Part shown: positions 1 to 64,000 of the stretch, one piece after another | How the letters are laid out: the number at the start of each line of letters is the position of its first letter | Numbering within the stretch: position 1 is the first letter of the stretch | DNA from: Draconibacterium orientale | GTDB taxonomy: Bacteria; Bacteroidota; Bacteroidia; Bacteroidales; JAADGE01 | Assembly: GCA_020721645.1 (NCBI GenBank) | Contig: DYMH01000002.1 | Coordinates: forward strand, 4,793 to 68,792 | Reading direction: 5' to 3' | DNA: 64,000 nucleotides | Translations under genes and position numbers: made by a program | Notes under the pieces: model-generated | What the model saw: only the letters and a program-made list of their open reading frames with translations | The model's database searches: none | Told to the model about the DNA's origin: nothing

Positions 1-15
1 TCGCCCTCAACAATT

Positions 16-50
16 GCGGCAAGCATTTTCACGTAATGCTTGCCGCTTTT
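16..50 (+). terminator. Intrinsic-terminator-like hairpin
   Basis: GCGGCAAGCATT (16-27) pairs perfectly with AATGCTTGCCGC (35-46), 7-nt loop, then TTTT. It lies just past the stop of the convergent minus-strand GH13 gene and probably ends a plus-strand gene left of the window. Confidence 0.5.
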
Positions 51-64
51 AATCTGAAACAATC

Positions 65-3000
65 CTAATTCACCGTGATTTTCTTTACTGTTTGTAAATT
101 GTCATTCATAAATTTAAAGAAATAAATTCCTTTTTTCAAATTTGAAATATCCAGACTTGTATTTTTTGATGTTTTTGTGGTTTTCATTAATCTGCCCGAA
201 ATATCGTAAATCAATAAATCAAAGTTAGTATCTGCTTTAATATTCAGAATGCCCTGCGTTGGATTCGGATAAACTAAAATGTTATCAAAATTCGTCAAAT
301 CATTATTTATATCGGTTACCGGGTGCGAAACGGGTTGGTCGATATATACATGAAATTCGCCGGGTTCGTAGGTTTCTGTATGTCCACCTGGATTGGAAAC
401 CGTAAAACTTTGCCCCGTGTAATAATCGTACCACGTTCCGTCGTGTTGAAACGAAGGTTGCATATCGAAGGTTAAAGTTGAAAAATTTGCCGAAATTGCC
501 ACATTAAGCGAAGAATGCGAAATCCACATTCTTTTTCCCAATTCATCAAGGTCGGCAGAATAGGTTCCGTTTCGGAATGTTTCGTAATTGGTCTTCAAAT
601 AACTCATGTTTTGGTAGGACTGATACAAAGCTCTCCGTTCAGCTACCGTAAAATAATCCCAACGTACGGGTTTTGCCGATGTTCTGCAATCCTCGCTGAT
701 GGTTCCGTTCGAGCAGCGGTTGATGCTGAAATCGTAGCCCAATTCGCCGAATTGCCAAATCATTTTAGGTCCCGGAATGCCGAAATAGAAAGGGACAATA
801 GCCGAAGTCCGGGCAAGTGCCGTATTTAAAGATTCTGTTCCCAAAGCCCCGTTGGTGATGTTATTGTACATCAAGCGTTCTTCATCGTGGCTTTCCATGT
901 ACGGAATTAAATTGGGATACGAAAAGCCGCGTGCTGCATAGTTTGCCCACGAAAAATCGCAATCCGTTGTCCAGCCCATGGTATTTTGATTAAAATTCTT
1001 GTTCATATTGCCCCAGAGCATCAAACCCATACCTGCTAATACAACTTCTTCGTCGTTGTCCGATAAATGTTCTAAAATAACATAAGCATTCGGATTCACC
1101 GTTTTGATATGGTTTTTATAATCCTCCCAAATATTTACTCTTGTTTGGTCATAATCACTCCAAAGTCCAACGTTTCCACCCGAGTTGAATTGAGTAAATC
1201 CTTTCGAGAGGTCGAATCGGTAGCCGTCAATTTTATATTCGGTCATCCAATACGTCATTACATCTTTACAAAATTGACGTGTCGAAAGGCTTTCGTGATT
1301 GAAATCGGACCCAACGCTGTACGGGTGCGTCGCAACTTCGTTGTACCACGGGTTTTCGGCAGTCGGGTTGTAGCTTGCGTCCATATACATTTGAACCATA
1401 GGCGATTGTCCGAACGAATGATTCAGTACCATGTCCATAATCACGGCAATGCCTCTTTGGTGGCACGCATCAATAAAGGCTTTGTAGTCGTTTTTGGTTC
1501 CGTAGGCTTTATCCGGTGCAAAATAAAATGAAGGGTTGTAACCCCAACTGTCGTTGCCTTCAAATTCGTTGAAAGGCATCAATTCAATGGCATTGACACC
1601 TAATTCTTGGAGATAATCTAATTTTGCCTGTACGTCTTTGATTGCTCTCGAAGAAACAAAATCGCGTATCAGCAGCTCGTAAATCACTAAATTCGATTGA
1701 GTTGTTCCAACGGCAACCGGCGTAAAATTATCGACAACCCAATCGTAATCAGGCTGCTGAGTTTCGAGAACACTCACAATTCCTGTGGTTTTTTCTGTCG
1801 GATAGGGTTTTAGGTTTGGGTATGTTGCTGACGTGATGTATTTATCGTTCCACGGGTCGAGAACTTTGTCGCAATATGGGTCGGCAATTTTCAGCTCTTC
1901 ATCGATATAATATTGATAGGCATATTCCGTTTCCGGAGTCAATCCGGTGATTGTAGTCCAATAGTAATCGCCGGCTGCATTGCGTTTCATGTAACTTTCG
2001 TTGTCGGGAGTCCAATTATTGAAATCGCCCACAACAAATACAAATTGCTTTAATTTTGCAGGGTCGTTTAAGACTAATGTTACCGAAGTGCCGTTGGTAT
2101 TGTAATTAATTCCTTTTTTCATACCAACCGGAACTTCCTGTGGAGCCTGATTTTCGCGTATGAAAATCGAAACTGTGTCGCGAACATCGGTTTCGCCGGC
2201 TTTCGATGCCACGGCAATGATATTGTGTTGCCCGCCCGAATATTCCGAAGCAATTAAGGGTAAAGTAATGTTTTCTGTTGTTTCGGTCGTAATTAAATCT
2301 GTATCGAAATAGACTTTTATGCTTTCCGAGTTGAGACCTGTGATACAAATCGGCACAATATCACTTGTTTCAATAATCGGTGCTTGACTGTTTGGAGATA
2401 ATATTTTTACGTTAAGTTGATTCAAATACACTTCGACCAAAATATCCGAGCCGTCGGTATTTTTGCCTTCTTTCCAAACACCGGAAGTAGCTGTTGCACT
2501 GCGGAATACGAAAGCCATTTTTTCGATGGTTTCTGTCGGTTCGGTTACGCTGTAAAACGTCCTGATGTTGGATATTGTTAATTGATATAAGTCGGTTCCT
2601 ACATTTGTAAGTGAAGGTTGAGTAGTGTTATTGCCCCATGTTCCAATGGTGTGTTTCCAGTCGGAATTTGATGTGCTCAGATTCGTAATCACCCCCGTGT
2701 GTGCGTAAACAGTTCCTGTATATCCAATCAGTCCTTGGTTTCCGAGTGCGGCATTAAACGCAATTGTAACAGCTTGGTCTTCTATCGGAAAAACGGGTGA
2801 TGTTGTAATCAGAGCAGTTTGCGAATCGCAGGTTATTTCTTGACCTACGGTGTATGTGTAATTATCGCCATTGCTGTTGATAAAATGAATTGTGTATAAA
2901 TCGAAATCGGCAGCCGGAGAGGAAATTACGGTGCTGAATGCGTAATATTCTACGATTGCTCCTGAGCTTTGTGCCGGAATATCGGCTGTTGCCGTTGTTC

Positions 3001-3646
3001 CCGAAACATTAAATGCAACCAATGTTGAATTTGCCCAAGCATTGGTCGTATATCGCAGATAGATTTTTTCTTCTGTGGATTTTGAGCCGCTCAACGTGGC
3101 AGTTACTGTAACGGTTTCACCGGTTTGAACCAGTTGAGGAGTTCGGGTAATGTTTGTAAAACTTACAGGTTGTGCAGAAAGTTCCATAAAAATAGCACGT
3201 GAGGCAACATAACCGCTGTTTTCCCAGTTCATAACATAATATTTATTATTATTTAGGGTAGTCGTGTTATTAACTGACGAATTAAACGTTAAATTTTCGA
3301 GCGAGTTCATTGTAAATGTTCCGTTTGTCCATTTATTTGCCCAATAATCTGTGGACGGGCCGCTTGAAAAAGCAAATTCATACGCTCCGGCAGCTACATC
3401 TGCTGGTGTTGAAAAAATGGTTTGATAGGGTTGGGTTGATAAATTGGATATTATTCCAACACGTCCGCCGCTTGTTTGAGTGTTGCCGGCAAAGGCTAAA
3501 TTTGTCGGAGGGTTTGTCCAACTGTTCCAACTGCCGGGCATGTTTAAGCCTTCGGGTGCATAAATTTGTGCTTTGGTTTTTGTGTTAAATAACAATAAAA
3601 CCGTAAATAGTGTGAAAATTGGAATTAGTGCTTTTATATTTCTCAT
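65..3646 (-). CDS. Secreted GH13 alpha-glucan hydrolase (alpha-amylase/pullulanase-like) with a long N-terminal beta-rich region and a T9SS C-terminal sorting domain
   Basis: 1193-aa ORF with signal peptide MRNIKALIPIFTLFTVLLLFNTKTKAQ. GH13 conserved regions are present (GVNAIELMPF, VIMDMVLNHS, DGYRFDLSKGF, ILEHLSD, YMESHDEERL). The C-terminus (VYPNPTQGILNIK...GIYFFKF...VKKITVN) is typical of a Por/T9SS CTD. Confidence 0.85.
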   Translation of the reverse strand: MRNIKALIPIFTLFTVLLLFNTKTKAQIYAPEGLNMPGSWNSWTNPPTNLAFAGNTQTSGGRVGIISNLSTQPYQTIFSTPADVAAGAYEFAFSSGPSTDYWANKWTNGTFTMNSLENLTFNSSVNNTTTLNNNKYYVMNWENSGYVASRAIFMELSAQPVSFTNITRTPQLVQTGETVTVTATLSGSKSTEEKIYLRYTTNAWANSTLVAFNVSGTTATADIPAQSSGAIVEYYAFSTVISSPAADFDLYTIHFINSNGDNYTYTVGQEITCDSQTALITTSPVFPIEDQAVTIAFNAALGNQGLIGYTGTVYAHTGVITNLSTSNSDWKHTIGTWGNNTTQPSLTNVGTDLYQLTISNIRTFYSVTEPTETIEKMAFVFRSATATSGVWKEGKNTDGSDILVEVYLNQLNVKILSPNSQAPIIETSDIVPICITGLNSESIKVYFDTDLITTETTENITLPLIASEYSGGQHNIIAVASKAGETDVRDTVSIFIRENQAPQEVPVGMKKGINYNTNGTSVTLVLNDPAKLKQFVFVVGDFNNWTPDNESYMKRNAAGDYYWTTITGLTPETEYAYQYYIDEELKIADPYCDKVLDPWNDKYITSATYPNLKPYPTEKTTGIVSVLETQQPDYDWVVDNFTPVAVGTTQSNLVIYELLIRDFVSSRAIKDVQAKLDYLQELGVNAIELMPFNEFEGNDSWGYNPSFYFAPDKAYGTKNDYKAFIDACHQRGIAVIMDMVLNHSFGQSPMVQMYMDASYNPTAENPWYNEVATHPYSVGSDFNHESLSTRQFCKDVMTYWMTEYKIDGYRFDLSKGFTQFNSGGNVGLWSDYDQTRVNIWEDYKNHIKTVNPNAYVILEHLSDNDEEVVLAGMGLMLWGNMNKNFNQNTMGWTTDCDFSWANYAARGFSYPNLIPYMESHDEERLMYNNITNGALGTESLNTALARTSAIVPFYFGIPGPKMIWQFGELGYDFSINRCSNGTISEDCRTSAKPVRWDYFTVAERRALYQSYQNMSYLKTNYETFRNGTYSADLDELGKRMWISHSSLNVAISANFSTLTFDMQPSFQHDGTWYDYYTGQSFTVSNPGGHTETYEPGEFHVYIDQPVSHPVTDINNDLTNFDNILVYPNPTQGILNIKADTNFDLLIYDISGRLMKTTKTSKNTSLDISNLKKGIYFFKFMNDNLQTVKKITVN

Positions 3647-3822
3647 AATGAATGTGTTATGTGTAAATATTTTAGTAAAAAATTTTTTTTTCGGTCGCAG
3701 ACAGAAGATGTCTGATATGTAAAATTACAATGGAAAGTTCAAAATATCAAGGATTTGAAAGAATATATTTGTGCAAACGAAACCGCAAACGTTTGATGTG
3801 TTTTTTCCTAGCATATTTTATC

Positions 3823-3857
3823 AAAAAAAAGAACTCGGAAATTCCGAGTTCTTTTTT
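3823..3857. terminator. Bidirectional terminator-like hairpin
   Basis: A8 - GAACTCGGAA / TTCCGAGTTC - T6. The stem is perfect and flanked by an A-run and a T-run, so it reads as hairpin plus U-run on either strand. Confidence 0.5.
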
Positions 3858-4108
3858 AATTTGGTTGAAGTGATTAAAAAAATCCTTCCCATATTATTAT
3901 TTATAATGCTTATCCCGATTATTACCTATATAGTTTGTAAAATTTGTATCTTATTGTAAAACAGTGAAAAAAAATATTTTTTGAGATGTGTGCAACACGT
4001 CTCTACGTGCAGAACTTTCTGTATGTTGTGTAGAGACGACTTGCGGTCGTCTCAAAAATAAAAAAATATTTCAAAATATCATTTTAGGTATTATCCGGGA
4101 TAAGCGTC

Positions 4109-5506
4109 TTATTTTTTATCGAGCAATTCTTTTTTTAGTTTTTCGGCAAATTTATTCGCCGAACTCATTACAATTTCTTCGTTTGTTGTCAATATTTTTT
4201 TGTTTTTCATCACAACTTTCCCGTTGATAATAACATCACTCACTTCGCTGCCCAACGAGGCATAAACCAGATTCGAATACACATTGTACATCGGAGTTGT
4301 ATTTGCATTGTTGGTGTCGATAAGGATAATATCGGCATATTTACCGATTTCGAGTGAACCTATTTTTTTATCCAAACCCAGCACCTTGGCACTGCCGATG
4401 GTTGCTGTTCGCACAACTTGTTCTGCCGGAACAACGGTCGGATTCATTTTATTCAATTTGTGAATCAATGCCATGGTGTGCATTTCCTGTATCATGTTTA
4501 AATTGTTGTTACTTGCCGGACCATCGGTTCCCAGACCTACTTCGGCATGTGCTTTGAGAAGTTCCGGAATGGGAGCTACGCCGCTCGAGATTTTCATGTT
4601 GCATTCCGGATTATGAGCCACGCCCACTCCGCGGCGGGCAATAATTCTGATGTCTTTCGGCGACAGCCACACACAATGAGCGGCAATCACGTTGTTTGAG
4701 AGAACTCCGATACTGTCGAGATATTCAATCGGTGTTTTATCGTATTGGGCTGTAATCGTATCAACTTCCCAGCTCGTTTCCGAAACATGAATATGAAACG
4801 GAACGTGAAATTCATCGGCTAATTTTTTTGCTTTTCTTAAAAGATTGGGCGAACAGGTATAAGGCGAATGGGCTGCAACACCGATAGTAACAAGTTCGTT
4901 GCCTTTATATTTTTCTTCCAAACCTCGTGTATAGTCCATACTTTCTTTATAATTTTTGGCGTTGGGTACCGGAAAATCTATTAAACTTTCGCTCAAAATG
5001 GCACGCATTCCAATTTTGCAACACATTTGTGCTGTGAGGTCTTCGTAGAAATACATATCGTTGAAGCAAGTGATTCCCGAATGCAGCATTTCGACCATTG
5101 CCAATTCGCTGCCGATAGTAATCATCGACGAATCAACGAATTTTGTTTCGGCAGGGAAAATGTATTTATGCAACCAATCCTGAAGTTTCAAATCATCTGC
5201 TAAGCCGCGAAAAAGTGACATGGCAATATGTGTGTGGGCATTTACAAAGCCCGGCATTACAATTTTGCCCTGAGCATCGATTATGTTATCGGCATGATAT
5301 TTTTCGCTCAACACTGAATCGTAGCCAATATCAATAATTTTATTGGCTTTTATTACCACTGTTCCCTTCGGATAGATGTGTCCGGTGGAGTCTATCGTAA
5401 CAACGATGCCATTTCGGATAATCAAATCGGCATTATTTTTTTTACTGTCGTAACAAGAACTTAATATAATGGTTAAAACGGAAAAATAAAGAATAAGATT
5501 TTTCAT
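4109..5506 (-). CDS. MtaD-family amidohydrolase (5-methylthioadenosine/S-adenosylhomocysteine deaminase-like) with lipoprotein-type signal peptide
   Basis: 465 aa. Motifs: NAHTHIAMSLFRGLADDLKLQDWL, FHIHVSET, AHCVWL, HNPECNMKISSGVAPI, GTDGPASNN. The N-terminus MKNLILYFSVLTIILSSC looks like a lipobox. Confidence 0.75.
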   Translation of the reverse strand: MKNLILYFSVLTIILSSCYDSKKNNADLIIRNGIVVTIDSTGHIYPKGTVVIKANKIIDIGYDSVLSEKYHADNIIDAQGKIVMPGFVNAHTHIAMSLFRGLADDLKLQDWLHKYIFPAETKFVDSSMITIGSELAMVEMLHSGITCFNDMYFYEDLTAQMCCKIGMRAILSESLIDFPVPNAKNYKESMDYTRGLEEKYKGNELVTIGVAAHSPYTCSPNLLRKAKKLADEFHVPFHIHVSETSWEVDTITAQYDKTPIEYLDSIGVLSNNVIAAHCVWLSPKDIRIIARRGVGVAHNPECNMKISSGVAPIPELLKAHAEVGLGTDGPASNNNLNMIQEMHTMALIHKLNKMNPTVVPAEQVVRTATIGSAKVLGLDKKIGSLEIGKYADIILIDTNNANTTPMYNVYSNLVYASLGSEVSDVIINGKVVMKNKKILTTNEEIVMSSANKFAEKLKKELLDKK

Positions 5507-5874
5507 AAAATAAAATTAAAAGAGTAAAATTTGCCAAAATTAAATAATATGAATTAAACCTCAAAATCTATTATTTAAAACGTTTGCGATGCAAATATTT
5601 TTTTATAAATTGAAAATTGTTTATTTTCAATAATTTAACTATATTTTAAACAAATATTTAAAAAGGAGTACTGTAAATATCATATGAAGATTAGATTTTA
5701 ATATGAAAATGTTTTAATTTAGTCCGCTTTTTTACTTTAATGCTTTTAAAAAAGTGAAATTTGAGAATGGATTTTATTGTTATTAGAATTTTGTAGGAAA
5801 TTTTCCATTTTCAATGAGATATAAATCATGATTTTACGATATTAAAACAGAAAACACATCAAATCATTAAAAAC

Positions 5875-6690
5875 ATGTTGACAAAAATCAAAGAAACAGC
5901 GGCATTTATCAGAACAAAAATCAAAACAGAACCGGAAACCGGCATTATCTTAGGAAGCGGCTTAGGCGGTTTGGGAAATAAAATTGAAAACGCAACGGCA
6001 ATTTCGTATAAAGATATACCGAATTTTCCGGTATCGACAGTTGAAGGACATTCCGGGAAATTGATTTTTGGCACACTTGGCGGTAAAAATGTTGTTGCCA
6101 TGCAGGGTCGTTTCCATTATTACGAAGGTTATGGCATGAAAGACGTTACTTTTCCCGTTCGGGTGATGAAACTTTTGGGGGTTAAAAATCTCATTGTTTC
6201 CAATGCTGCCGGCGGTTTAAACCCTGCTTTCCAAACAGGTGCTTTGATGATAATCACTGACCATATCAACTTCTTTCCCGAAAATCCGCTTCGCGGCAAA
6301 AATTTAGATGATTTCGGTCCTCGATTTCCGGATATGAGTAAGCCGTATTGTGCCGAATTTATCGAAAAAGCCGAAAAAATTGCCAAAGACAACAATATTG
6401 CCATCGAAAAAGGTGTTTATATCGGAAGTACAGGTCCTACATTGGAAACAAAATCGGAATATAAATTGTTTCGATTATTCGGTGCCGATGCCACCGGAAT
6501 GTCCACTGTTCCCGAAGTGATTGTAGCACACCATCAAGGCATGAAAGTTTTCGGAATGTCGGTTATCACAAACGGGAGTGCACCCATAGACCCATTGGGC
6601 GAAACAACACACGAAGAAGTTCAAAACGTTGCCGGTTCGGTAGAACCTAAAATGACCAAAATTATTACAGAATTGATAAAACAGATGTAA
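5875..6690 (+). CDS. Purine nucleoside phosphorylase, trimeric PNP/MTAP family
   Basis: 271 aa. Motifs: [45 protein letters not shown]. Confidence 0.85.
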
Positions 6691-6780
6691 TCAATGGACA
6701 ATTTACAATGGACAATGGACAATGGACGATTGACAATGGATAATTAATTGTCAATTTTCCATTGTCAATTGTCAATTAAT
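6691..6780. repeat. Word-based imperfect palindrome between convergent genes (tandem ACAATGG words followed by CCATTGT words)
   Basis: tcaatggacaatttacaatggacaatggacaatggacgattgacaatgga ... tccattgtcaattgtcaatt. ATTGACAATGGA (6729-6740) pairs with TCCATTGTCAAT (6758-6769), and several slipped registers are possible. It fills the whole spacer between the two stop codons. Confidence 0.8.
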
Positions 6781-8285
6781 TACATACAATGTAAATATTC
6801 ATCGACCAATTTTTTAATTTCAACATTGTTTCCGAATAATTTTTCACTTAAATTTTCGTCTTGATACGATTTGAGTTTTTTGATAAATAAATCAATCGTG
6901 CCGGACGGGAAAATGCTATTTTGTTCGTAAAAATTGCGGTCTTTTTCCAAAAAATCTGCCGATTCGGAACAACTTGCAGGCAGTGCCACCAAGCGTTTGA
7001 GAATGTTTTCGTTTTCTTTACGAAAAATATTGACATTTACATACAAATCTTCGGCACGTTGAAGCGATTTATCCGACAAAATTCCGTCTTTTGCAGCCAT
7101 AATCATTCCCGACAGTAGATGATACAAATCGGCGGACCCGTCCGGAACACGTAATTCAACGGTTTGTTTGCCCGGAATATAAGGCACTTCGCCGCGTTCC
7201 TGAGGATTGGCATCTTTTATCATGTGCGTTTTTGCAATCCAGCCCAAAGGCACACGAACCAAAACCGAGCGGTTGCTGTCGCCCCAACAAACCATGGTTG
7301 GAGCTTCCTGATGCGGAACCAAACGAAGGTACGAAACCGGAATGGTATTTCCGAAAGCTGTGAGCGACTGTGCTTTATCTAAAATACCGGCAATCACTTT
7401 TTTGGCAATATCCGACAACCCTTTGTCGTTGGTCATTAAATTTTTGTCGCCTTTATTGATTTGAAAATGAATGTGAAGTCCGCTTCCGGCTTTTCCTACG
7501 GTAATTTTGGGAGCAAAACTCACCACCACACCGTATTTTTTACCCAGCATACGAATAATCCATTTCGCAATCACGAGTTGGTCCACCGTTTCTTCGGCGT
7601 TTACGGGAGTAAATTCGATTTCGTGTTGCTCGTATCTGTGGGTTTCGGTGCTGAAATTGCCGACTTCCGAATGCCCGTATTTTATTTTACCGCCGCATTG
7701 GGCAATTAATTTCATCGCTTCCAAACGCAAATTTTCGTTGTTGGCAAACGGTTCCGACGAATGATAGCCTTTTTGGTCGATGCTTGGATATAAATCGTTT
7801 TTTGTGCTGATTACATAATATTCCAATTCGCCCATTGCCTTGAAAGTATAGCCTGTGGCTTGTTGAAAATCTTTATGAGCTTTTCGCAGAATATATTCCG
7901 GTGCACTTTCCAATGGCTTGCCGTCGCGGGTATAAAATGAACACAGAATATCGAGTGTGGGGGTTTCGGAAAACGGATTTACAAATGCCGTGCTGAATCT
8001 CGGAATAACATACAAGTCGCTCGAATCGGCATGGATGTAGGAAAACAAACTCGAACCGTCCACTCGTTCGCCCGTTGATAGTATCGATTCGAGATAATCT
8101 TTGCCCGTGATAACGAAATTCAGTGCCTTCAATTTCCCGTCTTGGGCTACATATCTGAAATTCAACATCTCTATCTTGTTATCATAAATGAATTTAATGA
8201 TGTCGTATTTCGTAAATTCTGAGGAAGGTTTTTGCAAATGTGTTACCAACTTGTTGGGGTTCATCAATATCTCTAAATCTCGCAT
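6780..8285 (-). CDS. glnA: Glutamine synthetase family protein (type I-like)
   Basis: 501 aa. N-terminal beta-grasp region (VDGSSLF), catalytic region with GSGLHIHFQ, and LRVPDGSADLYHLLSGMIMAA near the C-terminus. Confidence 0.7.
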   Translation of the reverse strand: MRDLEILMNPNKLVTHLQKPSSEFTKYDIIKFIYDNKIEMLNFRYVAQDGKLKALNFVITGKDYLESILSTGERVDGSSLFSYIHADSSDLYVIPRFSTAFVNPFSETPTLDILCSFYTRDGKPLESAPEYILRKAHKDFQQATGYTFKAMGELEYYVISTKNDLYPSIDQKGYHSSEPFANNENLRLEAMKLIAQCGGKIKYGHSEVGNFSTETHRYEQHEIEFTPVNAEETVDQLVIAKWIIRMLGKKYGVVVSFAPKITVGKAGSGLHIHFQINKGDKNLMTNDKGLSDIAKKVIAGILDKAQSLTAFGNTIPVSYLRLVPHQEAPTMVCWGDSNRSVLVRVPLGWIAKTHMIKDANPQERGEVPYIPGKQTVELRVPDGSADLYHLLSGMIMAAKDGILSDKSLQRAEDLYVNVNIFRKENENILKRLVALPASCSESADFLEKDRNFYEQNSIFPSGTIDLFIKKLKSYQDENLSEKLFGNNVEIKKLVDEYLHCM

Positions 8286-8495
8286 GTTGTGTAGTGTTAA
8301 ATTGTTGTAAAATAGATATTTGAAAAAAGGAGATAATTTATCTTGAAAATACTCTGTCGAAATCGATTGTTAAAGAATTTTCGTGCAAAGGAAATTAAAA
8401 AATACGACAAATTAACCTTTGCCAATTATGATATTGAACTTAAAATTCGTCCTTTTACGGAATAGATAGAAATACCTGTTAAAAAAAACAATTTT

Positions 8496-10412
8496 TTATT
8501 CGCTCAACAAAACAAATGCCTCTTCGGAAGGCAGAGAAATTGATATTTTATTATTTTCGGATTTTATAATTTTTCCGGAAAAAATATCTCTGAATTTTGA
8601 TTTTAAAACATTTTCTATTACAATCGATTGCGTTATTTTTGAATGATTAAAACAGACAATTGCCTTTTTATTTTGATAATCTCTCGAATACACAAAAACA
8701 TCTTTTAAGTCGTCGGCAATTAAAATTTTAAAATTTCCAAAAGCAAATATTGGATTTTCGGTTCGCAGGCGAATCAATTTTTTGTAAAAGGATAGGAGAG
8801 ATGTATCCGGTTTTACTTCGTCAGTTTTTCTTGCTGCATTGAGAGGGTGATGCGTTTCATTATCGTAAACAATGTCGCTCCAAACCATTGGTTTGCGGCA
8901 ATCCGGGTCGTCGGCACCCCACATTCCCGCTTCATCGCCGTAATAAATATGCGGACTGCCGATAAAGGTAAATTGATGGATTAATACCATTTTTTGAATT
9001 TTTATTGTTCCTTCATCGGGTTTGTCGATTTTGTAGGCAGGGTCTTCGGTTGGTTTTTCACGAAATTTATAACGCGATTTATTGTAAAGTGTTGTCGAAA
9101 TACGGGGGGCATCGTGGCTTGCAACCAAATTCATCATGCCTTCGAGTTGAGCAGTGTCAATATTGTGTGTTACCATATGCAAACCTTTTGCAAATTGACT
9201 CGGTGTACTAAGATTTTTTTGATTGGCGAAAAAATTGTAGGATTCCTGAAACCAACGGTAATTCATCACGGCATCAAACATATCGCCTTGCAGAAATGGA
9301 ATAGGGTAGAGGAGGGTATTTGGCCACTTTTGCCACCAAATTTCGCCCACGATATAAAAATCGGGATTTATTTTCCTTACTTCTTTCCGAAATTCACGCC
9401 AAAAATCCATAGGTACTTCACCCGCCACATCGAGCCGATATCCGTCCACACCGTCATCGAACTTTCCGTCGCCGTTTGGGTCAATCCAGCGGCGGGCTAC
9501 CGAAAAAATGTGCTGTTTTGCTTCCGCACTGTGCAAATTTCCTTCGAAAGGCATTTCGATTTTTTGCCCAATGATGTCTTTTTTCATTTCGGGCAATGCC
9601 GCTATTCCTGCCCAACCTTTACAATAAAATTCGTTACGGGCAGTTTCCGGAATATCGAATGTATCAATTTGATACCAATCGGCATAACGAGAATTTATGC
9701 CGTTTTCCCGAACATCTTTAAATGCCCAAAATTCCCGCCCTGTATGGTTGAACGAATAATCAAGTACAACACGAATGTTACGTTTATGACATTCTGCAAT
9801 CACTTTCAGAAATAATTTATCGGCTTCGGTCCATTGCCATTGTTGAGGATTGTCGTGATTTTCGGTTTTCATTGTTTGAGCATCTTTTTGCGGATTGGGT
9901 CCGAAATTTCGGTCGATATGATGCCAATAGCGAGGATCGTATTTGTGCAAGGACGGAGCATCATTGAGCGGATTAAAATAAATTGCCCGAATGCCTAATT
10001 GGCTCACATAATCCAATTTGTCGAGAACTCCCTGCAAATCACCGCCATATCTGCGAAGTTGAAGGTTGTTCCACTTATCTTTCAAACCGGTGTGTGCAAA
10101 CCAAGGTTCAGCTTGATACCAGTCGTGGTTCCACGGGGTTATATTCCAATCTGCCGGAACCGTGTCGGGATAGGTTCCGTAGAGGTCTATTGGTTTTGGG
10201 TCGTTCGATGGGTCGCCGTTGCGAAATCGCTCTACAAATATCTGGTACCAAACTGTTTCTTTCGACCATTCGGGAACATGCGACAGCATATCTTTTTCGG
10301 ATTGTTTTGTTGGTGTTTGCCGACAAGCAGACATCAATATCAGCATAAAAAACATGAAATTAACAAAATTGCGATTCATAGGATAATAATTTTTATGGAA
10401 TGAATATTGCAA
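8496..10412 (-). CDS. GH13 alpha-amylase / cyclomaltodextrinase-like lipoprotein
   Basis: 638-aa ORF. Motifs: VWYQIFVERFRNGDPSNDP, GIRAIYFNPL, VVLDYSFNHTG, DGYRLDVAGEVP, VGEIWW, LVASHDAPR. The likely true start is the ATG at 10379 (MNRNFVNFMFFMLILMSAC lipobox). Confidence 0.85.
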   Translation of the reverse strand: MQYSFHKNYYPMNRNFVNFMFFMLILMSACRQTPTKQSEKDMLSHVPEWSKETVWYQIFVERFRNGDPSNDPKPIDLYGTYPDTVPADWNITPWNHDWYQAEPWFAHTGLKDKWNNLQLRRYGGDLQGVLDKLDYVSQLGIRAIYFNPLNDAPSLHKYDPRYWHHIDRNFGPNPQKDAQTMKTENHDNPQQWQWTEADKLFLKVIAECHKRNIRVVLDYSFNHTGREFWAFKDVRENGINSRYADWYQIDTFDIPETARNEFYCKGWAGIAALPEMKKDIIGQKIEMPFEGNLHSAEAKQHIFSVARRWIDPNGDGKFDDGVDGYRLDVAGEVPMDFWREFRKEVRKINPDFYIVGEIWWQKWPNTLLYPIPFLQGDMFDAVMNYRWFQESYNFFANQKNLSTPSQFAKGLHMVTHNIDTAQLEGMMNLVASHDAPRISTTLYNKSRYKFREKPTEDPAYKIDKPDEGTIKIQKMVLIHQFTFIGSPHIYYGDEAGMWGADDPDCRKPMVWSDIVYDNETHHPLNAARKTDEVKPDTSLLSFYKKLIRLRTENPIFAFGNFKILIADDLKDVFVYSRDYQNKKAIVCFNHSKITQSIVIENVLKSKFRDIFSGKIIKSENNKISISLPSEEAFVLLSE

Positions 10413-10444
10413 TAGGAGTAGTGGTGATATATTCTAATAAATAG

Positions 10445-12172
10445 TTATAACAAAATTTCTTTTTTTACAGCTTGATGTTCTTCAAGAAAGGAGGTTACAA
10501 TATCGTGAACCGATTCTCGACGGCTTACGTGTCCCAAAAGGTGTTCGATGCCTTCCAAGCGTAAAATATCTCGTACTTCGGAATGGGCTTCGACTATTTT
10601 AAGTTGGATATTGATTTCTTTCAAATTCAAATACAGTTTTTTGATAAATTGTGCTCCGCTCGAATCGATTGATGCAGAAGTGCTTAAATCGAAAATGACG
10701 AATTCGAGAGAAGCGTCCGAAGCCAGTATTTTTGTCCAAATTGTGGTATATACATTCGATACATTGAAATACCACAGCGAGGATTCGACTCTGAAAATCA
10801 ATATGCCCGGAATTTCTTCGTTTTTGTGATGTCGTTTGAAATCGGAATAGCGTGTTGTGTCGGGAATTTTTCCTAAAAATGCCACGTGCGGATTCGACAC
10901 TGCTTTTATCATCAATATCAGCGAAGCTACGGCAGCAATGATAACGCCCTGCAATATTCCAAAAATAACAACGCTCACAAGTGCAGTAGAGGCAACAAAG
11001 AGGTCGAAACGATTGATTTTATATAAACGTTTAAATTCCTTAAAATCGACCAATCCTTTGACAGCAACCAGAACGATTGCGGCTAAAATGACAAGAGGCA
11101 GATTTTTGAGCAAGCCTGTTAAAAATAATAAACAGAGTGATATGAAAAATGAAGCAAACAGCAGCGACATCGGCGTTTTTGCACCGGCTCCGTCGTTTAC
11201 CGCAGATTGTGACAGACCGCCGCTGACAGGGTATCCGCCACCGAGCGAAACGCCTAAATTGGCAAAACCAAGTGCAAGCATTTCTTTTCGGGCATCGACT
11301 TCGTAGCCGTTCTTGTGTGCCAAGGTTTGGGCTGCCGAAATGCTTTCGACAAAAGCCAACAGAAAACTTGCTAATGCCAGAGGAATTGCTGTCTGCAAAT
11401 CCATTAAAGTAAATGTCGGAAAATGCAATTCGGGAAAGCCCGAAGGGATATTGCCAACAGTTTTGAACCCTGTTGAGGCAAGCGGTGTTATCGACATAAT
11501 AACTATCGAAATAATGACAACAACGATTGTGATTGGTTTATGAGGAAACAATCTCTCGCCGCCGATTATCAAGCCGATTGCCGCAACGCCAAACATGAAA
11601 ACATAAATATTCGTTTCGGGTATCTGTTGAATAAAAAGTATGAATCTTCTGTAAAAACTTTCGCCCCCGCCCGGCAATCCGAAAAGTTTGGGCAATTGAG
11701 TCATTGCAATTGCTATTGCCGCACCGGCTTTGAATCCGAGCAATATCGTATCGCTGACGAAATGAATGATACTGCTTAGTTTGAAAATATAAAACACAAC
11801 ACTCAATGCTGCAAAAACCAATGCTGTGAGCGAAGCAACATTCAACCAATGTTGGATACTGCCGTCTGCCAAGCTCGAAAGTGTTGCTCCGATAATTAAT
11901 GAAATGGCTGATGTGGGACCAATTGCAAGTTGTCGGCTTGTGCCTGAGAAGGTGTAAAATAAACCGCCCAAGACATAGCCGTAAATTCCGTATTGTGGCG
12001 GCAAACCTGCAAGTGTAGCGTATGCCATGGATACCGGTATGGCATAAGCCGCCAAAGTGAGTCCGGAAATAGAATCGTAGCCCAAAAATTTTATCGAATA
12101 GGTTCTAATCCACCGTGTGAACGGAATAAACGATTCTGCTTGCTGTTGTAATCGTTGAAAATTTGGTCGCAT
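10445..12172 (-). CDS. SulP-family anion (sulfate/bicarbonate) permease with C-terminal STAS domain
   Basis: 575 aa and polytopic. Typical SulP N-terminal segment (DSISGLTLAAYAIPVSMAYATLAGLPPQYGIY). Soluble C-terminal about 130 aa. Confidence 0.85.
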   Translation of the reverse strand: MRPNFQRLQQQAESFIPFTRWIRTYSIKFLGYDSISGLTLAAYAIPVSMAYATLAGLPPQYGIYGYVLGGLFYTFSGTSRQLAIGPTSAISLIIGATLSSLADGSIQHWLNVASLTALVFAALSVVFYIFKLSSIIHFVSDTILLGFKAGAAIAIAMTQLPKLFGLPGGGESFYRRFILFIQQIPETNIYVFMFGVAAIGLIIGGERLFPHKPITIVVVIISIVIMSITPLASTGFKTVGNIPSGFPELHFPTFTLMDLQTAIPLALASFLLAFVESISAAQTLAHKNGYEVDARKEMLALGFANLGVSLGGGYPVSGGLSQSAVNDGAGAKTPMSLLFASFFISLCLLFLTGLLKNLPLVILAAIVLVAVKGLVDFKEFKRLYKINRFDLFVASTALVSVVIFGILQGVIIAAVASLILMIKAVSNPHVAFLGKIPDTTRYSDFKRHHKNEEIPGILIFRVESSLWYFNVSNVYTTIWTKILASDASLEFVIFDLSTSASIDSSGAQFIKKLYLNLKEINIQLKIVEAHSEVRDILRLEGIEHLLGHVSRRESVHDIVTSFLEEHQAVKKEILL

Positions 12173-12410
12173 TTGAGAATTTTTTTATGATTTTACAAAA
12201 ACAGCATGAATTTCAGAATTTTTGGCGTGAATTTCGGAATCGGTAGAAAATATTGAATTATAATTCGTAAAACTGCAAAAAATCTGCCGGTTATCCTTTT
12301 TTATATGATATTGATTTTATTTCGACAGAATATTTGGATAAGAATGTCGAAAATCTTGTTTTAAATTGAAAATCGATATATCCTTTTTGAAAAAAAATAA
12401 TTTTTATTCT

Positions 12411-12570
12411 ATGAGCCAAGTATAAAAAGTATAAAGTTTGAAAGTGAAAAGTGTAAAAATCGTTCATAATCAGTAATTTATGTAAAGATGTAAATTTGAC
12501 TTAAAGTCCTTATTTTCAGTATTATAACTTTATAAACTTTCTACTTTATGACTTTTTAAACTGAACTCAT
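12411..12570. repeat. Long imperfect palindrome built from AGTATAAA/AGTGAAA words
   Basis: The left arm atgagccaagtataaaaagtataaagtttgaaagtgaaaagtgtaaaaatcg roughly matches the reverse complement of the right arm cagtattataactttataaactttctactttatgactttttaaactgaactcat. About three quarters of positions match, with one indel. Confidence 0.65.
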
Positions 12571-12757
12571 AATATATAAAAACACATGCGGATTTAAGGT
12601 AGTATAAATAATCTGCGATTATAAACTCATATTCAATTGCTTATTTTTTTTTGGCTAAATCGTTTGCATACTAATATTTTTTTGATTTTCTGACCAAATC
12701 CGTCTGTTTTTTTATTTCCTTTGCATAAAAATTTATACCTTTAAATCGACTTAATAA

Positions 12758-15700
12758 ATGGAAAATCCCGTTCGCTATCAAACCAAAAATAATGTCAGAA
12801 TCGTAACAGCCGCTTCCCTTTTCGATGGGCATGATGCTTCTATCAACGTCATGCGACGCATTATTCAGGCATCAGGTGCCGAAGTTATTCACTTGGGACA
12901 CAACCGTTCGGTACAGGAAATTGTCGATTGTGCAATACAGGAAGATGCTCAGGCTGTTGCAATTACGTCATATCAAGGTGGGCATATCGAATTTTTCAAA
13001 TACATGTACGATTTGTTTAAAGAAAACGGTCGCCAAAACATCAAAATCTTCGGCGGGGGCGGAGGCGTAATTCTTCCTTCGGAAATCAAAGAATTGCAGG
13101 AATACGGCATTGCACGCATCTATTCGCCCGACGACGGTCGCCAAATGGGACTGCAAGGCATGATTAACGATTTGCTCCAAAAATCGGATTATTCCATTTC
13201 TGAAATTCCCGAAAACATTGTAAAAAAAGTTTCGGAAAAAGATGTAAAATCCATAGCCCGACTCATTTCTTGTGTCGAAAATATATCTGCTGAATCAGAT
13301 AATACGATGAGCGAAATTCGCGAAATAGCGAAACAAAAAAAAATCCCCGTTCTGGGCATCACCGGAACCGGTGGAGCAGGAAAATCCTCTTTGGTCGATG
13401 AATTGGTTCGTCGATATACCGAAAATGCACCCAAAAAATCAATTGCCGTCATCTCGGTAGATCCCACAAAACGCAAAACAGGAGGTGCATTGCTCGGCGA
13501 TCGCATTCGCATGAATGCCATCAGCCGCCCGAATGTTTATATGCGATCCCTTGCCACTCGGCAGGCAAATTTGGCGATGTCGCCATACGTAAAAGACGCT
13601 GTTGAAATAGTAAAAGCCGCCGGATACGATTTAGTCATTCTCGAAACCTCCGGAATCGGACAATCGGACACCGAAATCACCGAGCACAGCGATTTAACAT
13701 TGTACGTAATGACTCCCGAATACGGTGCAGCTACGCAATTGGAAAAGATTGATATGTTGGATTTTGCCGATTTAATTGCCATCAACAAATTCGACAAACG
13801 CGGTGCCGCAGATGCACTCCGTGATGTGAAAAAACAATATCAACGCAACAATGAACTGTTCGACATAGATTTGGATTCGATGCCGGTTTTCGGAACCGTT
13901 GCCTCACGTTTCAACGACCACGGAGTAAATGTTTTATATAAAGAAATCATCAAAAAACTTTCAGAAAAATTCGGTTTCCTGTTACCCGAAAAACAAGCCA
14001 TACAAGCCGAAATGTCGAGCGATGTGATTATAATTCCGCCGCAAAGAACACGTTATTTGTCCGAAATATCGGAAACCGTTCGAAAATATAACGATTGGAG
14101 CGAAAAACAGGCACAAATCGCAGATACACTTCAATCTCTTAAAAAAACATCGGATTTATTAAAAGACGAAACATCAAAATTACCTATTTCGAATTTAATC
14201 AAAGAAAAAGAAGTTTATTTGGACCATCAAAATAAAAAGATACTCGAAAATTGGTCGAATGTTGTAAAAAAATATACCGAACTTCAGTACATTTACCAAG
14301 TTCGCGGAAAAGATATTTGTGTCGATACATATACCGAAAGTCTTTCTCATCTTAAAATTCCGAAAATTTCCCTGCCCAAATACCGCAACGAAGGCGATAT
14401 TTTGAAATGGAATTTGCGTGAAAATGTTCCGGGTGAATTTCCTTATGCAGCCGGCGTTTTCCCCTTCAAAAGAGAAGGAGAGGACCCCACCCGTATGTTT
14501 GCCGGCGAAGGCGGTCCGGAACGCACAAACAAACGGTTTCACTATGTTTCGCTCGGACTTCCCGCAAAACGACTTTCAACGGCTTTCGATTCCGTAACAT
14601 TATACGGCGAAGATCCTGATATTCGTCCCGATATTTACGGAAAAATAGGAAATGCAGGCGTTTCCATAGCTTGTTTGGACGATGCCAAAAAACTCTATTC
14701 CGGGTTTGATTTATCCGATGCAAAAACTTCTGTATCGATGACCATTAACGGTCCCGCACCGATTATGACCGCGTATTTTATGAATGCCGCCATAGACCAG
14801 CAATGTGAAGTTTACATTCACAAAAACGGTTTGGAAAAAGAAATCGAACTGAAAATTGAAGAAATTTATAAGATAAAAGGAACGAAACGACCTCAATATC
14901 AAGGCGAATTGCCTGAAGGAAACAACGGATTGGGATTGATGTTGCTTGGTGTTACAGGAGATATGGTTTTGCCTTCGGAAATTTACGAAAATATCAAAAA
15001 AGAGACCATTTCGAAAGTTCGCGGAACTGTTCAGGCAGATATTTTGAAAGAAGACCAAGCCCAAAATACTTGCATTTATTCTATCGATTTTTCGCTCAAA
15101 CTCATGGGAGATATGCAAGAATATTTCATCACACATGATGTTGGGAATTTTTATTCTGTTTCAATATCAGGTTATCATATTGCAGAAGCCGGAGCGAATC
15201 CGATTTCGCAATTGGCTTTCACGCTGGCAAACGGTTTTACGTATGTAGAATATTACATTTCGCGCGGAATGAAGGTCGATGATTTTGCTCCGAATCTCTC
15301 GTTTTTCTTTTCCAACGGCATCGATCCCGAATATTCCGTGATGGGACGCGTGGCTCGCCTGATATGGGCAAAAGCCATGAAACTGAAATACAACGGAGAT
15401 GAGCGTTCGCAAAAACTGAAATATCACATTCAAACTTCCGGTCGCTCGCTGCATGCACAAGAGATTGATTTTAACGATATTCGTACTACTTTGCAAGCTT
15501 TGTATGCGATTTACGATAATTGCAATTCGTTGCACACCAATGCCTACGACGAAGCAATTACCACGCCCACCGAAGAATCGGTTCGCCGTGCGATGGCAAT
15601 TCAGTTGATTATTAACCATGAATTGGGTTTGGCAAAAAATCAAAATCCCTTACAAGGTTCGTTTATCATCGAAGAACTTACAGATTTGGTCGAAGAAGCA

Positions 15701-16120
15701 GTCCTTTCGGAATTTGACCGAATTACGGAGCGAGGCGGCGTTCCGGGGGCAATGGAAACGATGTATCAACGCGGAAAAATACAAGAAGAATCGCTGTATT
15801 ACGAAAACTTGAAACACACTGGGAAATTGCCGATTATGGGGGTGAACACCTTTTTATCTTCAACAGGTTCACCGACCGTAACGCCGGGAGAAGTGATTCG
15901 TGCCACGGAAGAAGAAAAAAGGTATCAAATTGAAATGTTGAAAGAATTACATCAATTTAACAAAGAAGAGAGTCGCGAAGCAGCAGAAATGCTGAAAACG
16001 GCAGCCATTCAAAACCAAAACGTTTTTGCAGAACTGATGAACGCTGCAAAAAAGTGTTCAATTGGTCAAATGACGGCAGCTTTGTTTCAGGTAGGCGGGC
16101 AATATAGAAGGAATATGTAA
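12758..16120 (+). CDS. icmF: Fused isobutyryl-CoA mutase (B12-binding domain + MeaB-like GTPase + mutase catalytic domain)
   Basis: 1120 aa. N-terminal DGHDASINV...IHLGHNRS (DxHxxG B12 motif), P-loop [13 protein letters not shown], and a C-terminal methylmalonyl-CoA-mutase-like TIM barrel. Confidence 0.85.
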
Positions 16121-16306
16121 GTTTTGAATTGTTAATGTTAAATTGACAATGGATAATGCAAAAAAATAATATTTCAAATGAATGGAGAATTGTTATCATT
16201 GCAGACCAACTCGTATTACAAATCCGGAAATCATTTCAAAAAATATTTTTAAGGGTGTCAAACTCTAAATTTGCATAATTTTGTATCTTTGAAATAAAAA
16301 AAATAA

Positions 16307-16942
16307 ATGGAAATTATCAGCGTAATAATTTGCGATGACCATGTGATATTCCGAAAAGGTTTGAGAACGATTTTAAATGAAATTTCGGATATTAAAGTTG
16401 TCGGAGAAGCTGCCAACGGAAAGGAACTTCTGGATTTATTGAAACAAACACCTGCCGATGTTATTTTAATGGATATAAAAATGCCTGTAATGGACGGTAT
16501 TGAAGCGACCCGAAAAGTTTCGGCTTCGTATCCTGAGAGTAAAATTATTGCATTAAGTATGCATGAAGAAATCGGCTATTTTAACTCGATGACAGAAGCC
16601 GGTGCATTGGGCTATCTTCTAAAAAAAACGAATAAAGACGAGCTTCGAAATGCCATTAATGCAGTGATGGACAATGAAAACTATTTCTCGGAAGAATTTA
16701 TGAGCAATATCAATAAAAATGCACTTCCGAAGAAAAAATCAAGTGTAAAACTCTCGGACCGCGAGTTGGAGGTGCTGGAATTGGTTTGTAAAGGATTTTC
16801 GAATCTCGAAATTTCACAACAACTTGGGCTTAGTCAGCGTACTGTGGACGGACATAAAGCACGGCTTTTTGAAAAAACAGGTGCCAAAAATGCTCCTAAT
16901 TTGGTGCTTTTTGCCGTGAAAAATGGATTTATAAGTATGTGA
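16307..16942 (+). CDS. NarL/LuxR-family response regulator (REC + HTH_LuxR)
   Basis: 211 aa. Receiver with DVILMDIKMP; C-terminal LSDRELEVLELVCKGFSNLEISQQLGLSQRTVDGHKARLFEK. Confidence 0.9.
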   Translation: MEIISVIICDDHVIFRKGLRTILNEISDIKVVGEAANGKELLDLLKQTPADVILMDIKMPVMDGIEATRKVSASYPESKIIALSMHEEIGYFNSMTEAGALGYLLKKTNKDELRNAINAVMDNENYFSEEFMSNINKNALPKKKSSVKLSDRELEVLELVCKGFSNLEISQQLGLSQRTVDGHKARLFEKTGAKNAPNLVLFAVKNGFISM

Positions 16943-16960
16943 CGATAGTTCTACATGAGT

Positions 16961-16986
16961 AATAATACCTGTATTATTTTTTTTTG
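16961..16986 (+). terminator. Weak AT-stem hairpin plus T-run after the LuxR-type regulator gene
   Basis: AATAATAC-CT-GTATTATT followed by a long T-run. The stem is almost entirely A/T (a single G-C pair), so stability is low. Confidence 0.35.
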
Positions 16987-17122
16987 ATTTATTTAGTTAT
17001 TTATTTTATTTCGCAACATCTTATATATCAAAATTATACTTCTTTCCTTTTTAAAAATATGAGAAAATAAAATTAGACATTGTTATGCGTAATATTCTTA
17101 TATTGAGCAATATGCTAAGAAT

Positions 17123-17149
17123 TAGGGTAGAAATACCCTATTTTTTTTT
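17123..17149 (+). terminator. Intrinsic terminator (orphan position)
   Basis: TAGGGTA-GAAA-TACCCTA followed by T9. It lies about 180 nt after the nearest upstream plus-strand stop codon. Confidence 0.55.
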
Positions 17150-17245
17150 GCGTTTTTCACTCTAAAAATAATTTCAAAGTCGCCGTACTTTTACACTATC
17201 AAAATGATGCAAAATCACACAATTCAAATTTAAAAAATAAACACC

Positions 17246-17743
17246 ATGGCAACTTCAAAAAAAATTTTATTAGTCGATGATGATATAGATGTTATTTCGG
17301 TAATGCAAACCCTTTTGGAACACGAAGGTTATACAATAATTACCGCATCGAATAAAAAAGAAGGTATTCGATTGGCAAAAGAGCAAAAACCGGATTTGGC
17401 TATTCTTGATGTCATGATGACTTCCCAATTTGAAGGTTTTGAGTTGGCAAAAGAGCTTTACGATGACGAAGATTTAAAACGTATGCCTAAATTATTCCAA
17501 ACCTCGGTCGAAGTGTTTTCGAGCAATAATGCCGATGTGGTGGAAATGGCAAAAGAATATCGCAAAGACCCGAGACATCGCGAATTGGAAGTGATTTTGG
17601 TGGAAGACCAAAAAACCGGTAAAGCCGGTGTAGATTATCGAAATGAAGAAGGTAAATGTATTTGGGTTTCTGTTGATGGTTTCATCAAAAAACCAGTCGA
17701 TTCCAAAAAATTGCTGCCCGCCGTTAATCGACTTTTAAAATAA
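17246..17743 (+). CDS. Stand-alone receiver-domain protein (CheY-like with short C-terminal extension)
   Basis: 165 aa. Motifs: KILLVDDD, PDLAILDVMM, FIKKPVD. No output domain. Confidence 0.85.
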   Translation: MATSKKILLVDDDIDVISVMQTLLEHEGYTIITASNKKEGIRLAKEQKPDLAILDVMMTSQFEGFELAKELYDDEDLKRMPKLFQTSVEVFSSNNADVVEMAKEYRKDPRHRELEVILVEDQKTGKAGVDYRNEEGKCIWVSVDGFIKKPVDSKKLLPAVNRLLK

Positions 17744-17818
17744 TGGACAATTGATAATTGACAATGGAAAATTGTTGATAAAAAAATAATTCTAATTATC
17801 AATTATTCATTATCCATT
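17742..17818. repeat. Word-based imperfect palindrome (AATGGACAATTGATAATTGACAATGG vs AATTATCAATTATTCATTATCCATT)
   Basis: The arms match at 20 of 25 positions when the right arm is reverse-complemented. It starts inside the stop codon of the receiver gene and contains the recurrent 11-mer TTGACAATGGA. Confidence 0.7.
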
Positions 17819-17950
17819 AAAAAATAAGGCTTTAGTTCTATTTCTATATTCGAGGGATTTTATCCCGCATAATGAGTGTTTGGTTTCAGAGAGTCGGGAG
17901 GAAAGTGTTCCGGCTCTTTGTTTAAAACTTTAAAAAGAAAATTAATACCA

Positions 17951-18415
17951 ATGGATTTAATTCAAAATATCGATACAATTATCGAAAAATATCCGAAATC
18001 GGAACGTCCGAATTTAATTCCGCTGCTTCAAGATTTGCAAGAACATCAAGGATTTTTGTCCGAAGAGGCAATGGTAAAAGTGGGCAAACATTTGGCTGTT
18101 CCGGTAAGCAACATCTACGGTGTGGCTACTTTTTACAATCAGTTCAAATTTGAGCCGTCTGGGAAATATCATATCAAGGTTTGTCGCGGAACGGCTTGTC
18201 ATGTTTTGGGATCTTCAACGGTTTTGGTTGAATTGGAAAAACAATTGAAAATTAAAGCCGGCAGCACTTCTCGCGATAAAATGTTCAGCCTCGAAGTCGT
18301 TGCCTGTATCGGAGCCTGCGGATTGGCTCCCGTTATCAGTGTTAATGATACTTTTCATGCAAAAGTCAGTGCAGCTTCAATCAAGGAAATTATCGAAAGT
18401 TACAAAAATATGTAA
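17951..18415 (+). CDS. hydC: [FeFe] hydrogenase small diaphorase subunit, NuoE/HndA-like [2Fe-2S] thioredoxin-like ferredoxin
   Basis: Motifs: LIPLLQDLQEHQGFLS, CRGTACHV, ACIGACGLAP. The ATG at 17951 is preferred over the GTG at 17876 in the ORF track, because the extension has no homology-like content and covers leader hairpins. Confidence 0.85.
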   Translation: MDLIQNIDTIIEKYPKSERPNLIPLLQDLQEHQGFLSEEAMVKVGKHLAVPVSNIYGVATFYNQFKFEPSGKYHIKVCRGTACHVLGSSTVLVELEKQLKIKAGSTSRDKMFSLEVVACIGACGLAPVISVNDTFHAKVSAASIKEIIESYKNM

Positions 18416-18477
18416 GACGCAAAAAAATATCTAACAACTCATTCATAATTCATAATTTATAATTCATAATTTCTAAA

Positions 18478-20403
18478 ATGATGTTAGCAACCGATATAAA
18501 ACCACTTTTAAAAAATTTCAACGAATACAAAACGGGGAAATCGGAATTAAAAGCAGAGTTTAAAGAAAAAAATCCGACAAAACCTGTTATTTACGTTGGA
18601 GCCGGAACCTGCGGATTGGCAGCCGGAGCAGACAAAACTCTGGCAAAAGTTCGCGAATATTTAAAAAATAAAAACATAGAAGCCGATGTAACCGAAACCG
18701 GATGCATCGGTTTGTGTTCTTCCGAACCATTGATGGACGTTCAAATTCCGGGTTTTAACCGAATTTCTTTCGAATTTGTAAGCGAAGACAAAGTTGAAGG
18801 AATTTTAGACCAAATTTTTGCCTTAAACACTCCAAAATCCAATATTTTGGCTCAATTCAGAAGCAAAGATTTCAGAATTTGGGAAAATGTTCAATTTTTA
18901 GACGAACATCCTTTTTTCAAACCGCAAATGAGATTTGTACTGAAAAATTGCGGAATTATCAATCCGGGAAGCATCGAAGAATATATTTTGCGAGGCGGAT
19001 ATGCGGCTCTTTTAAAAACATATTCCGATTATCAACCGGTTGATATTTGCGACATTATAGAAAAAAGCGGCTTACGCGGACGCGGCGGCGGTGGATTTCT
19101 CACCGGACGAAAATGGAAATTTGCTTTGGGAACCGAAAGCGATCATAAATACCTGATTTGCAATGCAGACGAAGGCGACCCCGGAGCATTTATGGACCGT
19201 GCCGTGATTGAAGGCGACCCGCACCGATTGATTGAAGGTATGGCAATTGCTGCCTACGCAATCGGAGCCGAAACCGGAATCGTATATATTCGTGCTGAAT
19301 ATCCGCTGGCTATCAAACGTTTGAAAGTTGCTCTGAAACAAGCAAAAGAAAACGGTTTGCTCGGCGATAATATTCTGGGAACAGGCAAAAAATTGGAAAT
19401 CAAAATAAAAATGGGTGCCGGTGCATTTGTTTGCGGCGAAGAAACCGCTATGATTCACAGCATCGAAGGAAAACGAGGAATGCCTCGTCCTCGCCCGCTT
19501 TTTCCGGCTGTCAGCGGATTGTTTGGGAAACCTACTGTTATTAATAACGTGGAAACTTTGGCAAACGTACCGTACATTCTTGAAAATGGTGCCGAATCGT
19601 TCAATTCTCTTGGAACCGAAAAAAGTAAAGGAACAAAAGTTTTTGCACTGTCCGGAAAAATTTCACTCACCGGTTTGGTCGAAATTCCGATGGGAACCAC
19701 CGTTCGCGAAGTGCTTTTCGGAATTGCCGGCGGCATAAAAAACGGAAAAAAATTCAAAGCCGTACAAATCGGCGGACCTTCCGGAGGGTGCATCACAGAG
19801 CAAAATCTGGATATTCAAATCGACTACGAATCACTGATTCAAGCAGGTGCCATGATGGGTTCCGGAGGTTTGGTGGTGATGGACGAAGACAATTGCATGG
19901 TCGATGTGGCAAAATTTTTCATGGATTTTATTCAACGCGAAAGCTGCGGAAAATGTATTCCGTGCCGAGAAGGAACAGCCCGAATGCTCGAAATTCTCGA
20001 AAACATCACCCACAAACCCGGCTCGGGCGAAAGCCACAGTGCTTTGGAGCGCATTAACGGTGTGATTCAACTCGAAAAACTCGGTCAGGTGATTAAAGAA
20101 ACATCGCTTTGCGGACTCGGACAAACGGCTCCAAATCCCGTTCTCAGCACCTTGCGTTGGTTTCGGCACGAATACGAGCAACATATTTTCGATCGTAAAT
20201 GCGCTGCCGGTGTATGCACCGAATTGCGTACTTTTAAAATTGATGTTGATAAATGTACCGGCTGCACCATTTGTGCCAAAAAATGCCCAACAGGAGCTAT
20301 TATCGGCGGGAAAAAAACACCGCATTTTATTATCGAAGAAAAATGTATCGCCTGCGGTGCCTGCGATGAAGCCTGTAAATTTGATGCAATTTTAATTTTT
20401 TAA
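18478..20403 (+). CDS. hydB: [FeFe] hydrogenase flavoprotein subunit, NuoF/HndC-like (FMN, NADH, Fe-S)
   Basis: 641 aa. N-terminal thioredoxin-like domain; SGLRGRGGGGFLTGRKW; CNADEGDPGAF; ESCGKCIPCREG; C-terminal 2x[4Fe-4S] (CTGCTICAKKCP, CIACGACDEAC). Confidence 0.9.
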   Translation: MMLATDIKPLLKNFNEYKTGKSELKAEFKEKNPTKPVIYVGAGTCGLAAGADKTLAKVREYLKNKNIEADVTETGCIGLCSSEPLMDVQIPGFNRISFEFVSEDKVEGILDQIFALNTPKSNILAQFRSKDFRIWENVQFLDEHPFFKPQMRFVLKNCGIINPGSIEEYILRGGYAALLKTYSDYQPVDICDIIEKSGLRGRGGGGFLTGRKWKFALGTESDHKYLICNADEGDPGAFMDRAVIEGDPHRLIEGMAIAAYAIGAETGIVYIRAEYPLAIKRLKVALKQAKENGLLGDNILGTGKKLEIKIKMGAGAFVCGEETAMIHSIEGKRGMPRPRPLFPAVSGLFGKPTVINNVETLANVPYILENGAESFNSLGTEKSKGTKVFALSGKISLTGLVEIPMGTTVREVLFGIAGGIKNGKKFKAVQIGGPSGGCITEQNLDIQIDYESLIQAGAMMGSGGLVVMDEDNCMVDVAKFFMDFIQRESCGKCIPCREGTARMLEILENITHKPGSGESHSALERINGVIQLEKLGQVIKETSLCGLGQTAPNPVLSTLRWFRHEYEQHIFDRKCAAGVCTELRTFKIDVDKCTGCTICAKKCPTGAIIGGKKTPHFIIEEKCIACGACDEACKFDAILIF

Positions 20404-20407
20404 AATT

Positions 20408-20493
20408 CAGACACAAGATTCGAGATACAAGACACAAGATAATTGAAAATATTTAATTTTTTTCTTGATACTTGATACTAAATACTTGATATT
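20408..20493. repeat. Intercistronic AGACACAAG-family repeat plus partially complementary CTTGATA words
   Basis: cagacacaagattcgagatacaagacacaagat ... tcttgatacttgatactaaatacttgatatt. The left part is homologous to 24269-24294 and 38976-39006. Confidence 0.7.
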
Positions 20494-20505
20494 AAAAACT
20501 AAATC

Positions 20506-22230
20506 ATGAACTTCAATATCGAAATAAATAATAAAACGGTTGAAGCCGTACAAGGCGAAACTATTTTGGATACTTTAAAACGAAACGGCGTAAAAGTTCC
20601 CACTTTGTGTCATCTCAAAGGCATGTTGCCAACCGGAGCCTGCCGAATTTGTATCGTAGAAAACGAAACAACCGGAAAATTGATTCCTTCGTGCTCGCAA
20701 CCCGTGGAAACAGGAATGAAAATTCTCACACATTCGCCTCGTGTGAACGAATCGCGAAAAACGATTATCGAACTTTTGTTGTCGAATCACCCTGACGATT
20801 GTTTGTATTGTGTACGAAACAAGAATTGCGAATTGCAAGACTTGGCAGAAACATATCAAGTGCGTGAAAGACGCATCAGAGGCAAAAAAAACAAACATCA
20901 TTTGGATCTTTCCGGAACGTCAATTGTTCGCGATCCCGCCAAATGTATCCTGTGCGAGCGATGTGTGCGAGTGTGCGATGAAGTTATGGGAGTTTCGGCA
21001 ATCGAAATATTGTATCGAGGAAGTAATTCTGTTGTTGGAACAGCTTTCAACAAAGGATTAAATACATCGAGTTGCATTAATTGCGGTCAATGTATTATGG
21101 TTTGCCCAACGGGTGCTCTGAGCGAAAAAAGCCATTTCCCCGAATTAATTGAAGCTCTGAAAGATAAGAAAAAGAAAGTTGTGGTTCAATATGCTCCTTC
21201 GATTACGGTTTCTTTGGCTGAGGAATTTAATATGAAGCCGGGCGAAGACATTAACGGATTGTTAAATGCCGCTTTGCGAAAAATCGGTTTCGATAATGTT
21301 TTTGATACCACATTTACTGCCGATTTGACCATTATGGAAGAATCTGCCGAGTTGATACAACGCATAACGGAAAACAAAAATCTGCCGCTCATCACGAGTT
21401 GTTGCCCGGGCTGGGTGAAATATGCCGAAGAATTTGCTGATGATTTTATTCCGAATATTTCATCGTGTAAATCGCCCCAACAAATGATGGGAGCTGTAAT
21501 TAAATCATATTTTGCCCAACAAATCAATACAAAACCCGAAGAAATTTATTCGGTTTCGATAATGCCTTGCACGGCAAAGAAATTTGAAATGCAACGGGTT
21601 GAAATGAACAGAAACGGAATCAACGATGTTGATGCTGTTCTCACAACACGCGAAATATCGAAATTATTCAAACTTTTTGGTATCGACATAAAATCTTTAG
21701 AACCCGAAACCGCCGATTCTCCAATGGGAATCCGCAGTACGGCAGGAAAATTGTTTGCAAATACGGGAGGCGTGATGGAAGCTGCATTGCGAACAGCACA
21801 TTTCAAACTTACGGGAAAAGAATTGGTGAATTTCAAAATTCCCCAAGTTCGCGGTCTGGACGGAATTAAAGAAGCCAAAATGACTATTGCCGGAATAGAA
21901 GTGGGAGTAGCCGTGGTGAGCGGATTGGCAAATGCACAAAAATTATTGCAGGAAATTCGCAACGGACGAAAAGACCTTCATTTTATTGAAATTATGGCTT
22001 GCCCCGGAGGCTGTATCAGCGGAGGCGGACAACCAATCAACAGCGATGAATCGATACTCAGAAGCCGTATTAAGGCGATATATGCTATCGACCATCGAGA
22101 ATCGATAAAAGTATCGCACAAAAATCCGGAAATTATCGAAATTTATCAAAATTTCCTCGAAAAACCACTCAGTCATAAAAGCCACGAATTACTCCACACT
22201 CACTACGAAAAACGTGATGTACTTAAATAA
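20506..22230 (+). CDS. hydA: [FeFe] hydrogenase catalytic subunit (M3-type, group A; bifurcating-type by gene context)
   Basis: 574 aa. N-terminal 2Fe-2S (CHLKGMLPTGACRIC), HPDDCLYCVRNKNC, two Fer4 motifs. H-cluster motifs TSCCPGWV, MPCTAKKFE, EIMACPGGCISGGGQP. Confidence 0.92.
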   Translation: MNFNIEINNKTVEAVQGETILDTLKRNGVKVPTLCHLKGMLPTGACRICIVENETTGKLIPSCSQPVETGMKILTHSPRVNESRKTIIELLLSNHPDDCLYCVRNKNCELQDLAETYQVRERRIRGKKNKHHLDLSGTSIVRDPAKCILCERCVRVCDEVMGVSAIEILYRGSNSVVGTAFNKGLNTSSCINCGQCIMVCPTGALSEKSHFPELIEALKDKKKKVVVQYAPSITVSLAEEFNMKPGEDINGLLNAALRKIGFDNVFDTTFTADLTIMEESAELIQRITENKNLPLITSCCPGWVKYAEEFADDFIPNISSCKSPQQMMGAVIKSYFAQQINTKPEEIYSVSIMPCTAKKFEMQRVEMNRNGINDVDAVLTTREISKLFKLFGIDIKSLEPETADSPMGIRSTAGKLFANTGGVMEAALRTAHFKLTGKELVNFKIPQVRGLDGIKEAKMTIAGIEVGVAVVSGLANAQKLLQEIRNGRKDLHFIEIMACPGGCISGGGQPINSDESILRSRIKAIYAIDHRESIKVSHKNPEIIEIYQNFLEKPLSHKSHELLHTHYEKRDVLK

Positions 22231-22259
22231 TTGATAATTCATAATTCATAATTAATAAG

Positions 22260-24260
22260 GTGCCTGTTTACAACGATACATTTCCGCTTGTTTTTACCGT
22301 CAAAGGTCGATGCCGTGTGTGTTACACGTGCATCCGGGAATGTCCGGTGAAGGCGATAAAAATCATCAACGGACAAGCCGAAATCATTACCGAACGCTGT
22401 ATTGCCTGCGGAAACTGTGTAAGAGTTTGCAGTCAGGAGGCAAAGGCATTTGCAAAATCCATCGACCGAGTTTGGCATTTGCTCGAATCGGACGAAAAAA
22501 CGGCAGCGGTTATCGCACCTGCATTTCCCGCCGAATTTGACGAGTTGCCTGATTATCGAAATTTGGTAGGTGCACTTCGTTCTTTGGGATTCGATTATGT
22601 GATAGAAACCGCATTCGGTGCGGATATCGTGGGACGAGAATATTCCCGTTTGTTGAAGAAAAACACGGAAGGAACAGTCATTTCCTCCGATTGCCCGGCG
22701 ATTGTCAATTATATCACATATTATCACCCCGAACTTTCGGAAAAGCTTGCTCCAATTGATTCTCCGATTATGGCAGCTGTGAAAGTAGTGAAGAAAAAAT
22801 ACGGCGATAATGTAAAAATTGTGTTTATCGGTCCGTGTATTGCCAAGAAATTGGAATTGGAAGACCCCAATGAAGTTCTTACTTTTTCGGAATTGCGGGA
22901 AATGTTCGATATGCAGAAAATTGATATTTCACAATCAGAAATTTCGGAATTCGACGAACCTTTTGCCGGAAACGGAGCTGTTTTCCCGATTAGTCGAGGT
23001 TTATTAAGAAATTTGCGAAAACCGGAACATATTACCGAAAGTGATGTTATAGTAACTCACGGACATGTTAATTTTCGAGATGCAGTTGATGAATTTAGAG
23101 AGGGTGATGTTGATTGTAAATACATGGAACTCTTGTGTTGTAATGGGTGCATTATGGGACCCGGAATGACGAAAAAGGGACAACGTTTTAAAAAACGAAC
23201 ATTGATTACAAATTATGTTCGCGAAAAACTCAAAAAACTCGATAAACCCACCTGGCGAAAAGAAATGACTCAATATGAAGATATTGACTTCAGCCGAACA
23301 TTCGATGGTTACAAACATCAAACTAAACTGCAACTGAAAAAAGAAGAAATTCAGGAAGTTTTGTTGAAAATGGGGAAAACCAAGCCCGAAGATCATCTCA
23401 ATTGCGGAGCTTGCGGATATGCCACATGTTTGCTGCATGCCGAGGCAATTGTGGAAGGACTTGCCGAAACCGAAATGTGTTTGCCCTACACCATCGAAAA
23501 ATTGCACGAAACGGTTGAGAAAATGGACCTTACAAATAAAAAATTGTCATCGGCTCGTCAGGCTTTAAAACAATCGGAAAAATTGGCAGGAATGGGACAA
23601 CTTTCTGCCGGAATTGCACACGAACTAAACAATCCGCTCGGTGTTATTACAATGTACAGTAATTTGTTATTGGAAGAAGCAAATCCGGATTCGCAAATGT
23701 ATGCCGATTTGAAATTGATTGCCGAACAAGCCTGCCGATGTAAAAATATTGTCGGTGGATTGCTCAATTTTGCCAGAAAAAATCAGGTGAAAACAACAGA
23801 ATGCAATTTTACCGAATTTGTAAAAAGCAGCATTTCTTCAATTTTAAAACCTGATAATATCAGCGTTTTATTTGATTCGAAACTTACAAATCCGAAAGTA
23901 AATATCGACATCGAACAAATGATGCAAGTGCTTACGAATCTCGAAAAAAATGCAGTGGAAGCAATGTCCGACGGCGGCGAATTGATGATTCGTATTTCCG
24001 AAGAAGGCAACAGTGTGATTTTGGAAGTAGAAGACACCGGAACAGGAATATCGAAAGAAAATATGGACAAAATTTTCACGCCGTTTTTCACAACAAAAGA
24101 ATTCGGAAAAGGAACAGGGCTCGGACTTCCGCTGATTTACGGAATTATAAAAATGCACATGGGAAAAATTTCCGTTGAATCGAACGATAAACCCGAAAAC
24201 GGACCGACCGGAACAAAATTTATTATCAGATTACCTCGAAATTTTCAATTCAATACTTAA
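22260..24260 (+). CDS. hydS: HydS-like sensory [FeFe]-hydrogenase domain fused to a histidine kinase (Fer4 + H-domain-like + Cx2Cx4Cx16C Fe-S motif + HisKA + HATPase_c)
   Basis: 666 aa with a GTG start. CRVCYTCIRECP and CIACGNCVRVC; H-domain-like motifs SSDCPAIVNY, GPCIAKKLE, ELLCCNGCIMGPG aligning with the HydA motifs; CGACGYATC-x16-C; then H-box SAGIAHELNNPLG and N/G boxes (NLEKNAVEAM, DTGTGI, GKGTGLGLP). Confidence 0.85.
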   Translation: MPVYNDTFPLVFTVKGRCRVCYTCIRECPVKAIKIINGQAEIITERCIACGNCVRVCSQEAKAFAKSIDRVWHLLESDEKTAAVIAPAFPAEFDELPDYRNLVGALRSLGFDYVIETAFGADIVGREYSRLLKKNTEGTVISSDCPAIVNYITYYHPELSEKLAPIDSPIMAAVKVVKKKYGDNVKIVFIGPCIAKKLELEDPNEVLTFSELREMFDMQKIDISQSEISEFDEPFAGNGAVFPISRGLLRNLRKPEHITESDVIVTHGHVNFRDAVDEFREGDVDCKYMELLCCNGCIMGPGMTKKGQRFKKRTLITNYVREKLKKLDKPTWRKEMTQYEDIDFSRTFDGYKHQTKLQLKKEEIQEVLLKMGKTKPEDHLNCGACGYATCLLHAEAIVEGLAETEMCLPYTIEKLHETVEKMDLTNKKLSSARQALKQSEKLAGMGQLSAGIAHELNNPLGVITMYSNLLLEEANPDSQMYADLKLIAEQACRCKNIVGGLLNFARKNQVKTTECNFTEFVKSSISSILKPDNISVLFDSKLTNPKVNIDIEQMMQVLTNLEKNAVEAMSDGGELMIRISEEGNSVILEVEDTGTGISKENMDKIFTPFFTTKEFGKGTGLGLPLIYGIIKMHMGKISVESNDKPENGPTGTKFIIRLPRNFQFNT

Positions 24261-24353
24261 CAGAGAAAAGACATAAGATTTTAGACACAAGACAATAAAT
24301 CTGTTTAACAATTTATTATTCTAATTACTAACTACTAATTACTAAATACGACA
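24261..24353 (+). repeat. Composite intercistronic cassette, copy A (AGACA[T/C]AAG words, small hairpin, TAATTACTAA-type words)
   Basis: Both ends are homologous to 38974-39076. aaagacataagattttagacacaagaca matches acagacacaagattttagacacaagaca, and attctaattactaactactaattactaa matches attctaaattctaactactaattcctaa. Confidence 0.8.
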
Positions 24354-24749
24354 ATGACTGAAATTAAAAAAAATATTCTCATCGTTGATGACGACCCCGA
24401 TTCTCTCGCTTTGATGACAATGCACGTTGAACGATTTGGTTTTAATGCCATTACGGCAGACAGCCAAAAAGCCGGCGAAGCAATTCTCGAAAAACAAAAA
24501 CCCGATTTAGCTATTCTGGATTTGATGATGGAAAAAGAAGACAGCGGTTTTATATTAGCATATCGCTTAAAACAAAAATATCCTGACGTTCCTGTTATTA
24601 TCGCAACAGCCGTTACAAAAGAAACCGGAATGGTTTTCGGAATCAATTACGAAGAAGAACGAAAATGGATTAAAGCCGATTTGTATCTCGAAAAAAATAT
24701 TCGTCCCGACCAATTACAGCGCGAAATTAACAGACTTTTGAAGCTGTAA
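24354..24749 (+). CDS. Stand-alone receiver-domain protein (CheY-like)
   Basis: 131 aa. Motifs: NILIVDDDPD, PDLAILDLMM, LEKNIRP. No output domain. Confidence 0.9.
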   Translation: MTEIKKNILIVDDDPDSLALMTMHVERFGFNAITADSQKAGEAILEKQKPDLAILDLMMEKEDSGFILAYRLKQKYPDVPVIIATAVTKETGMVFGINYEEERKWIKADLYLEKNIRPDQLQREINRLLKL

Positions 24750-24771
24750 AAAGTATAATGACGCAAGTATC

Positions 24772-24810
24772 AAGACACAAGAATGGGAAATGACTCATTT
24801 CTTGTGTCTT
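24772..24810 (+). promoter_or_regulatory. Perfect 12-bp intercistronic stem-loop of the AGACACAAG family
   Basis: AAGACACAAGAA (24772-24783) pairs with TTCTTGTGTCTT (24799-24810), with a 15-nt loop. The ORF-track ATG at 24783 begins at the last base of the left stem arm and runs into the loop. Confidence 0.75.
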
Positions 24811-24836
24811 TGGACTCACATCTCATATCAAAACAC

Positions 24837-25952
24837 ATGATACCATTAAAAGTTTTAGCGGTTGACGATGAATTTGGCATTCGCAAAGGCATCAGTCGAA
24901 TTTTAAACAATTTCAATGTCGATTTTCCGTTTTTGGAAGAAGCTTTTAATTACGAAATTATCGAAGTTGAAACCGGCGAATCGGCTCTCGAAATTCTAAA
25001 TTCAGAAAAAATTGATATTGTTTTGTTAGACAATCAATTGCCCGGTATTCACGGAACCGAAGTTTTGCAACAAATCAACGAACGCGGCTACGATTGTGCT
25101 GTGATGATGATAACGTCATACGCTTCACTTGAATTGGCTGTTGAAGCCACAAATAAAGGAGCTTTCAATTTTGTGCCGAAACCTTTTACGCCGCAAGAAT
25201 TGCGCGATGCGATTGAAAGCATCACCAAACACTTGTATTTGAAGCGAATGACACGCAAAATGAACGAGGAAGGACGCGAAACTCGTTTCCAATTTCTTTC
25301 GGTTCTTTCGCACGAGTTAAAATCGCCGATTAACGCAGTGGAAGGCTATTTGCGAATTATGCAGGACAAACAATTGGGCGAAAATATCGACGATTATCAA
25401 ACAATGCTCGGTCGTTCTTTGGAGCGCCTCAAAGGAATGCGCGGATTGATTTTCGATTTGCTTGATTTTACGCGGATTGAAAGCGGAAAGAAGAAACGCA
25501 ATTTACAAAAAATCGATATTATTAAAATAGCAAAAACATCGCTTGAATCAATAGAACCGGCGGCTTTGCAGAAAAATACAGAATTTATTTGCAATTTGCC
25601 CGAAGAATTGGAGATGACAGGCGACAGCGGCGAATTTGAGATTATTTTCAATAATTTGCTTTCCAATGCCGTGAAATACAACGTGAACAACGGGAAAGTG
25701 TTTTTTGTTATCAGCAACAATTCCGGGAAAATTCGCATTTCGGTAAAAGACACCGGAATAGGCATGAGTGCCGACGAAACCGCAGCATTGTTTAAAGATT
25801 TTGTTCGCATCAAAAACGAAAAAACAAAAAACATCACCGGCAGTGGCTTAGGTTTGTCGATTATGAAAAAAATCGTTGAAATGTACGGCGGAACAATTCA
25901 TGTGCTGAGCGAACCGGAAAAAGGAACAGAATTTATTGTTGATTTTCCGTAA
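24837..25952 (+). CDS. Hybrid receiver - histidine kinase (REC + HisKA + HATPase_c)
   Basis: Receiver (LKVLAVDDE, IDIVLLDNQLPG, FVPKPF), H-box LSVLSHELKSPIN, ATPase boxes (NLLSNAVKYN, DTGIGM, GSGLGLS). The ATG at 24837 is preferred over 24783 because of the hairpin. Confidence 0.85.
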   Translation: MIPLKVLAVDDEFGIRKGISRILNNFNVDFPFLEEAFNYEIIEVETGESALEILNSEKIDIVLLDNQLPGIHGTEVLQQINERGYDCAVMMITSYASLELAVEATNKGAFNFVPKPFTPQELRDAIESITKHLYLKRMTRKMNEEGRETRFQFLSVLSHELKSPINAVEGYLRIMQDKQLGENIDDYQTMLGRSLERLKGMRGLIFDLLDFTRIESGKKKRNLQKIDIIKIAKTSLESIEPAALQKNTEFICNLPEELEMTGDSGEFEIIFNNLLSNAVKYNVNNGKVFFVISNNSGKIRISVKDTGIGMSADETAALFKDFVRIKNEKTKNITGSGLGLSIMKKIVEMYGGTIHVLSEPEKGTEFIVDFP

Positions 25953-28055
25953 TTATATCTCATCTTTTATTGTTATCATTACAAACATTCCTTTTCCGTC
26001 TTCGCTGTTAAAATCGCATTTTCCGCGAATTGTTTTTATTTTATTGGCAATATTTCCCAAGCCCATTCCTGCTCCTTCCCGCATCATTTTGTCGATGTCG
26101 AAACCAACGCCGTCATCGCGATAATAAAGAATAATCAAGTGATTCACGTTTTTAAGTTCTATTGTTATTTTGGAAGCTTGCGAATGTTTTATTGTATTGT
26201 TAATTAATTCTTTAATTGATTGATAGAGAATAGTTTCCACAATATCATGCTTTTCGCGTATATAATTTTCGGTATTCAGCTCAATTTCAACCGATTTGCT
26301 GTTTTGTACAAATGCAATAAAATCGTTTACGGCAGCAGCCAAACCGAAATCCTGCAAATTTCCCGGAGCAATATTTTTTGAAATTTGCTTGGTTGTTTTT
26401 ATGGCTTCATCGACTAATTCATCGATATTTTGTGCAATTTCCGTAATGCTGATTTTGTTGAAATCTCCTTTTTTCAATAAATCGCTGTACAACTTTGCTG
26501 TTGAGAGAATTGGTCCCAAATCGTCGTGCAAATCGCCGGCAAAACGTTTGCGTTCCTTATCTTCTGTTTCAATAATTGCCGTTACAAGCTTTTTTTCCAA
26601 AGCTTTTCGTTCGGTAATATTTCGTGCAATGCTTAAAATTGCTTCTCTTCCCGCAAAATCAAACAAACGACTTTTCATTTCATATGAAATAACTGTTCCC
26701 GACTTGGAAATATGTTCAGTTTCGTAAACATAATAACCTTTTTCACGTACTGTTGTTAATATTTCATTAACTTCTTGTCTGTAAAATGATGTTTTAATAT
26801 CGTGAAGTCGCATTTTAAGTAATTCTTTTTTTGAATAGCCCAAACTTTCGCATGTTAATTTGTTCATTTCCACAAAATAACCGTTGAAATCAACAAGATA
26901 AATTTCATCGCCGCTGTTCTCGAAAAGCAATCGGAATTTTTTTTCGGATTCCTCAAGATCTGCCTGCGTTTTAATGAGTTTCTTATTATAATCGGCAATT
27001 TCCTTGATATATGAAATCAGTTTCCGGGTAGTGAAAAAATAGACAAAAACAGACAATAAAATGAAAATTAAAACTCCGAGAATTAACGAACGGATAATAA
27101 TGTTTTTGACCATTACAGATGCTGTTTCGTCTTCGTCAACTGTCGCAATCACATACAAATCGAAGTTTTCAAAATATGAAAAAGCTGTAATTTGTCGATT
27201 TTTAGGCGATTGATTTGTAGGTCTGAAACTCCCGTTTTTTTGATTCTGTATCATTTCAAAAATTTGCTGATTGAAAGACCCGTTTTTTGAATCGGAACTT
27301 TGAACAACAATTTCTCTTTTATTATTGATAATGAGAATATCACCGGGAATTTCTACTTTAAAATTTTTGATAATCTTTGAAATTTCAGATAAATCCTTTT
27401 CTTTTACTCCAACATAAAGCATTCCAATTATTTTGTCTTTATTAAAGATAGGTTCGTAAGCTGCAATATACCAGTCATTTACAACAAAAGCCCGACCAAA
27501 AAACGAATTCCCTTTTTCGATTGATTTCACAACTTCCGAACTGTTTGGAATGTAGGTATATAAAGCCCGTGAATCATCTGAATTTCTGACATTTGTCGAA
27601 ATTCTCACAAAACCGCTGTCAGTTTTTTGAAAAATGGTTGAAGTACAATGTGTAATTTCCTGAATTTTATCGACGGCGGAAAAGTCAGCAGAAATATCTT
27701 TTCCGCTTAAAAACCAGTAATTCAATGGTGATTGAATTGAAATTCCTGTATTTTGGTCGATAATTTGTTCGAGATTTTTTTGGGGTTGAATTTTCAAAGT
27801 CGAGGAATGGAAATAATCGTGAAAGAATCTCAAATTTTCCTTTACTTTCTCGGTTTTCAGACTTTTTTCACGCTCAAAAATACCAACTATTGTTTGAGTT
27901 TCAAGCAGTAAACTTTTTTCGCTTGCTTCAAAAACCGTTTGTTTCGATGTTTGAACCGATTGAAAGGTTATGGCAAAAACCGAAGCCGCAATACCGATAG
28001 CCAGCGGAGAAAAAATTTTCAATCGAATAAGTCGTCGCGGATATTTTAGTTTCAT
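25953..28055 (-). CDS. Membrane sensor histidine kinase (Cache-like periplasmic domain + PAS + HisKA_3 + HATPase_c), NarX/LiaS-type
   Basis: 700 aa. TM - about 290-aa extracytoplasmic domain - TM; PAS region (FRLLFENSGDEIYLVD); H-box FAGDLHDDLGPILS typical of HisKA_3; C-terminal ATPase (DDGVGFD, GMGLGNI). Confidence 0.85.
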   Translation of the reverse strand: MKLKYPRRLIRLKIFSPLAIGIAASVFAITFQSVQTSKQTVFEASEKSLLLETQTIVGIFEREKSLKTEKVKENLRFFHDYFHSSTLKIQPQKNLEQIIDQNTGISIQSPLNYWFLSGKDISADFSAVDKIQEITHCTSTIFQKTDSGFVRISTNVRNSDDSRALYTYIPNSSEVVKSIEKGNSFFGRAFVVNDWYIAAYEPIFNKDKIIGMLYVGVKEKDLSEISKIIKNFKVEIPGDILIINNKREIVVQSSDSKNGSFNQQIFEMIQNQKNGSFRPTNQSPKNRQITAFSYFENFDLYVIATVDEDETASVMVKNIIIRSLILGVLIFILLSVFVYFFTTRKLISYIKEIADYNKKLIKTQADLEESEKKFRLLFENSGDEIYLVDFNGYFVEMNKLTCESLGYSKKELLKMRLHDIKTSFYRQEVNEILTTVREKGYYVYETEHISKSGTVISYEMKSRLFDFAGREAILSIARNITERKALEKKLVTAIIETEDKERKRFAGDLHDDLGPILSTAKLYSDLLKKGDFNKISITEIAQNIDELVDEAIKTTKQISKNIAPGNLQDFGLAAAVNDFIAFVQNSKSVEIELNTENYIREKHDIVETILYQSIKELINNTIKHSQASKITIELKNVNHLIILYYRDDGVGFDIDKMMREGAGMGLGNIANKIKTIRGKCDFNSEDGKGMFVMITIKDEI

Positions 28056-28168
28056 AATGCAATGCTTGATACTGAAAAAATATTATCAAAAACCTCTCAA
28101 ATAACACAATAAATTACAGAACTTTAGTTTGAAGAAAGTTGAATGCTTTAAGCATTTTATAAAACCAA

Positions 28169-28867
28169 TTATACTATATGATAATAAAAGTAAATAGAAC
28201 CAAAAACTACTAATAAATTGCCCGACATGTGAACGGCAATAGCATAGGCATTGTTATTGTATTTTTCCTGGTAATATCCTGCTACTAATCCGATTATGGT
28301 GGTGAATATAATAGTTTTAAGCAAAAGTAAAAAACCAGCACCAGTCGTTATTAAAATCAAATGTGATGATCCAAACATGATAGCACTGATTATAACAGGA
28401 AAGCAAATTTTTCTTACAAACAGCATTATTCCATATGCATTCATTGGTTTTAAAATGTTTAATAAAAAACCGCGAAATAAAATTTCTTCGACAACAGAAG
28501 CATAGATAAAAATGAATATAATTACTTCAAACGGTGTCATTTTTGTTATAATTTCCATTCCTTCAATCTTATTTCCGGAAATTATAATTATTAATGAAAT
28601 AGAGACATTTACAATAAAACTCGCACAGAAACCAAACACTATCGGCTTTAATAATTTCTTTAAATTGGGTAATGAAATTTTATAATCAACATGTTTTTTC
28701 AATATAAATAGTGTCAAAACAGATAATAATAGCATAGTCGAATACGTATAAAAAGCATTTCCTAAAAAATCAATATTCAAGTCTATCACACGACCAATAA
28801 TATTCGATAATAAAAATATTACAATTGCAAGTGTCATTCCATAAATAATTTGTTCGAAATTTTTCAT
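28169..28867 (-). CDS. CPBP-family intramembrane glutamic endopeptidase (CAAX protease-like)
   Basis: 232 aa and polytopic. Motifs: EEILFRGFLLN and FGSSHL. Confidence 0.75.
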   Translation of the reverse strand: MKNFEQIIYGMTLAIVIFLLSNIIGRVIDLNIDFLGNAFYTYSTMLLLSVLTLFILKKHVDYKISLPNLKKLLKPIVFGFCASFIVNVSISLIIIISGNKIEGMEIITKMTPFEVIIFIFIYASVVEEILFRGFLLNILKPMNAYGIMLFVRKICFPVIISAIMFGSSHLILITTGAGFLLLLKTIIFTTIIGLVAGYYQEKYNNNAYAIAVHMSGNLLVVFGSIYFYYHIV

Positions 28868-29065
28868 TCGTTAATAATTTGTTAAAAACTATCCAATACA
28901 TGATTTTTTTTCCAAAGTTAGTCAATTATCTATTTGTTGAAAAAAGTTCCCGGCTGAAAATTCCATTTTTGTTCCTAAATTATCTAAAGTTTCAAAACAA
29001 AAGTATTTATTTTAAATTTGAAAAAATAATGAAATCACATCCTCCTCACTCTTAATAAAAAAAAA

Positions 29066-30211
29066 ATGGAAAATTTCACGGCTTACAATCCTACAATGCT
29101 GCATTTCGGTAAAAACGTAACCGATAAATTGGGCGAAACAGCATCGCAATACGGAAAAACAGCTCTCTTGATTTTCGGAAATGGAAGTGTAATTGAAAAT
29201 GGCTATTATGATACGATTAAAAATCAACTCAAAAAAGCGAATATTAAAATTGCTGAATATTCAGGAATCAGACCCAATCCGCATATCGAAGACGTGGACA
29301 AAGCCTCTGAATTGTGCCGAAAAGAAAACGTCAATTTGATTGTTGCACTCGGTGGCGGAAGTGTAATTGACAGTGCCAAAGCCGTTTCGGTTTGTGCTCC
29401 CGAAAACCTGAAAGTTTGGGACGTAGTCAAAGGAAAATCCAAACCGACAAAATCTTTGCCGCTGATTGCTGTTTTGACATTGGCTGCAACAGGCACCGAA
29501 ATGAATCCGTTTGCAGTGGTTCAAAATCCCGAAACATCAGAAAAAATAGGCTTCGGCGGACCTTTAATGTATCCGAAACACTCGTTTCTCGACCCGCAAT
29601 TCACTTACAGTGTTCCGAAAAATTATACGGCTTACGGAATTGTCGATTTGATTGCCCACTCACTCGAAAATTTCTTCGGATACGGACACGCACCCCTCAG
29701 CGACCGATTTGTTGCATCAATCATCACCGAAGCAATGCACTACGGACCTTTGCTGTTGAGTGATTTGACAAATTACGATTACCGAGCTAATATCTTATGG
29801 CAATCGACCTGTGCTCTCAACGGAACAACTTTACACGGACGAGCGGGCGGCGATTGGGGCGTTCACGATTTGGGGCATTCGCTGTCTGTTCTTTTCGATA
29901 CGCCGCACGGTGCAACGCTTTCCGTTGCCTACATCGCATGGTTTAAATGGTTGAAAACAAAAGACAACAAACGTTTAGCCGATTTATCTAAATTGTTGTT
30001 TAACACTGAAAACACTGATGTTTTAATCGAAAAATTCGAGTCATTTTTTAAATCAATAGAATGCCCTGTTCGTTTGGCGGAAGTCGGCATCGAAATTGAT
30101 AAAAAACAAATGATATTTGATACTTTCACAAAAAACAATGTTACCGGAACGATGTATAAAATGAACGAGGCAGACAGAATGTTTCTGTTGGAAAATATGT
30201 ATTCACTGTAA
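29066..30211 (+). CDS. Iron-containing (group III) alcohol dehydrogenase, butanol dehydrogenase/YqhD-like
   Basis: 381 aa. Motifs: LIVALGGGSVIDSAK, LTLAATGTEMN, histidine-rich metal site (HDLGHSLS...PHGA). Confidence 0.85.
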   Translation: MENFTAYNPTMLHFGKNVTDKLGETASQYGKTALLIFGNGSVIENGYYDTIKNQLKKANIKIAEYSGIRPNPHIEDVDKASELCRKENVNLIVALGGGSVIDSAKAVSVCAPENLKVWDVVKGKSKPTKSLPLIAVLTLAATGTEMNPFAVVQNPETSEKIGFGGPLMYPKHSFLDPQFTYSVPKNYTAYGIVDLIAHSLENFFGYGHAPLSDRFVASIITEAMHYGPLLLSDLTNYDYRANILWQSTCALNGTTLHGRAGGDWGVHDLGHSLSVLFDTPHGATLSVAYIAWFKWLKTKDNKRLADLSKLLFNTENTDVLIEKFESFFKSIECPVRLAEVGIEIDKKQMIFDTFTKNNVTGTMYKMNEADRMFLLENMYSL

Positions 30212-30214
30212 TCT

Positions 30215-31153
30215 CTAATAATAATGTTGCAAAACAGCCGCAACTTCCATCATATACGCCAAGCCCAAATGGATAATAACTCCGGCAAAAATATTTTTTC
30301 GATACAATGCAATCACACCGAGTATGTAACCACCGAAAAACGAACTGATTGTTTCGCCTGCGGGCTTGCCGAAATGTATAAATACGTATAAAACAACCAT
30401 CGGTAAAATGGCTTCTGTTCCCAAAACCGAAGCCATTCCGATTACCAAAGCCCCGCGAAACATGAGCTCGACATTTAAAAAATCGATTCCGTAAACAAGC
30501 TCGTAAATACCAAACATTTGTTTCGGGTTCAATCCATAAGCTTCGTGCATATTCCAAAATTTAAACTGCGGATATGTATGTTGAAAATCTGCCTGAAACG
30601 ATGCCCAAGCAGCCAAAGGTGCCATCATTAAAAGCAAAATTATAAACGGACGATAATTTAATCCTTTGAATCGCAAACCATAGAAATTCATGTTTTTGCG
30701 TTCATAAATCCATTTTATCACAAATAATACAAAAAGATAGGGAATCAATCGTTTAAAATTCGATGCCAAACGCATCATAAAATGGGCATCATAGACATTG
30801 GTTTCGTAAATTTGTATCAATTTAATATGATATGAAAATCCGGACATTATGCCCGCAATTATCAAAAACGCAAGACTTTTTACCCAAAATTCCGGATTTT
30901 TCAAAAGAGTCATTTTCTTTTTGAAATACAGAATCGGAATCAACGTAAAATAATAGGGAAATGAGTAAAAAAGTGTATAATAAAGCATACATACCGGGCG
31001 ACCGAAAGATTTCTCGATGTACTGCTTTTCAAAATTGAAACGATAATTTAAGTATATCGAAACAGCTGTGAAAAAAAACACAAAAATGTAGCTTTTCAGA
31101 TTGTATTCAGTCTTAACATGAGACCGTATCAAATTTATTAATTCTTTCATCAC
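30215..31153 (-). CDS. Polytopic membrane protein, probable CPBP-family protease
   Basis: 312 aa. Motifs: VELMFRGALV, FIHFGKPAGE, IIHLGLAYMME in predicted TM helices. Confidence 0.55.
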   Translation of the reverse strand: MMKELINLIRSHVKTEYNLKSYIFVFFFTAVSIYLNYRFNFEKQYIEKSFGRPVCMLYYTLFYSFPYYFTLIPILYFKKKMTLLKNPEFWVKSLAFLIIAGIMSGFSYHIKLIQIYETNVYDAHFMMRLASNFKRLIPYLFVLFVIKWIYERKNMNFYGLRFKGLNYRPFIILLLMMAPLAAWASFQADFQHTYPQFKFWNMHEAYGLNPKQMFGIYELVYGIDFLNVELMFRGALVIGMASVLGTEAILPMVVLYVFIHFGKPAGETISSFFGGYILGVIALYRKNIFAGVIIHLGLAYMMEVAAVLQHYY

Positions 31154-31349
31154 GCAGTAAGATTATATTTCGACAAAAATTTATCAAAACAAAACAATTC
31201 AACTCAAAATTCCAAATTATTTATTCTTTACAAATCAAGAGTTTATGTCGAATTTGAAAGAATGTATTTTTTTTTTAAGAAAAAATATACTTTTTTTCGA
31301 TAAAAATTTTTTCAAACGAAAAAAAAACCTTAATATTGCAGCCACAAAA

Positions 31350-31422
<73 letters not shown>

Positions 31423-31457
31423 CTTTTTTTATGCTCTTTTTTTAACACAAAATACTT

Positions 31458-31541
31458 GCTCCGGTGGCGGAATAGGTAGACGCGCAGGACTTAAAATCCT
31501 GTGACCATTAGGTCGTGCCGGTTCGATTCCGGCCCGGAGTA
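31458..31541 (+). tRNA. tRNA-Leu (TAA)
   Basis: Class II tRNA with long variable arm. Acceptor GCTCCGG/CCGGAGT (G1:U72), anticodon loop CTTAAAA, T-arm GCCGG-TTCGATT-CCGGC. Confidence 0.85.
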
Positions 31542-31544
31542 CGA

Positions 31545-31580
31545 AAAACCTTCCTGCATCAGCTCGAAGGTTTTTTATTT
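31545..31580 (+). terminator. Intrinsic terminator after the tRNA-Gly/tRNA-Leu pair
   Basis: AAAACCTTC - 12-nt loop - GAAGGTTTT continuing into TTTTTTATTTT. Confidence 0.7.
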
Positions 31581-31600
31581 TCTATTAATCTGTCTTACAC

Positions 31601-32197
31601 TTGTCGGACTTTTACAAAACCATAGAATCTTCATCGGAAGGGCAGTTCAAAGACCGCGGCAGCAAGTTTTTGGCTTATGCCTATCCTGTTAAAAATGAAA
31701 AGGATATAGATGCGTTACGAACCGAGTTGCGAAAAAAACATTTCGATGCCCGGCATCATGTGTACGCTTTTATGCTTGGTGCAGAAAGTAAAACGTACAG
31801 AGCTTCGGACGACGGCGAACCGTCTAATTCCTCCGGGCAACCCGTTTTGGGGCAGATTCGTTCTTTTGAACTGACTGATATTTTAGTGGTGGTTGTTCGC
31901 TATTTCGGAGGTACAAAACTCGGAGTGCCCGGATTAATCCATGCCTACAAAACAGCAGCTCACGATGCTTTAATAAATGCAAAAATTATAACTCAAACCA
32001 TTACCGAAAACTTGTCGGTAGAATTTGATTATCCTCTGATGAATGTTGTGATGCACATTGCAAAAGATGAAAATTTGGAACAAAGCGAACAAAATTTTGA
32101 ACTCTCGTGTCGTATCGTTTTTCGCATACCTCAAAGTGCCTTTGAACGAATTTCGGAAAAATTTAAAGCAATTCATGGTGTTAAAATTTCAAAATAA
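31601..32197 (+). CDS. yigZ: IMPACT/YigZ-family protein (UPF0029)
   Basis: 198 aa. Motifs: FKDRGSKFLAYAYPV, ARHHVYAF, DDGEPSNSSGQP, VVVVRYFGGTKLG. It uses a TTG start only 20 nt after the preceding terminator. Confidence 0.8.
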   Translation: MSDFYKTIESSSEGQFKDRGSKFLAYAYPVKNEKDIDALRTELRKKHFDARHHVYAFMLGAESKTYRASDDGEPSNSSGQPVLGQIRSFELTDILVVVVRYFGGTKLGVPGLIHAYKTAAHDALINAKIITQTITENLSVEFDYPLMNVVMHIAKDENLEQSEQNFELSCRIVFRIPQSAFERISEKFKAIHGVKISK

Positions 32198-32266
32198 TTT
32201 CCGATTTTGTGATTCATTTAATTTTTTTCTTTACATTTGTAAACGATATAAAATTAAAGTTATCGT

Positions 32267-32386
32267 ATGAGAACCGAAATCCAATTTGATGATATAAAGA
32301 GAATTACTCTCTGCCTAAAACCTGTCGTATTTTACCAATCGACAGGTTTTTTTATTTTTATCACACGCCGATTCAAAAATATTTAA
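32267..32386 (+). promoter_or_regulatory. Candidate pyrBI leader ORF (39 codons) running through a terminator hairpin
   Basis: Hand translation from the ATG at 32267 gives MRTEIQFDDIKRITLCLKPVVFYQSTGFFIFITRRFKNI, with stop at 32384-32386, 12 nt before the pyrB ATG. The ORF spans the hairpin at 32317-32350. Confidence 0.4.
32317..32359 (+). terminator. Intrinsic terminator / attenuator immediately upstream of pyrB
   Basis: AAAACCTGTCG (32317-32327) pairs with CGACAGGTTTT (32340-32350), 12-nt loop TATTTTACCAAT, then TTTTTTTATTTTT. Only about 40 nt separate it from the pyrB start. Confidence 0.7.
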
Positions 32387-32398
32387 AATAATACGAAA

Positions 32399-33322
32399 AT
32401 GAAAAACAGAAGTCTTGTTTCGATAAATGACTATTCTACCGACAATATTTCGGAAATTTTACGACGCACCGAATTGTTTGAGAAAAAGCCCGTCCAAAAG
32501 ATATTAGACGGCAAAGTGGTTGCTACACTTTTTTTTGAACCCTCAACCCGCACACGGCTCAGTTTTGAGAGTGCCGTAAATAAATTGGGCGGGAAAGTTA
32601 TCGGATTCACCGATTCTTCATCATCGAGCGTATCCAAAGGCGAAAGTTTAAAAGATACCATCAAAACAGTTGCCAATTACTGCGACCTGATTGTGATGCG
32701 GCACCCTTTGGAAGGCAGTGCGAAATATGCTTCGGAACTGTCGAAAGTGCCCATTATCAATGCGGGCGACGGAGCCAACCAGCACCCGACACAAACCTTG
32801 CTTGATATGTATTCGATAATCAAAACACAAGGAACACTCCAAAATCTGAACATCTTTTTGGTCGGCGATTTAAAATACGGGCGAACCGTCCACTCTTTGC
32901 TTATGGCGATGAGCCGCTACAATCCGGTTTTTAATTTTATATCTCACGAAAAATTACGTATTCCGGACGAATACAAAATGTATCTTAACAATATCGGCAT
33001 AAAATATTATGAGCACAGCGAGTTTGAAAAAATTCAATATGCCGATATTTTATACATGACACGAGTTCAAAAAGAACGATTTTCGGACCCAATGGAATAC
33101 GAAAAAACAAAGGATACCTATATTCTTAAAAATGATATGTTGAATGATACGAAAGACAATCTAAGAATACTTCACCCACTGCCCCGAGTTACGGAAGTGG
33201 ACAATGATGTGGACGAAAACCGGAAAGCCTATTATTTCGACCAAGCTCTCAACGGAGTTTTCACACGGCAGGCAATCATTTCTTCGATTTTGGACATTAA
33301 GCCCGAAAATGATACTAACTAA
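32399..33322 (+). CDS. pyrB: Aspartate carbamoyltransferase catalytic subunit
   Basis: 307 aa. Motifs: [22 protein letters not shown]. Confidence 0.95.
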
Positions 33323-33369
33323 TTGATAATTAAATTTTTGAATTTCATACACTTTAATTCTATCAAATC

Positions 33370-33834
33370 ATGCCAAAAGAAAAAAAATTAATGGTCAACG
33401 CAATCAAAGACGGCACCGTTATCGACCATATCCCGGCAAAACACCTTTTTAAAGTGATTTCGATTCTCGGATTGGACAAAATTAAAACAACCATCACCTT
33501 TGGAACGAATCTGGAAAGTGATAAGCTCGGTAAAAAAGCAATTATCAAGATTTCGGAAGTCTTTTTCGAAGACCAGGACATCAATAAAATTGCATTAATC
33601 ACGCAGGAAGCTCAGTTAAATATCATAAAAAATTATGAAGTCGTTGAGAAAAAACCGGTTCGTATTCCCGATTTTGTTGTAGGTATTGCTAAATGTGTAA
33701 ATCCAAAGTGCATTACAAACAACGAAAATATGCTCACCCGATTCACCATTGTCGATAAAAAAGACATTGCCCTGAAATGCGAATATTGCGAAAAAATTAC
33801 CGATAAAGAACACATCAAAATACTAAAAAACTGA
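33370..33834 (+). CDS. pyrI: Aspartate carbamoyltransferase regulatory subunit
   Basis: 154 aa. Motifs: NAIKDGTVIDHIP and C-terminal zinc motif CVNPKC...CEYCE. Confidence 0.92.
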   Translation: MPKEKKLMVNAIKDGTVIDHIPAKHLFKVISILGLDKIKTTITFGTNLESDKLGKKAIIKISEVFFEDQDINKIALITQEAQLNIIKNYEVVEKKPVRIPDFVVGIAKCVNPKCITNNENMLTRFTIVDKKDIALKCEYCEKITDKEHIKILKN

Positions 33835-33930
33835 ATCGTTTTCGGCTGAAAATCTATTGGTGTAGGGCAAGAAATAAAATTCCCGAATTTTCGTTTTTTA
33901 AAACGATATTTGAAACCCAAGAAAAATTCA

Positions 33931-34689
33931 ATGCTCGACATCGAAAACAATATCGACGAACTTGTATTCCAAAATCGAAATAAAGAATACGGTGCCTATA
34001 TTTTGCGTAAATTATATTCACGCGTAATGGCTTTTTCTATTTCGGTTTCGATATTGATTTTTCTTTCAATTTTTCTATGTTTACAAAAACAAGTTGTCGA
34101 TAAAGAACGAGATATTTTGTTCGACAATCAAAAGTCAATAATTTTTTCACAAATTAACACAAAACGATTCGATAAAATCCCCTCATTAAATCAGATTAAA
34201 CCGCTAAAAAAATCACTCATAAATCAGAATCTGCCGAAAATCGAAAAACAAGAACCGGCTATTCAAATTCAGGATTCTGTTTTTCAAACCCGAATAGATA
34301 CAACAAAAATATCAACAAATACAGATTTTATTTCAAAACCGAACAAAGACAGTTTACAAAATATAACAAACGATGCAGTTATCTTTTTTTTAGCCGATGA
34401 AATGCCTCAATTTATAGGCGGAACTGCGGCTGTTCAAAAATTTATAAGCGAAAATATAAAGTTGTCTTCCATTGCTCTTCGTAAAAATATCTACGGAACG
34501 GTTTGGATTGAATTCTGTGTAACAGATTCCGGCACAGTGGACAGCTTGCGTGTTGCCTGCGGTTTTCACCCCGAACTCGACAAAGAAGCACTGCGTGTTA
34601 TCCGACTGCTGCCCAAATGGAATCCCGGCAAAATCAAAGGTCGCCCGGTGAACGTTTGGCAAACACTGCCGGTAAAATTTGTGCCTTAA
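33931..34689 (+). CDS. TonB-family protein (energy transducer, C-terminal TonB domain)
   Basis: N-terminal TM anchor, low-complexity linker, C-terminal EMPQFIGG...YGTVWIEFCV...GKIKGRPV. ATG 33931 is preferred over the TTG at 33910. Confidence 0.8.
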   Translation: MLDIENNIDELVFQNRNKEYGAYILRKLYSRVMAFSISVSILIFLSIFLCLQKQVVDKERDILFDNQKSIIFSQINTKRFDKIPSLNQIKPLKKSLINQNLPKIEKQEPAIQIQDSVFQTRIDTTKISTNTDFISKPNKDSLQNITNDAVIFFLADEMPQFIGGTAAVQKFISENIKLSSIALRKNIYGTVWIEFCVTDSGTVDSLRVACGFHPELDKEALRVIRLLPKWNPGKIKGRPVNVWQTLPVKFVP

Positions 34690-34952
34690 TGTGCTTTTAT
34701 TGAAATTATTGTAGCTTTTTAAAAATTATTTTTGTACTAAATATCAGTTAATAATAATATTCTCAGACAAATTGTTTTTCAATACAATGTTCGGTGTATT
34801 TGACAAAATTTGTGTCTATTTTTTTAAAAAGTTTATTAAAATTTTGGAAGACAGAAAAAAACTGAACAAATGTTAATATAATTTAAAAAATTTCCGAAGT
34901 GATATGTAATGGTTTACTTTGCCGAAAATTTACGAATTTACTGATATCAGAA

Positions 34953-37781
34953 ATGAAAAAAATAATTCTGTTTTTTGCTGCAATATTTCTAACGAACTTG
35001 ATATTTTCACAAAGTAGAATATTTGAAAATCCAAATTCAATTCCTCTCGACCCGAAAGTTCTTAACGGAACATTGCCCAATGGAATGAAATATATGATTC
35101 GACACAATAATGTGCCCGAAAATCGAGCCGAATTTTATCTTGTACTCAATGCCGGTGCTGTTCTCGAAGACGATAAACAAAACGGATTGGCTCATTTTAC
35201 GGAACACATGGCGTTTAACGGAACAAAAAATTTCCCCGGAAAAAAAATCACAAATTTTATGGCGGAAAACGGTGTCGCATTCGGGCATAATGTAAACGCT
35301 TACACAACGCAAGATATAACGTGTTTCAAATTATCGGCAGTTCCCGTTGTCAGCGAAGGGTTGATAGATACTTCGCTGCTCATATTGCACGATTGGTCGG
35401 GCTGTATCACGTTCGACCCGAAAGAAATTGACGCCGAACGCAAAGTAATTCACGAAGAATGGCGAACACGCCAAAATGCCGGATTTCGTTTGAGAATGAG
35501 AACAGTAGATGCCATTTTCAATAATTCAAAATATGCCAAGCGAAACGTTATCGGCGACATAACTTTTATTGATAGCTTCAAACACGAAGATTTACTTCGT
35601 TTTTACAACGATTGGTATCGCCCCGATTTACAATGCCTAATCATAGTCGGCGATATTGACCCGAAAGATGTTGAAGCTAAAATCAGAAAAATTTTTGCCG
35701 ATATTCCGAAACGTGAAAATGCAAAACCTCGCACTGAAATCGAAATTCCGGATAACGATGAGCCGATTATCGCCGTTGCTTCCGATCCCGAAACTTCCGA
35801 ACCTTCGATACATTTTTATTTTAAGTATGATGTTGAAAAAGAGATGAATACGGAATACTTCAAAAAGAAGGTGATTTTCAGTTTACATAAATCAATGATC
35901 CGGAAAAGATTTATTGAAATTGCCGATGTTGAAAATTCTGCATTCAGATTGTCATATAATTCCTTTAAATTGGAAAATACGGGGCGAACAAAAAAAGCTT
36001 TTATTTTGACAGTTAAAACAAAATATGATGAAATTATCAAAGGCTTCGATTCTGTTTCAACAGAAATTGAACGAGTTCGCAGGTTCGGATTCTCTCAAGC
36101 CGAGTTAGATACCGCAATTGCAGATAGGATTAGAGAAATTGAGCGGATTTATAAAAATAAGGATAAAAGTAAAACGGAATCGAAATATTTTGTTTCCGGT
36201 TTACAAAATTATTTCCTCACAGGAGAACCTGTCCCGGGAATCGAATTTAATTACAATTTCCAAACAGAAATACTACCGAAAATCACTTTGGAAGATGTCA
36301 ATAATCTTGTAAAAGAACGATTTTCGGATAAAAACAGAGTGATAATCGTAACCGCACCCGAAAAACAAGACTGCATTTTGCCAACTGTTGATGAAATCCG
36401 AAAAATATTGGAATATATTAAAACAAAAAACATTCAACATTACCTTACAACCGATACTCTTGAAGTTTCACAAAAAAAACTTATCAAAGAATTGCCGAAA
36501 CCGGGCAAAATTTTATCTGAAAAAACAGAAAACGGAATTACGGAATGGACTTTCGAAAACGGTGTTCGTGTCATCATCAAACCAACTGATTTTACGGCAG
36601 ATAAAATATCAATGTCATCATTTTCTTTCGGCGGATATTCTTCGGTTTCCGATGACGAATTAAAAACATCAAGAATGCTCGAAAGCATAATAAAAGAAAG
36701 CGGAATCGGCGATTTCTCGAAAAAAGAATTAAAAAAGAAATTGAAAGGAAAGCATGCTTCTCTTACCATAGATTTTGATAAAAACGAACAAGGATTTTAC
36801 GGGCATTGTGCAAAAACCGATTTTGAAACTATGATGCAACTCACTTATTTATATGCTACTGCTCCTCGAATTGATACTGCCGAATGCAACAAAATGTATA
36901 AACTCGCTATCGAAAAACACAACAACCGAATCGCCACTTCCGAAACACAATTTTCAGATTCAATATTCTGCATTACAAATAATTACAGTCCACGTCGAAA
37001 ACTGTATAATCCCGAAATGCCCGACACGGAAACGTACCAAAAAGTGATACAAATTTATAAGAAAAAATTCTGTAATGCTTCCGGTTTTGCTTATGTTTTT
37101 GTAGGAAATATCAATCCGGATTCGGTAAAGCAATCTATTTCGACATATCTCGGCAGCTTGCCTTCAACCGGGAAAAGCGGCATGTGGAAAGACGAAAAAG
37201 TGCGACCTCCGAAAGGTGTTACAACAAAGAAATTATACTTTATATCAGAAAATACAAAAAGCACGGTTTTTATCAAATTTTCGGGAAAATTTCAGTACAA
37301 TCAAGTATCATTAAAGGAAACAGAAGCACTCAAATATATACTGAAAATACGATTTTTTGAAACGCTTCGCGAGAAAGAAGGCGGCACATACAGCGTAAAA
37401 GTGAGCACGGAAACCGATATTTTCCCAATTTCGCAATATTCTTTTACCATAACTTTTGATTGTGCTCCCGATAAAGCTGATTATCTCACAAAATTAATTT
37501 ATCAAGAAATCGAAAAATTTCAAAACGACGGACCGACAGCCTCCGAACTTCAAAAAACAACGGAATATTTTCGCAAAACACGCGAGGAAGATTTGAAGAC
37601 AAATATATTTTGGAACAACTTGCTCATCAGAAAACAATATTACGGATTCGATATTTATGCCGTTGATAATTACGAAGATATATTGAAAACACTCACTGTC
37701 CGGACGCTCAAACAAGCAGCATGCAAATTTTTTACTATGAATAATCGGATAGAATTAATTTCGACTCCGGAGAAAGGTTAA
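34953..37781 (+). CDS. M16-family (insulinase/pitrilysin-like) zinc peptidase, tandem-half type, secreted
   Basis: HFTEHMAFNG (HxxEH) with downstream E residues. Signal peptide MKKIILFFAAIFLTNLIFSQ. ATG 34953 is preferred over the upstream start at 34899. Confidence 0.85.
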   Translation: MKKIILFFAAIFLTNLIFSQSRIFENPNSIPLDPKVLNGTLPNGMKYMIRHNNVPENRAEFYLVLNAGAVLEDDKQNGLAHFTEHMAFNGTKNFPGKKITNFMAENGVAFGHNVNAYTTQDITCFKLSAVPVVSEGLIDTSLLILHDWSGCITFDPKEIDAERKVIHEEWRTRQNAGFRLRMRTVDAIFNNSKYAKRNVIGDITFIDSFKHEDLLRFYNDWYRPDLQCLIIVGDIDPKDVEAKIRKIFADIPKRENAKPRTEIEIPDNDEPIIAVASDPETSEPSIHFYFKYDVEKEMNTEYFKKKVIFSLHKSMIRKRFIEIADVENSAFRLSYNSFKLENTGRTKKAFILTVKTKYDEIIKGFDSVSTEIERVRRFGFSQAELDTAIADRIREIERIYKNKDKSKTESKYFVSGLQNYFLTGEPVPGIEFNYNFQTEILPKITLEDVNNLVKERFSDKNRVIIVTAPEKQDCILPTVDEIRKILEYIKTKNIQHYLTTDTLEVSQKKLIKELPKPGKILSEKTENGITEWTFENGVRVIIKPTDFTADKISMSSFSFGGYSSVSDDELKTSRMLESIIKESGIGDFSKKELKKKLKGKHASLTIDFDKNEQGFYGHCAKTDFETMMQLTYLYATAPRIDTAECNKMYKLAIEKHNNRIATSETQFSDSIFCITNNYSPRRKLYNPEMPDTETYQKVIQIYKKKFCNASGFAYVFVGNINPDSVKQSISTYLGSLPSTGKSGMWKDEKVRPPKGVTTKKLYFISENTKSTVFIKFSGKFQYNQVSLKETEALKYILKIRFFETLREKEGGTYSVKVSTETDIFPISQYSFTITFDCAPDKADYLTKLIYQEIEKFQNDGPTASELQKTTEYFRKTREEDLKTNIFWNNLLIRKQYYGFDIYAVDNYEDILKTLTVRTLKQAACKFFTMNNRIELISTPEKG

Positions 37782-37893
37782 TTATTCCGGAATTTTATAA
37801 ATTGTGAAAAATTTATTAAATTTGAATTTTCAAGCATAAAATAATCGTATAAAAATATTTTGAGTCCAAACTCGTTACTAACATCTTAACAGC

Positions 37894-38973
37894 ATGTCAT
37901 TCAATACACTAAAACCGGGCGTTGTAACCGGAAACGATTTACAAAATCTTTTCCGTATCGCCAAAGAAAATCAATTTGCAATTCCGGCAGTTAATGTCGT
38001 GAGCACCAATTCGGTAAATGCAGTTTTCGAAGCTGCAAAAATTGTCAATTCGCCGGTAATCATTCAATTATCCAATGGCGGAGCACAATTCTATGCCGGA
38101 AAAAGTTTGCCCAACGACAAACAACAAGCCTCCATTTTGGGCGGCGTTTCGGCTGCAAAACACATACACACCGTAGCCGAATTTTACGGCGTTCCCGTGG
38201 TTTTACATACCGACCATGCAGCAAAAAAATTATTACCATGGATAGACGGTTTGCTCGATGCCGGTGAAAAACATTTCAAAGAATCCGGCAAACCCTTGTT
38301 CAGCTCTCACATGCTCGATTTGTCGGAAGAACCGCTCGAAGAAAACATTGCCATTTGCGAAAAATATCTGGCTCGCATGGCAAAAATCGGTATGACACTC
38401 GAAATCGAACTTGGCGTAACCGGCGGCGAAGAAGACGGCGTTGATAATTCCGAAGTCGATAATGCCGAGCTCTACACACAACCCTCGGAAGTTGCCTATG
38501 CTTATGAAAAGTTGAAAGCAATAAGTCCTAATTTTACCATTGCCGCATCTTTTGGCAATGTTCACGGGGTTTACAAACCCGGAAATGTGAAATTGACACC
38601 AAAAATACTGCACAATTCACAAGAATTTATTCAGAAAAAATTCAATACCGCCGAAAAACCCGTTGATTTTGTATTTCACGGAGGTTCCGGCTCATCGCAC
38701 GAAGAAATCCGCGAAGCCGTTTCCTACGGAGTCATTAAAATGAATATCGATACCGATACTCAATGGGCTTTTTGGGACGGAATCCGAAAATTCGACATCG
38801 CCAAACACGCCTATCTGCAATCGCAAATCGGAAATCCGGAAGGCGAAGACCAACCCAATAAAAAATTCTACGACCCACGCGTATGGCTGCGTGAAGGTGA
38901 AAAATCAATTGTTGAACGTTTAAAAATTGCTTTCCAAGATTTGAACTGCATAAACCGAAACGAAAATTTGTAA
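37894..38973 (+). CDS. fba: Class II fructose-1,6-bisphosphate aldolase
   Basis: 359 aa. Motifs: FAIPAVNV, VVLHTDHA, SFGNVHGVYKPGNV, FVFHGGSGS. Confidence 0.93.
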   Translation: MSFNTLKPGVVTGNDLQNLFRIAKENQFAIPAVNVVSTNSVNAVFEAAKIVNSPVIIQLSNGGAQFYAGKSLPNDKQQASILGGVSAAKHIHTVAEFYGVPVVLHTDHAAKKLLPWIDGLLDAGEKHFKESGKPLFSSHMLDLSEEPLEENIAICEKYLARMAKIGMTLEIELGVTGGEEDGVDNSEVDNAELYTQPSEVAYAYEKLKAISPNFTIAASFGNVHGVYKPGNVKLTPKILHNSQEFIQKKFNTAEKPVDFVFHGGSGSSHEEIREAVSYGVIKMNIDTDTQWAFWDGIRKFDIAKHAYLQSQIGNPEGEDQPNKKFYDPRVWLREGEKSIVERLKIAFQDLNCINRNENL

Positions 38974-39076
38974 AACAGACACAAGATTTTAGACACAAGA
39001 CACAAGAAAAAAACTTGTGTCTATTCTAAATTCTAACTACTAATTCCTAATTTCTAATTCCTAATTCCTACTTTTA
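38974..39076 (+). repeat. Composite intergenic cassette, copy B (AGACACAAG words, perfect 9-bp hairpin, TAATTCCTAA-type 8-nt repeats)
   Basis: cagacacaagattttagacacaagacacaag-aaaaaaa-cttgtgtct (hairpin 38998-39022), then attctaaattctaactactaattcctaatttctaattcctaattcctac running up to the accD start. Confidence 0.85.
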
Positions 39077-39934
39077 ATGGCAGAAGAAAATTCCGGTTGG
39101 TTCAACCGAAGCGAGAAAGGCATCATCACCGAAACAAAAGATAAAAAAGAAGTAAAAGAAGGCTTGTGGTACAAATGCCCCGAATGCAAAAAAATTGTTC
39201 CCACAGCCGACCACGAAAATAATCTTAATGTCTGCCAATGCGGCTATCATGAAAGAATACCCTCAGTCAAATATTTTGAAATATTATTCGATAACCATCA
39301 ATACAAAGAAATCGACACCCACCTGACATCAGCAGACCCTCTGAATTTTAAAGATACAAAAAAATATTCCGAGCGTCTGACAGCCGTCATGAAAAAAACA
39401 AAACTCAAAGATGCCTTAACAACAGCAGTTGGTAAAATCGGAAACTACGAAACTGTCGTTGCTTCCATGAATTTTGAATTTATCGGCGGGTCGATGGGGG
39501 CAGTTGTCGGCGAAAAAATAGCACGAGCAGTTGATTATGCAATTAAACAACGATGTCCGTTAATAATAATTTCAAAATCAGGCGGAGCTCGCATGATGGA
39601 AGCCGCATTTTCACTAATGCAAATGGCAAAAACATCAGCAAAATTGATGCAATTGTCCCAAGCCAAGTTACCCTATATTTCCCTGCTTCTCGACCCTACA
39701 ACCGGCGGAACCACAGCATCGTTTGCTATGTTGGGAGATGTTAATATTTCCGAACCGGGTGCTCTGATTGGATTCGCAGGTCCGCGTGTAGTACGAGAAA
39801 CAATCGGCAGAGATTTGCCCGACGGATTTCAAACAGCCGAATTTGTTCTCGAACACGGATTTTTGGATTATATCGTCGAACGAAAAAATTTGAAAGAAAC
39901 CATATCACAACAAATCAGAATGTTTATGGAATGA
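39077..39934 (+). CDS. accD: Acetyl-CoA carboxylase carboxyltransferase beta subunit
   Basis: 285 aa. N-terminal zinc ribbon CPECKK...CQCGYH and carboxyltransferase core ([19 protein letters not shown]). Confidence 0.93.
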
Positions 39935-40197
39935 TATACTTTGATTGGTTGATTTTTTGATGTGATGAGATACTGATTGCTTTTAATATCAATACGTTAA
40001 ACAATTTGTAAATCGCAATTTAAGTCCCTGCTTAGTATAAAATGGAAAATTCTGAAATAAATACAAATTCAGCTTTCTGTAACCCTTGTTTATATACTAA
40101 AAACGGTTAATTTGTTTACTTTTAGATGTTTGTAAGTGTTTAATATTCAGCATAATCAACACATCATCGCATTAAATAATCAACCAATCAGAGTATA
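39935..40197. repeat. 263-bp element bounded by about 46-bp imperfect terminal inverted repeats (MITE-like or giant hairpin)
   Basis: The left end is TATACTTTGATTGGTTGATT... and the reverse complement of the right end is TATACTCTGATTGGTTGATT... . These match at 19 of the first 20 nt and roughly 36 of 46 overall. It begins at the base after the accD stop codon. The arms are themselves made of TGATT/TGATG words. Confidence 0.7.
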
Positions 40198-40278
40198 TAT
40201 TGATTCTAAACTTTTTGGATTTGATATAATAACACTCGAATCCATTTTTACATTTCCAAATTTTTACAATTTTCTTGA

Positions 40279-41427
40279 ATGTCAATAAAAGAAGATTTAA
40301 AAGAACTCTTTTCCTTCAATCGCAGTCAACGTAACGGTGTCATTGTTCTGTTGAGTTTAATTTTTCTGGTATTCACGGTGAATCTTTTGTTCGTTCGATT
40401 TTATCACGAAAAAAAATACGATTACTCTGAATTTCAAAAAGAAATTGACAGTTTTCTTGCCCAAAGAAAGCCATCAAACGAAACACAAAGCGAAAATCGC
40501 TTGAATAAGGCTATTCTCGAACGTTACGATACTTTGAAACTTTTCAATTTCGACCCCAATCAAATGACCGCCGAAATCGGTTTGAATCTTGGACTGTCCG
40601 AAAAACAAGTCAATACCATCCTCAATGCAATAAAAAAAGGCTATCGTTTTTACGATAAAGATGATTTTCGTAAAATCTACGGTATTCGACAAAAACAATA
40701 TGAAATACTCAGCCCGTATATTAAAATCAAAACCGCTTCTCTTCAACACTTTCAACGATATACGGAAGAAAAATACCGGGAAGATTTTCCGTCTGAAGAT
40801 TCATTGTTTACTTTCGACCCCAATACCGCAACAGAAACGCAATGGAAACAATTAGGATTTAGCGAAAAACAGATATCCACCATACAAAATTTTACTTCGA
40901 AAGGCGGAAAATTTAAAACACCCGATGATTTAAAGAAAATTTACGGAATAAAAAGTACCCAATACGAAAAAATTAAAGATTATATCGCAATTTCATCAAC
41001 CAATACATCGGGACAAAATACCATTGTAAAGATTATCGATTTGAATAATGATGATGTTGAAAAATTAAAGACATATGGCGGATTTTGGAAATATAATGCA
41101 GCAAAAATAGTGAAATATCGCACAGCACTCGGCGGATTTGTCAATAAATCACAACTCTACGAATTGTACGGTATCAAAAAAGAATATGTCGATAAAATAA
41201 GCGATTCAGTCTATATCGACAGAAGCAAAATCGAAAAAATCAGAATCAATTTTGCCGATACAGAAGAACTTTCAAAGCACCCCTATTTATCTTTTGAAAA
41301 TGCAAAAGATATAATTCGTTTTCGCGATTTAAACGGACCATTTTTTGAAATAAAAAAACTAAGACAAGCCAAAATCATTTCAGAAACCACCTATCAACAA
41401 ATTTATCCGTATATTACCGAAAAATAA
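40279..41427 (+). CDS. Membrane-anchored protein with four ComEA-like helix-hairpin-helix repeats
   Basis: 382 aa. N-terminal TM helix, then four about 65-aa repeats of the pattern F.FDPN..T...W..LG(F/L)SEKQ...I......G.F....DL.KIYGI...YE.I..YI. Confidence 0.7.
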   Translation: MSIKEDLKELFSFNRSQRNGVIVLLSLIFLVFTVNLLFVRFYHEKKYDYSEFQKEIDSFLAQRKPSNETQSENRLNKAILERYDTLKLFNFDPNQMTAEIGLNLGLSEKQVNTILNAIKKGYRFYDKDDFRKIYGIRQKQYEILSPYIKIKTASLQHFQRYTEEKYREDFPSEDSLFTFDPNTATETQWKQLGFSEKQISTIQNFTSKGGKFKTPDDLKKIYGIKSTQYEKIKDYIAISSTNTSGQNTIVKIIDLNNDDVEKLKTYGGFWKYNAAKIVKYRTALGGFVNKSQLYELYGIKKEYVDKISDSVYIDRSKIEKIRINFADTEELSKHPYLSFENAKDIIRFRDLNGPFFEIKKLRQAKIISETTYQQIYPYITEK

Positions 41428-41522
41428 ATGTTCGATTAAAATTCACAAAATAAGATGATTGAAAAAATGTAAGGTAAAAACCGTAAAATTGAAAATAAAT
41501 TAATTTTGTTTTTCAAAATAAA

Positions 41523-41553
41523 TTTGTTATTTTTATACTTATTGATAATTTTG
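41523..41553 (+). promoter_or_regulatory. Bacteroidota-type promoter upstream of rpsU
   Basis: TTTG (41523-41526), 19-nt spacer, TAATTTTG (41546-41553). This matches the TTTG / TAnnTTTG consensus described for Bacteroides primary-sigma promoters. Confidence 0.5.
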
Positions 41554-41633
41554 CAACTCAATTTTTGGGAAGCAAATCATCACGAGATTCTCAAAATCAC
41601 AACTAAAATGTTTCATTAATTAATACCATTTTC

Positions 41634-41831
41634 ATGATAGTAGTACCTGTTAAAGAAGGCGAAAGTATTGAAAAAGCTCTTAAAAAGTTCAAAAAAAAAT
41701 TTGAAAGAACCGGCGTAGTAAAAGAAATCCGTCGCCGCCAAGCCTTCAAAAAACCTTCGGTTGAACAACGCGAAGAAAAAATAAAAGCCGTTTACAAACA
41801 AGGGCTTATTACAGAAGAGTTGCAATCATAG
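41634..41831 (+). CDS. rpsU: 30S ribosomal protein S21
   Basis: 65 aa. MIVVPVKEGESIEKALKKFKKKFERTGVVKEIRRRQAFKKPS. Confidence 0.93.
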   Translation: MIVVPVKEGESIEKALKKFKKKFERTGVVKEIRRRQAFKKPSVEQREEKIKAVYKQGLITEELQS

Positions 41832-41911
41832 CCGCATTGCATCAGGAGTGAGAATCCGACAAAAACTCAAAACTCGAAGTTCCCGTTACAAAACCTGAAT
41901 CAGTGTTAAGC

Positions 41912-42787
41912 ATGAAAATCGGAGTATTTCTGCAATATTTACAAATACAAAGAAAATATTCGGAGCATACCGTAAATGCTTATAAGAATGATTTAAGCTC
42001 GTTTGAGCTGTTTTTTAGCGGGAATTTTGGCGTTGAGCCCGATAATGCTCAGTATGCTGATATTAGAAAATGGATAGCATTTCTTGCGGAAGAAAAAATT
42101 TCCGCACGCAGTATTAATCGAAAAATATCAGCATTACGAACATATTTCAACTATCTGATAAAAAACGGAATCCTGAGTGAAAATCCGACAAATCAGATTG
42201 TCGGTCCAAAGGTTTCTAAAAAATTGCCTGCTTTTATAGAGCAAGAAAGTATTGATATGCTCAATAATCACGATTTATTCGGATTTGATTTCAGAGGCTG
42301 TCGAAACATGTTAATCGTTGAAATTCTATACGGAACAGGCATTCGGCGTGCCGAGCTCATTAATTTGAAAAATATAAACGTTGATATTGTTAAATGTCAA
42401 ATCAAAGTTTTGGGCAAAAGAAATAAAGAACGGATTATTCCATATCCCAAGTCTATTTTGCCACTGATAGAGGAATATCATCGTTTCAAAAATCAAATTG
42501 CTGTTAAAACCGACACGTTTTTAATCACAGAAAAAGGGGCATCGCTGTATCCGAAATTGATACATCGTGTTGTTGCTCAATATCTTGGAATGGTTAGTAC
42601 ATCGGAAAAAAAGAGTCCGCATGTTTTAAGACACACTTTCGCCACACATCTATTAAACAACGGAGCCGACATCAATGCCATAAAAGAATTATTGGGTCAT
42701 TCCAATTTATCGGCAACACAAATATATACACATACAAGTTTCGAGAGATTAAACCAAATATACAAACAAGCTCATCCAAGAGCATAA
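41912..42787 (+). CDS. Tyrosine recombinase, XerC/XerD family
   Basis: SAM-like N-terminal domain. Catalytic residues in GIRRAELINL, HVLRHTFATHLL, LGHSNLSATQIYTH. It sits in the rpsU - recombinase - hpf context seen in many Bacteroidota. Confidence 0.85.
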   Translation: MKIGVFLQYLQIQRKYSEHTVNAYKNDLSSFELFFSGNFGVEPDNAQYADIRKWIAFLAEEKISARSINRKISALRTYFNYLIKNGILSENPTNQIVGPKVSKKLPAFIEQESIDMLNNHDLFGFDFRGCRNMLIVEILYGTGIRRAELINLKNINVDIVKCQIKVLGKRNKERIIPYPKSILPLIEEYHRFKNQIAVKTDTFLITEKGASLYPKLIHRVVAQYLGMVSTSEKKSPHVLRHTFATHLLNNGADINAIKELLGHSNLSATQIYTHTSFERLNQIYKQAHPRA

Positions 42788-42806
42788 AACAAAGGAGGAC
42801 AACACC

Positions 42807-43106
42807 ATGAACATGAAAATCAATTGCGTTCATTTCGATGCCGACACGAAATTAGAAGACTTTGTGAAATTAAAAGTTGGCAAATTAGAAAATTTTTTCG
42901 ATGGAATTATTAGTTCGGAAGTTTTCCTAACATTCGATAAGTCGGAAAAACCCCATACTGAAAATAAAATTGCGAAGATATTAATCGAAATCCCGGGCAG
43001 CGAATTGTTTGCCGAAAAGCAAGCGAAAACATTTGAAGAAGCTGTGGATCTGTCAATTGAAGCCTTAAAAAAACAAATACAAAAGCATAAGGAAAAATTG
43101 AAATAA
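42807..43106 (+). CDS. hpf: Ribosome hibernation promoting factor (short HPF/RaiA family)
   Basis: 99 aa. KLEDFVKLKVGKLENFFDGIISSEVFL...AEKQAKTFEEAVDLSIEALKKQIQKHKEK. Confidence 0.85.
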   Translation: MNMKINCVHFDADTKLEDFVKLKVGKLENFFDGIISSEVFLTFDKSEKPHTENKIAKILIEIPGSELFAEKQAKTFEEAVDLSIEALKKQIQKHKEKLK

Positions 43107-43135
43107 AAAAAAACAGAAAAAAAATTACAATAAAT

Positions 43136-43165
43136 TTTGTAAAGAAAAAAAAAAACGTACATTTG
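43136..43165 (+). promoter_or_regulatory. Bacteroidota-type promoter for the tRNA-tuf transcription unit
   Basis: TTTG (43136-43139), 18-nt spacer, TACATTTG (43158-43165), about 50 nt upstream of the first tRNA. Confidence 0.45.
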
Positions 43166-43213
43166 CAAACCGATTTTTGAGGCAAAAACCGGTAAAAGTT
43201 CTGAAAAAAAATT

Positions 43214-43287
43214 GCCGGTGTAGCTCAGTTGGCCAGAGCAGCTGATTTGTAATCAGCTGGTCGGCGGTTCGAATCCGTCCACCGGCT
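43214..43287 (+). tRNA. tRNA-Thr (TGT)
   Basis: Acceptor GCCGGTG/CACCGGC, anticodon stem GCTGA/TCAGC, loop TTTGTAA, T-loop TTCGAAT. Confidence 0.9.
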
Positions 43288-43315
43288 CAATTTTTTTATG
43301 TACGTTTTAAAGTTT

Positions 43316-43397
43316 GGGGAGATTCCAGAGCGGCCAAATGGGGCAGACTGTAAATCTGTTGTCTTCGACTTCGGAGGTTCGAATCCTCCTCTCCCCA
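43316..43397 (+). tRNA. tRNA-Tyr (GTA)
   Basis: Acceptor GGGGAGA/TCTCCCC, anticodon loop CTGTAAA, long variable arm, T-arm GGAGG-TTCGAAT-CCTCC. Confidence 0.9.
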
Positions 43398-43413
43398 CAA
43401 AAACGCAAAGCAT

Positions 43414-43486
43414 GCGGGAGTAGCTCAGTTGGTAGAGCGGCAGCCTTCCAAGCTGCAGGTCGCGGGTTCGAACCTCGTCTCCCGCT
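43414..43486 (+). tRNA. tRNA-Gly (TCC)
   Basis: Acceptor GCGGGAG/CTCCCGC, anticodon stem GCAGC/GCTGC, loop CTTCCAA. Confidence 0.9.
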
Positions 43487-43495
43487 CTTTTTAAA

Positions 43496-43567
43496 GCCCA
43501 CGTAGCTCAGGGGTAGAGCGTTTCCTTGGTAAGGAAGAGGTCCCGGGTTCAATTCCCGGCGTAGGCT
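43496..43567 (+). tRNA. tRNA-Thr (GGT)
   Basis: Acceptor GCCCACG/CGTAGGC (one C:A mismatch at 4:69), anticodon loop TTGGTAA, T-arm CCGGG-TTCAATT-CCCGG. Confidence 0.8.
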
Positions 43568-43617
43568 CTTCATGCAATTCGTTTTTAATTCAAAACCATA
43601 TCTAATAATTTTCAATC

Positions 43618-44805
43618 ATGGCTAAAGAAACATTTAAAAGAACCAAACCACACGTTAATATCGGTACAATCGGTCACGTTGACCACGGTAAAACAACATT
43701 GACGTCAGCAATAACAATGGTTTTAAACAAAAAAGGACTCTGCGAAATCAAGTCTTTTGATTCTATTGATAATGCTCCCGAAGAAAAAGAAAGAGGGATT
43801 ACAATCAATACAGCACACGTTGAGTATGAAACCGAAGCAAGACATTATGCTCACGTAGATTGTCCGGGACATGCTGACTATGTTAAAAACATGGTAACAG
43901 GTGCTGCCCAAATGGACGGAGCTATTATTGTTGTTGCAGGAACCGACGGACCAATGCCTCAAACACGTGAACATATCCTATTAGCACGTCAGGTAAACGT
44001 TCCCAGATTAGTTGTTTTTATCAATAAAGTTGATATGGTCGATGATCCGGAATTGCTCGAACTCGTTGAAATGGAAATGAGAGAACTTCTTACTTTCTAT
44101 AATTTCGACGGCGACAATACTCCTGTTATCCACGGTTCGGCACTTGGTGCATTGAACGGTGAACCTCAGTGGGAAGAAAAAGTAATGGAATTAATGAATG
44201 CTGTTGATACTTGGGTTCCTTTGCCTCCTCGCGATGTTGATAAAGATTTCTTGATGTCGGTTGAAGACGTATTCTCCATTACCGGACGCGGTACTGTTGC
44301 AACCGGTAGAATTGAAACAGGAAAAATTCATACAGGCGACCCGGTTCAAATTGTTGGATTGAGCGAAGAAAAAATGAAATCGGTGGTTACCGGTGTTGAA
44401 ATGTTCAGAAAAATTCTTGACGACGGACAAGCAGGAGATAACGTTGGTTTATTATTACGCGGTATCGACAAAGAACAAATCAAACGCGGAATGGTTATCG
44501 CAAAACCGGAAAGTATTACACCTCATAAAAATTTCAAAGCTGAAGTTTATATTTTGAAAAAAGAAGAAGGTGGACGACATACACCATTCCATAATAACTA
44601 TCGACCACAATTCTATCTAAGAACATTAGATATTACAGGTGAAATTCACTTACCGCAAGGAATGGAAATGGTTATGCCGGGCGATAATGTATCGGTAGAA
44701 GTTCATTTGATTTATCCTGTTGCCATGACACAAGGTTTACGATTTGCAATTCGCGAAGGCGGAAGAACAGTTGGTGCCGGTCAGGTAACTGAAATTATAG
44801 ACTAA
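43618..44805 (+). CDS. tuf: Elongation factor Tu
   Basis: 395 aa. Motifs: [22 protein letters not shown], full-length EF-Tu pattern. Confidence 0.98.
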
Positions 44806-44821
44806 TAAAGACTAAAAACAC

Positions 44822-44856
44822 ATTAGATTCGACAGTATACACTTGTCGAATCTAAT
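44822..44856 (+). terminator. Perfect 13-bp stem-loop between tuf and tRNA-Trp (terminator or processing signal)
   Basis: ATTAGATTCGACA (44822-44834) pairs with TGTCGAATCTAAT (44844-44856), with a 9-nt loop. Only a weak T-tract follows. Confidence 0.5.
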
Positions 44857-44869
44857 TGTGTTAAAATAT

Positions 44870-44942
44870 ACGGGAGTAGCTCAGTTGGTAGAGCACCGGT
44901 CTCCAAAACCGGGTGTCGGGAGTTCGAGCCTCTCCTCCCGTG
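44870..44942 (+). tRNA. tRNA-Trp (CCA)
   Basis: Acceptor ACGGGAG/CTCCCGT, anticodon stem CCGGT/ACCGG, loop CTCCAAA. Confidence 0.9.
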
Positions 44943-44960
44943 CAAATTTATCTAAAAAGT

Positions 44961-45146
44961 ATGAAACTGAAATTATATATACAAGAGTCATACAACGAGT
45001 TGGTGAATAAAGTAACCTGGTCGTCGTGGTCTGATTTGCAAAACAGTGCAATTGTTGTAATGGTTGCTTCACTAATTATTGCAATCGTTATCTATTTGAT
45101 GGATACGGCGTTCAGCTCTTTGATGAATTTGATTTATACATTCTGA
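44961..45146 (+). CDS. secE: Preprotein translocase subunit SecE
   Basis: 61 aa from ATG 44961 (MKLKLYIQESYNELVNKVTWSSWSDLQNS + one TM helix). The ORF-track start at 44913 overlaps tRNA-Trp. Confidence 0.85.
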   Translation: MKLKLYIQESYNELVNKVTWSSWSDLQNSAIVVMVASLIIAIVIYLMDTAFSSLMNLIYTF

Positions 45147-45165
45147 TATTAATACTTAGAACATT

Positions 45166-45756
45166 ATGATGAGTGAAATCGAAAAAAACGAATTCACAAA
45201 CAAAGACGAAGCTATCGTAACCAAGTGGTATGTCCTGAGAGCAATAGGAGGGAAAGAAAAAAAAGTAAAGGAATACATCGAAAATGAAGTTTCCCGATTA
45301 AAACTCCAAAGCTATATCACCCAAGTTATTATTCCTACCGAAAAAGTTTATCAAATTCGTAACGGCAGAAAAATCAGTACCGAAAGGAATTTTTTTCCGG
45401 GATATGTGATTATTGAAGCTGCATTAGTTGGAGAAATTCCTCATATTTTGAGAAACATATCGAATGTTATCGGATTTTTGGGCGAAACAAAAGGTGGAGC
45501 TCCGGTAGCCATGAGGCAATCCGAAGTAAATCGAATACTTGGTGCTGTTGATGAATTAGCGGAAGTTGACGAAGTAAATACTGCACCTTTCTTTGTTGGT
45601 GAAAACGTGAAAGTTATAAGTGGTGTGTTTAGTAATTTCACAGGAACAATCGAAGAAATTAACAATGAGAAGAAAAAACTAAAGGTTATCGTTAAAATTT
45701 TCGGAAAAAGGCAAACACCTTTGGAATTGAGTTTTATGCACGTAGAAAAAATTTAA
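45166..45756 (+). CDS. nusG: Transcription termination/antitermination factor NusG
   Basis: 196 aa. NGN domain (KWYVLRAIGGKEKKV) and C-terminal KOW (FFVGENVKVISGVFSNFTGTIEEI). Confidence 0.93.
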   Translation: MMSEIEKNEFTNKDEAIVTKWYVLRAIGGKEKKVKEYIENEVSRLKLQSYITQVIIPTEKVYQIRNGRKISTERNFFPGYVIIEAALVGEIPHILRNISNVIGFLGETKGGAPVAMRQSEVNRILGAVDELAEVDEVNTAPFFVGENVKVISGVFSNFTGTIEEINNEKKKLKVIVKIFGKRQTPLELSFMHVEKI

Positions 45757-45826
45757 AAATTAGGCTGTTACGAAAAAGATGTGGTGCTTCCAATTATCAC
45801 ATTTTTATTTTAAATAATGAAATAAA

Positions 45827-46267
45827 ATGGCAAAAGAAGTTTCAAAACTTGTAAAATTACAAATTCGCGGAGGAGCAGCAAATCCCTCGCCGCCGGTTGG
45901 ACCTGCATTAGGTGCTGCGGGAGTGAACATTATGGAATTCTGTAAACAGTTCAACGCTCGTACACAAGCAAGTGCAGGGAAAATTGTGCCCGTCGTAATC
46001 ACGGTATTTGTCGACAAATCCTTTGAATTTGTAACGAAAACTTCTCCCGCTGCGGTTCAATTGTTAGAAATTACGAAAATAAAGTCCGGTTCAAAAGAAT
46101 CGAATCGAATAAAAGTAGCTTCTGTTACATGGGATCAAATTAAATCCATTGCACAAGATAAAATGGTTGACCTTAATGCGTTTACTATCGACTCTGCAAT
46201 GAAAATGATTGCCGGAACTGCCAGGAGTATGGGAATTACCGTAGTTGGTACGAACCCTTTTAAATAA
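45827..46267 (+). CDS. rplK: 50S ribosomal protein L11
   Basis: 146 aa. [34 protein letters not shown]. Confidence 0.97.
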
Positions 46268-46286
46268 ACCCTTCAATTTAACACAA

Positions 46287-46982
46287 ATGGCAAGAATTGC
46301 AAAAAAAAGAAAGGAAGCCGTTTCTAAAATTGAAGTTGCGAAACAATACAATTTGAACGAAGCTGCTGCTTTGGTTAAGAAAATTACAACCGTAAAATTT
46401 GATGCCTCCGTGGACATTGATGTTCGTTTGGGCATCGACCCACGAAAAGCAAACCAAATGGTACGCGGTGTAGTATCTTTACCCCACGGCACAGGTAAAA
46501 CCGTTCGAGTTTTAGCTCTTTGCACACCCGAAAAAGAACAAGAAGCAAAAGATGCCGGTGCAGATTTTGTAGGATTGGACGACTTGGTTGAAAAAATCAA
46601 AGGAGGGTGGACTGATTTCGATGTCGTTATAACAATGCCGCCTGTAATGGCAAAAGTCGGACAATTGGGAAGGATTCTCGGTCCCCGTGGTTTGATGCCA
46701 AACCCTAAAAGCGGTACGGTAACGATGGAAGTTGGTAATGCTGTCAAAGAAGTAAAACAAGGAAAAATCGATTTCAAAGTCGATAAATTTGGTATTGTTC
46801 ACACTTCAATAGGCAAAGTATCTTTCGATGAACAAAAAATTGTGGACAATGCCAGAGAATTTCTCCGGACTGTCAACAAATTAAAACCGTCTTCGGCAAA
46901 AGGTACCTACATGAAAAGTGTCTATATTTCCAGTACAATGAGTCCCGGAATAAAGATAGATGTCAAAACTACAGATGAATAA
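46287..46982 (+). CDS. rplA: 50S ribosomal protein L1
   Basis: [11 protein letters not shown]... from ATG 46287. The ORF-track start at 46245 overlaps the end of rplK. Confidence 0.95.
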
Positions 46983-47008
46983 TTATTGATGCGTAAAAAT
47001 TAGCAATT

Positions 47009-47524
47009 ATGACAAAAGAAGAAAAAAATCTGATAATTGACAATTTAACCGAACAAGTCAATAAAGCAAGTCATCTGTACCTGACAGATACTTCGGGTTT
47101 AAACGCCGAACAAACAGGCAAACTCAGACGCACTTGTTTTAACGAAAATGTAACGTTAATTGTTGCAAAGAACAAATTATTACAAAAAGCATTCGATAAA
47201 TCCGATAAAAAATTAGAAGGTCTATACTCGGTGCTTAAAGGCTCAACAGCCGTAATGTTTACGGAAACTGGCAATGTTCCCGCAAAATTGATAAAAGATT
47301 TCAGAAAGAAAAACCAAAAACCGGTTCTTAAAGGAGCTTTTGTTGAAGAAGATTTTTATATTGGTGATAATCAATTAGAAAATTTAGTCAGCATCAAGTC
47401 TCGAAATGAACTTATTGCAGACGTGATTGCAATGTTACAAACTCCGGTGAAAAACGTTATTTCCTCACTCCAATCGGGTCAAAACACATTACACGGCGTG
47501 TTAGAAACACTTTCAAAAAAATAG
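47009..47524 (+). CDS. rplJ: 50S ribosomal protein L10
   Basis: 171 aa with position and sequence pattern typical of L10. Confidence 0.93.
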   Translation: MTKEEKNLIIDNLTEQVNKASHLYLTDTSGLNAEQTGKLRRTCFNENVTLIVAKNKLLQKAFDKSDKKLEGLYSVLKGSTAVMFTETGNVPAKLIKDFRKKNQKPVLKGAFVEEDFYIGDNQLENLVSIKSRNELIADVIAMLQTPVKNVISSLQSGQNTLHGVLETLSKK

Positions 47525-47555
47525 TTATTAATAATTAAATTAAAAAAGAAATAAA

Positions 47556-47927
47556 ATGGCAGATTTGAAAGCATTTGCAGAACAATTGGTAAATTTAACT
47601 GTAAAAGAAGTAAAAGAATTAGCTGATATCCTGAAAAACGAATACGGTATTGAGCCCGCTGCTGCAGCTGTTGCTGTTGCAGGTCCGGTTGCTACCGAAT
47701 CAGCTGCTGTTGAAAAAACAGAATTTGACGTTATCCTCAAAAGTGCAGGCGGCGAAAAATTAAAAGTTGTTAAACTCGTAAAAGAATTAACAGGAATTGG
47801 TTTAAAAGAAGCTAAAGAACTCGTAGATGCAGCTCCAAAAACTCTTAAAGAAAAAGTTTCAAAAGAAGAAGCAGAATCTTTAAAAGCTCAATTAATTGAA
47901 GCAGGAGCTGAAGTTGAGCTGAAATAA
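47556..47927 (+). CDS. rplL: 50S ribosomal protein L7/L12
   Basis: 123 aa with Ala-rich hinge and C-terminal [24 protein letters not shown]. Confidence 0.97.
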
Positions 47928-47950
47928 GCTGTCAATTGTACTCGTATCAC

Positions 47951-47996
47951 AGGTTTAGAGTTTGTTATAACTCTAAACCTTTTTGTGTTATTTTTT
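47951..47996 (+). terminator. rplL-rpoB intergenic attenuator/terminator hairpin
   Basis: AGGTTTAGAGTT (47951-47962) pairs perfectly with AACTCTAAACCT (47969-47980), then TTTTGTGTTATTTTTT. The position is analogous to the partial terminator known between rplL and rpoB in other bacteria. Confidence 0.7.
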
Positions 47997-48021
47997 AAGT
48001 TCAATCTAATTCGGACAAAAA

Positions 48022-51000
48022 ATGTCATCTTTAAATCAAAGAATCAGCTTTGCATCTGCTAAAATTAAAATGGATTATCCGGATTTTTTGGAAGTCCAAC
48101 TTCAATCTTTCCAAGATTTTTTCCAATTGGATACAACTCCCGAACTCCGAAAAAGTGAAGGTTTATTTCAAGTATTCAACGAAAATTTTCCAATCACCGA
48201 TACACGAAATAATTTTGTCCTCGAATTTATCGACTATTCTATCGACCCACCACGTTACACAATCGAGGAATGTCTTGAACGAGGCTTAACATATAACGTT
48301 CCTTTTAAAGCGAAACTGAAACTCTACTGTACAGACCCCGAACACGAGGATTTTGATACAGTCATTCAGGACGTCTATCTGGGAACAGTTCCTTACATGA
48401 CTCCCAGAGGAACTTTTGTCATTAACGGAGCTGAGCGTGTTGTTGTTTCTCAACTGCACCGTTCTCCCGGAGTCTTCTTTGGACAAAGCATACACGCTAA
48501 CGGTTCAAAATTATATTCAGCAAGAATCATACCATTTAAAGGTTCATGGATTGAATTTGCCACAGACATCAATAATGTCATGTACGCATACATCGACCGC
48601 AAGAAAAAATTACCCGTAACAACCCTTCTTCGTGCAATAGGTTACGAAAGTGATAAAAATATACTCGAAATTTTCGATTTAGCCGATGAAATTAAGGTTT
48701 CAAAAGCCGGCTTAAAAAAAGTCGTAGGTCGAAAATTGGCTGCACGTGTCTTAAAAACTTGGATTGAAGACTTTGTCGATGAAGATACAGGCGAAGTTGT
48801 TTCTATCGAACGAAACGAAATTATTATCGACCGAGAGGTTGTTTTGGATAATGACCATATCGATGAAATTGTCGATTCCGGCTCAAAATCAATTCTCTTA
48901 CATAAAGAAGGACAGAATATTGTCGATTACGCCATCATATACAGTACCCTTCAAAAAGATCCCTGTAATTCCGAAAAAGAAGCAGTTCTCCATATTTACA
49001 GACAGCTTCGAAATTCCGAACCACCGGACGAATCGACAGCACGAGACGTTATCGATAAATTGTTTTTCTCCGACAAAAGATATGATTTGGGAGAAGTCGG
49101 TCGGTATCGAATTAATAAAAAACTCAAGCTCGAAACATCACCCGAAATCCGTGTCCTCACAAAAGAAGATATTATAGAAATCATCAAATATCTTATCAAA
49201 CTTATTAATTCGCGAATCGATGTTGATGATATTGATCATTTAAGCAATCGACGTGTTCGAACAGTAGGTGAACAATTGGCAAATCAATTCAGCGTTGGTT
49301 TGGCACGTATGGCACGAACAATTCGAGAACGTATGAATGTTCGCGATAATGAAGTTTTCACTCCGGTTGATTTAATAAACGCAAAAACATTATCATCTGT
49401 CATAAATTCATTTTTCGGAACAAATCAACTTTCTCAGTTTATGGATCAAACCAACCCTTTGGGCGAAATGACTCATAAACGCAGACTCTCGGCATTAGGT
49501 CCCGGCGGTTTATCACGAGAACGTGCAGGATTTGAAGTACGCGACGTTCACTATACTCACTACGGAAGACTTTGTCCAATTGAAACCCCGGAAGGACCTA
49601 ATATCGGATTAATTTCCTCGTTAACTGTTTTTTCAAAAATCAATAATCTTGGCTTCATCGAAACACCTTATCGAAAGGTTACAAAAGGTAAAGTGGATAT
49701 TACCGATGAAGGCGTCATGTATTTGAGTGCCGAAGAAGAAGACGGAAAAGTTATCGCACAAGCAAATGCAGAAATCGATAAAGAAGGTAATTTTATCAAC
49801 GAACGTGTTAAAGCACGTTCCGATGGCGATTTTCCATATATTGAAAAAGAAACTGTCGATTTAATGGACGTTGCACCAAATCAAATCGCATCAATTGCTG
49901 CTTCGCTCATTCCATTTTTGGAACACGATGATGCCAACCGTGCCTTGATGGGGTCTAACATGATGCGGCAAGCAGTTCCCCTGGTAACGCCCGAAGCTCC
50001 GGTAGTAGGAACAGGAATTGAAGCCGATGTTGTCAGAGATGCACGCATTATGATTGTCGCCGAAGGCGAAGGAATTGTTGAATATGTTGATGCCAATGAA
50101 ATCATCATCAGATATTCTCGCCCTGAGGAAGAAAAATTTGTAAGTTTTGAAGATGACACCGTGAGATATCGACTTCCAAAATTTAAAAAAACAAATCAAA
50201 ATACATGTTTGAATTTAACCCCGCTCGTAACAGGCGGTGAAAAAGTTGTTAAAGGTCAAATACTAACCGAAGGTTACGGAACACAAGGAGGCGAGCTTGC
50301 TTTGGGAAGAAATCTCAAAGTTGCCTTCATGCCTTGGAAGGGATATAATTTTGAAGATGCCATCGTAATTTCGGAACGCGTTGTTCGCGAAGATATTTTC
50401 ACTTCTCTTCACATTGATGAATACCTGCTCGAAGTTCGCGACACCAAACGAGGTGTCGAAGAATTGACTTCCGATATCCCCAATGTGAGCGAAGAGGCCA
50501 CACGAAATCTCGATGAAAACGGAATTATTCGTATCGGCTCCCAAGTAAAACCCGGAGACATTCTTATCGGAAAAATTACTCCAAAAGGCGAAACAGACCC
50601 ATCTCCCGAAGAAAAATTACTTCGGGCAATATTCGGGGATAAAGCCGGTGATGTAAAAGACGCTTCTTTAAAAGCCTCGCCATCATTGGAAGGCATCGTT
50701 ATCGACAAAAAATTGTTTTCGCGTTCGATGAAAGACCGTAGGGCAAAAAACTCGGAAAAACCCATGATTTCTAAGTTAGATGAAGAATTTACCCGAAAAG
50801 TTATGGATTTGAATGCCCGTTTGGTCGATAAAATTTTTATCGTAGTAAACGGAAAAACATCGCAAGGCGTTAAAGATTACTATAGTGCGGATATCATTGC
50901 AAAAGGCGATAAATTTACTCTGAAAAAACTTCAGGAAATCGATTTTCTGAATATCAATCCGAGTAAATGGACAACCGACAAAGCAAAAAATGATACCATT

Positions 51001-51828
51001 AAAGCATTGATTCATAATTATATCATCAAGTATAAAGAAATTGACAGTGTTATTCGACGCAAAAAATACAATATCTCGGTAGGCGATGAACTTCCAATCG
51101 GAATCATTCAACTTGCAAAGGTATATATTGCCAAAAAGCGTAAAATAAAAGTAGGCGATAAAATGGCAGGTCGCCACGGAAATAAAGGGATTGTTGCCCG
51201 AATTGTAAGAGACGAAGACATGCCTTTCTTAGAAAACGGAACTCCTGTTGATATTGTCTTAAATCCGCTTGGTGTACCTTCGCGTATGAATTTAGGACAA
51301 ATCTATGAATCCGTACTCGGCTGGGCAGCCAAAGAATTGGGACTCAATTTTGCAACTCCGATTTTTGACGGAGCAACATTAGACCAAATTTCCGAATACA
51401 CCGACAAAGCAGGCGTTCCGCGTTACGGGAAATCCTATTTATACGACGGCGGTACCGGCGAACGCTTCGACCAGCCTGCAACAGTAGGAGTTATCTACAT
51501 GCTCAAACTTGGGCACATGGTTGATGATAAAATGCACGCACGTTCTATCGGTCCTTATTCCTTAATTACACAGCAACCTTTGGGCGGTAAAGCTCAATTT
51601 GGAGGACAACGTTTTGGAGAAATGGAAGTATGGGCACTCGAAGCTTTTGGTGCATCGAATATCCTGCAAGAAATATTGACAATAAAATCCGATGATGTTA
51701 TCGGGCGTGCTAAAGCGTATGAAGCTATTGTGAAAGGTGATCCGATGCCTACTCCCGGTGTTCCGGAGTCGTTTAACGTTTTATTACACGAACTTCGAGG
51801 ACTTGGATTAAGTATCAATCTCGACTAA
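48022..51828 (+). CDS. rpoB: DNA-directed RNA polymerase subunit beta
   Basis: 1268 aa with full-length beta subunit motifs (for example GRHGNKGIV and [10 protein letters not shown]). Confidence 0.98.
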
Positions 51829-51835
51829 TATTTTA

Positions 51836-51863
51836 CTTCCCTTCATTTGGAGGGAAGATTTTT
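51836..51863 (+). terminator. Small hairpin plus T-tract between rpoB and rpoC
   Basis: CTTCCCT - 8-nt loop - AGGGAAG followed by ATTTTTCT. It is probably leaky, since rpoC follows. Confidence 0.4.
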
Positions 51864-51938
51864 CTGTTTATTGAATATTACTATTTTTCATAAGATTATC
51901 TTAGGAAATCTTATCTCAAAATCAAATTACGGCGACTT

Positions 51939-54900
51939 ATGGCATTCAGAAAAGGAAACAAAGTACAAAGTGATTATACACAAATTTCGATTAGTCTGGC
52001 TTCGCCGGAAGAAATTTTAGAACATTCGAACGGTGAAGTTTTAAAACCCGAAACAATCAATTATCGAACTTACAAACCCGAACGCGATGGATTGTTCTGC
52101 GAAAGGATTTTTGGTCCGGTCAAAGATTACGAATGCCATTGCGGCAAATACAAAAGAATCCGATACAAAGGGATTGTTTGCGACCGATGCGGTGTTGAAG
52201 TTACTGAAAAGAAAGTTCGACGCGAACGAACAGGGCATATTTCCTTGGTTGTTCCCGTTGCACATATTTGGTATTTCAAATCACTGCCCAATAAAATTGG
52301 TTATTTGCTTGGTTTACCAACAAAAAAATTAGATTCAATCATCTATTACGAACGATACATCGTAATACAGGCGGGTGTGAAACAGGTTGACGGAATCAAT
52401 TCCCTCGATTTCCTTACCGAAGAAGAATATCTTGACATTCTCGAAACTCTACCCCGCGAAAATCAATTACTCGATGATTCGGACCCCAATAAATTTATTG
52501 CAAAGATGGGGGCTGAGGCTTTATTCGACCTTTTAGCCGGCTTAGACTTGGATTCGATGGCTCATCAATTACGACACAAAGCAGGTAACGAAACATCGCA
52601 ACAACGAAAGAGTGAAGCGTTAAAACGCCTTCAAGTTGTCAGTTCATTCCGTGCCTCAAAAGGTATCAACAAACCCGAATGGATGATTGTGAAAGTGGTT
52701 CCGGTGATTCCGCCCGAATTACGCCCCCTTGTGCCTTTGGACGGCGGTCGATTCGCAACTTCCGATTTAAACGATTTGTATCGCCGTGTCATTATCCGAA
52801 ACAACCGATTAAAAAGGCTCATCGAAATAAAAGCCCCGGAAGTTATCCTGAGAAACGAAAAACGGATGTTGCAGGAAGCTGTGGATTCTTTATTTGACAA
52901 TTCTCGTAAATCGAGTGCTGTTAAAACAGATGCAAATCGTCCACTAAAATCTCTCAGCGACAGTTTGAAAGGAAAACAAGGACGATTCCGTCAAAATTTA
53001 TTAGGAAAACGTGTCGATTATTCAGCTCGTTCGGTCATCGTTGTTGGTCCGGAACTCAAATTACACGAATGCGGACTGCCCAAAGATATGGCAGCCGAGC
53101 TCTATAAACCATTTATTATCCGAAAACTCATAGAACGCGGAATCGTTAAAACCGTTAAATCGGCTAAGAAAATTGTCGATCGCAGAGACCCCGTGGTTTG
53201 GGATATTTTGGAAAATACACTTAAAGGACACCCTGTTCTGCTCAATCGGGCACCAACCTTGCACCGATTAGGAATTCAGGCATTTCAACCAAAATTAATA
53301 GAAGGCAAAGCAATTCAATTACATCCCTTGGTTTGTACCGCTTTCAATGCCGACTTCGACGGCGACCAAATGGCTGTTCATTTACCTTTAGGAAATGCTG
53401 CTATTTTGGAAGCTCAAATGTTGATGTTAGCTTCGCATAATATTTTGAATCCGGCAAACGGAGCTCCCGTTACAGTGCCTTCACAGGACATGGTTTTAGG
53501 ATTATATTACATTACAAAATCGCGTAAATCGACTCCCGAAAAAAATGTCAAAGGCGAAGGTATGACTTTCTATTCACCCGAAGAAGTTATCATTGCATAC
53601 AACGAAAAAGTTATCGACCTTCATGCAAATATTAAAGTAATGATTAATAATTTGGGTGAAGATCAATTGATTTCAACCTCGGTAGGACGTGTTTTGTTCA
53701 ACGAAATTGTTCCAAAAGAAGTTGGATATATCAATGAATTATTAACAAAAAAAGCTTTACGCGATATTATCGGTTATGTTCTGAAAACATGCGGTACAGC
53801 AGTTGCCGCCGATTTCTTGGATAATATTAAAGCTTTGGGATACAGAATGGCTTTTGAAGGCGGATTATCCTTCAATTTGGACGATGTTATCGTTCCTGCC
53901 GAAAAAAATTCAATGATTCAGGAAGGTTATGACCAAGTTGAAGAAGTTTTAGCGAATTTCAATATGGGGGTTATCACCAACAATGAACGATACAATCAAA
54001 TTATTGATATTTGGACACATACCAATGCTCGTTTGACACATACAGTTATGACGCGTTTAAGTTCGGATAATCAAGGATTTAACTCAGTTTATATGATGTT
54101 GGATTCCGGAGCCCGTGGTTCTCGTGAGCAGATTCGTCAGCTCTCCGGAATGAGGGGTTTGATGGCAAAACCACAAAAATCAGGAGCAACCGGCGGACAA
54201 ATTATCGAAAACCCGATTTTGTCCAATTTCAAAGAAGGTCTCTCTGTTTTGGAATATTTTATTTCTACTCACGGTGCACGTAAAGGGCTTGCAGATACTG
54301 CTTTGAAAACTGCCGATGCTGGATATTTAACGCGTCGCTTGGTGGATGTATCACAAGATGTTGTCATCACCGAAAACGACTGCGGAACCCTTAGAGGGCT
54401 TGTAGCCACAGCGATAAAGAAAGAAGATGATGTTGTGGAAACACTCTATGAGCGAATATTAGGTCGAACAACTGTTCACGATGTATATCACCCAAATAAA
54501 GGACATGTAATTGTGGCTGCCGGAGAAGAAATTACAGAACTCATTGCACAGGAAATCGAAAATTCGCCGATAGAAGAAGTCGAAATTCGTTCGGTACTCA
54601 CATGCGAAACGAAAAAAGGTGTGTGTGCCAAATGTTATGGACGAAATCTTGCCTCGGCACGTATGGTGCAAATGGGCGAAGCTGTCGGGGTTATTGCCGC
54701 ACAATCAATCGGAGAGCCGGGTACTCAGCTTACTTTGAGAACCTTTCACGTTGGGGGGGTTGCCGGAGGCTCTGCAAGCGAATCGAACATCGTTTCAAAA
54801 TACGATGGGGTAGTCCGTTTCGATGAACTCCGTGTGGTAAACGGAAAACGTGAAGATCTTGATGTGGACATCATTGTGTCGCGAATGACGGAATTGAAAA

Positions 54901-56198
54901 TTTTCGATGCCAATACAAATATAACATTAACAACATTATCAGTGCCTTATGGTGCTAAATTGTTTATTAAAAACGGCGATTCGGTTAAAAAAGGTGATTT
55001 GATTTGCGAATGGGATCCGTGGAATGCCGTAATTATTTCGGAATTTAAAGGGACTGTCGTTTTCAATCACTTGTTGGAAGGCATTACGTATAAAGTTGAA
55101 AAAGACGAACAGACAAATTATGTTGAAAAAGTTATCATCGAAACAAAAGATAAAACTAAAAATCCGGAAATATCTGTATTAGATGTGGACGGAAACGTGT
55201 TGAACAGCTACAATTTACCGGCAGGAGCTCACTTGTCGGTCGATGACGGGAAGGTGATAGAAAGTGGAGATATTTTGGTTAAAATTCCAAGAAGTTTAGG
55301 AAAAGCAGGCGATATCACAGGAGGATTGCCTCGTGTTACCGAATTATTTGAAGCTCGTAATCCATCGAATCCTGCTGTTGTTTCGGAAATAGACGGTATT
55401 GTTGCTTTTGGAAAAATAAAACGCGGAAATCGCGAAATTTCCGTAACATCAAAAACCGGTGAAGAAAAGAAATATCTTGTCCCTTTGTCGAAACAAATTT
55501 TAGTTCAACAAAACGACTACATCAAAGCAGGAAGCCCTCTTTCAGACGGTGCCATTACGCCTTCGGATATTTTATCGATTAAAGGACCGACAAAAGTTCA
55601 GGAATATATTGTCAATGAAGTTCAGGAAGTTTATCGAATGCAGGGCGTAAAAATTAACGACAAGCACTTTGAAGTCATTGTTCGACAAATGATGCGAAAA
55701 GTATTTATTGAAGACCCGGGTGATACAAAATTCCTCGAAAAACAAATCGTTGATAAATGGGATTTTATGATAGAAAACGACAGCATGTATGGATTGAAAG
55801 TAGTAGAAGATAACGGAGATTCAACTTCATTACAAGCGGGCGAAATCGTTCCTGCTCGAAAATTACGAGACGAAAATTCGTTGCTCAAACGAAAAGATTT
55901 ACGACAAGTTACTGTTCGTGATGCCGTTCCGGCAACTTCGAGCCAAGTTTTGCAAGGAATAACACGAGCTGCTTTACAGACTTACAGTTTCATGTCGGCA
56001 GCCTCTTTCCAAGAAACAACAAAGGTTCTGAACGAAGCTGCAATCAGCGGAAAAATTGATAAGTTGCTCGGATTGAAAGAAAATGTCATTGTTGGGCATC
56101 TTATTCCGGCAGGAACCGGTTTGAGAGCTTACAAAGATATTATTGTAGCGTCAAAAGATGAAATGGAAAAGGTTCATAAACATGAGCCTATTGATTAA
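51939..56198 (+). CDS. rpoC: DNA-directed RNA polymerase subunit beta prime
   Basis: 1419 aa. Zinc-binding CHCGKYK...CDRCG and the catalytic NADFDGD motif. Confidence 0.98.
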
Positions 56199-56206
56199 TA
56201 AAATAG

Positions 56207-56243
56207 CAGGCAGTTGTATATTCTTCAATTGCCTGTTTTATTT
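56207..56243 (+). terminator. Terminator after rpoC
   Basis: CAGGCAGTTG pairs with CAATTGCCTG (one G:U), then TTTTATTT. Confidence 0.65.
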
Positions 56244-56274
56244 AAAAATATTTCAATTTTAGAAAAGTAAAATT

Positions 56275-56580
56275 ATGGCAGAAAATAAAAATCAACTGAA
56301 TATCGAACTTTCCGAACAAATAGCCGAAGGAATATACACCAATTTGGCAGTTATTACTCATTCGACCTCGGAGTTTGTTTTTGATTTCGTTAAAATGATG
56401 CCCGGTGTTCCCAAAGCTCATGTGAAATCTCGTATTATTATGACACCCGAAAATGCAAAACGCCTTCTTTTCGCATTAAAGGATAATATTGCAAAATTTG
56501 AATCTGCTTTCGGCACAATAAAAGACATCTCGGCACCAAGTATCCCAATGAATTTTGGCGGTCCGACACCCGAGGCATAA
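56275..56580 (+). CDS. DUF3467-family small protein (commonly found after rpoC in Bacteroidota)
   Basis: 101 aa. IAEGIYTNLAVITHSTSEFVFDFVKMMPGVPKAHVKSRIIMTPENAKRL. Confidence 0.75.
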   Translation: MAENKNQLNIELSEQIAEGIYTNLAVITHSTSEFVFDFVKMMPGVPKAHVKSRIIMTPENAKRLLFALKDNIAKFESAFGTIKDISAPSIPMNFGGPTPEA

Positions 56581-56606
56581 TTCTTTTCAAGTCGCAACAA
56601 AAATAA

Positions 56607-56642
56607 TAAAAGAACTCGTATATTACTGAGTTCTTTTTTTTT
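56607..56642. terminator. Bidirectional terminator between convergent genes
   Basis: AAAAGAACTC - 10-nt loop - GAGTTCTTTT extended into T10. The reverse strand also reads as hairpin plus TTTTATTATTTTT. Confidence 0.7.
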
Positions 56643-56663
56643 AGATAAACTTGAAACAAGGTT

Positions 56664-56816
56664 GTTTAGTTAAGAAATGTATTTGCTGTTCGGCTTAGGC
56701 TTTGCCTAAGTCGAACTTATCATGGCAGGCTATGCCTGTCTGTTAAAGCAAGGCTGAGCCTTGCAAAATATGCCCGACTGAGACAGAGCCTCAGCCGAAC
56801 ACATGCTTAACCAAAC
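56664..56816. repeat. Nested palindrome: two closing stems enclosing four 17-nt hairpins with GGC-N3-GCC apexes
   Basis: Hairpins are cttaGGCtttGCCtaag (56694-56710), ggcaGGCtatGCCtgtc (56724-56740), gcaaGGCtgaGCCttgc (56748-56764) and ctgaGACagaGCCtcag (56778-56794). They are closed by TGTTCGGC/GCCGAACA and by GTTTAGTTAAG/CTTAACCAAAC. Confidence 0.8.
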
Positions 56817-56952
56817 GAAATTGAATCTTGAATTGATAAAATCGAAACAAGCGAATTTAAGTAATCGAACAGATTTATTTGTATATCATAATGTTCGTAT
56901 TCTTATCAAAATCAAATTATTACATCATTAACAATTCATAATTATCCATTAC

Positions 56953-59900
56953 TTATAATTCCCGTACCATTGCTCCCCATTTTTTATCGACTTTAAAATT
57001 GTGTTTCAAATAATAATTTCCCAACAAAAAGTGAGCTTTTACGGTTTTTATGTTGAGTGCCGACATACGCACAAAAAAGTCTTCAATCATTGCCGAGCCA
57101 ATTCCCCGACCTTGCAATGGCGATGAAACAACCGTACCGTCCAATAAAACGATATTGTTTTCCACTTTTCGGTAGCACAATGCTGCAACCACTTTTTCGT
57201 CCGAATCCGTAACAATCAAATGACGATCGGCAGCAGAAATCTCTTTCGGATAATTTTCTTTAAAGAATAATTTGTACGATTCGCCTACTTCCCAAGCTTC
57301 GAGCGGCTCACGCATAGTGTATTCAATCCCTTTTTTATCGACCAAAGTGGAATGAATCATAAGGTCGGTTCGTGTTTTATGCTCTGTTTTCACAAAATCT
57401 AATCTTTTTTCTGATTTTGCTTTTGGGAATATCATATTTACCAAAACGTTTCGGTCTTTTTTTCTTGGTAAAACAGATTGTAAATCAGATAATTCAGTTA
57501 AAAATGACAACGAAGCTGAAGGCGTTTTTTTATAAGCTTTCAGCATTTTATCGAAAGCTGTTATAACATCATGCGAAGAGTTGCCGAAATATGTTTCCCG
57601 ATAAAAATAATAACGAATTAAATCAGAATATTTTTTTAATTGGTAGAGTTCGTAGAGTTCCGTGATTGTTTGATGTTTTGCCGAAGAATCTGCCGCCGGA
57701 TTGAGTTTTTCCCAGTCTTTGTATCGTTCCGCAGCATTAAAAAGTGCTAAGGGTAAATAGTGTTTTTGCGGCAAAGCTTTTAAATAATTATCCAAAGCAT
57801 CTGCTAATTCGGTAAGTCCGCTTTGTGTTTGCTTAAGAGTTTGTAAATCGCGGTTCATACTTTGAAGGATTTTATTTGCCTCATCTATATCTGTTGTTTC
57901 GAGGCAGGCATGAAAAATCCAATTTAATTTCAAGGACTTTTTCAAATTCGGATAGTGAGCCTTAGGCATTTGATAGAAATTTTGATACATCGCACGGATT
58001 AAATCACTTTCCGATTCTTGATTTCGACTTGCGGTGAGAGAAATAATGGTGCAGTTGTCGGAAAAATCGGCTTCGGGAACTACAACATTATGCGGCGAAA
58101 CAGAGCCGGGAAGCAGTTTTCGCCCGGCGAGAAGCCATGCTTTAAAAAATACTGACAACGAACGAATATACAATTTACGAAGTTCGTTTGTTTTGGTAAG
58201 TGGTTTGAAACTATTTTGTGTTTCGGCAGAAATACGAATTTTTTCCCAAGCCGTAATTCGATTGATGTAGCGATATGAAACAATTTCCAATTGTGGCGTG
58301 CAACTTCCGAATCGGGGCAGGGGCGAAGTCCCTTTGGGATAGCCGGATAAGGCGATGTATCGAAGTATGGTTTGTTGCCCGGCTGTGCTTGGAATATTGG
58401 GGTCGATAACAACGTGCAAATCGAAATGTTTTTCGCTTAACGTATTGATACTGATACGAAAATGTGGTGCAGAGTGAAAACTCTTTATCGTTGATACCCA
58501 GATTCCTTGCGGTGGCACTGTATCGATGTCAAAATCCGTTTCGCCGAATATCAACATCACTGAGAACGACAGAAAATTAGTCCCTGCAATGCGTTCGATG
58601 AGCTGTTTTTTTTCGTTTTCAAAAACCGTTTCATCAAAAACAAAGATTTTATTTAATTTTTCAAGGTTTAAAGGTTTGTAAATGTTATTAAATTTTTCTT
58701 CGAGCCGGTCGTAAAGTTTGTAAAATAATATTTCGGCTTGTTGTGATAATATCGGGTCGCCATGAAATTGTGCCCACGAAGCAAATTCGGAACGTACCGA
58801 AGCATAATTTTCGGGATGGCTGATACCAAAATTCAGTAAGAGGTTAAAAATTGTAAGAAATTGCTTTCGGTTAGTTTCCGAAACGGGCCACGAAAGATTG
58901 CGACGGTATGCCAAAAGCCGCAGTCGCAGCGATTCCAAATGGCGTTTGCCCATGTCGGAACGGGCGATAATTGCAATGGATTCCGGGGTAAGAAAAGTTT
59001 TTCCGGAGCGTAGAAATGCCGGAAATGCCGAATTGTGGGTTCTGTCGGTATCTTTCATCAGCAAAATTCGATACGCATAGACTCGAATTTCTTCGTTTTT
59101 ATGTTCCGATAAGGCTTCCAAGCGACGACGTATGATTTCGATTACATTTATCTCGCTTTCCGACAGCAGATTTTCGATACTCTGCAAGGCACTGAAAATT
59201 AATTCCGAATTTCCGTGCAAAATGCAATATAATAAATGGTTGATATGATTAAAATTTTTATCCTTTGTCAATCTGACAGAATCAAAATATGTTTCATCAC
59301 GTTCAATACTTTGAGCGGGTAGGCGTATTTCGCTCGAAAAACTTTTCAGTGGCATGTCGTAGTTCAGGCGGCAGATTGTGAAATCGGGCAGCGAAGGATT
59401 ACCCGCCCACAAACGCGGTTGATTGAATAAAATACCCAAATCAACCTTTCGGTCCGAAACCGAATATTCGATATCACCGATTTGAAGTGTATCATTTTCG
59501 GCATTGTATTTTAGCGATAATTTTTTACCGTTTCTGCGGTTCAAAATACCGTCTTCATAAAGAATTAAATCTGTTTCTATAATTCCAAGGTCGATAAAAA
59601 TACGACGGGGAACGATGATTTCGTACTCATTGAAATTTAAAATTACCTGCGGATTTTGATACAGTTTTTCGATAATTTCGATATGATTTTTTTCGATATT
59701 TTTTCGTTTAAAAGAACCTTTCGGCGTGAGTTCGTCGCGAGTTTCGGAAAAATCTGTTTTGATTTCGGTATAGCTTACAATACGCTCATACGGAGCTAAA
59801 TCTTTGTTTGCCGCTGTGATTATTTGGCAGAAATATTCATCTCGGTCGATTTCCGATTTTATTGATGAAAGAACCGAATCTTCTTCGTTAGGAACAATCA

Positions 59901-61485
59901 GCAGAACATTATAAGCTCGTCCGTCGCCTGCCAGAAAACAGCGTTTGATTCCCGGAACTTCCGAAAATTTGTTTTCTATCATTCCGGGAGCAACTGTCTG
60001 TCCTTTATTATTTTTGTAGATATCCTTAACACGGTCTATTATTTCGTGAAATCCATTGATATCGATTCTGAAAACATCGCCGGTAGGAAACCAAAAATCG
60101 TCTTCATCGGTAAATGGAATATTTGTGGTTTGCGAAACACTTTCAAAATATCGCCCTAAATAATGACTTTTTATTTCCAACTCGCCCGTTTCGGCAAGTC
60201 GTGTGAGCATTCCCGGGAGCGGAATGCCTGTTGTTCCTTCCCGATAATGCCCGGGAGGTGTCATGGTGATTCCGCCTGTGGCTTCCGTCATGCCGAAACC
60301 GCTGCTCAATTCGATGCCGTATTTTTGAAAGAAACGAAATATTTTCGGGTCCAAAAATCCTGCGGCGGATATGCCCCATTTCAGTCGGGTGCCGGTATGT
60401 TGTCGGATTATTTTCTCTTTATCCGCCTCGCTGTGCGATTCGCATGCCCGAACACAGGTATCGTAGAGCTGAACCCAACGCAATGGTATGCTGATAAAAA
60501 TTGAAGGATTGATTTTTGTAAATAAGGATAAAAGTGTAGAAGTTGATTGATTTCCTGTGAAAACATAAGTTCCTCCCCAATAAATTGTTCCGGTAAGTTC
60601 TAAAAAACGACCGAAAGTGTGAAATAATGGTAAATAGGACAGCATCACTTCATTTTCGCCGATTTCGGGGAGAGCGATTCCGCGTGCAAATCGTTTGCTC
60701 AGCATGTTGTAGATTGAAAAGGCAACACCTTTCGGCATTCCGGTACTGCCCGAAGTGTACATTACGCTTGCCGTTTGAGACAATGTAAATCGCTTTCGAT
60801 TTGAAAGGATAGGTTCTATTTCGTTGCGAGACAGTTTTTTACATTCTTCGGCAAGGAAAAAATCGGCTTTCACTTCGCGAAAAAGCTCTTTTTCGGTAAC
60901 GATAATCTTTATTTTCAATCGATTTTCTTTAATCACCGATTTAAGCATCTCGAAGCGTTCTTTGGTGTCGGTAACTACCAGATTGACTTCGGTTTGCTTA
61001 AAAATATAGAGTAAATTTTCCTTATTGAAGTGAATATTCAGCGGCGTTACGAAAATGTCGTAAAACAGACAGGCTAAATCCACCGAAGCTCCTTCGACAC
61101 TGTTTTCGAGAAACAATGCAGCACGCGGACTGTTTTTTTGTTTGTGCAGAAAGGCGGCAATTTCTTTCAGATGTGCCTGAATTTGCAGATAGGAATGCAT
61201 TCTTGGACGGTCGGGAACCGACATGTCGGTAAAAAATGCTTTGTCGGGGTGCTGCGTTACAATGTGCTCAAATAAATCGCGAAAATGATAGTTTGATTCA
61301 CGAATTAATCGAAAAACACTATCCGACAGTTGTTCAGTTGTCGTTTTGGACAGGAAACCTTTAAGAAATTGGGGTTCTCGGCAAGCATTTAACAACTCAA
61401 AGATTTCTTCCCGGCTGAGTGTGTTTCTTAGGAGTAAATCGCCTATATTCAAATTATTAGATTTTGGATGCATTTTGTCGGGCAT
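56953..61485 (-). CDS. 1510-aa multidomain protein: N-terminal ANL-superfamily adenylate-forming (acyl-CoA synthetase-like) domain, about 750-aa unassigned helical region, C-terminal GNAT N-acyltransferase domain
   Basis: ANL core motifs are YTSGSTGMPKGV (aa 243-254, nt 60724-60759), GFGMTEATGG, FPTGDVF, DRVKDIYKNNKGQTVAPGMIE and TPKGSFKRKN. The GNAT acyl-CoA pocket motif is LQGRGIGSAMIEDF, about 50 aa from the C-terminus (nt about 57095-57125). I recognise no motif in aa about 620-1380. Confidence 0.8.
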   Translation of the reverse strand: MPDKMHPKSNNLNIGDLLLRNTLSREEIFELLNACREPQFLKGFLSKTTTEQLSDSVFRLIRESNYHFRDLFEHIVTQHPDKAFFTDMSVPDRPRMHSYLQIQAHLKEIAAFLHKQKNSPRAALFLENSVEGASVDLACLFYDIFVTPLNIHFNKENLLYIFKQTEVNLVVTDTKERFEMLKSVIKENRLKIKIIVTEKELFREVKADFFLAEECKKLSRNEIEPILSNRKRFTLSQTASVMYTSGSTGMPKGVAFSIYNMLSKRFARGIALPEIGENEVMLSYLPLFHTFGRFLELTGTIYWGGTYVFTGNQSTSTLLSLFTKINPSIFISIPLRWVQLYDTCVRACESHSEADKEKIIRQHTGTRLKWGISAAGFLDPKIFRFFQKYGIELSSGFGMTEATGGITMTPPGHYREGTTGIPLPGMLTRLAETGELEIKSHYLGRYFESVSQTTNIPFTDEDDFWFPTGDVFRIDINGFHEIIDRVKDIYKNNKGQTVAPGMIENKFSEVPGIKRCFLAGDGRAYNVLLIVPNEEDSVLSSIKSEIDRDEYFCQIITAANKDLAPYERIVSYTEIKTDFSETRDELTPKGSFKRKNIEKNHIEIIEKLYQNPQVILNFNEYEIIVPRRIFIDLGIIETDLILYEDGILNRRNGKKLSLKYNAENDTLQIGDIEYSVSDRKVDLGILFNQPRLWAGNPSLPDFTICRLNYDMPLKSFSSEIRLPAQSIERDETYFDSVRLTKDKNFNHINHLLYCILHGNSELIFSALQSIENLLSESEINVIEIIRRRLEALSEHKNEEIRVYAYRILLMKDTDRTHNSAFPAFLRSGKTFLTPESIAIIARSDMGKRHLESLRLRLLAYRRNLSWPVSETNRKQFLTIFNLLLNFGISHPENYASVRSEFASWAQFHGDPILSQQAEILFYKLYDRLEEKFNNIYKPLNLEKLNKIFVFDETVFENEKKQLIERIAGTNFLSFSVMLIFGETDFDIDTVPPQGIWVSTIKSFHSAPHFRISINTLSEKHFDLHVVIDPNIPSTAGQQTILRYIALSGYPKGTSPLPRFGSCTPQLEIVSYRYINRITAWEKIRISAETQNSFKPLTKTNELRKLYIRSLSVFFKAWLLAGRKLLPGSVSPHNVVVPEADFSDNCTIISLTASRNQESESDLIRAMYQNFYQMPKAHYPNLKKSLKLNWIFHACLETTDIDEANKILQSMNRDLQTLKQTQSGLTELADALDNYLKALPQKHYLPLALFNAAERYKDWEKLNPAADSSAKHQTITELYELYQLKKYSDLIRYYFYRETYFGNSSHDVITAFDKMLKAYKKTPSASLSFLTELSDLQSVLPRKKDRNVLVNMIFPKAKSEKRLDFVKTEHKTRTDLMIHSTLVDKKGIEYTMREPLEAWEVGESYKLFFKENYPKEISAADRHLIVTDSDEKVVAALCYRKVENNIVLLDGTVVSSPLQGRGIGSAMIEDFFVRMSALNIKTVKAHFLLGNYYLKHNFKVDKKWGAMVREL

Positions 61486-61575
61486 TGTGTTTTTTGTTTG
61501 ATTTTCCTTCGCAACCTATAGTTTTGAGAATTTGTAAATTTAAAATTATCGGTAAATAAAAGTAAAAAAAATAAT

Positions 61576-61708
61576 TGAGTTCGGTATAAAAAACTGAATT
61601 TGTGAAATCAAAGCCGCAAGGCGATTTTCTAATTAACTGTAAAACAGTTTTTTGTGATTTGATAATTTTACAAATATAATCGCCATGCGGCTTATTATAC
61701 CGGACTCA
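61576..61708 (-). promoter_or_regulatory. Nested GC-cored stem structure followed by a U-run on the minus strand, in the putative 5-prime leader of the 1510-aa gene
   Basis: Outer stem TGAGTTCGGTATAA (61576-61589) pairs with TTATACCGGACTCA (61695-61708). Inner stem AAGCCGCAAGGCGATT (61611-61626) pairs with AATCGCCATGCGGCTT (61678-61693). Central hairpin is AACTG-TAAAA-CAGTT. On the minus strand the closing stem is followed by ATTATTTTTTTT. Confidence 0.55.
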
Positions 61709-61861
61709 TTAGTAAATTACAGATATTATGTCTTGCATAAACGCTAAAATGCAAATTATTCAATATCAATGCTTTTGCGTTCTTTGCGACTTTGCGAGAT
61801 AAAAAATACCGAGCGATTAATCTGATTTATCCGGGTATAATTAAATTAGAATCCGATTATT

Positions 61862-62081
61862 AGAAACTGTTTAAAAATAGAGATAATTTACTTATTGACT
61901 ATCTCCGGCATTTATGCCGTGTTCTAAAAACCCGAACAAAGGCTTTAGCCAAAAATTTAGTTGCTTTTTTGGAGGGCTAAAGCCCGATTTCGTTTCTTTA
62001 TATTCTCCGGCATAAATGCCGGAGATAGTCATAATAAAACAAATTCAAAATTTTTAAACAGTTTCTTATAATGATTTTTTT
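61862..62081 (+). promoter_or_regulatory. Triple-nested palindrome followed by T7 on the plus strand, upstream of the choice-of-anchor-J-like gene
   Basis: AGAAACTGTTTAAAAAT (61862-61878) pairs with ATTTTTAAACAGTTTCT (62050-62066). GACTATCTCCGGCATTTATGCCG (61897-61919) pairs with CGGCATAAATGCCGGAGATAGTC (62008-62030). The inner pair is GGCTTTAGCC / GGCTAAAGCC. A perfect 22-nt palindrome TCTCCGGCATAAATGCCGGAGA lies at 62004-62025, and T7 at 62075-62081. Confidence 0.6.
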
Positions 62082-62239
62082 GACTACTCTTTTATTAAAT
62101 AATTTATACTTCTCATTTTCAATGCTTAATAAATACTACGTGAATTTAGTGAACAAATTAATTTTTTTTTTCGATTATTTCTTTTATTTTTACTTTCGGT
62201 TTATTAAAATAATTCATTACTCACTTAAAAAAAAATGTT

Positions 62240-64000
62240 ATGAACAAAAAAAATTTTACATTATTAATTGCCTTCACATTTCTTCTCGGAGGAATGGCAA
62301 GTGCACAAAAAAGTTTGACAGCTGAAACAGGGCTTGCAAAAAAACAATTCAGAGAAGGTAAAATTGTTAAACAAAACAATCATTTGAACAGCAAAGCTGC
62401 TATATTCTCGGAAGATTTTAGCGGTGGAGCATTACCCGCAGATTGGCAGAATATTGATAATTCAACAAACGGTTTTGTATGGGTTTTCACTAATCCGGGT
62501 GCACGAACAATTAACACAACAACCGGAGCCACCGGCTTTGCAATTGCCGACAGTGATAATTTAGGCGATGTTGGCGGGGAAGATTGCGATTTAATTACTC
62601 CAACCATCGATTGTTCTGCTTTGACAGTTGTTAAATTACGTTTCGAACATTATTTTTATGCAGGTTATGGCGGAGCAGGTGTTGTTTCTGTTTCCGGAAA
62701 TAACGGCTCAAATTGGACAGACCTCGAATCGTTTGGTGCTGCTTCAACAGCAAATGCAGCTGTTGCCGAATATGATATTTCAGCAGTTGCCGCAGGCTCT
62801 ACTTCTGTTTTAATAAAATGGAATTGGACCGGAGATTGGTCTTGGTATTGGGCAATAGACGATGTTTCTGTTTTTGAACCCGAAGCAAACGATTTAGCAG
62901 TTACTGCTGTTGCTCCTTCGGGATTAATAGGACATTTTGGTGTAACACCTAAAGTTACTGTTTTAAATAACGGTGGCACAGACCAAAGTACATATTCCGT
63001 CTTATTAGAAGACGGTGCCGGTTATTCGGAAACATTTAACTCAGGTGCTACGTTAGCAGCAGGTGCTTCACTTGAAATATTATTCCCTGAATGGATTCCT
63101 GCTGTTGGTGTTTATACATTAACTGCAACCGTAACTTTAGCCGGTGACGGAAATAACACAAATGATATTCTCGCTTCGACAGGAGAAGTTGTTGATGGCT
63201 TGTTATGGGGTGCAAATATAGATAATACAGGAAGCGAAAACGGGATTATTTCGACAGACTTGGGAGGAATAACACCCGGTTTGATTGAAACTGCTGATGA
63301 TTTTGAACTTCCCGCAGGTACTTGGTTTATTGATCAAATTACCTCAACTGGTTTTCAAAGTGCAGGAACATTAACCGGTTTCAGAGTAATAATATATGCA
63401 GATAACGCCGGCACACCCGGTGATGTTGTATTTGAAGAAGTTGTAGCTGAAACTAATGCCGATGAGCAAATTTTAACTTTTACCAATCCTTTAGTACTTC
63501 CGGGTGAAACTAAATATTGGCTTATGATTGCAGGCGTTTATCCAACAGCAACAGCCGTTAGTCAAGGTCGTTGGAATTGGTTTACATGGGATAATTTGAC
63601 CGGTTACGAAGCTAATTTGCGAGATCAACCCGCCGTTTTTGGAGTTGGTACAGATTGGAATGCTTTGTCCGCTATAGGTGTTACAGGTGCTGCTTCCACT
63701 AATTTTGCTATCTATGGTCATGTACCTTCTACCTCTTACGATATTACTTTCAACATAAATATGTTAGGAACAAATTCTACATTCAATGCTGCAACACAAG
63801 AAGTATATCTTTCGGGTAGTGTTTTCAATCCGGTTTGGCCAAAACCGGGTGAACTTCCCGCTGCTCAAATGACAGATGTTGATGCCGATGGTATTTATAC
63901 CATAACATTGACCTTAGATGCAGGTGATTATGAATATAAAACATTCTATATCAATACAGGCACACCTTCTTGGGATAATAGCTATACCGGAAATTTACCT
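62240..64000 (+). CDS. Secreted choice-of-anchor-J / MAM-like domain protein (5-prime partial, runs off the window)
   Basis: Hand translation from ATG 62240 is open for all 587 codons to the window end. It is absent from the ORF track because it has no in-window stop. Signal peptide MNKKNFTLLIAFTFLLGGMASAQ, then EDFSGGALPADWQNIDNS...GFAIADSD...WYWAIDDVSVFE. Confidence 0.75.
   Translation, partial: MNKKNFTLLIAFTFLLGGMASAQKSLTAETGLAKKQFREGKIVKQNNHLNSKAAIFSEDFSGGALPADWQNIDNSTNGFVWVFTNPGARTINTTTGATGFAIADSDNLGDVGGEDCDLITPTIDCSALTVVKLRFEHYFYAGYGGAGVVSVSGNNGSNWTDLESFGAASTANAAVAEYDISAVAAGSTSVLIKWNWTGDWSWYWAIDDVSVFEPEANDLAVTAVAPSGLIGHFGVTPKVTVLNNGGTDQSTYSVLLEDGAGYSETFNSGATLAAGASLEILFPEWIPAVGVYTLTATVTLAGDGNNTNDILASTGEVVDGLLWGANIDNTGSENGIISTDLGGITPGLIETADDFELPAGTWFIDQITSTGFQSAGTLTGFRVIIYADNAGTPGDVVFEEVVAETNADEQILTFTNPLVLPGETKYWLMIAGVYPTATAVSQGRWNWFTWDNLTGYEANLRDQPAVFGVGTDWNALSAIGVTGAASTNFAIYGHVPSTSYDITFNINMLGTNSTFNAATQEVYLSGSVFNPVWPKPGELPAAQMTDVDADGIYTITLTLDAGDYEYKTFYINTGTPSWDNSYTGNLP

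Follow-up and report, generated by a model that had tools for sequence, protein, structure and literature searches.

In the [NiFe] systems HoxBC-HoxJ-HoxA of Cupriavidus necator and HupUV-HupT-HupR of Rhodobacter capsulatus, a hydrogenase of low turnover detects H2 and acts on a histidine kinase, through which hydrogenase genes are regulated. Sensor and kinase are distinct proteins in these systems, which use an NtrC-type sigma-54 activator as their output. Cascades from a kinase to a REC-kinase are known from Rhodospirillum centenum (CheA3-CheS3-CheY3), Leptospira (LvrA/LvrB) and Myxococcus (RedCDEF). Among [FeFe] hydrogenases, Sondergaard, Pedersen and Greening have listed group C1 in HydDB as 'histidine kinase-linked (putative)' (2016, PMC5037454), a class that was defined by sequence clustering alone and is uncharacterised. 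The bifurcating Hnd hydrogenase (group A3) of Petrimonas mucosa has a C1 enzyme encoded nearby (PMC7768429). In Hydrogenedentota, 21 of 53 C1 genes lie beside a group A3 bifurcating hydrogenase, and a HATPase_c domain has likewise been detected (PMC11406978). In vivo sensing of H2 has yet to be proven for any sensory [FeFe] hydrogenase (PMC8924675), and the signalling partners of these enzymes were still unidentified in 2026 (PMC13104023). For a group D enzyme, a 2026 study has argued against redox signalling via its C-terminal cluster.

Here, we analysed a window of 64,000 nucleotides, the whole stretch of DNA under study, from an uncultured Bacteroidales bacterium that is the host of a hydCBA operon. 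Our favoured reading, in which we place moderate confidence, is that this operon carries a cytoplasmic H2 sensor, HydS::HK, and that the signal runs through a kinase-to-kinase cascade via REC::HK, with stand-alone receivers as outputs or sinks. This kind of sensor is already catalogued, so the system is not a new one. However, no description of the conserved REC-only and REC::HK partners, of the 47-residue linker or of the Asp at the relay position was found in the literature searched.

The hydrogenase operon and its sensor kinase

Pfam domains (E ≤ 0.01) were recovered for every gene between 17246 and 28055, which bears out the gene order and coordinates of an earlier sequence-only reading. 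The co-directional order is REC165, hydC, hydB, hydA, hydS::HK, REC131 and REC::HK, with a convergent Cache-PAS-HisKA_3 kinase at the end. At the same threshold, no HTH, other output or Hpt domain was detected in this block, in agreement with the earlier claim that it holds no DNA-binding output.

The hydC gene (17876..18415, + strand) encodes a NuoE-like [2Fe-2S] subunit (2Fe-2S_thioredx). Judged by the family median of 156 aa, translation probably begins near 17951, some 75 nt beyond the GTG at 17876. The hydB product (18478..20403, +) is a NuoF-like FMN/NADH subunit (Complex1_51K, NADH_4Fe-4S, two Fer4) that has a 2Fe-2S-like domain at its N-terminus and a 2x[4Fe-4S] domain at its C-terminus. 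The catalytic [FeFe] hydrogenase is encoded by hydA (20506..22230, +; Fer2_4, NADH-G_4Fe-4S_3, Fer4, Fe_hyd_lg_C, Fe_hyd_SSU); its motifs TSCCP, MPCTAKK and MACPGGC are canonical, and it scored 820 bits against the NCBIfam model 'NADH-dependent [FeFe] hydrogenase, group A6' (cut-off 765). The earlier assignment of the product as a bifurcating-type, NADH/ferredoxin-dependent hydrogenase is supported; the enzyme is a trimeric (HydABC) [FeFe] hydrogenase of the confurcating or bifurcating type. The maturase genes hydE, hydF and hydG are absent from the window, and an Fe-alcohol dehydrogenase gene lies 1 kb from the locus.

The hydS::HK gene (22260..24260, +) begins 30 bp after hydA and encodes a histidine kinase with a sensory-type hydrogenase as its N-terminal part (Fer4, Fe_hyd_lg_C, FeS (PF04060), HisKA, HATPase_c). 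Two N-terminal [4Fe-4S] clusters (nt 22305-22439) are followed by the H-domain (nt 22497-23162), a Cx2Cx4Cx16C cluster (nt 23397-23486; C382, C385, C390, C407), a helical linker, HisKA with His454 (nt 23595-23783) and HATPase_c (nt 23907-24239); Pfam found no PAS domain in the protein. All the H-cluster cysteines are kept (Cys145, 193, 293/294 and 297) and, together with Lys196, are invariant or nearly so; the L1 motif is SSDCP and L2 is GPCxAKK. An invariant Asp occupies the proton-relay position at which catalytic enzymes have Cys, and the other proton-pathway residues of group A are missing, as in low-turnover sensory enzymes. The kinase core is intact, with His454 and the N, G1, F and G2 boxes invariant, and its closest solved kinases are ZraS, KinB, CckA, ThkA and LvrB. 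Cys407 and His454 lie 47 residues apart in every one of 79 orthologues; the AlphaFold model (pLDDT 64) is too poor to back the geometry of the linker. HydS::HK bears the marks of a sensory [FeFe] hydrogenase, as the earlier reading held, and is of the group C type. A clostridial CpI variant with Asp at the Cys299 position reportedly keeps its activity, and because of this HydS::HK could turn over H2 faster than Ala-containing sensors. That variant has already been made and crystallised (structure 6GLZ).

By its features and by the class description, HydS::HK matches [FeFe] group C1, since it joins a sensory-type H-domain to a histidine kinase and is encoded beside a bifurcating hydrogenase. 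In the C1 proteins of Hydrogenedentota, however, H-cluster motifs were hardly found (PMC11406978), whereas all the ligands are present here. HydS::HK also resembles the group C enzyme TmHydS of Thermotoga maritima and the HydS of Ruminococcus albus in its two N-terminal [4Fe-4S] clusters, its Cx2Cx4Cx16C motif, its linkage to a bifurcating hydrogenase and an H-domain in which Met353 is replaced by Gly and the relay Cys is lost. It differs from both in having no PAS domain and in carrying Asp, not Ala, at the relay position. Its predicted output is His-Asp phosphotransfer, while that of PAS-type HydS is a Ser/Thr phosphatase; the R. albus gene adjoins one for a PP2C phosphatase. The logic would be the same as in HoxBC and HupUV, although HydS::HK has an unrelated metal site, comes from an unrelated protein family and combines sensor and kinase in one chain, and neither an NtrC-type regulator nor a sigma-54 promoter was found near the operon.

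Three receivers are encoded around these genes, and the Asp-Asp-Asp-Thr-Lys set is retained in all of them. REC165 (17246..17743, +; 165 aa, Response_reg only) is a complete receiver (D11-13, D55, T86, K149-P150), of which Pfam matched only residues 7-86 because of an insertion of about 40 residues between beta4 and beta5, consisting of an extra strand, a helix and a three-stranded beta-meander (AlphaFold pLDDT 92). Its paralogue REC131 (24354..24749, +; 131 aa, Response_reg only) has the canonical residues D11-13, D56, T85 and K113. REC::HK (24783..25952, +; Response_reg, HisKA, HATPase_c) has its receiver (D28/29, D83, T111, K133) as sole input domain. Its start is most likely 24837, giving 371 aa, because the 17 N-terminal residues are missing from 74 orthologues and the JGI annotation on an identical contig also gives 371 aa. 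Since its H box (His176) and N, G1, F and G2 boxes are intact, REC::HK is a complete kinase rather than a shuttle.

A terminator-like hairpin, TAGGGTAgaaaTACCCTA, followed by a T-run (17123..17140, +; consensus scan only), probably ends the transcript of an upstream LuxR-type regulator and leaves REC165-hydCBA as a separate transcription unit. An imperfect inverted repeat of 25 nt (17741..17819, +) covers the stop codon of REC165 together with the hydC leader and may act as an operator or a partial terminator; its fold z-score is only −1.4 here and below −3 in about one third of relatives.

Conservation of the signalling genes

We compared the locus in 80 species-level relatives. Of 74 loci, 72 have REC131 and REC::HK behind HydS::HK; hydCBA stands in front of it in 69 of 71. 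Conversely, 27 of 28 REC::HK homologues with at least 40% identity and enough flank sit behind HydS::HK; homologues at 36% identity or less are found in unrelated contexts. The synteny with hydCBA on which the sequence-only reading had staked its case is therefore present in both directions, and it is observed directly, as are the gene content and the integrity of domains and residues. Median intergenic gaps in relatives are 17-31 bp. Because hydG, hydF and hydE come after REC::HK in 41, 26 and 28 loci, respectively, the signalling genes lie between structural and maturase genes. This arrangement is far beyond chance, given that about 70 independent species-level genomes share it, and the HydS::HK-type sensor is conserved in hundreds of species.

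Not all of the proposed seven-gene block is conserved alike. The hydS::HK, REC131 and REC::HK genes are universally conserved, whereas REC165 and the LuxR-type regulator belong to one clade only; REC165 opens the operon there, and 42 of the 69 relatives with sufficient flank have it. Stand-alone receivers differ in how many there are (0-2) and in where they lie (loci L074, L075, L118, L124, L128, L129, L132 and L133), and HydS::HK with REC::HK is the least variable pair. One locus (L127) has hydCBA-REC131-REC::HK without HydS::HK, which indicates that REC::HK and receivers can exist without this sensor.

The Cache kinase (25953..28055, − strand; Cache_3-Cache_2, PAS, HisKA_3, HATPase_c) is membrane-bound and convergent with REC::HK, the two stop codons abutting with 0 bp between them. 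The LuxR/NarL-type response regulator (16307..16942, +; Response_reg, GerE HTH) lies outside 17246-28055. In relatives, a Cache-HisKA_3 or PAS-HisKA_3 kinase directly precedes this regulator; a Cache kinase adjoins it in 15 of 80 loci, 12 of which have the pair directly upstream of REC165. HisKA_3 kinases typically partner NarL/LuxR regulators. Because of this typical pairing and the adjacency in relatives, the two likely form a separate cognate two-component system that has been split apart in this genome, where the Cache kinase, judged by its place in relatives, has moved. We therefore reject the earlier proposal of the Cache-PAS-HisKA_3 protein as a third relay kinase. The pair would probably give the same operon a second, extracellular input that is lineage-specific.

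Signal flow and competing explanations

From these data we infer the signal, H2, the direction of phosphotransfer and its target. Binding or oxidation of H2 at the H-cluster would change the redox state or conformation of the sensor module, and this change would shift the kinase/phosphatase balance of HydS::HK. The fixed 47-residue helical linker would join sensor and kinase core directly, replacing the usual PAS. The phosphoryl group would then pass to the partners encoded immediately downstream, most likely to the REC::HK receiver first, so that one kinase feeds another in a cascade, with REC131 (and REC165 in this clade) serving as terminal outputs or phosphate sinks. Since the core is accompanied by no conserved DNA-binding output (none within 10 kb in about 70 loci), the signal would end either in a protein-protein contact like those of CheY or DivK or at an unlinked regulator. 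Helix 1 of the HydS::HK DHp and alpha1 of the REC::HK receiver are strongly conserved, while alpha1 of REC131 is variable. We favour HydS::HK to REC::HK as the core link because these helices are conserved and the pair is the least variable. Position 192 of the REC::HK DHp covaries weakly with REC131 positions 19 and 24; over about 75 operons, covariation assigned no receiver to a particular kinase. A kinase with a receiver as its only input, stand-alone receivers and a cluster with no DNA-binding domain are also features of CheA3-CheS3-CheY3, LvrA/LvrB and RedCDEF. However, the input here is an H-cluster domain, not a chemotaxis-type or membrane sensor, and the likeness is at the level of generic two-component domains.

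The multi-step phosphorelay proposed earlier was right in tying the signalling genes to hydCBA. In its four-step form, modelled on KinA-Spo0F-Spo0B-Spo0A, HydS::HK~P would pass the phosphoryl group to REC131, then to the His of REC::HK and finally to a DNA-binding regulator such as the upstream LuxR protein. REC131 does stand between two His-containing proteins, LuxR/NarL-type regulators are common phosphorelay end-points, and this one adjoins the operon in 27 of 80 loci, in 8 of them with no kinase beside it. However, a classical His-Asp-His-Asp relay requires an HPt or Spo0B-type phosphotransferase, and the block has no HPt domain; REC::HK also differs from Spo0B/HPt shuttles in that its ATP-binding domain is complete and conserved and it carries a receiver itself. 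For these reasons a kinase-to-kinase cascade is more likely than a relay. The regulator, moreover, has a neighbouring HisKA_3 kinase in relatives, is separated from the operon by the terminator-like hairpin, and is absent from the whole second clade, which retains HydS::HK, REC131 and REC::HK. We regard this relay as quite improbable. It is also rather doubtful, though slightly less so, that HydS::HK reports cell redox, reading the ferredoxin/NADH pool through its N-terminal [4Fe-4S] clusters, or is a slow catalytic or accessory HydABC subunit whose kinase reports electron flux. The two ferredoxin-like clusters, co-transcription with hydA across the short gap and an invariant, protonatable Asp where TmHydS and TamHydS have Ala would fit this explanation. 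The NADH sensor Rex also governs the operon in relatives, where 24 loci have a Rex gene behind REC::HK and about 29 have Rex boxes upstream, so that redox control is the norm. However, complete H-cluster ligands and a conserved Lys196 would be hard to explain if H2/H+ chemistry were irrelevant, and HydS::HK shares with low-turnover sensory enzymes the loss of the remaining group A proton pathway.

H2 might instead be sensed on behalf of distal fermentation branches (alcohol, lactate, succinate) through an unlinked response regulator, as has been proposed for R. albus HydS. In that species, H2 level governs the regulation of a gene cluster that combines an alcohol dehydrogenase with two hydrogenases, one PAS-type sensory and one ferredoxin-only (PMC6776011). 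The lack of a conserved DNA-binding output agrees with such a target, as does the nearby Fe-alcohol dehydrogenase gene, though the latter is not conserved in relatives. However, the tight placing of the signalling genes between hydA and hydGFE and their exclusive, two-way linkage to hydCBA make a distal target very unlikely as the explanation, and it would not be mutually exclusive with autoregulation. In one clade, a divergent PAS-type HydS and a SpoIIE-family (PP2C-type) phosphatase are encoded upstream of hydCBA, with HydS::HK downstream.

Gene Order and the Trimeric Hydrogenase

We compared the ORF listing and Pfam scans with the gene order claimed in the sequence-only reading and found an exact match. 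The block starts with a stand-alone receiver of 165 aa (REC165, 17246-17743), followed by hydC (17876-18415), hydB (18478-20403), hydA (20506-22230), hydS::HK (22260-24260, plus strand), a second stand-alone receiver of 131 aa (REC131, 24354-24749) and a REC-HisKA-HATPase kinase (REC::HK, 24783-25952). A convergent kinase with Cache_3-Cache_2, PAS, HisKA_3 and HATPase domains (25953-28055, minus strand) closes the block, and a LuxR-type regulator (16307-16942) lies upstream. The stop codons of REC::HK (plus strand) and the Cache-HisKA_3 kinase (minus strand) abut at 25950-25955; neither a spacer nor a terminator separates them. A start at 24837 is probable for REC::HK, which hence has 371 aa, and hydC probably starts about 75 nt downstream of the GTG at 17876. 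Pfam also bore out the claimed absence of a DNA-binding output between 17246 and 28055, and it found no HPt domain in any protein of this interval. The maturase genes hydE, hydF and hydG, Rex and a PP2C phosphatase were sought across the 64-kb window and none was found.

The H-cluster motifs of HydA were tested with the patterns TSCCP (L1), MPCxxKxxE (L2) and ExMxCxxGCxxG (L3). All three are intact (PLITSCCPGW, MPCTAKKFE and EIMACPGGCISGGG, respectively), and HydA scored above the cut-off of the NCBIfam model for group A6 NADH-dependent [FeFe] hydrogenases. It is co-encoded with a NuoE-like HydC and a NuoF-like HydB that has an FMN/NADH site and FeS clusters, including a C-terminal 2x[4Fe-4S]. 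Thus, judged from its sequence, the hydCBA product is a trimeric HydABC (group A3) of the NADH/ferredoxin-dependent type, for which bifurcation or confurcation is putative; look-alikes without bifurcation exist.

A Fused Sensor Kinase and Its Conserved Partners

HydS::HK is a sensory-type [FeFe] hydrogenase fused to a histidine kinase. Its N-terminus carries two [4Fe-4S] motifs (Fer4 matches at residues 16-60). The H-cluster Cys ligands (C145, C193, C293/294 and C297) and the CN-binding Lys are kept, Gly191 stands at the Met353 position, and an invariant Asp144 occupies the position of the proton-relay Cys299. Because motif L1 reads SSDCP in at least 90% of the sequences, the replacement of this Cys by Asp is a property of the family; the rest of the group A proton pathway is missing. 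A Cx2Cx4Cx16C motif of the kind usual in sensory enzymes of groups C and D follows, with C382, C385, C390 and C407 all invariant and a match to PF04060. No PAS domain was matched in HydS::HK, and HisKA and HATPase_c come straight after the FeS motif; the PAS-type HydS paralogue of relatives did give a PAS match. After the FeS motif there is a helical stretch and then an NtrB/ZraS-like kinase core, with His454 and the ATP-binding boxes invariant. The distance from the last cluster Cys to the phospho-acceptor His is 47 residues in all 79 of 79 orthologues, and this constancy fits a rigid mechanical coupling. The AlphaFold model, built on a 12-sequence alignment, had a pLDDT of 64 and low confidence in the linker. 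Hydrogenase and kinase form one polypeptide in the best 120 database homologues and in 80/80 loci, and the nearest genome-derived HydS::HK shares only 63% identity.

With one genome per species, a scan for HydS::HK confirmed 574 matches; nearly all of them come from Bacteroidota of anoxic habitats. Our locus counts refer to the best 80 of these 574 relatives, which are almost all Bacteroidota MAGs. Judged by its relatives and by a T9SS sorting domain elsewhere in the window, the organism belongs to the Bacteroidales. The sequence-only reading had put forward synteny of the signalling genes with hydCBA in relatives as a check, and such synteny was found. REC131 and REC::HK lie directly 3' of HydS::HK in 72 of the 74 loci with enough flank (the order is permuted in the other two, nothing more), and hydCBA lies directly 5' in 69/71. 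Median intergenic gaps in these operons are 17-31 bp. As hydG, hydF and hydE come after REC::HK in relatives, the signalling genes are embedded between structural and maturation genes.

For the reverse test, metagenome contigs were scanned with a REC::HK alignment. Among the homologues with at least 40% identity and enough upstream flank, 27 of 28 come after HydS::HK, and those with identities of 36% or less occur in unrelated contexts. Forward and reverse synteny together show that HydS::HK, REC131 and REC::HK are a dedicated module of the hyd operon, linked both ways. The 28th homologue follows hydCBA-REC131 without HydS::HK. This locus (L127:1-5900, Ga0302249_1000148) has the order hydC-hydB-hydA-REC131-REC::HK-REC165-like, an example of the receiver and REC-kinase part persisting where no fused sensor is encoded.

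The relatives fall into two clades. REC165 was present in 42/69 loci, all of one clade; the second clade has in its place, upstream, a divergently transcribed PAS-type HydS and a SpoIIE-family (PP2C-type) phosphatase, so that one hydCBA operon is flanked by two different sensory hydrogenases. The PAS-type HydS and the phosphatase gene (394 aa) were seen at L012:3765-5642 (minus strand) and at 21 other loci (for example L020, L022, L029 and L040), and an 82-aa 2Fe-2S protein lies between PAS-type HydS and hydC in six loci. L1 of the PAS-type HydS is TANCP. Its L3 (FNIFYxxGC) has one Cys only, and one H-cluster ligand therefore appears to be absent.

The Asp-Asp-Asp-Thr-Lys set is complete in REC165, REC131 and the REC::HK receiver. 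The kinase core of REC::HK is also complete, and the phospho-acceptor His with the N, G1, F and G2 boxes is conserved in both HydS::HK and REC::HK. On these residues, phosphotransfer competence is predicted for every component of the module. REC165, a paralogue of REC131, is a full receiver that bears an insertion of about 40 residues. In its AlphaFold model (pLDDT 92) the receiver fold is otherwise ordinary, but ahead of beta5 it gains a strand, a helix and a three-stranded beta-meander, which places the insertion on the usual effector-binding face, alpha4-beta5. Foldseek with this model returned generic receivers only (RR468, DivK, FrzS and Spo0F; query-normalised TM-score about 0.6), and the insertion was unmatched among solved receivers.

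HydDB lists an [FeFe] group C1 described as 'histidine kinase-linked (putative)' (PMC5037454). A C1 enzyme near bifurcating hydrogenase genes has been reported in Petrimonas mucosa, a Bacteroidales isolate (PMC7768429), and C1 proteins with HATPase_c domains in Hydrogenedentota (PMC11406978). In addition, JGI annotation describes relatives of HydS::HK as hydrogenase/NtrB-type kinase fusions. HydS::HK shares the histidine kinase association with group C1, and thus the window locus belongs to an already listed, uncharacterised kind (putative C1). Compared with group C HydS, the H-domain and FeS clusters are alike, but the C-terminal PAS of the M2f architecture is missing. The Asp at the relay position also differs from the Ala found in both characterised sensors, TmHydS and TamHydS. 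In the literature searched, we found no description of the REC and REC::HK partners conserved in both directions, of the fixed-length linker or invariant Asp of the family, or of a PAS/PP2C-type sensor coexisting at the same operon in one clade.

Possible Routes of Signal Transfer

The best-supported reading of HydS::HK is a cytoplasmic kinase responsive to H2, or at least to H2 and redox state, whose dedicated partners would be REC::HK and the stand-alone receivers. We tentatively favour a kinase-to-kinase cascade in which the receiver of REC::HK would be a substrate of HydS::HK, and REC131 and REC165 would be substrates of REC::HK. Variation is lowest for the pair HydS::HK and REC::HK, and the stand-alone receivers differ in number and position among relatives. 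Entropy profiles gave a weak hint in the same direction: conservation is high in the contact helices on both sides of the pair formed by HydS::HK and the REC::HK receiver, and alpha1 of REC131 is variable. Covariation was estimated as mutual information with APC correction between each kinase DHp and each receiver (42-76 operons). The top pairs were mostly off the known interface, and the only on-interface covariation joins the DHp of REC::HK with alpha1 of REC131, a weak hint towards the cascade. The sequence-only reading had offered a classical His-Asp-His-Asp relay over the same proteins, and this is unlikely, because the block holds no HPt or Spo0B-like shuttle and the second His sits in a true kinase with ATP-binding boxes. 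Nor does the block encode a terminal regulator with an output domain dedicated to a relay.

HisKA_3 kinases pair with NarL/LuxR regulators, and together with the adjacency in relatives this indicates that the nearby LuxR regulator and the Cache-HisKA_3 kinase are a cognate system of their own. Among the best 80 loci, the regulator adjoins the operon in 27 and is absent from the second clade. A Cache-HisKA_3 kinase stands beside it in 15/27 loci (directly 5' of REC165 in 12), and four further loci have a PAS-HisKA_3 kinase instead. In relatives the Cache kinase lies directly 5' of the LuxR regulator in the same direction, whereas in the window the regulator is still upstream and the kinase lies tail to tail with REC::HK, where relatives have hydGFE. 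The same arrangement is found in an identical JGI contig. Thus, a rearrangement in the source genome has separated the kinase from its regulator and moved the maturase genes out of this position.

As there is no conserved DNA-binding output, the cascade would act through protein-protein contacts or an unlinked regulator. A control that is post-translational and not transcriptional seems improbable to us. There, HydS::HK and REC::HK would phosphorylate REC131 and REC165 (with its conserved beta-meander on the alpha4-beta5 face), and these receivers would dock on HydABC or on redox partners of it, so that electron confurcation would be gated by H2 partial pressure. If true, a metabolic enzyme would be subject to CheY-like feedback by its product.

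A 2026 paper (PMC13104023) still counts the signalling partners of sensory [FeFe] hydrogenases as unidentified, and the HydS::HK family is therefore of real experimental value. Because the sensor is fused to its kinase and the partners are encoded alongside, the signalling question is reduced to standard assays. The family bears on how fermenting anaerobes sense H2, and since it is widespread (574 matches), results on it would extend to H2 cross-feeding, methanogenesis and gut gas metabolism. The window locus itself is one ordinary family member and adds nothing unique.

Upstream Elements and Neighbouring Genes

The operon differs from a [NiFe] HoxJ/HoxA-like H2-sensing regulon in having no NtrC-type regulator and no sigma-54 promoter. 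Across 12758-30211, 12 genes were scanned, and none has a sigma-54 activator domain. TGGCAC-N5-TTGC matches occurred at chance level, none upstream of the operon, and the candidate sigma-54 promoter was rejected. In about 29 relatives, from both clades, Rex boxes (TTGTGAAnnnnnTAACAA, at most one mismatch) precede the operon's first gene by about 40-115 nt; no Rex operator was found upstream of the operon in the window. A Rex gene lies directly 3' of REC::HK in the second clade (L012:13535-14176 and 23 other loci).

Another motif, TTGCGTAAAAGTACTGG with the core TGCGTAA, is shared by 13 relatives, among them L011, L013, L017, L019, L031, L035, L051, L052 and L076; it precedes REC165 by about 150-175 nt, or by less in two of the 13. 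The window carries the core only, at about 17083-17089, 163 nt upstream of REC165. A role as promoter element or as operator is possible. A terminator-like hairpin (17123-17140) follows the LuxR regulator; a reading of it as a NarL-type palindrome was dropped, its T-run favouring a terminator. A 25-nt imperfect inverted repeat (17741-17819) starts at the REC165 stop codon, and about one relative in three has strong structure (z < −3) in the spacer between REC165 and hydC. Such structures may uncouple REC165 from hydCBA expression.

An extra stand-alone receiver lies between the LuxR regulator and REC165 at L005:4649-5080 and 13 other loci. It has 128-184 aa (median 147) and 40% identity with the receiver of the LuxR regulator, as if it were an HTH-less copy; in the window it is missing and a 304-bp spacer takes its place. 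Immediately 5' of the LuxR regulator, the window encodes an IcmF-like fusion of 1120 aa (B12-binding, MeaB GTPase and methylmalonyl-CoA-mutase; 12758-16120, plus strand), a neighbour that is not kept in relatives. Rfam over the window gave tRNAs only. A 1510-aa protein (56953-61485, minus strand) has an AMP-binding domain confined to its first 610 or so residues, and the remaining 900 or so had no Pfam match at E ≤ 1e-5.

Follow-up and report, generated by a model that had tools for sequence, protein, structure and literature searches.

Does the gene directly downstream of hydCBA encode an H2 sensor that signals through its own kinase domains? We analyzed the whole stretch of DNA around this gene (64,000 nucleotides, hereafter the window). 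On balance, the protein, which we call hydS-HK, is probably a Group C (C1-type, kinase-linked) sensory [FeFe]-hydrogenase that is fused to its own transmitter and is a putative sensor of H2.

Domain organization of hydS-HK

The gene and its N-terminal domains are:

22260..24260, + strand: hydS-HK, whole ORF (666 aa, GTG start), a fusion of a sensory-type [FeFe]-hydrogenase and a histidine kinase
22305..22439, + strand: F-domain with two Cx2Cx2Cx3C [4Fe-4S] motifs (C18/21/24/28 and C47/50/53/57), matched by Fer4_10, Fer4, Fer4_9, and Fer4_7
22497..23174, + strand: H-domain (H-cluster binding fold), aa 80-305, supported by PF02906, phmmer, AF2, and Foldseek

We confirmed the order of the domains: two [4Fe-4S] ferredoxin motifs, the H-domain, a Cx2Cx4Cx16C Fe-S domain, a helical linker, and a HisKA/HATPase_c transmitter. 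The sequence-only reading had described two Fer4 motifs and an H-domain-like region, and profile and structure searches bear this out. In Pfam, the Fer4-type motifs are at aa 16-60, and Fe_hyd_lg_C (PF02906) matches aa 80-301 (E 2.7e-47; 161.9 bits, with a cut-off of 22.1) across positions 2-245 of the 245 in the profile. The H-domain is also similar to TmHydABC alpha (7p5h; phmmer E 2e-25). In the AF2 model, the pLDDT of the H-domain core is mostly 75-96, and Foldseek matched the N-terminal part to CbA5H, DdH, and CpI (E about 1e-18 to 1e-15). Among the CpI chains in the sequence search, 6GLZ, an entry listed as the C299D variant, scored best.

There are at least 120 full-length homologues of hydS-HK, and a protein that is 100% identical to it is present in a JGI metagenome (P0001). 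Seven of the eight F-domain cysteines are kept in 120/120 relatives; the other, C18, is kept in 117/120, and the remaining three proteins are N-terminally truncated. (Two minus-strand ORFs, 22239-22727 and 23004-23507, overlap hydS-HK. It is the plus frame that is backed by Pfam domains and by conserved homologues.)

The H-cluster site and the proton-relay position

We aligned hydS-HK with the HydA from the window and with PDB chains, and we give residue equivalences in the CpI numbering. The three motifs of the H-cluster site are:

22680..22697, + strand: L1 motif ISSDCP; D144 (nt 22689-22691) is at the Cys299 position and C145 is equivalent to the cubane ligand Cys300
22830..22856, + strand: L2 motif GPCIAKKLE; G191 occupies the Met353 position, and C193, K196, and E199 are equivalent to Cys355, Lys358, and Glu361
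23127..23165, + strand: L3 motif ELLCCNGCIMGPG; L292 occupies the Met497 position, and C294 and C297 are equivalent to Cys499 and Cys503 (bridging)

These motifs are present as the sequence-only reading had quoted them, and they align one-to-one with those of HydA (SSDCP with TSCCP, GPCIAKKLE with MPCTAKKFE, and ELLCCNGCIMGPG with EIMACPGGCISGGGQP). A one-residue deletion in L3 means that the cluster cysteines are spaced Cx2C instead of Cx3C; this spacing is general across the sensory representatives. The sequence-only reading mentioned neither this deletion nor the Asp in L1. The claim that all four cubane cysteines are kept also held: C145, C193, C294, and C297 (C300, C355, C499, and C503 in CpI) were aligned and are present in 120/120 relatives. 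G191, K196, and E199 are each conserved in 120/120 as well, so that the equivalents of Lys358 and Glu361 are invariant, as is the equivalent of P324.

The proton-relay position sets this clade apart. Where CpI has Cys299, the leading residue of the catalytic "CC" pair in L1, 120/120 clade members have Asp, as against 0/149 of the other diverse sensory representatives. Sensory groups usually have Ala, Pro, or Ser at this position instead of a protonatable residue (PMC10055695), and both of the characterized HydS enzymes have Ala (Ala131 in TmHydS and Ala137 in TamHydS; PMC8163306, PMC10055695). Behind position 299, the proton path is gone: Ser319 is replaced by Ala, the segment with Glu279 is deleted, and Glu282 is variable. 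Thus hydS-HK resembles the sensory groups in having a small residue (Gly) at the Met353 position and in having lost both Cys299 and the relay. Residues 299/353/497 are A/G/S in TmHydS and A/S/L in TamHydS, and both proteins bind the H-cluster (PMC8163306, PMC10055695). Judging by the alignment, G353 and L497 in hydS-HK are sensor-type substitutions that match these enzymes.

Could the H-domain hold just the [4Fe-4S] cubane, as in Nar1/Narf-type proteins? If so, hydS-HK would be a redox sensor kinase without the [2Fe] subcluster, and its four or five Fe-S clusters would report ferredoxin or NADH poise, not H2, to the kinase. We consider this rather unlikely. It would fit with the absence of the canonical proton pathway beyond position 299 and with the Leu at the Met497 position, as the M497L variant of a prototypical enzyme did not integrate the [2Fe] subsite (PMC10055695). 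Also, for some C1 proteins, from Hydrogenedentota, the authors doubted from the H-cluster motifs that their sequences bind the H-cluster (PMC11406978). But TamHydS, with a natural Leu497, and TmHydS, with Gly353, both incorporate the H-cluster (PMC8163306, PMC10055695). The invariance of the four cysteines and of K358, E361, and P324 argues against a cubane-only site too, and an invariant Asp exactly at the amine-contacting position is hard to explain without [2Fe]-adt.

The aspartate raises another alternative: hydS-HK might serve mainly as a catalytic subunit or as part of a complex, adding a module to HydABC, with Asp transferring protons and a kinase that is secondary or degenerate. Asp is the only substitute for Cys299 that sustains turnover in CpI, HydA1, and CaI (PMC6226526, PMC9563086). 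The engineered Cys-to-Asp variants keep 30-80% of the H2-release activity, and the carboxylate forms a hydrogen bond with the adt amine (PMC6226526). CpI C299D, CrHydA1 C169D, and CaI C298D (PDB 6GLZ, 8PVM) do share the Asp at the amine-contacting position with hydS-HK, but their downstream relay is intact (Glu279, Ser319, Glu282, and Arg286) and they are still fast catalysts, whereas the relay residues behind the Asp of hydS-HK are missing. Furthermore, G353 and L497 are of the sensor type, and activity is very low in the characterized HydS enzymes (PMC6226526, PMC8163306). Although a published scheme for Hydrogenedentota depicts Group C3 proteins as the "T subunit" of bifurcating complexes (PMC11406978), we think that a mainly catalytic role is quite unlikely, and the kinase and the neighboring genes (below) also bear on this.

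The accessory Fe-S domain, the linker, and the kinase

The C-terminal features are:

23403..23480, + strand: accessory Fe-S motif C382-x2-C385-x4-C390-x16-C407, with the clade-specific H393 (PF04060)
23481..23594, + strand: helical linker between the Fe-S domain and the dimerization helix of the kinase, aa 408-445, with H416 (AF2)
23595..23783, + strand: HisKA / DHp domain, with the phospho-acceptor H454 at nt 23619-23621 (PF00512)
23907..24239, + strand: HATPase_c, with the N box (560), G1 (592, DTGTG), F (606), and G2 (616, GKGTGL) (PF02518)

The exact Cx2Cx4Cx16C motif that the sequence-only reading had placed here is real: aa 380-409 match the "Putative Fe-S cluster" family (PF04060; E 2.9e-10), and C382, C385, C390, C407, and H393 are all conserved in 120/120 clade members. 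H393 is found in just 9% of the other sensory representatives. Similarly, H416 in the linker is invariant in the clade and is found in 3% elsewhere. In the AF2 model, the linker is helical at 408-432, and 422-458 is modeled with low confidence.

The claim of a complete HisKA/HATPase_c transmitter in place of a PAS domain was also correct. HisKA (PF00512) matches aa 446-508 (E 3.2e-12), and the H-box SAGIAHELNNPLG, which contains H454, is invariant in 120/120 save for one conservative L/I position. HATPase_c (PF02518) matches aa 550-660 (E 1.1e-23). We located the H, N (560-564), G1, F, and G2 boxes, so this is an intact kinase of the HisKA family, and in an alignment of 31 sequences, H454, N564, D592, G594, G596, F606, and G616-G622 are invariant. 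Foldseek matched the C-terminal part to the kinase core of ZraS (9jfj; E 4.9e-18). A kinase that is fully intact, with this conservation of the H-box and the core boxes, argues against the idea that hydS-HK is chiefly a catalytic subunit.

Relatives and classification

Close relatives of hydS-HK are all from Bacteroidales or from Bacteroidota MAGs, and a T9SS Por_Secre_tail protein is encoded in the window; both support the placement of the DNA in a Bacteroidota genome by the sequence-only reading. In our scan of genome contigs, the relatives were from MAGs only, with a best identity of 62%.

Does hydS-HK belong to the sensory hydrogenases? On NCBIfam, it scores far below the cut-offs for Group A (111 bits against 406 for FeFe_hydrog_A, and 109 against 765 for A6), and it does not reach the cut-off for the Group B profile either (TIGR04105; 187 bits against 450). 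A prototypical or bifurcating Group A enzyme would show the motifs TSCCP, MPCxxKxxE, and ExMxCxxGCxxGGGQP and the relay residues; hydS-HK instead has Asp299, Gly353, Leu497, and Ala319, and the Glu279 segment is gone. It does have the two [4Fe-4S] motifs, the H-domain, and the Cx2Cx4Cx16C domain that characterize HydS-type proteins of Groups C and D (motif definition in PMC8163306), and it is linked to a group A hydrogenase, as those proteins are, both here and in 17/17 related loci. As for an association with histidine kinases, one kinase is fused within the polypeptide and a second is encoded two genes downstream. The nearest diverse representatives are kinase-fused and are 42-49% identical, while PAS-type proteins are 33-42% identical (mostly 35-38%). 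These identities are consistent with HydDB Group C1.

HydDB lists "[FeFe] Group C1, histidine kinase-linked (putative)" as a predicted H2 sensor (PMC5037454), so the kinase-linked class is, as had been suggested, a prediction. One example is ING2E5A_0849 from Petrimonas mucosa, a cultured member of the Bacteroidota: this Group C1 hydrogenase is encoded beside hnd genes (PMC7768429). Like hydS-HK, it has a sensory-type H-domain associated with a histidine kinase, beside HydABC/Hnd in a Bacteroidota host, and a (putative) role in H2 sensing was proposed. Group C1 is defined by clustering of sequences and does not require a fusion; the best C1 match in HydDB lacks HATPase_c (PMC11406978). Compared to that reference set, hydS-HK, a probable C1 member judging by its identities to diverse representatives, has a complete fusion and a clade-invariant Asp at the Cys299 position. 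In the searchable literature up to April 2026, the only characterized sensory enzymes are TmHydS and TamHydS, and none is kinase-fused (PMC13104023), in line with the earlier statement that the class lacked biochemical characterization.

The sequence-only reading did overstate the rarity and interest of the protein. This is a large and strongly syntenic family in the Bacteroidales, and the case from P. mucosa had already been reported (PMC7768429). The type of hydS-HK was already predicted and is common in Bacteroidales; it is neither rare nor new in kind. Because the class is on record, the value of this work is in a well-defined candidate and in new residue-level detail, not in the discovery of a new system. 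As read from the alignments, what is added is the clade pattern of Asp at position 299, the missing relay, and the two clade-specific histidines, in the Fe-S domain and in the linker.

The locus and the conserved gene cassette

The neighbors of hydS-HK are:

16307..16942, + strand: LuxR/NarL-type response regulator (REC + GerE HTH; Pfam)
17246..17743, + strand: REC_17246, an atypical single-domain REC of 165 aa, just upstream of hydC (Pfam, partial)
17942..18415, + strand: hydC (NuoE-like; Pfam, NCBIfam)
18478..20403, + strand: hydB (NuoF-like; Pfam, NCBIfam)
20506..22230, + strand: hydA, group A [FeFe]-hydrogenase (NCBIfam FeFe_hydrog_A6, 820 bits, cut-off 765)
24354..24749, + strand: REC_24354, a single-domain response regulator of 131 aa (PF00072)
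24783..25952, + strand: REC-HisKA-HATPase_c kinase of 389 aa, the second conserved member of the cassette (Pfam)

The genes upstream of hydS-HK are thus hydCBA, as had been read from the sequence, and this HydABC-type group A [FeFe]-hydrogenase is likely to be the target that hydS-HK regulates. The cassette hydC-hydB-hydA-sensor kinase-REC-(REC-kinase) is found in 17/17 related loci, and also in L053; in all 17, hydCBA is immediately upstream of the sensor kinase. The gap from the hydA stop to the hydS-HK start is just 29 nt, and a terminator scan found no terminator-like site in it, so the two genes are apparently in the same operon, which would also suit an extra subunit of HydABC. (The scan found 12 terminator-like sites against 12.3 in shuffled sequences, which is no excess, and only a hairpin at 17123-17140 was convincing. 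We ignored promoter calls because the sigma-70 consensus is unsuited to Bacteroidota.)

Conservation of two REC-containing partners downstream argues against a mainly catalytic role for hydS-HK. A counterpart of REC_24354 lies directly downstream in relatives wherever the contig extends (52-67% identity; also in L052 and L053), and REC_24354 is a likely phosphoryl acceptor of hydS-HK. The 24783 kinase is kept in related loci as well (53-65% identity). The closest paralogue of REC_24354 is REC_17246 (E 3e-18), for which the Pfam match covers the profile only up to position ~77 of 111. Besides REC_24354 and the REC domain of the 24783 kinase, REC_17246 and the LuxR-type regulator are candidate receivers for hydS-HK. 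REC_17246 has counterparts in L001, L003, L014, and L015, and L053 has a 164-aa REC at the same position (by Pfam only).

The cassette itself lacks a DNA-binding output. Apart from the LuxR-type regulator, which we view as a candidate for the terminal regulator, no DNA-binding two-component output is encoded near the operon. This regulator is upstream in just 4/17 related loci, and the terminator-like hairpin at 17123-17140, with a T-run after it, lies between it and the operon. We also looked upstream of hydC for a conserved operator or a sigma-54-type element. There is a 25-nt inverted repeat in the window at 17741-17819, but when we aligned the REC-hydC spacers from the window, L001, L003, L014, and L015, we found no sequence conservation (43% mean column identity), so we claim no regulatory site there. 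The spacers of L001 and L003 carry different repeated or palindromic stretches of their own.

In relatives, hydG/F/E or rex are often 3' of the cassette, and the hydG/F/E genes directly downstream have scores that exceed the curated cut-offs. Maturases encoded there argue against an H-domain without the [2Fe] subcluster, although they would serve HydA too. Rex is another redox regulator, so its presence in related loci makes redox control of the locus plausible and is a point in favor of a redox sensor. Using HydG, HydF, HydE, and Rex from related loci as queries, tblastn found nothing in the 64-kb window, so the capacity for maturation cannot be confirmed from the window.

A proposed model for H2 sensing

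The model that we infer for hydS-HK as a kinase-linked H2 sensor, from [2Fe] insertion and H2 dependence to the phosphotransfer partners, the regulated target, and the sign of regulation, is as follows. The N-terminal module (the two F-clusters and the H-domain) would bind an H-cluster made by HydE/F/G that would be encoded elsewhere in the genome, and the H-cluster would split H2 slowly. Asp144, in place of the usual Cys, would be both the hydrogen-bond partner and the proton acceptor of the bridging amine; the retained activity and the amine contact of the engineered Cys-to-Asp variants (PMC6226526) favor this. Because the canonical relay behind Asp144 is missing, the site should be an equilibrium reporter of H2 pressure and not a fast catalyst. 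The redox or conformational state would pass through the Cx2Cx4Cx16C cluster domain and a helix of ~35 residues to the DHp helix, where it would set the autophosphorylation of His454. Phosphoryl groups would then move to the adjacent 131-aa REC and/or to the REC domain of the next kinase, and this two-kinase cascade would adjust the expression or activity of the co-encoded HydABC.

For HydS homologues, there are genetic hints of a regulatory role from hfsB (PMC5707799) and from RaHydS (as cited in PMC8924675). In TamHydS, however, H2 does not reduce the C-terminal cluster (PMC13104023), and this speaks against a simple redox relay by way of it. Against the H2-sensor model, we also counted the lack of hydE/F/G in the window, the loss of the subsite with M497L, the doubt about H-cluster binding in the Hydrogenedentota C1 proteins (PMC11406978), and the lack of a DNA-binding output in the cassette.

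Instead of H2, hydS-HK could sense another ligand of the H-cluster (O2 or CO) as a signal of inhibition or damage and shut down the expression of the hydrogenase. Both CO and O2 do react with the H-cluster, and in TamHydS, O2 gives rise to a stable state of an unusual kind (PMC8163306). But we have no specific evidence for this, CO affinity is lowered in HydS enzymes (PMC8163306), and the conserved linkage is to an H2-metabolizing enzyme and its maturases. We consider this very unlikely.

A more speculative version of H2 sensing, which we doubt, is that the Bacteroidales clade is a mechanistically distinct type of [FeFe] H2 sensor. In this version, the bridging amine would contact the invariant Asp and, with no relay behind the Asp, the proton from H2 cleavage would be trapped. 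His393, within the C-terminal cluster domain, and His416, where the output helix begins, might link this protonation, or a redox change, to the kinase helix.

Comparison with related systems, and implications

HydS from Thermotoga maritima (Group C, M2f), a putative sensory enzyme, is similar to hydS-HK in its two N-terminal [4Fe-4S] motifs, H-domain, Gly at the Met353 position, and C-terminal Cx2Cx4Cx16C cluster. It too has lost the proton pathway of group A and is encoded near a bifurcating hydrogenase (PMC8163306, PMC10055695). In contrast to hydS-HK, with its Asp299, Leu497, and HisKA/HATPase_c transmitter, TmHydS has a C-terminal PAS domain but lacks a kinase, and it has Ala and Ser at those two positions. 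HydS from Thermoanaerobacter mathranii (Group D, M2e) shares the F-domain, the H-domain, the C-terminal cluster, and the Leu at the Met497 position, and its gene neighbors both a bifurcating hydrogenase and a gene for a histidine-kinase-like ATPase (PMC8163306). A sub-millimolar Km(H2) has been reported for this enzyme. It differs in having no fused output domain, in having Ala at 299 and Ser at 353, and in its Group D-specific Glu252/Glu289 proton path (PMC10407848). According to PMC5707799 and PMC5037454, the [NiFe] systems HoxBC-HoxJ-HoxA and HupUV-HupT-HupR (group 2b) follow the same logic, from a slow hydrogenase to a histidine kinase to hydrogenase genes. However, their metal site and fold are unrelated, and their sensor and kinase are separate and dock via PAS, whereas hydS-HK is one polypeptide with no PAS domain.

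Identifying the interaction partners of sensory [FeFe]-hydrogenases was called critical in April 2026 (PMC13104023). Because hydS-HK and its relatives carry the partner kinase in the same chain as the sensor, autophosphorylation that depends on H2 could be assayed directly. If the clade were a distinct type of sensor, then with this read-out in the same polypeptide, it would be the first system in which H2 signaling by an [FeFe]-hydrogenase could be followed from end to end. Many anaerobic Bacteroidales, major fermenters of sediments, digesters, and similar habitats, carry the cassette, so it may govern how they tune H2 production to ambient H2. Finally, the natural Asp at the proton-relay position offers a ready-made test of ideas from engineered Cys-to-Asp variants.

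Domain architecture and fold

The ORF downstream of hydA had been read, from the sequence alone, as a sensory [FeFe] hydrogenase fused to a histidine kinase; both the observation and its interpretation stand. An H2-responsive sensor kinase is the likeliest reading of this protein, and we consider it probable.

Genes and sensor domains
17942-18415: hydC, upstream of the sensor ORF
18478-20403: hydB, upstream of the sensor ORF
22260-24260 (+): sensor ORF, 666 aa, starting 29 nt past the hydA stop
sensor aa 16-60: two ferredoxin-type 4Fe-4S motifs (Pfam)
sensor aa 80-301: Fe_hyd_lg_C (Pfam, E = 2.7e-47)
sensor aa 380-409: PF04060, "Putative Fe-S cluster" (Pfam, E = 2.9e-10)
sensor aa 446-508: HisKA (Pfam)
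sensor aa 550-660: HATPase_c (Pfam)

This domain order is unambiguous. The profile matches to Fe_hyd_lg_C and PF04060 bear out the proposed H-domain and Fe-S domain, all of the quoted motifs are where the sequence-only reading placed them, and the claimed Cx2Cx4Cx16C motif occupies exactly 23403-23480. The sensor falls below the NCBIfam cut-offs of group A and group B hydrogenases, and the window's HydA, at 820 bits, clears the curated threshold of 765 for NADH-dependent group A6 hydrogenases. A role of the sensor chiefly as a catalytic or complex-bound subunit seems improbable to us.

When the sensor was compared to PDB with phmmer, the top match was the alpha subunit of Thermotoga HydABC (E = 2e-25), and the highest-ranked chain of CpI (the [FeFe] hydrogenase whose numbering is used below) was 6GLZ, a C299D variant. 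The AlphaFold model of the sensor has a mean pLDDT of 73.7, with most of the H-domain core at 75-96. It resembles CbA5H, DdH, CpI, and HydABC across about 410 residues, and its C-terminus matches the kinase core of ZraS.

Conserved residues and an aspartate at the Cys299 position

We aligned the sensor with 119 homologues (120 sequences) and with the window's HydA, which coincides with CpI numbering at the motifs.

Active-site positions (CpI residue: sensor residue, conservation)
Cys300, Cys355, Cys499, Cys503: C145, C193, C294, C297, 120/120
Lys358, Glu361, Pro324: K196, E199, P169, 120/120
Met353: Gly191, 120/120
Met497: Leu292, 120/120
Cys299 (proton relay): Asp144, 120/120
Ser319: Ala164, Ala in 114/120

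The sensor's four H-cluster cysteines are thus kept, as had been proposed, and they are invariant in its relatives. The four C-terminal cysteines are also unchanged in all 120 sequences, and the H-box SAGIAHELNNPLG is invariant except for one conservative L/I position. In L3, a one-residue deletion gives Cx2C, a spacing shared with other sensory representatives. Farther along the canonical route for protons, Glu282 varies and the segment with Glu279 has been lost, so all of the path behind Asp144 is missing.

In the characterized HydS enzymes of Thermotoga maritima (TmHydS) and Thermoanaerobacter mathranii (TamHydS), the Cys299 position is alanine (A131 and A137; PMC10407848). HydDB sensory sequences have Ala (~43%), Cys (17%), Pro (~10%), or Ser (~10%) (PMC10055695), and our tally of 150 diverse representatives is consistent with these proportions. 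Just 1 of the 150 has Asp: a 283-aa fragment that probably represents the sensor's own cluster. Asp is the sole substitution of Cys299 that leaves prototypical enzymes active (30-80% of H2 release), and in the crystal structure of CpI C299D, the Asp carboxylate forms a hydrogen bond with the adt amine (PMC6226526). The change also moves the bias towards H2 evolution (PMC9563086). That the sensor responds to CO or O2 instead of H2 is, in our view, highly improbable.

We screened sensor aa 60-420 for positions that are fixed in at least 97% of the clade (the Bacteroidales kinase-fused homologues) and in at most 12% of sequences elsewhere. This yielded only Asp144 and two histidines, a clade-specific Asp/His/His signature that is of interest in itself:

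23436-23438: His393 (Cx2Cx4C-x2-H-x13-C), within the C-terminal cluster domain, invariant in the Asp clade
23505-23507: His416, start of the helix to the kinase, invariant in the Asp clade

Other sensory hydrogenases mostly have Lys and Glu at the two histidine positions.

A conserved six-gene cassette

In 17 species-representative genomes, the gene order is hydC, hydB, hydA, sensor kinase, a 131-aa response regulator (REC), and a REC-HisKA-HATPase kinase (tblastn with each window protein; the order holds at each locus as far as the contig extends). Separate gene calls on one further contig give the same order. This strict conservation is also of interest. The cassette core has no DNA-binding domain.

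Upstream, four related loci share the window's arrangement of a LuxR-type regulator and an atypical REC. Nine others have a divergently transcribed PAS-type HydS paralogue, a gene that is absent from the window. We read four of these in full:

L005:3269-5134 (-): HydS-like paralogue upstream of hydC
L010:3345-5234 (-): HydS-like paralogue upstream of hydC
L020:3748-5619 (-): HydS-like paralogue upstream of hydC
L008:3772-5673 (-): HydS-like paralogue upstream of hydC

These PAS-type proteins (621-633 aa) have Leu or Asn at position 299. Those of L020 and L008 lack the Cys499-equivalent cubane ligand (FYNEGC and FYDEGC), so they may not hold an H-cluster.

Of the 111 positions in the REC profile, the window's atypical REC (17246-17743, 165 aa) matches only the first ~77. 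Its C-terminal half is divergent or extended, and its nearest paralogue is the 131-aa REC. It is conserved in L001, L003, L014, and L015, and in L053 the corresponding place is taken by a gene for a 164-aa REC. Between the stop of the window's atypical REC and hydC (17741-17819) lies an AT-rich inverted repeat of 25 nt (84% complementary, with a 29-nt loop) that could serve as an attenuator, processing site, or operator. Its sequence is not conserved in the corresponding spacers of related loci; by eye, those of L001 and L003 seem to bear different repeats of their own.

Downstream of the cassette, relatives encode Rex and/or HydG, HydF, and HydE, all over curated NCBIfam cut-offs:

L003:13534-17331 and L005:13592-14239: hydG-hydF-hydE and/or Rex directly after the cassette (hydrogenase island)

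None of these four proteins was found anywhere in the 64-kb window, where a Cache-PAS-HisKA_3 kinase, a CAAX protease, and an Fe-ADH occupy that position instead. The sensor could be an Fe-S redox sensor without the [2Fe] subsite; with every H-cluster cysteine invariant, we consider this unlikely.

The Cache kinase (25953-28055 (-), 700 aa, Cache_3-Cache_2/PAS/HisKA_3) is convergent with the cassette's end. The only homologue seen near a cassette, in L015, is upstream and in a different orientation, so this kinase is probably outside the conserved system. HisKA_3 kinases usually pair with NarL/LuxR regulators, and by analogy it may partner the LuxR-type regulator at 16307.

Abundance and predicted signaling

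A word-indexed search found at least 120 full-length relatives (~660 aa) that are 57-84% identical to the sensor and share its Pfam architecture. Those with named sources are from Bacteroidales or Bacteroidota MAGs, and one sequence, from a JGI metagenome, is identical to the sensor. When the sensor module by itself was searched exhaustively against representatives, 4,937 cluster representatives matched at E <= 1e-3, of which 970 reached E <= 1e-30; among the best 150, the C-terminus is a homologous kinase in 44, a PAS-like domain in 45, and something else in the rest. Together, the full-length relatives and these 44 kinases imply that the fusion is a large, established family.

Group C1 hydrogenases have been reported before: one near hnd genes in Petrimonas mucosa (PMC7768429), and C1 proteins with HATPase_c in Hydrogenedentota, whose H-cluster motifs were doubted (PMC11406978). 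The only characterized sensory enzymes, TmHydS (Group C, PAS) and TamHydS (Group D), were still the models in April 2026; the C-terminal cluster of TamHydS is not reduced by H2, and identifying interaction partners of HydS enzymes has been called for (PMC13104023). We found no biochemistry on any kinase-fused member in the open-access literature, in agreement with the earlier statement that none has been characterized. The sensor, whose architecture, conservation, fold, and synteny we show here, adds a member to a class that is predicted, abundant, and uncharacterized; as a system it is not new in kind.

As an H2-responsive kinase, the sensor would hold an H-cluster in sensor-type surroundings that reacts slowly with H2, and Asp144 would take up the proton. 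The C-terminal cluster domain and then a helix of ~35 residues (aa 408-445) could relay the change of state to the DHp helix, and so set phosphorylation of His454. The phosphoryl acceptors would be the adjacent REC, the REC-kinase, or both; with the sensor, they might form a two-kinase cascade controlling HydABC. We infer cofactor insertion and H2 dependence, and likewise which partners and target are involved and in which direction control acts. Such a kinase would offer a single-polypeptide test bed for [FeFe] H2 signaling.

Other features of the window

65-3646 (-): alpha-amylase-domain protein of 1,193 aa whose C-terminal Por_Secre_tail, a T9SS sorting signal, is in keeping with a Bacteroidota origin
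8496-10412: second alpha-amylase
12758-16120: protein of 1,120 aa that fuses a B12-binding domain, MeaB GTPase, and methylmalonyl-CoA mutase domain
41903-42787: tyrosine recombinase/integrase gene, adjoining a five-tRNA cluster (43214-43567)
43618-44805: EF-Tu, followed by another tRNA (44870-44942)

The B12-binding fusion closely precedes the region of two-component and hydrogenase genes, and its domain order is that of the IcmF-type fused acyl-CoA mutases.

Follow-up and report, generated by a model that had tools for sequence, protein, structure and literature searches.

In the window, the whole 64,000-nt stretch of Draconibacterium orientale DNA that was analysed, yigZ is followed by pyrB and pyrI on the same strand. 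The 201-nt spacer between yigZ and pyrB contains a candidate promoter, a 5' stem-loop, a short open reading frame (ORF) and a terminator hairpin, as follows.

31601-32197, forward strand: yigZ (IMPACT/UPF0029 family; Pfam PF01205, E = 1e-34), with its stop codon at 32195-32197.
32206-32239, forward strand: candidate Bacteroidetes-type promoter, consisting of TTTG (32206-32209), a 22-nt spacer and the -7 box TACATTTG (32232-32239).
32243-32266, forward strand: 5' stem-loop, ACGATA / TATCGT with a 12-nt A-rich loop (-4.4 kcal/mol, z = -2.1).
32267-32386, forward strand: leader ORF MRTEIQFDDIKRITLCLKPVVFYQSTGFFIFITRRFKNI, 39 codons with an ATG start and a TAA stop, taken from the ORF list and without a Pfam family.
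32291-32306, forward strand: conserved block GATATAAAGAGAATTA, single-copy in the window.
32317-32359, forward strand: intrinsic terminator (candidate attenuator), with the 5' arm AAAACCTGTCG at 32317-32327, the loop at 32328-32339, the 3' arm CGACAGGTTTT at 32340-32350 and the U-tract to 32359.
32360-32398, forward strand: spacer from the terminator to the pyrB start codon, lacking a TAnnTTTG motif.
32399-33322, forward strand: pyrB (Pfam OTCace_N/OTCace).
33370-33834, forward strand: pyrI (Pfam PyrI/PyrI_C).

The order of the genes is common: in 145 of 152 related loci, pyrB has yigZ as its immediate upstream neighbour in the same orientation, mostly with gaps of 100-250 nt. We know of no functional link between yigZ and pyrB. 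The ORF list contains no minus-strand ORF of at least 30 aa in this region. Upstream of yigZ, two tRNA genes (31350-31422 and 31458-31541) are followed by a terminator (31543-31576), which ends 25 nt before the assigned TTG start of yigZ, so that a yigZ promoter would hardly fit in between; expression of yigZ may depend on read-through, or the start codon may be wrongly assigned.

The hairpin before pyrB has an 11-bp stem, a 12-nt loop (TATTTTACCAAT / UAUUUUACCAAU) and a T-run of the form T7-A-T5, whose end at 32359 is 39 nt from the pyrB ATG (32399). This agrees with the first-pass annotation of this DNA, which had placed an 11-bp hairpin with a U-tract about 40 nt before that codon. The 51-nt hairpin segment folded at -14.4 kcal/mol, compared with -3.3 +/- 1.8 kcal/mol for 200 dinucleotide shuffles (z = -6.3), none of which was as stable as the native segment. 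A terminator scan with a loop limit of 8 missed this hairpin, and a scan allowing loops of up to 14 detected it. By its sequence, the hairpin in the pyrB leader is a real and strong terminator.

The yigZ stop codon is 120 nt from the hairpin, and the promoter motif TTTG-N22-TACATTTG sits between the two. The pattern used was the Bacteroidetes -33/-7 consensus, as in the first-pass annotation. In the window, the full pattern had 11 matches against 5.5 expected, and the TAnnTTTG octamer of the -7 box was about 2-fold enriched in intergenic DNA; a promoter predicted from this consensus is a weak prediction. The transcription start is predicted at about 32243-32246, which would give a leader of about 155 nt to pyrB and about 115 nt from the start to the terminator. 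The -7 box is 160 nt from the start codon for pyrB; where other genes of the window have a box next to them, this distance is 16-70 nt. It had been argued earlier that the terminator leaves too little room for a promoter in front of pyrB, so that pyrBI transcripts must read through it. The argument from room is weak because Bacteroidetes leaders can be very short (16-70 nt in the window). The conclusion itself is upheld on other grounds, since a promoter motif lies upstream of the hairpin and none lies downstream. A separate pyrB transcription start downstream of 32359, which would have spoken against this, was looked for by motif, and 32360-32398 contains no TAnnTTTG.

We searched the PyrB and YigZ proteins against 5.8 billion proteins and then looked up the contigs. 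PyrB-based scans of one genome per GTDB species plus JGI metagenomes added 160 Bacteroidales loci at 70-76% identity. The exact PyrB of the window was found on 24 contigs, with labels (TB_PC08_66, TB_GS09_5) that suggest sulfidic-cave biofilm samples; in six such loci that were compared, the leader was identical except for two SNPs in L165, both outside the hairpin. Only three further lineages carried the element, namely L167/L168 (PyrB 85% identical), L175 (PyrB 86%) and L173/L174 (YigZ 78%), and in all three the order of promoter, 5' stem-loop, ATG-ORF, terminator and pyrB recurred. The next nearest PyrBs, L169 (83% identical to that of L175) and L172 (81%), were both without the terminator, and YigZ relatives at 65-67% identity had no pyrB after yigZ. 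The element was absent from all of the about 160 more distant Bacteroidales pyrB loci (PyrB at most 76% identical), and a search of the window and 173 loci with the covariance model R1 gave neither diverged nor additional copies. Two top PyrB matches, P0001 and P0002 (529 and 424 aa), were set aside as internally duplicated; they are most likely assembly artefacts of more distant PyrBs. As far as these searches reach, the element is confined to a small clade of four uncultured lineages.

The terminator was present in all four lineages (window, L167, L173 and L175), with folding energies of -14 to -19 kcal/mol and z = -4.4 to -6.6. Each stem has 10-13 bp with 5-6 G-C pairs and is followed by T7-T10, the make-up of an intrinsic terminator, and 33-66 nt lie between the end of the T-run and pyrB. 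All four share the core CCTGTCG-loop-CG(A/G)CAGG. Between lineages, 18-21 of the 22 stem bases are identical (82-95%; P = 1e-4 to 1e-7 against the neutral rate). The fourfold-degenerate sites of pyrB are 38-41% identical, where about 26% is expected at random, so that neutral sites are near saturation. Across the four lineages, one stem pair is compensatory, two show wobble changes and 7 of 11 are invariant. Covariation support for the stem was not significant in a shuffle control (135/500), four sequences being too sparse, and the case for the stem therefore rests on its conservation against the saturated neutral sites.

The upstream part of the leader is conserved as well. L167 (TACTTTTG), L173 (TAAATTCG) and L175 (TAACTTTG) all retain a -7 box at the corresponding position, and its distance to the leader ATG is 27 nt, invariant in three lineages. 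The stretch from the -7 box to the ATG is identical at 24-31 of 38 positions between lineages (63-82%), compared with about 41% at fourfold sites. The 5' stem-loop ends 1 nt before the leader ATG at 32267 and recurs in register in L167 and L173, where the only changes are to wobble pairs. None of the four lineages has a TAnnTTTG motif in the stretch from the hairpin to pyrB. All four thus keep the terminator, a promoter motif upstream of it, the frame of the ORF described below and the lack of a promoter motif downstream. Judged against the fourfold-degenerate sites, the terminator and the anatomy from promoter to ATG have been conserved under selection.

The leader ORF of the window extends across the two arms and on through the U-tract, with its stop 12 nt before pyrB, so that every statement in the first-pass annotation about its sequence (39 codons from 32267, through the hairpin) holds. 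One ATG-ORF per lineage extends towards the hairpin, and in every case its frame is the one in which the invariant core is read as CCT GTC G. The four ORFs differ in where they end.

Window: 39 codons, stop after the terminator.
L175: 35 codons, stop in the loop.
L167: 15 codons, stop abutting the 5' arm (0 nt).
L173: 15 codons, stop 3 nt before the 5' arm.

The course through both arms, which had been likened to that in E. coli, is therefore a feature of the window and not of L167, L173 or L175. The ATG-to-CCT distances are 54, 54, 51 and 90 nt, and their differences are multiples of 3. The frame is still open even though codons 2-9 of the window and L173 are scrambled, with 11 of 24 nt identical; in L175, a new ATG in new sequence is still in the shared frame. 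These features suggest that the reading frame has been maintained in the clade. The ORF alone is weak evidence, because in a loose shuffle test about 50% of shuffled leaders gave some ATG-ORF touching the hairpin. With at least 15 codons this fell to 13-22%, and in the shared frame to 4.5-8.5% (0.045-0.085) per lineage; the statistics of the ORF remain modest, coming from only four lineages, not independent of each other. The conservation of hairpin and short ORF upstream of pyrB in relatives, which had been proposed earlier as a check, is thus seen in four lineages with a shared frame, but extends neither to the peptide nor to the about 160 distant loci.

The leader peptide is not conserved across the clade, with any likeness limited to the stretch encoded by the block GATATAAAGAGAATTA. 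Pfam searches with the 39-aa and 35-aa leader peptides gave nothing at E<=1, and no repeated codon is common to the four peptides. The block is identical in the window and L173 and has one substitution in L175, and only ATAAAG is kept in all four lineages. Without any synonymous difference, its conservation is at the nucleotide level; the unconserved peptide and the lack of synonymous variation in the block give no sign of selection on the protein. A weak mini-hairpin (AGAGA at 32298-32302 with TCTCT at 32308-32312) overlaps the block. We rejected it as a part of the core, as it is absent from L167 and has no compensatory change; L167 lacks both the mini-hairpin and most of the block and keeps the ORF and the terminator. 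The leader ATG follows directly after the 5' stem-loop, with C at -3 and no A-rich context in three lineages. Initiation from such a context may be poor in this phylum, which does not use Shine-Dalgarno pairing. The only property that all four ORFs share is that the 5' arm would be covered by a ribosome completing their translation.

In L175, the pyrB leader contains two inserted genes, for an antitoxin-like protein of 103 aa and a PIN-domain toxin of 88 aa (902-1576 of that locus). The 720-nt insertion separates the conserved promoter box TAACTTTG (853-860, just after yigZ) from the ORF and terminator (1628-1752), and the ORF/terminator module remained beside pyrB despite it. From this arrangement, the pyrB promoter would drive transcription of the cassette and the attenuator would end it. 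The gap between terminator and pyrB in this lineage only also has a tandem repeat, TCAAATTC TCAAATTC TCAAATTTCC, at 1770-1800.

Our leading interpretation, put forward tentatively, is that the element is a transcription attenuator of pyrBI that works by ribosome occlusion. Transcription would start at the promoter just after yigZ, at about 32243. When the polymerase runs ahead of the first ribosome, the hairpin would form and transcription would end before pyrB. When a ribosome follows closely on the leader ORF, it would cover the 5' arm, either while translating it or when halted at a stop codon 0-3 nt upstream. With the 5' arm occupied, no hairpin would form and the polymerase would enter pyrBI. 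On the analogy of E. coli pyrBI and pyrE, what varies would most likely be the speed of the polymerase at the U-runs in the loop and U-tract, and hence the level of UTP. Pyrimidine (UTP) sensing and UTP-sensitive pausing would follow from that analogy, and we likewise infer the transcription start, the translation of the ORF and its coupling to transcription. U-runs are present in all four terminator loops (UAUUUUA, AGUUUUA, AGUUUA and UUUUU), a frequency not statistically unusual in AT-rich sequence (about 0.4 per loop by a rough estimate). In E. coli, a stop codon 5 bp before a terminator lowers termination from about 90% to under 10%, only with coupled translation (PMC4824070). Ribosome coupling across pyrL is described as suppressing the pyrBI terminator in a passage of PMC5021804 that cites Roland et al. 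1988.

A simpler explanation is that the hairpin is a plain, unregulated terminator or insulator, which ends transcripts of yigZ (in L175, of the toxin-antitoxin genes) and of the intergenic promoter. The pyrBI genes would then be expressed by leakage or from a promoter other than TAnnTTTG, and the ORF would be incidental. The hairpin does lie downstream of yigZ in the same orientation, hairpin-reaching ORFs are common in shuffled AT-rich sequence under the loose criterion, the peptide is unconserved and the promoter consensus is weak (11 matches against 5.5 expected). However, 120 nt separate the yigZ stop from the hairpin, and they hold a conserved promoter motif, a stem-loop and an ATG. About 160 loci with yigZ-pyrB synteny have no terminator at this place, so that yigZ needs none in general. 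No lineage has a -7 motif after the hairpin, and the ORF frame has been kept across scrambled sequence and after the L175 insertion. We consider a plain terminator unlikely.

The conservation of the RNA itself could point instead to antitermination by a trans-acting factor, such as a PyrR-like RNA-binding protein, acting on the AUAAAG block, the 5' stem-loop or the CCUGUCG/CGRCAGG stem, with the ORF irrelevant. The block GATATAAAGAGAATTA and the stem core are kept at the nucleotide level, and 7 of 11 pairs are invariant despite saturated neutral sites, which exceeds the need of a generic hairpin. Yet L167 has kept the ORF and terminator without most of the block and without the mini-hairpin, there is no conserved alternative structure for a factor to stabilise, and no candidate regulator gene was identified. 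PyrR attenuators, known from Bacillus and relatives (RF00515), likewise have a terminator in a pyr leader, but they require a PyrR-binding stem-loop and antiterminator/anti-antiterminator alternatives, neither of which was found here. RF00515 gave no match at E<=10 in the window (401 nt) or at E<=1 in L167, L173 and L175. Rfam searches of the window, L167, L173 and L175 at gathering and permissive thresholds returned only sub-threshold, terminator-driven matches (rnk_leader, rli38 and similar). An alternative (antiterminator) pairing of the 5' arm common to the four lineages was not found; in the window, pairing is possible between ACGAUA at the 5' end and UGUCGU in the 5' arm, and this trp- or riboswitch-type fold was rejected as it is not kept in the other lineages. 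Because there is no shared alternative pairing and no Rfam match, attenuation of the trp, riboswitch or PyrR type is disfavoured, and we regard control by a factor as improbable.

A stand-alone small RNA or small-protein gene beside pyrB, composed of the promoter, about 115 nt and the terminator, is very unlikely: the two signals do bound a compact unit with a conserved 5' stem-loop, but the 720-nt insertion in L175 splits the promoter from the ORF and terminator while the module persists beside pyrB, no recognisable promoter would remain for pyrB, the product of the ORF is unconserved and model R1 finds no other copy in the window or the 173 loci.

Attenuation by ribosome occlusion can be compared with several known systems. 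In E. coli and Salmonella pyrBI (pyrL), the operon is the same, and a terminator in the leader just before pyrB is spanned by a short ORF, translation of which is predicted here. The first-pass annotation had called the element pyrL-like; the topology bears this out, but a sequence relationship does not exist, with no Pfam match at E<=1 and a peptide that is unconserved even within the clade. Read directly, the E. coli leader has 44 codons running through GCCCCTC-AATC-GAGGGGC+T8 (7-bp stem), with the stop 3 nt and the T-run 23 nt before pyrB; the window has 39 codons, an 11-bp stem and T7AT5, with the stop 12 nt and the T-run 39 nt upstream of pyrB. In both leaders the U-tract is read as Phe codons. 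The window leader has no sequence homology to pyrL (Pfam PyrBI_leader, Rfam and direct reading), and it belongs to another phylum, with another promoter type and no Shine-Dalgarno site. The distance from ATG to hairpin is about 50 nt here and 89 nt in E. coli pyrL, the loop in the clade is large (11-12 nt in three lineages), unlike that of pyrL, and only one of the four lineages, the window, has a pyrL-like ORF that reads through. In contrast to E. coli pyrBI, no clearly distinct U-rich pause cluster precedes the hairpin here. The E. coli operon has a second control, UTP-sensitive reiterative transcription at AATTTG, for which the window has no evident counterpart. Reiterative transcription at the predicted start (AAAC) was considered here and dropped, as the motif is not kept in L173 (CAATCG).

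The ORFs that stop before the hairpin have a different counterpart. Bonekamp et al. in 1984 reportedly found that in rph-pyrE a reading frame ends a few nt before the terminator of a pyr gene, and that the trailing ribosome suppresses termination when low UTP slows the polymerase. This geometry is matched by L167 (stop at 0 nt) and L173 (3 nt), not by the window. In rph-pyrE a real gene, rph, supplies the upstream frame and pyrE is regulated; in L167 and L173 this frame is a leader ORF of 15 codons that has a promoter of its own, and control would act on pyrB.

Amino-acid attenuators also combine a leader peptide with a terminator, as here. They include Bacteroid-trp (RF01692), which we take to be a Trp leader-peptide attenuator, and ribosome-mediated attenuation would therefore exist in the phylum. 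Amino-acid attenuators have a regulatory codon run, a 2:3 antiterminator and a distant stop, more than 20 bp from the terminator (PMC4824070); the present element has none of these, and its stop abuts the terminator or lies within or beyond it. Bacteroid-trp has been reported as a cis-regulatory motif in Bacteroidetes (PMC2864571).

Most relatives of the clade have a different sequence in front of pyrB. A promoter region of roughly 60 nt, located 40-110 nt upstream of pyrB (about 2390-2460 in L012, for example), is shared by 106 of 157 other Bacteroidales pyrB loci (L004-L160) and is absent from the window. It comprises a near-palindromic 20-mer, GTTnnTAATTAATTAnnAAC (consensus AAAGTTTTTAATTAATTATCAACA), followed by ..TTCTTGAGTAAATTTG, and the distance from the -7 box to the pyrB ATG is fixed at 37-39 nt. 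The 20-mer resembles the operator of a DNA-binding regulator of pyrBI. In the sequences compared, the window clade has the terminator leader in place of this palindromic box.

With no homology to pyrL and no entry in Rfam, the element looks like an apparently convergent counterpart of the E. coli pyrBI attenuator. The mechanism had been thought undescribed in Bacteroidota, and our literature search indeed found no paper on pyrBI attenuation in Bacteroidetes. It is possible, though we would sooner doubt than assert it, that a ribosome-coupled, pyrimidine-sensing pyrBI attenuator arose independently in this Bacteroidales clade, which lacks Shine-Dalgarno sites, and replaced the palindromic-operator promoter of its relatives, with pyrL-type and pyrE-type geometries being interchangeable. 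If true, the enterobacterial logic of 'repression without a repressor' would have evolved convergently; if confirmed, direct occlusion of a terminator by the ribosome would control nucleotide biosynthesis outside Proteobacteria. The phylum initiates translation without Shine-Dalgarno pairing, and the coupling of transcription and translation there is essentially unstudied. Leader stops before, inside and after the terminator provide a natural mutagenesis series for the ribosome proximity that is required. Most sister lineages have the palindromic box, itself conserved, and a short leader in place of the terminator leader, evidence that pyrBI control has turned over rapidly. Since it occurs in just four uncultured lineages, among them metagenome-assembled genomes (MAGs) with labels (TB_PC08_66, TB_GS09_5 and SulCav) suggesting sulfidic-cave biofilms, the element is of limited practical importance.

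Two other kinds of upstream ORF (uORF) were noted among the relatives. A frame beginning M(K)LRQFL(S/T)NFD... occurs upstream of pyrB in L005, L006, L011, L044, L085, L093, L103, L108, L149 and others. We rejected it as a coding uORF, as it arises from the conserved promoter sequence ATGTTGAGACAATTCTTGAGTAAATTTG and would lie upstream of the transcription start; the case of MLRQFLSNFD... is a caution against reading ORFs in conserved AT-rich DNA as coding. L058, L151 and L077 have another long leader, with a Cys/His-rich uORF of 30-32 codons (MKPACICIHKHNYIISHMRIPSCHRNIIII; VKIISIAYSNMHSHFVHTCGFHQTIKVKIIFS) about 100 nt upstream of pyrB. Its stop overlaps the pyrB ATG (TGATG / ATGA) and there is no terminator. 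The uORF may represent a second, translational kind of pyrB control in the order.

Follow-up and report, generated by a model that had tools for sequence, protein, structure and literature searches.

Introduction

The described systems closest to the element reported here are REP sequences, with their paired forms (BIME, REPIN) and RAYT enzymes, and bacterial MITEs. When DDE transposases of the IS5/PIF type insert DNA, they duplicate 3 bp of the target at TWA. In heterocyst-forming cyanobacteria, the SDR repeats that Elhai et al. are said to have described in 2008 are reportedly very small hairpin units nested in larger MITE-like repeats. For Porphyromonas, IS5-family ends with the sequence GAGACTGTTGCA have been published (PMC4596501).

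Among REPs that flank RAYT genes, subclass 2.6 is found mostly in Bacteroidetes and is listed as 'atypical', without GTAG (Quentin et al. 2018, PMC6006769 Table S1). Its members include the REPs of Flexibacter litoralis (GCTG-TCGCTTGGC-TCT-GCCGAGTGAC) and Pedobacter saltans (TGCT-GTTCGACATGTTC-CGCA-GGGCATGTCGAAC), and the same table holds a Planctomyces REP with a GGC-TCC-GCC apex (all PMC6006769 Table S1). REP-type hairpins also protect 3′ ends in E. coli (restated in PMC6006769).

Locus and anatomy of the four-hairpin element

The element analyzed here lies in the window (i.e., the whole 64-kb stretch of DNA under study), in a 372-nt spacer between two convergent genes, the DUF3467 gene and a 1510-aa gene. 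The spacer opens with a terminator that shows no variation among strains. The features of the locus are:

51939-56198: rpoC, upstream of the DUF3467 gene
56275-56580, + strand: DUF3467 gene, next after rpoC
56608-56637, both strands: bidirectional intrinsic terminator, serving the DUF3467 gene (+) and the 1510-aa gene (-)
56953-61485, - strand: ORF of the 1510-aa gene, with AMP-binding and GNAT domains

A first-pass annotation of this DNA had placed the element between the bidirectional terminator and the stop of the 1510-aa gene, carried on the 3′ UTR of that gene. Both statements were borne out: the element lies between the stop (56953) and the sole terminator (56608-56637), which the transcript reaches only after crossing it, and it must therefore be on the mRNA of the 1510-aa gene. 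With convergent gene ends on both sides, there is no promoter for the element to control. Its parts are:

56664-56674, no strand: left arm GTTTAGTTAAG of an outer inverted repeat, which may belong to the flank or be an old outward extension
56686-56802, no strand: element proper, a 117-nt degenerate palindrome with four hairpins that runs from CTGTTCGG to CCGAACAC
56688-56716, + strand: HP1 extended, GTTCGGCTTAGGC-TTT-GCCTAAGTCGAAC, a 13-bp stem with one G.T, preceded by TGCT/CT
56694-56710, + strand: HP1, outer left, CTTAGGC-TTT-GCCTAAG, 7/7 Watson-Crick pairs
56724-56740, + strand: HP2, inner left, GGCAGGC-TAT-GCCTGTC, a 7-bp stem of six Watson-Crick pairs and one G.T
56748-56764, - strand: HP3, inner right, GCAAGGC-TGA-GCCTTGC, 7/7 pairs
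56773-56800, - strand: HP4 extended, GTTCGGCTGAGGC-TCT-GTCTCAGTCGGG, a 12-bp stem with four G.T/G.U pairs
56778-56794, + strand: HP4, outer right, CTGAGAC-AGA-GCCTCAG, with the apex GAC instead of GGC and hence an A.C mismatch
56806-56816, no strand: right arm CTTAACCAAAC of the outer inverted repeat

All four annotated hairpins were found, and their 30/24/30-nt spacing was confirmed by repeat analysis. The apex of each is an 11-mer of the form AGGC-N3-GCCT (starting at 56697, 56727, 56751, and 56781), the fourth of which reads AGAC. The 'identical design' ascribed to them is therefore slightly overstated, given the GAC apex of HP4 and the resulting A.C mismatch on the + strand. In the window element, six stem pairs are not Watson-Crick, and all of them are G.T on the strand with the T-rich loop. 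The hairpin foot is TGCT/CTG on HP1 and ATGT/GTG on HP4 (minus strand).

Two enclosing helices had also been annotated, and both are present. The inner one, TGTTCGGC/GCCGAACA (56687-56694 / 56794-56801), pairs at 8/8 positions and forms the termini of the element, and the outer one, GTTTAGTTAAG/CTTAACCAAAC, pairs at 10/11 positions. As proposed, the whole unit is a degenerate palindrome, with 51-nt inverted arms that are 75% complementary and with HP1 + HP2 as the degenerate reverse complement of HP3 + HP4. A half-element covariance model matches the two halves on opposite strands (56680-56743, +, 31.0 bits; 56745-56807, -, 31.3 bits; E about 4e-7). The element has no coding capacity: each of the six frames is either short or broken by stops, and the 117 nt hold no ORF of ≥40 aa. 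The triplets beside it differ (TTG at the left end, ATG at the right), leaving no intact target duplication.

Folding and chance

The four-hairpin structure is real and non-random. Only three exact AGGC-N3-GCCT sites occur in the 64 kb scanned, all of them in the element, and the element folds at -70.9 kcal/mol on the + strand and -71.8 kcal/mol on the - strand compared to about -40.6 for shuffles. Both strands are thus ~30 kcal/mol more stable than dinucleotide-shuffled controls, of which 0/200 matched the fold energy (z = -8.9 and -7.2). Because the exact sites are unique in 64 kb and no shuffle was as stable, chance is excluded, and the comparison of minimum free energy with shuffled controls upheld the annotated structure. 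The cloverleaf that had been drawn for it stands as one of two near-isoenergetic folds and not as the minimum-energy fold. The predicted minimum-energy structure is a long hairpin in which HP1 would pair with HP4, leaving only HP2 and HP3 as local hairpins, and the cloverleaf is 1.7–2.9 kcal/mol less stable with either RNA or DNA parameters.

Lineage restriction of the element

To place the element phylogenetically, exact DUF3467 protein matches were looked up, which yielded ten same-species contigs (Trout Bog lake metagenomes and four NCBI MAGs), and the element is present in all ten. The protein database holds a single lineage between 76% and 100% DUF3467 identity. This lineage (90% identical) has a 148-nt spacer with its own, different terminator and no element, and the spacer could not be aligned. 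Among 80 metagenomic Bacteroidota loci (DUF3467 57–73% identical), no GGC-N3-GCC pair within 45 nt was found. The element is lineage-specific and is no conserved part of the spacer between rpoC-DUF3467 and the AMP-binding gene.

Conservation in relatives, which the first-pass annotation had considered, did not survive the covariance-model search: the half-element model found nothing at E ≤ 1 in control Bacteroidota loci (about 310 kb) and matched same-species loci only. Rfam gave no relevant match at gathering score in a search of the whole window, only noise at E ≤ 10 for positions 56500-57000, and no match in 18 loci with relatives of the element (among the matches listed). Given its absence from relatives and from Rfam, a conserved cis-regulatory RNA appears unlikely.

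Strain variation within the species

Four strains differ at about 50 sites over 6.3 kb (roughly 0.8%). Within the element, the loop centers of three of the four hairpins are variable (56702 T/C, 56732 A/C, 56756 G/C), for which our own arithmetic gives a chance of about 3e-5 at an intergenic rate of about 2%. The HP1 loop is TCT in most strains and the HP2 loop is TCT in other strains, whereas the HP3 loop is TGA or TCA by strain, giving a species consensus of TCT, TCT, T[G/C]A, and AGA from HP1 to HP4. TGA and TCA are reverse complements of each other, so the change in HP3 equals a loop flip in a perfect hairpin, and flipped loops also exist in other members of the family described below.

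Two strains differ from the rest by the loss of a unit:

56734-56757: 24-nt deletion in strains L003 and L010, joining the HP2 left arm to the HP3 right arm

The junctions are unlike (loop TCT in L003, TCA in L010), and the deletion therefore probably arose twice; slippage or recombination between the direct 11-mer cores is the probable route in both cases. The outer helix is altered without compensation in four of the strain contigs (L003 and L005–L007), in which the left arm is GTTTCGTAAAG. Moreover, six of the ten contigs that carry the neighboring gene end inside the element or at its edge. These contig ends do not prove the existence of multiple copies, because strain variation alone could cause them. 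Repeated palindromic cores would make such an element unstable, with loops that mutate or flip and neighboring cores that recombine and delete a unit.

Related four-hairpin units in other genomes

We scanned one genome per species (185,579 species) with the pattern AGGCNNNGCCT-N(13-25)-AGGCNNNGCCT-N(13-25)-AGGCNNNGCCT, and at least 119 loci matched. Some matches are ordinary tandem or coding repeats (17 of 129 clusters are plain tandem among the matches listed). Most of the non-tandem matches listed are built from an outer hairpin, an inner hairpin, and a spacer, followed by the mirror image. In the same set of listed matches, the family extends over Cyanobacteria, Planctomycetota, Acidobacteriota, and Bacteroidota, and several copies per genome exist in Microcoleus spp., Pyrinomonadaceae SOY_4_C, Gemmataceae SMAG_U14588, and Prevotellaceae Pc512_bin97. 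A hairpin search of the kind put forward in the first-pass annotation recovered the same layout many times in the scan of 185,579 species. In the 64-kb window, the element is a single copy (no second one by exact-site or half-element-model scans).

The units differ by phylum in sequence. In Cyanobacteria and Planctomycetota, the outer hairpin reads CT[C/G]GTT[C/A]CC-AGGC-TCT-GCCT-GG[G/T]AAC, and the half continues with 9–12 nt, the inner hairpin GG-AGGC-TCT-GCCT-CC, and a 24–36-nt spacer before the mirror half. The Acidobacteriota outer hairpin is GTGCGGAA-AGGC-TCY-GCCT-TTCCG, with an extra outermost CGGC-TCT-GCCG. Bacteroidota copies were found in Haliscomenobacter, Lentimicrobium, Dysgonomonas, and a Prevotellaceae MAG, which has five copies on four contigs with TTGTTCGGAC at both termini.

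Several shared features were not demanded by the pattern, which left the loops free. The left half has T-type loops and the right half A-type loops, and outer stems are long and inner stems short, in the family as in the window. Among the matches listed, the loop counts are TCT 138, AGA 125, GGA 39, and TCC 32. The length from terminus to terminus is 110–119 nt in the cyanobacterial and planctomycete copies listed and 117 nt in the window. At the termini, copies have CT[C/G]GTTCC (in Prevotellaceae, TTGTTCGGAC), compared to CTGTTCGG in the window, with the common start CT-G-TTC. The window element therefore fits the family in its mirrored outer and inner hairpins, the sides of its loops, its size (110–120 nt), and its terminus.

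Stem pairing in the family shows covariation. In 64 half-elements among the matches listed, 93.7% of cells are paired compared to 79.5% in column shuffles and ≤49% with slid partners, and changes on both sides of a pair were found in 131 cells compared to 44 expected. The half-element model score is not independent evidence of membership, because the cores used to collect the family drive the score. Unrelated AGGC-N3-GCCT hairpin arrays on viral contigs score alike (26–34 bits vs. 31 bits for the window halves), and thus the membership of the window element rests on architecture and not on score.

When the same pattern was applied to IMG/VR, it returned 51 stretches with 52 clusters of ≥3 sites, 38 of which are plain tandem repeats. 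A single true four-hairpin unit (L224) stands among stretches that are nearly all of a tandem or coding kind, showing that the mirror design seen in genomes is no by-product of the pattern. A viral-contig scan for the terminal hairpin of the window element gave no match, and a blastn search with a cyanobacterial copy against 72,556 plasmids found none.

Flanks and genomic context of the family

Using copies with recognizable termini, we found identical 3-bp direct flanks in 8 of 29 copies among the matches listed (TAA x4, TTA x3, ATT x1) compared to 2.7 expected when right flanks were permuted (p = 0.001). The inverted combination was almost never found in those 29 copies. From their sequence, these flanking repeats look like a target duplication at TWA.

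Copies lie mostly outside long ORFs (21 of 33 among the matches listed are in no stop-free stretch of ≥100 codons), and every arrangement of flanking genes was seen (++ 7, +- 7, -- 5, -+ 4). In Microcoleus and Tychonema, the unit is present or absent by strain at two orthologous spacers, TldD-DUF3153 and recA-GT39. Neither of these spacers provides a clean empty site, since the 'empty' strains carry other sequence, in one case a GTAG-type REP doublet. At the Tychonema TldD site, a 29-nt solo hairpin has kept both termini, with TTA on both sides, and units in same-direction arrays were found at three loci (L015, L087, and L020).

No transposase or autonomous IS with the same termini was seen beside any copy (about 730 kb around the listed copies). 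The neighboring protein families are kinases, ABC transporters, response regulators, and a few TnpB, none of them consistently adjacent. A regular-expression search for RAYT-like HxH...YxxNP ORFs gave none in the window or in any fetched locus.

Origin of the element

We consider it probable that the window element is a small palindromic repeat of the interspersed MITE/REP class, present as one partly decayed copy that rides passively on a 3′ UTR. Each half of such a repeat would have two hairpins with a GGC-TCY-GCC cap, the outer one terminal and long-stemmed and the inner one short-stemmed, and the second half would mirror the first. A transposase encoded at another site in a genome may act in trans by recognizing the mirrored ends, and it would insert the unit between genes, in AT-rich DNA, with duplication of 3 bp (TAA/TTA), as suggested by the best-sampled relatives. 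The window copy presumably landed, or was kept, between two convergent genes, where, upstream of their common terminator, it would be transcribed passively in the 3′ UTR of the 1510-aa gene. As a side effect, it may stabilize the 3′ end of this gene, which would not depend on it. The 3-bp duplication in the best-sampled relatives points to a cut-and-paste enzyme of the DDE type, which is thus the favored candidate within the MITE/REP reading. A RAYT-type enzyme, for which the hairpins at the ends, the existence of solo units, and the likeness to subclass 2.6 REPs speak, seems doubtful.

The element could instead be a REP doublet or BIME (REPIN), whose single-stranded hairpins would be recognized by a RAYT (HUH-Y1) encoded once elsewhere in the genome; this enzyme would spread and maintain the hairpins without target duplication. 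HP1–HP4 are indeed short, GC-rich, imperfect palindromes (7–13-bp stems, 3-nt T-rich loops) in inverted pairs, as the opposite-strand matches of the halves and the 51-nt arms indicate. Subclass 2.6 REPs look alike, HP1 having the foot and basal stem of the P. saltans REP (PMC6006769), and family units are found solo and in same-direction arrays (L015, L087, L020), as REPs are. The six non-Watson-Crick pairs of the window copy, all G.T on the strand with the T-rich loop, agree with this origin, but the family as a whole has no strand-specific wobble (112 G.T vs. 101 A.C mismatches on the TCY strand). Furthermore, the guide tetranucleotide GT[AG]G is not at the foot of HP1 or HP4, no RAYT-like ORF was found in the window or the fetched loci, and direct 3-bp flanks are not expected for HUH enzymes. 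The RAYT genes inspected on Bacteroidota plasmids have canonical GTAG REPs, class 3 REP-like sequences differ, and the cyanobacterial and planctomycete four-hairpin units are missing from the table of RAYT-flanking REPs (PMC6006769). An origin as a REP doublet is accordingly rated unlikely. Of the readings offered in the first-pass annotation, 'REP/BIME-like' is the favored one, since the element is lineage-specific and fits into a dispersed family of palindromic hairpins that often has several copies per genome. With no GTAG foot, and no RAYT found in the window or the fetched loci, the window element is by its sequence only a candidate for strict REP/BIME membership.

The remaining explanations are poorly supported. 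A functional structured RNA, acting either by itself as a small RNA or, within the 3′ UTR of the 1510-aa gene, as a stabilizer or regulator, would agree with the presence of the element on that mRNA, with the very stable fold on both strands, and with the precedent of REP-type hairpins guarding 3′ ends in E. coli (PMC6006769). Such a function is nevertheless very improbable, and the UTR element or small RNA considered in the first-pass annotation was not upheld as a conserved one: the element is missing in the nearest lineage and 80 further relatives, it has no Rfam match even at E = 10, and strains delete one hairpin and change the outer helix without compensation. Given that the halves mirror each other, a single transcript has only half of the hairpins in the well-paired orientation, and units in other genomes sit in every gene-orientation context. 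An array of four double-stranded DNA operators (AGGC-N3-GCCT) for a dimeric protein, e.g., a repressor or nucleoid protein, would take each 11-mer as a perfect dyad (HP4 reads AGAC), and symmetric half-site changes would mimic covariation. In phage contigs L218, L225, L233, and L255, three TAGGC-N3-GCCTA sites do lie amid TTGACA and TATTAT-like promoter boxes. We give this explanation hardly any credence for an element between convergent gene ends with no promoter to control, whose dyads reach 12–13 bp and differ in sequence per hairpin and per phylum; mirror arrangement, terminal motifs, and flanking direct repeats are likewise foreign to operators. It is just as far-fetched that template switching during replication created a one-off local quasi-palindrome without relatives or function. 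The single copy in 64 kb agrees with such an event, and the loop flip and the between-repeat deletion show that such processes act at the element, but many genomes, from several phyla, have units that share its layout, apex, size, terminal motif, and the orientation of its loops.

Returning to a mobile palindromic repeat, we also put forward a broader proposal, decidedly speculative and itself unlikely, that the four-hairpin units, with their nearly constant GGC-TCY-GCC apex, are a cross-phylum class of mobile DNA whose ends would be read as extruded single-stranded hairpins by a so far unrecognized HUH/Y1 lineage or a new enzyme. If true, the hairpins would extrude in vivo and their loop bases would be natural mutation hot spots, and the loop variation at 56702, 56732, and 56756 suggests a fit with this expectation. 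The mobilizing enzyme would tell whether hairpin-ended repeats can move by DDE transposases or only by HUH enzymes. For annotation, a candidate regulatory RNA is removed, since the element is best read as a passenger repeat and not as a control of rpoC or the AMP-binding gene. Such repeats also break metagenome assemblies (as in the six contigs that end at the window element), create strain-level indels, and mark intergenic hot spots.

Comparison with known systems

The four-hairpin family (about 115 bp) seems undescribed in Rfam, in the published RAYT-REP tables, and, by sequence, in the open literature. In a literature search with literal sequences (11-mers of the apex, 15-mers of the hairpins, 12-mers of the termini), all matches were eukaryotic primers with no relation to the element. 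Three described systems were compared and rejected: on Bacteroidota plasmids (Bernardetia, Fulvitalea), the REPs beside RAYT genes are of the GTAG type and differ in sequence, class 3 TnpA-Y1 'CnGA' structures differ in sequence, and the published copy of the Nezha MITE has a 10-bp duplication (PMC6042816).

Against a mobile repeat of the MITE/REP class stand the one copy in 64 kb and the lack of an intact duplication at the window copy; no transposase was found beside the copies, and no clean empty site was recovered at the Microcoleus spacers. Terminal repeats that contain hairpins, hairpins that stand alone, and arrays in one direction are features expected of REPs more than of a classical MITE. 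Unlike in MITEs, each terminal repeat is a covarying hairpin with a fixed GGC-TCY-GCC apex, to which an inner hairpin is added, family units also exist solo and in same-direction arrays, and no parent IS with the same termini was found near the copies. On the other hand, the element has the size of a MITE (117 nt, non-coding) and terminal inverted repeats (TGTTCGGC...GCCGAACA, 8/8 paired, within the 51-nt arms). It resembles bacterial MITEs (Correia/NEMIS, RUP, ERIC, Nezha, and the Porphyromonas IS5-derived elements) in its length of about 115 bp, its lack of coding sequence, its mirrored ends, its long-hairpin fold, and its AT-rich intergenic setting, and in having multi-copy relatives with short flanking direct repeats. 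The 29-nt solo hairpin of Tychonema lies within the size range reported for the SDR, which is a likeness in size. The terminal CTGTT(C/G) recalls the Porphyromonas IS5-family ends GAGACTGTTGCA (PMC4596501), which is a resemblance only.

Compared to REPs, the family differs in its four hairpins in a fixed two-plus-two mirror instead of a simple doublet, in having no GTAG/GTGG foot, and in the 3-bp direct repeats that flank relatives of the window element. It is like them in its short GC-rich hairpins with 3-nt T-rich loops, in its inverted doublets, and in its extragenic position adjoining a terminator. Within the window element, HP1 (TGCT-GTTCGGCTTAGGC-TTT-GCCTAAGTCGAAC) combines the foot and basal stem of the P. 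saltans REP with an apex of the F. litoralis type.

Genomic setting of the element and its breakage in assemblies

The four-hairpin element lies downstream of seven tRNA genes, rpoC and a DUF3467 gene in the window:

31350-31541, 43214-43567 and 44870-44942: seven tRNA genes
51939-56580: rpoC, then the DUF3467 gene

The nearest DUF3467 homologues with a named source carry Bacteroidota, Bacteroidia or Flavobacteriales labels and are at most 76% identical, a distance that marks the window's species as an isolated freshwater Bacteroidota lineage. The element is an assembly breakpoint: of 10 public contigs with the adjacent DUF3467 gene, six (L004-L009) stop within it or at its edge (window 56691, 56695, 56726, 56737 and 56812), four of them being 13-29 kb contigs from NCBI MAGs.

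Copies of a 30-nt direct repeat (GATAAAnTnGAAACAAG...; 73% identical) occur on both sides of the element with a spacing of 191 nt, and additional terminal motifs are found just downstream. These flanking sequences may have been left behind by earlier copies or by a duplication.

56644-56673 and 56835-56864: copies of the 30-nt direct repeat
56866-56872: extra terminal-motif copy, CGAACAG
56892-56897: extra terminal-motif copy, TGTTCG

Strain variation within the hairpins

Comparison of strains that are otherwise about 99.2% identical showed that the base at the loop centre varies in three of the four hairpins, including a change equivalent to a loop flip (TGA to TCA) at window position 56756. 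Because variation falls on so many loop centres among such similar strains, we suggest that the hairpin loops are mutation hot spots, acting via hairpin extrusion or template switching.

56702: loop centre, T/C between strains
56732: loop centre, A/C between strains
56756: loop centre, G/C between strains

Two strains (L003 and L010) lack 24 nt (window 56734-56757), which joins the two inner hairpins, HP2 and HP3. The loop at the junction is TCT in L003 versus TCA in L010; the deletion between direct 11-mer cores (the hairpin apexes) is therefore probably recurrent.

Repeat versions in Cyanobacteria and Acidobacteria

In Tychonema sp. BBK16 (L268:2477-2700), the TldD-DUF3153 site that holds a full four-hairpin unit in Microcoleus strains is occupied by a 29-nt solo hairpin (CTCGTTACC-AGGC-TCT-GCCT-GGGAACCAG), which retains both termini of the unit and has TTA on either side. 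This hairpin has the appearance of a collapse product, or else of a mobile unit in minimal form. Several repeat families share this spacer as an intergenic hot spot, with a different repeat in each lineage of Microcoleus and Kamptonema (L273, L275 and L276, about 2006-2250; L270:2509-2773): in L276, GTAGTGAGGACTAAAGTCCTC and its inverse form a REP doublet of the GTAG type, and in Kamptonema there is a GC-rich 40-nt palindrome.

The acidobacterial version, from Pyrinomonadaceae (L025, L029, L076, L083, L097 and L128), has six hairpins, with one extra CGGC-TCT-GCCG hairpin outermost on each side and inner-hairpin loops of TAT, TAC or TGC. The inner hairpin of L128 and HP2 of the window have 17 nt in common (AGGCTATGCCTGTCTGT).

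Hairpin arrays in viral contigs

Two viral contigs contain an identical array of three hairpins with 12-bp stems and AGGC-CAT/TGT-GCCT apexes (L231:2000-2076 and L261:4749-4825), which scores 34 bits with the covariance model built from 64 family half-elements, yet lacks the mirror design. Four viral contigs each carry three TAGGC-N3-GCCTA palindromes spaced by 24-32 nt:

L218:94-156: triplet, with TTGACA-like promoter boxes between the palindromes
L225:2160-2221: triplet
L233:10929-10987: triplet, with TTGACA-like and TATTAT-like promoter boxes between the palindromes
L255:3792-3864: triplet

These triplets look like phage operator arrays, in which the dyad is the same as the hairpin apex.
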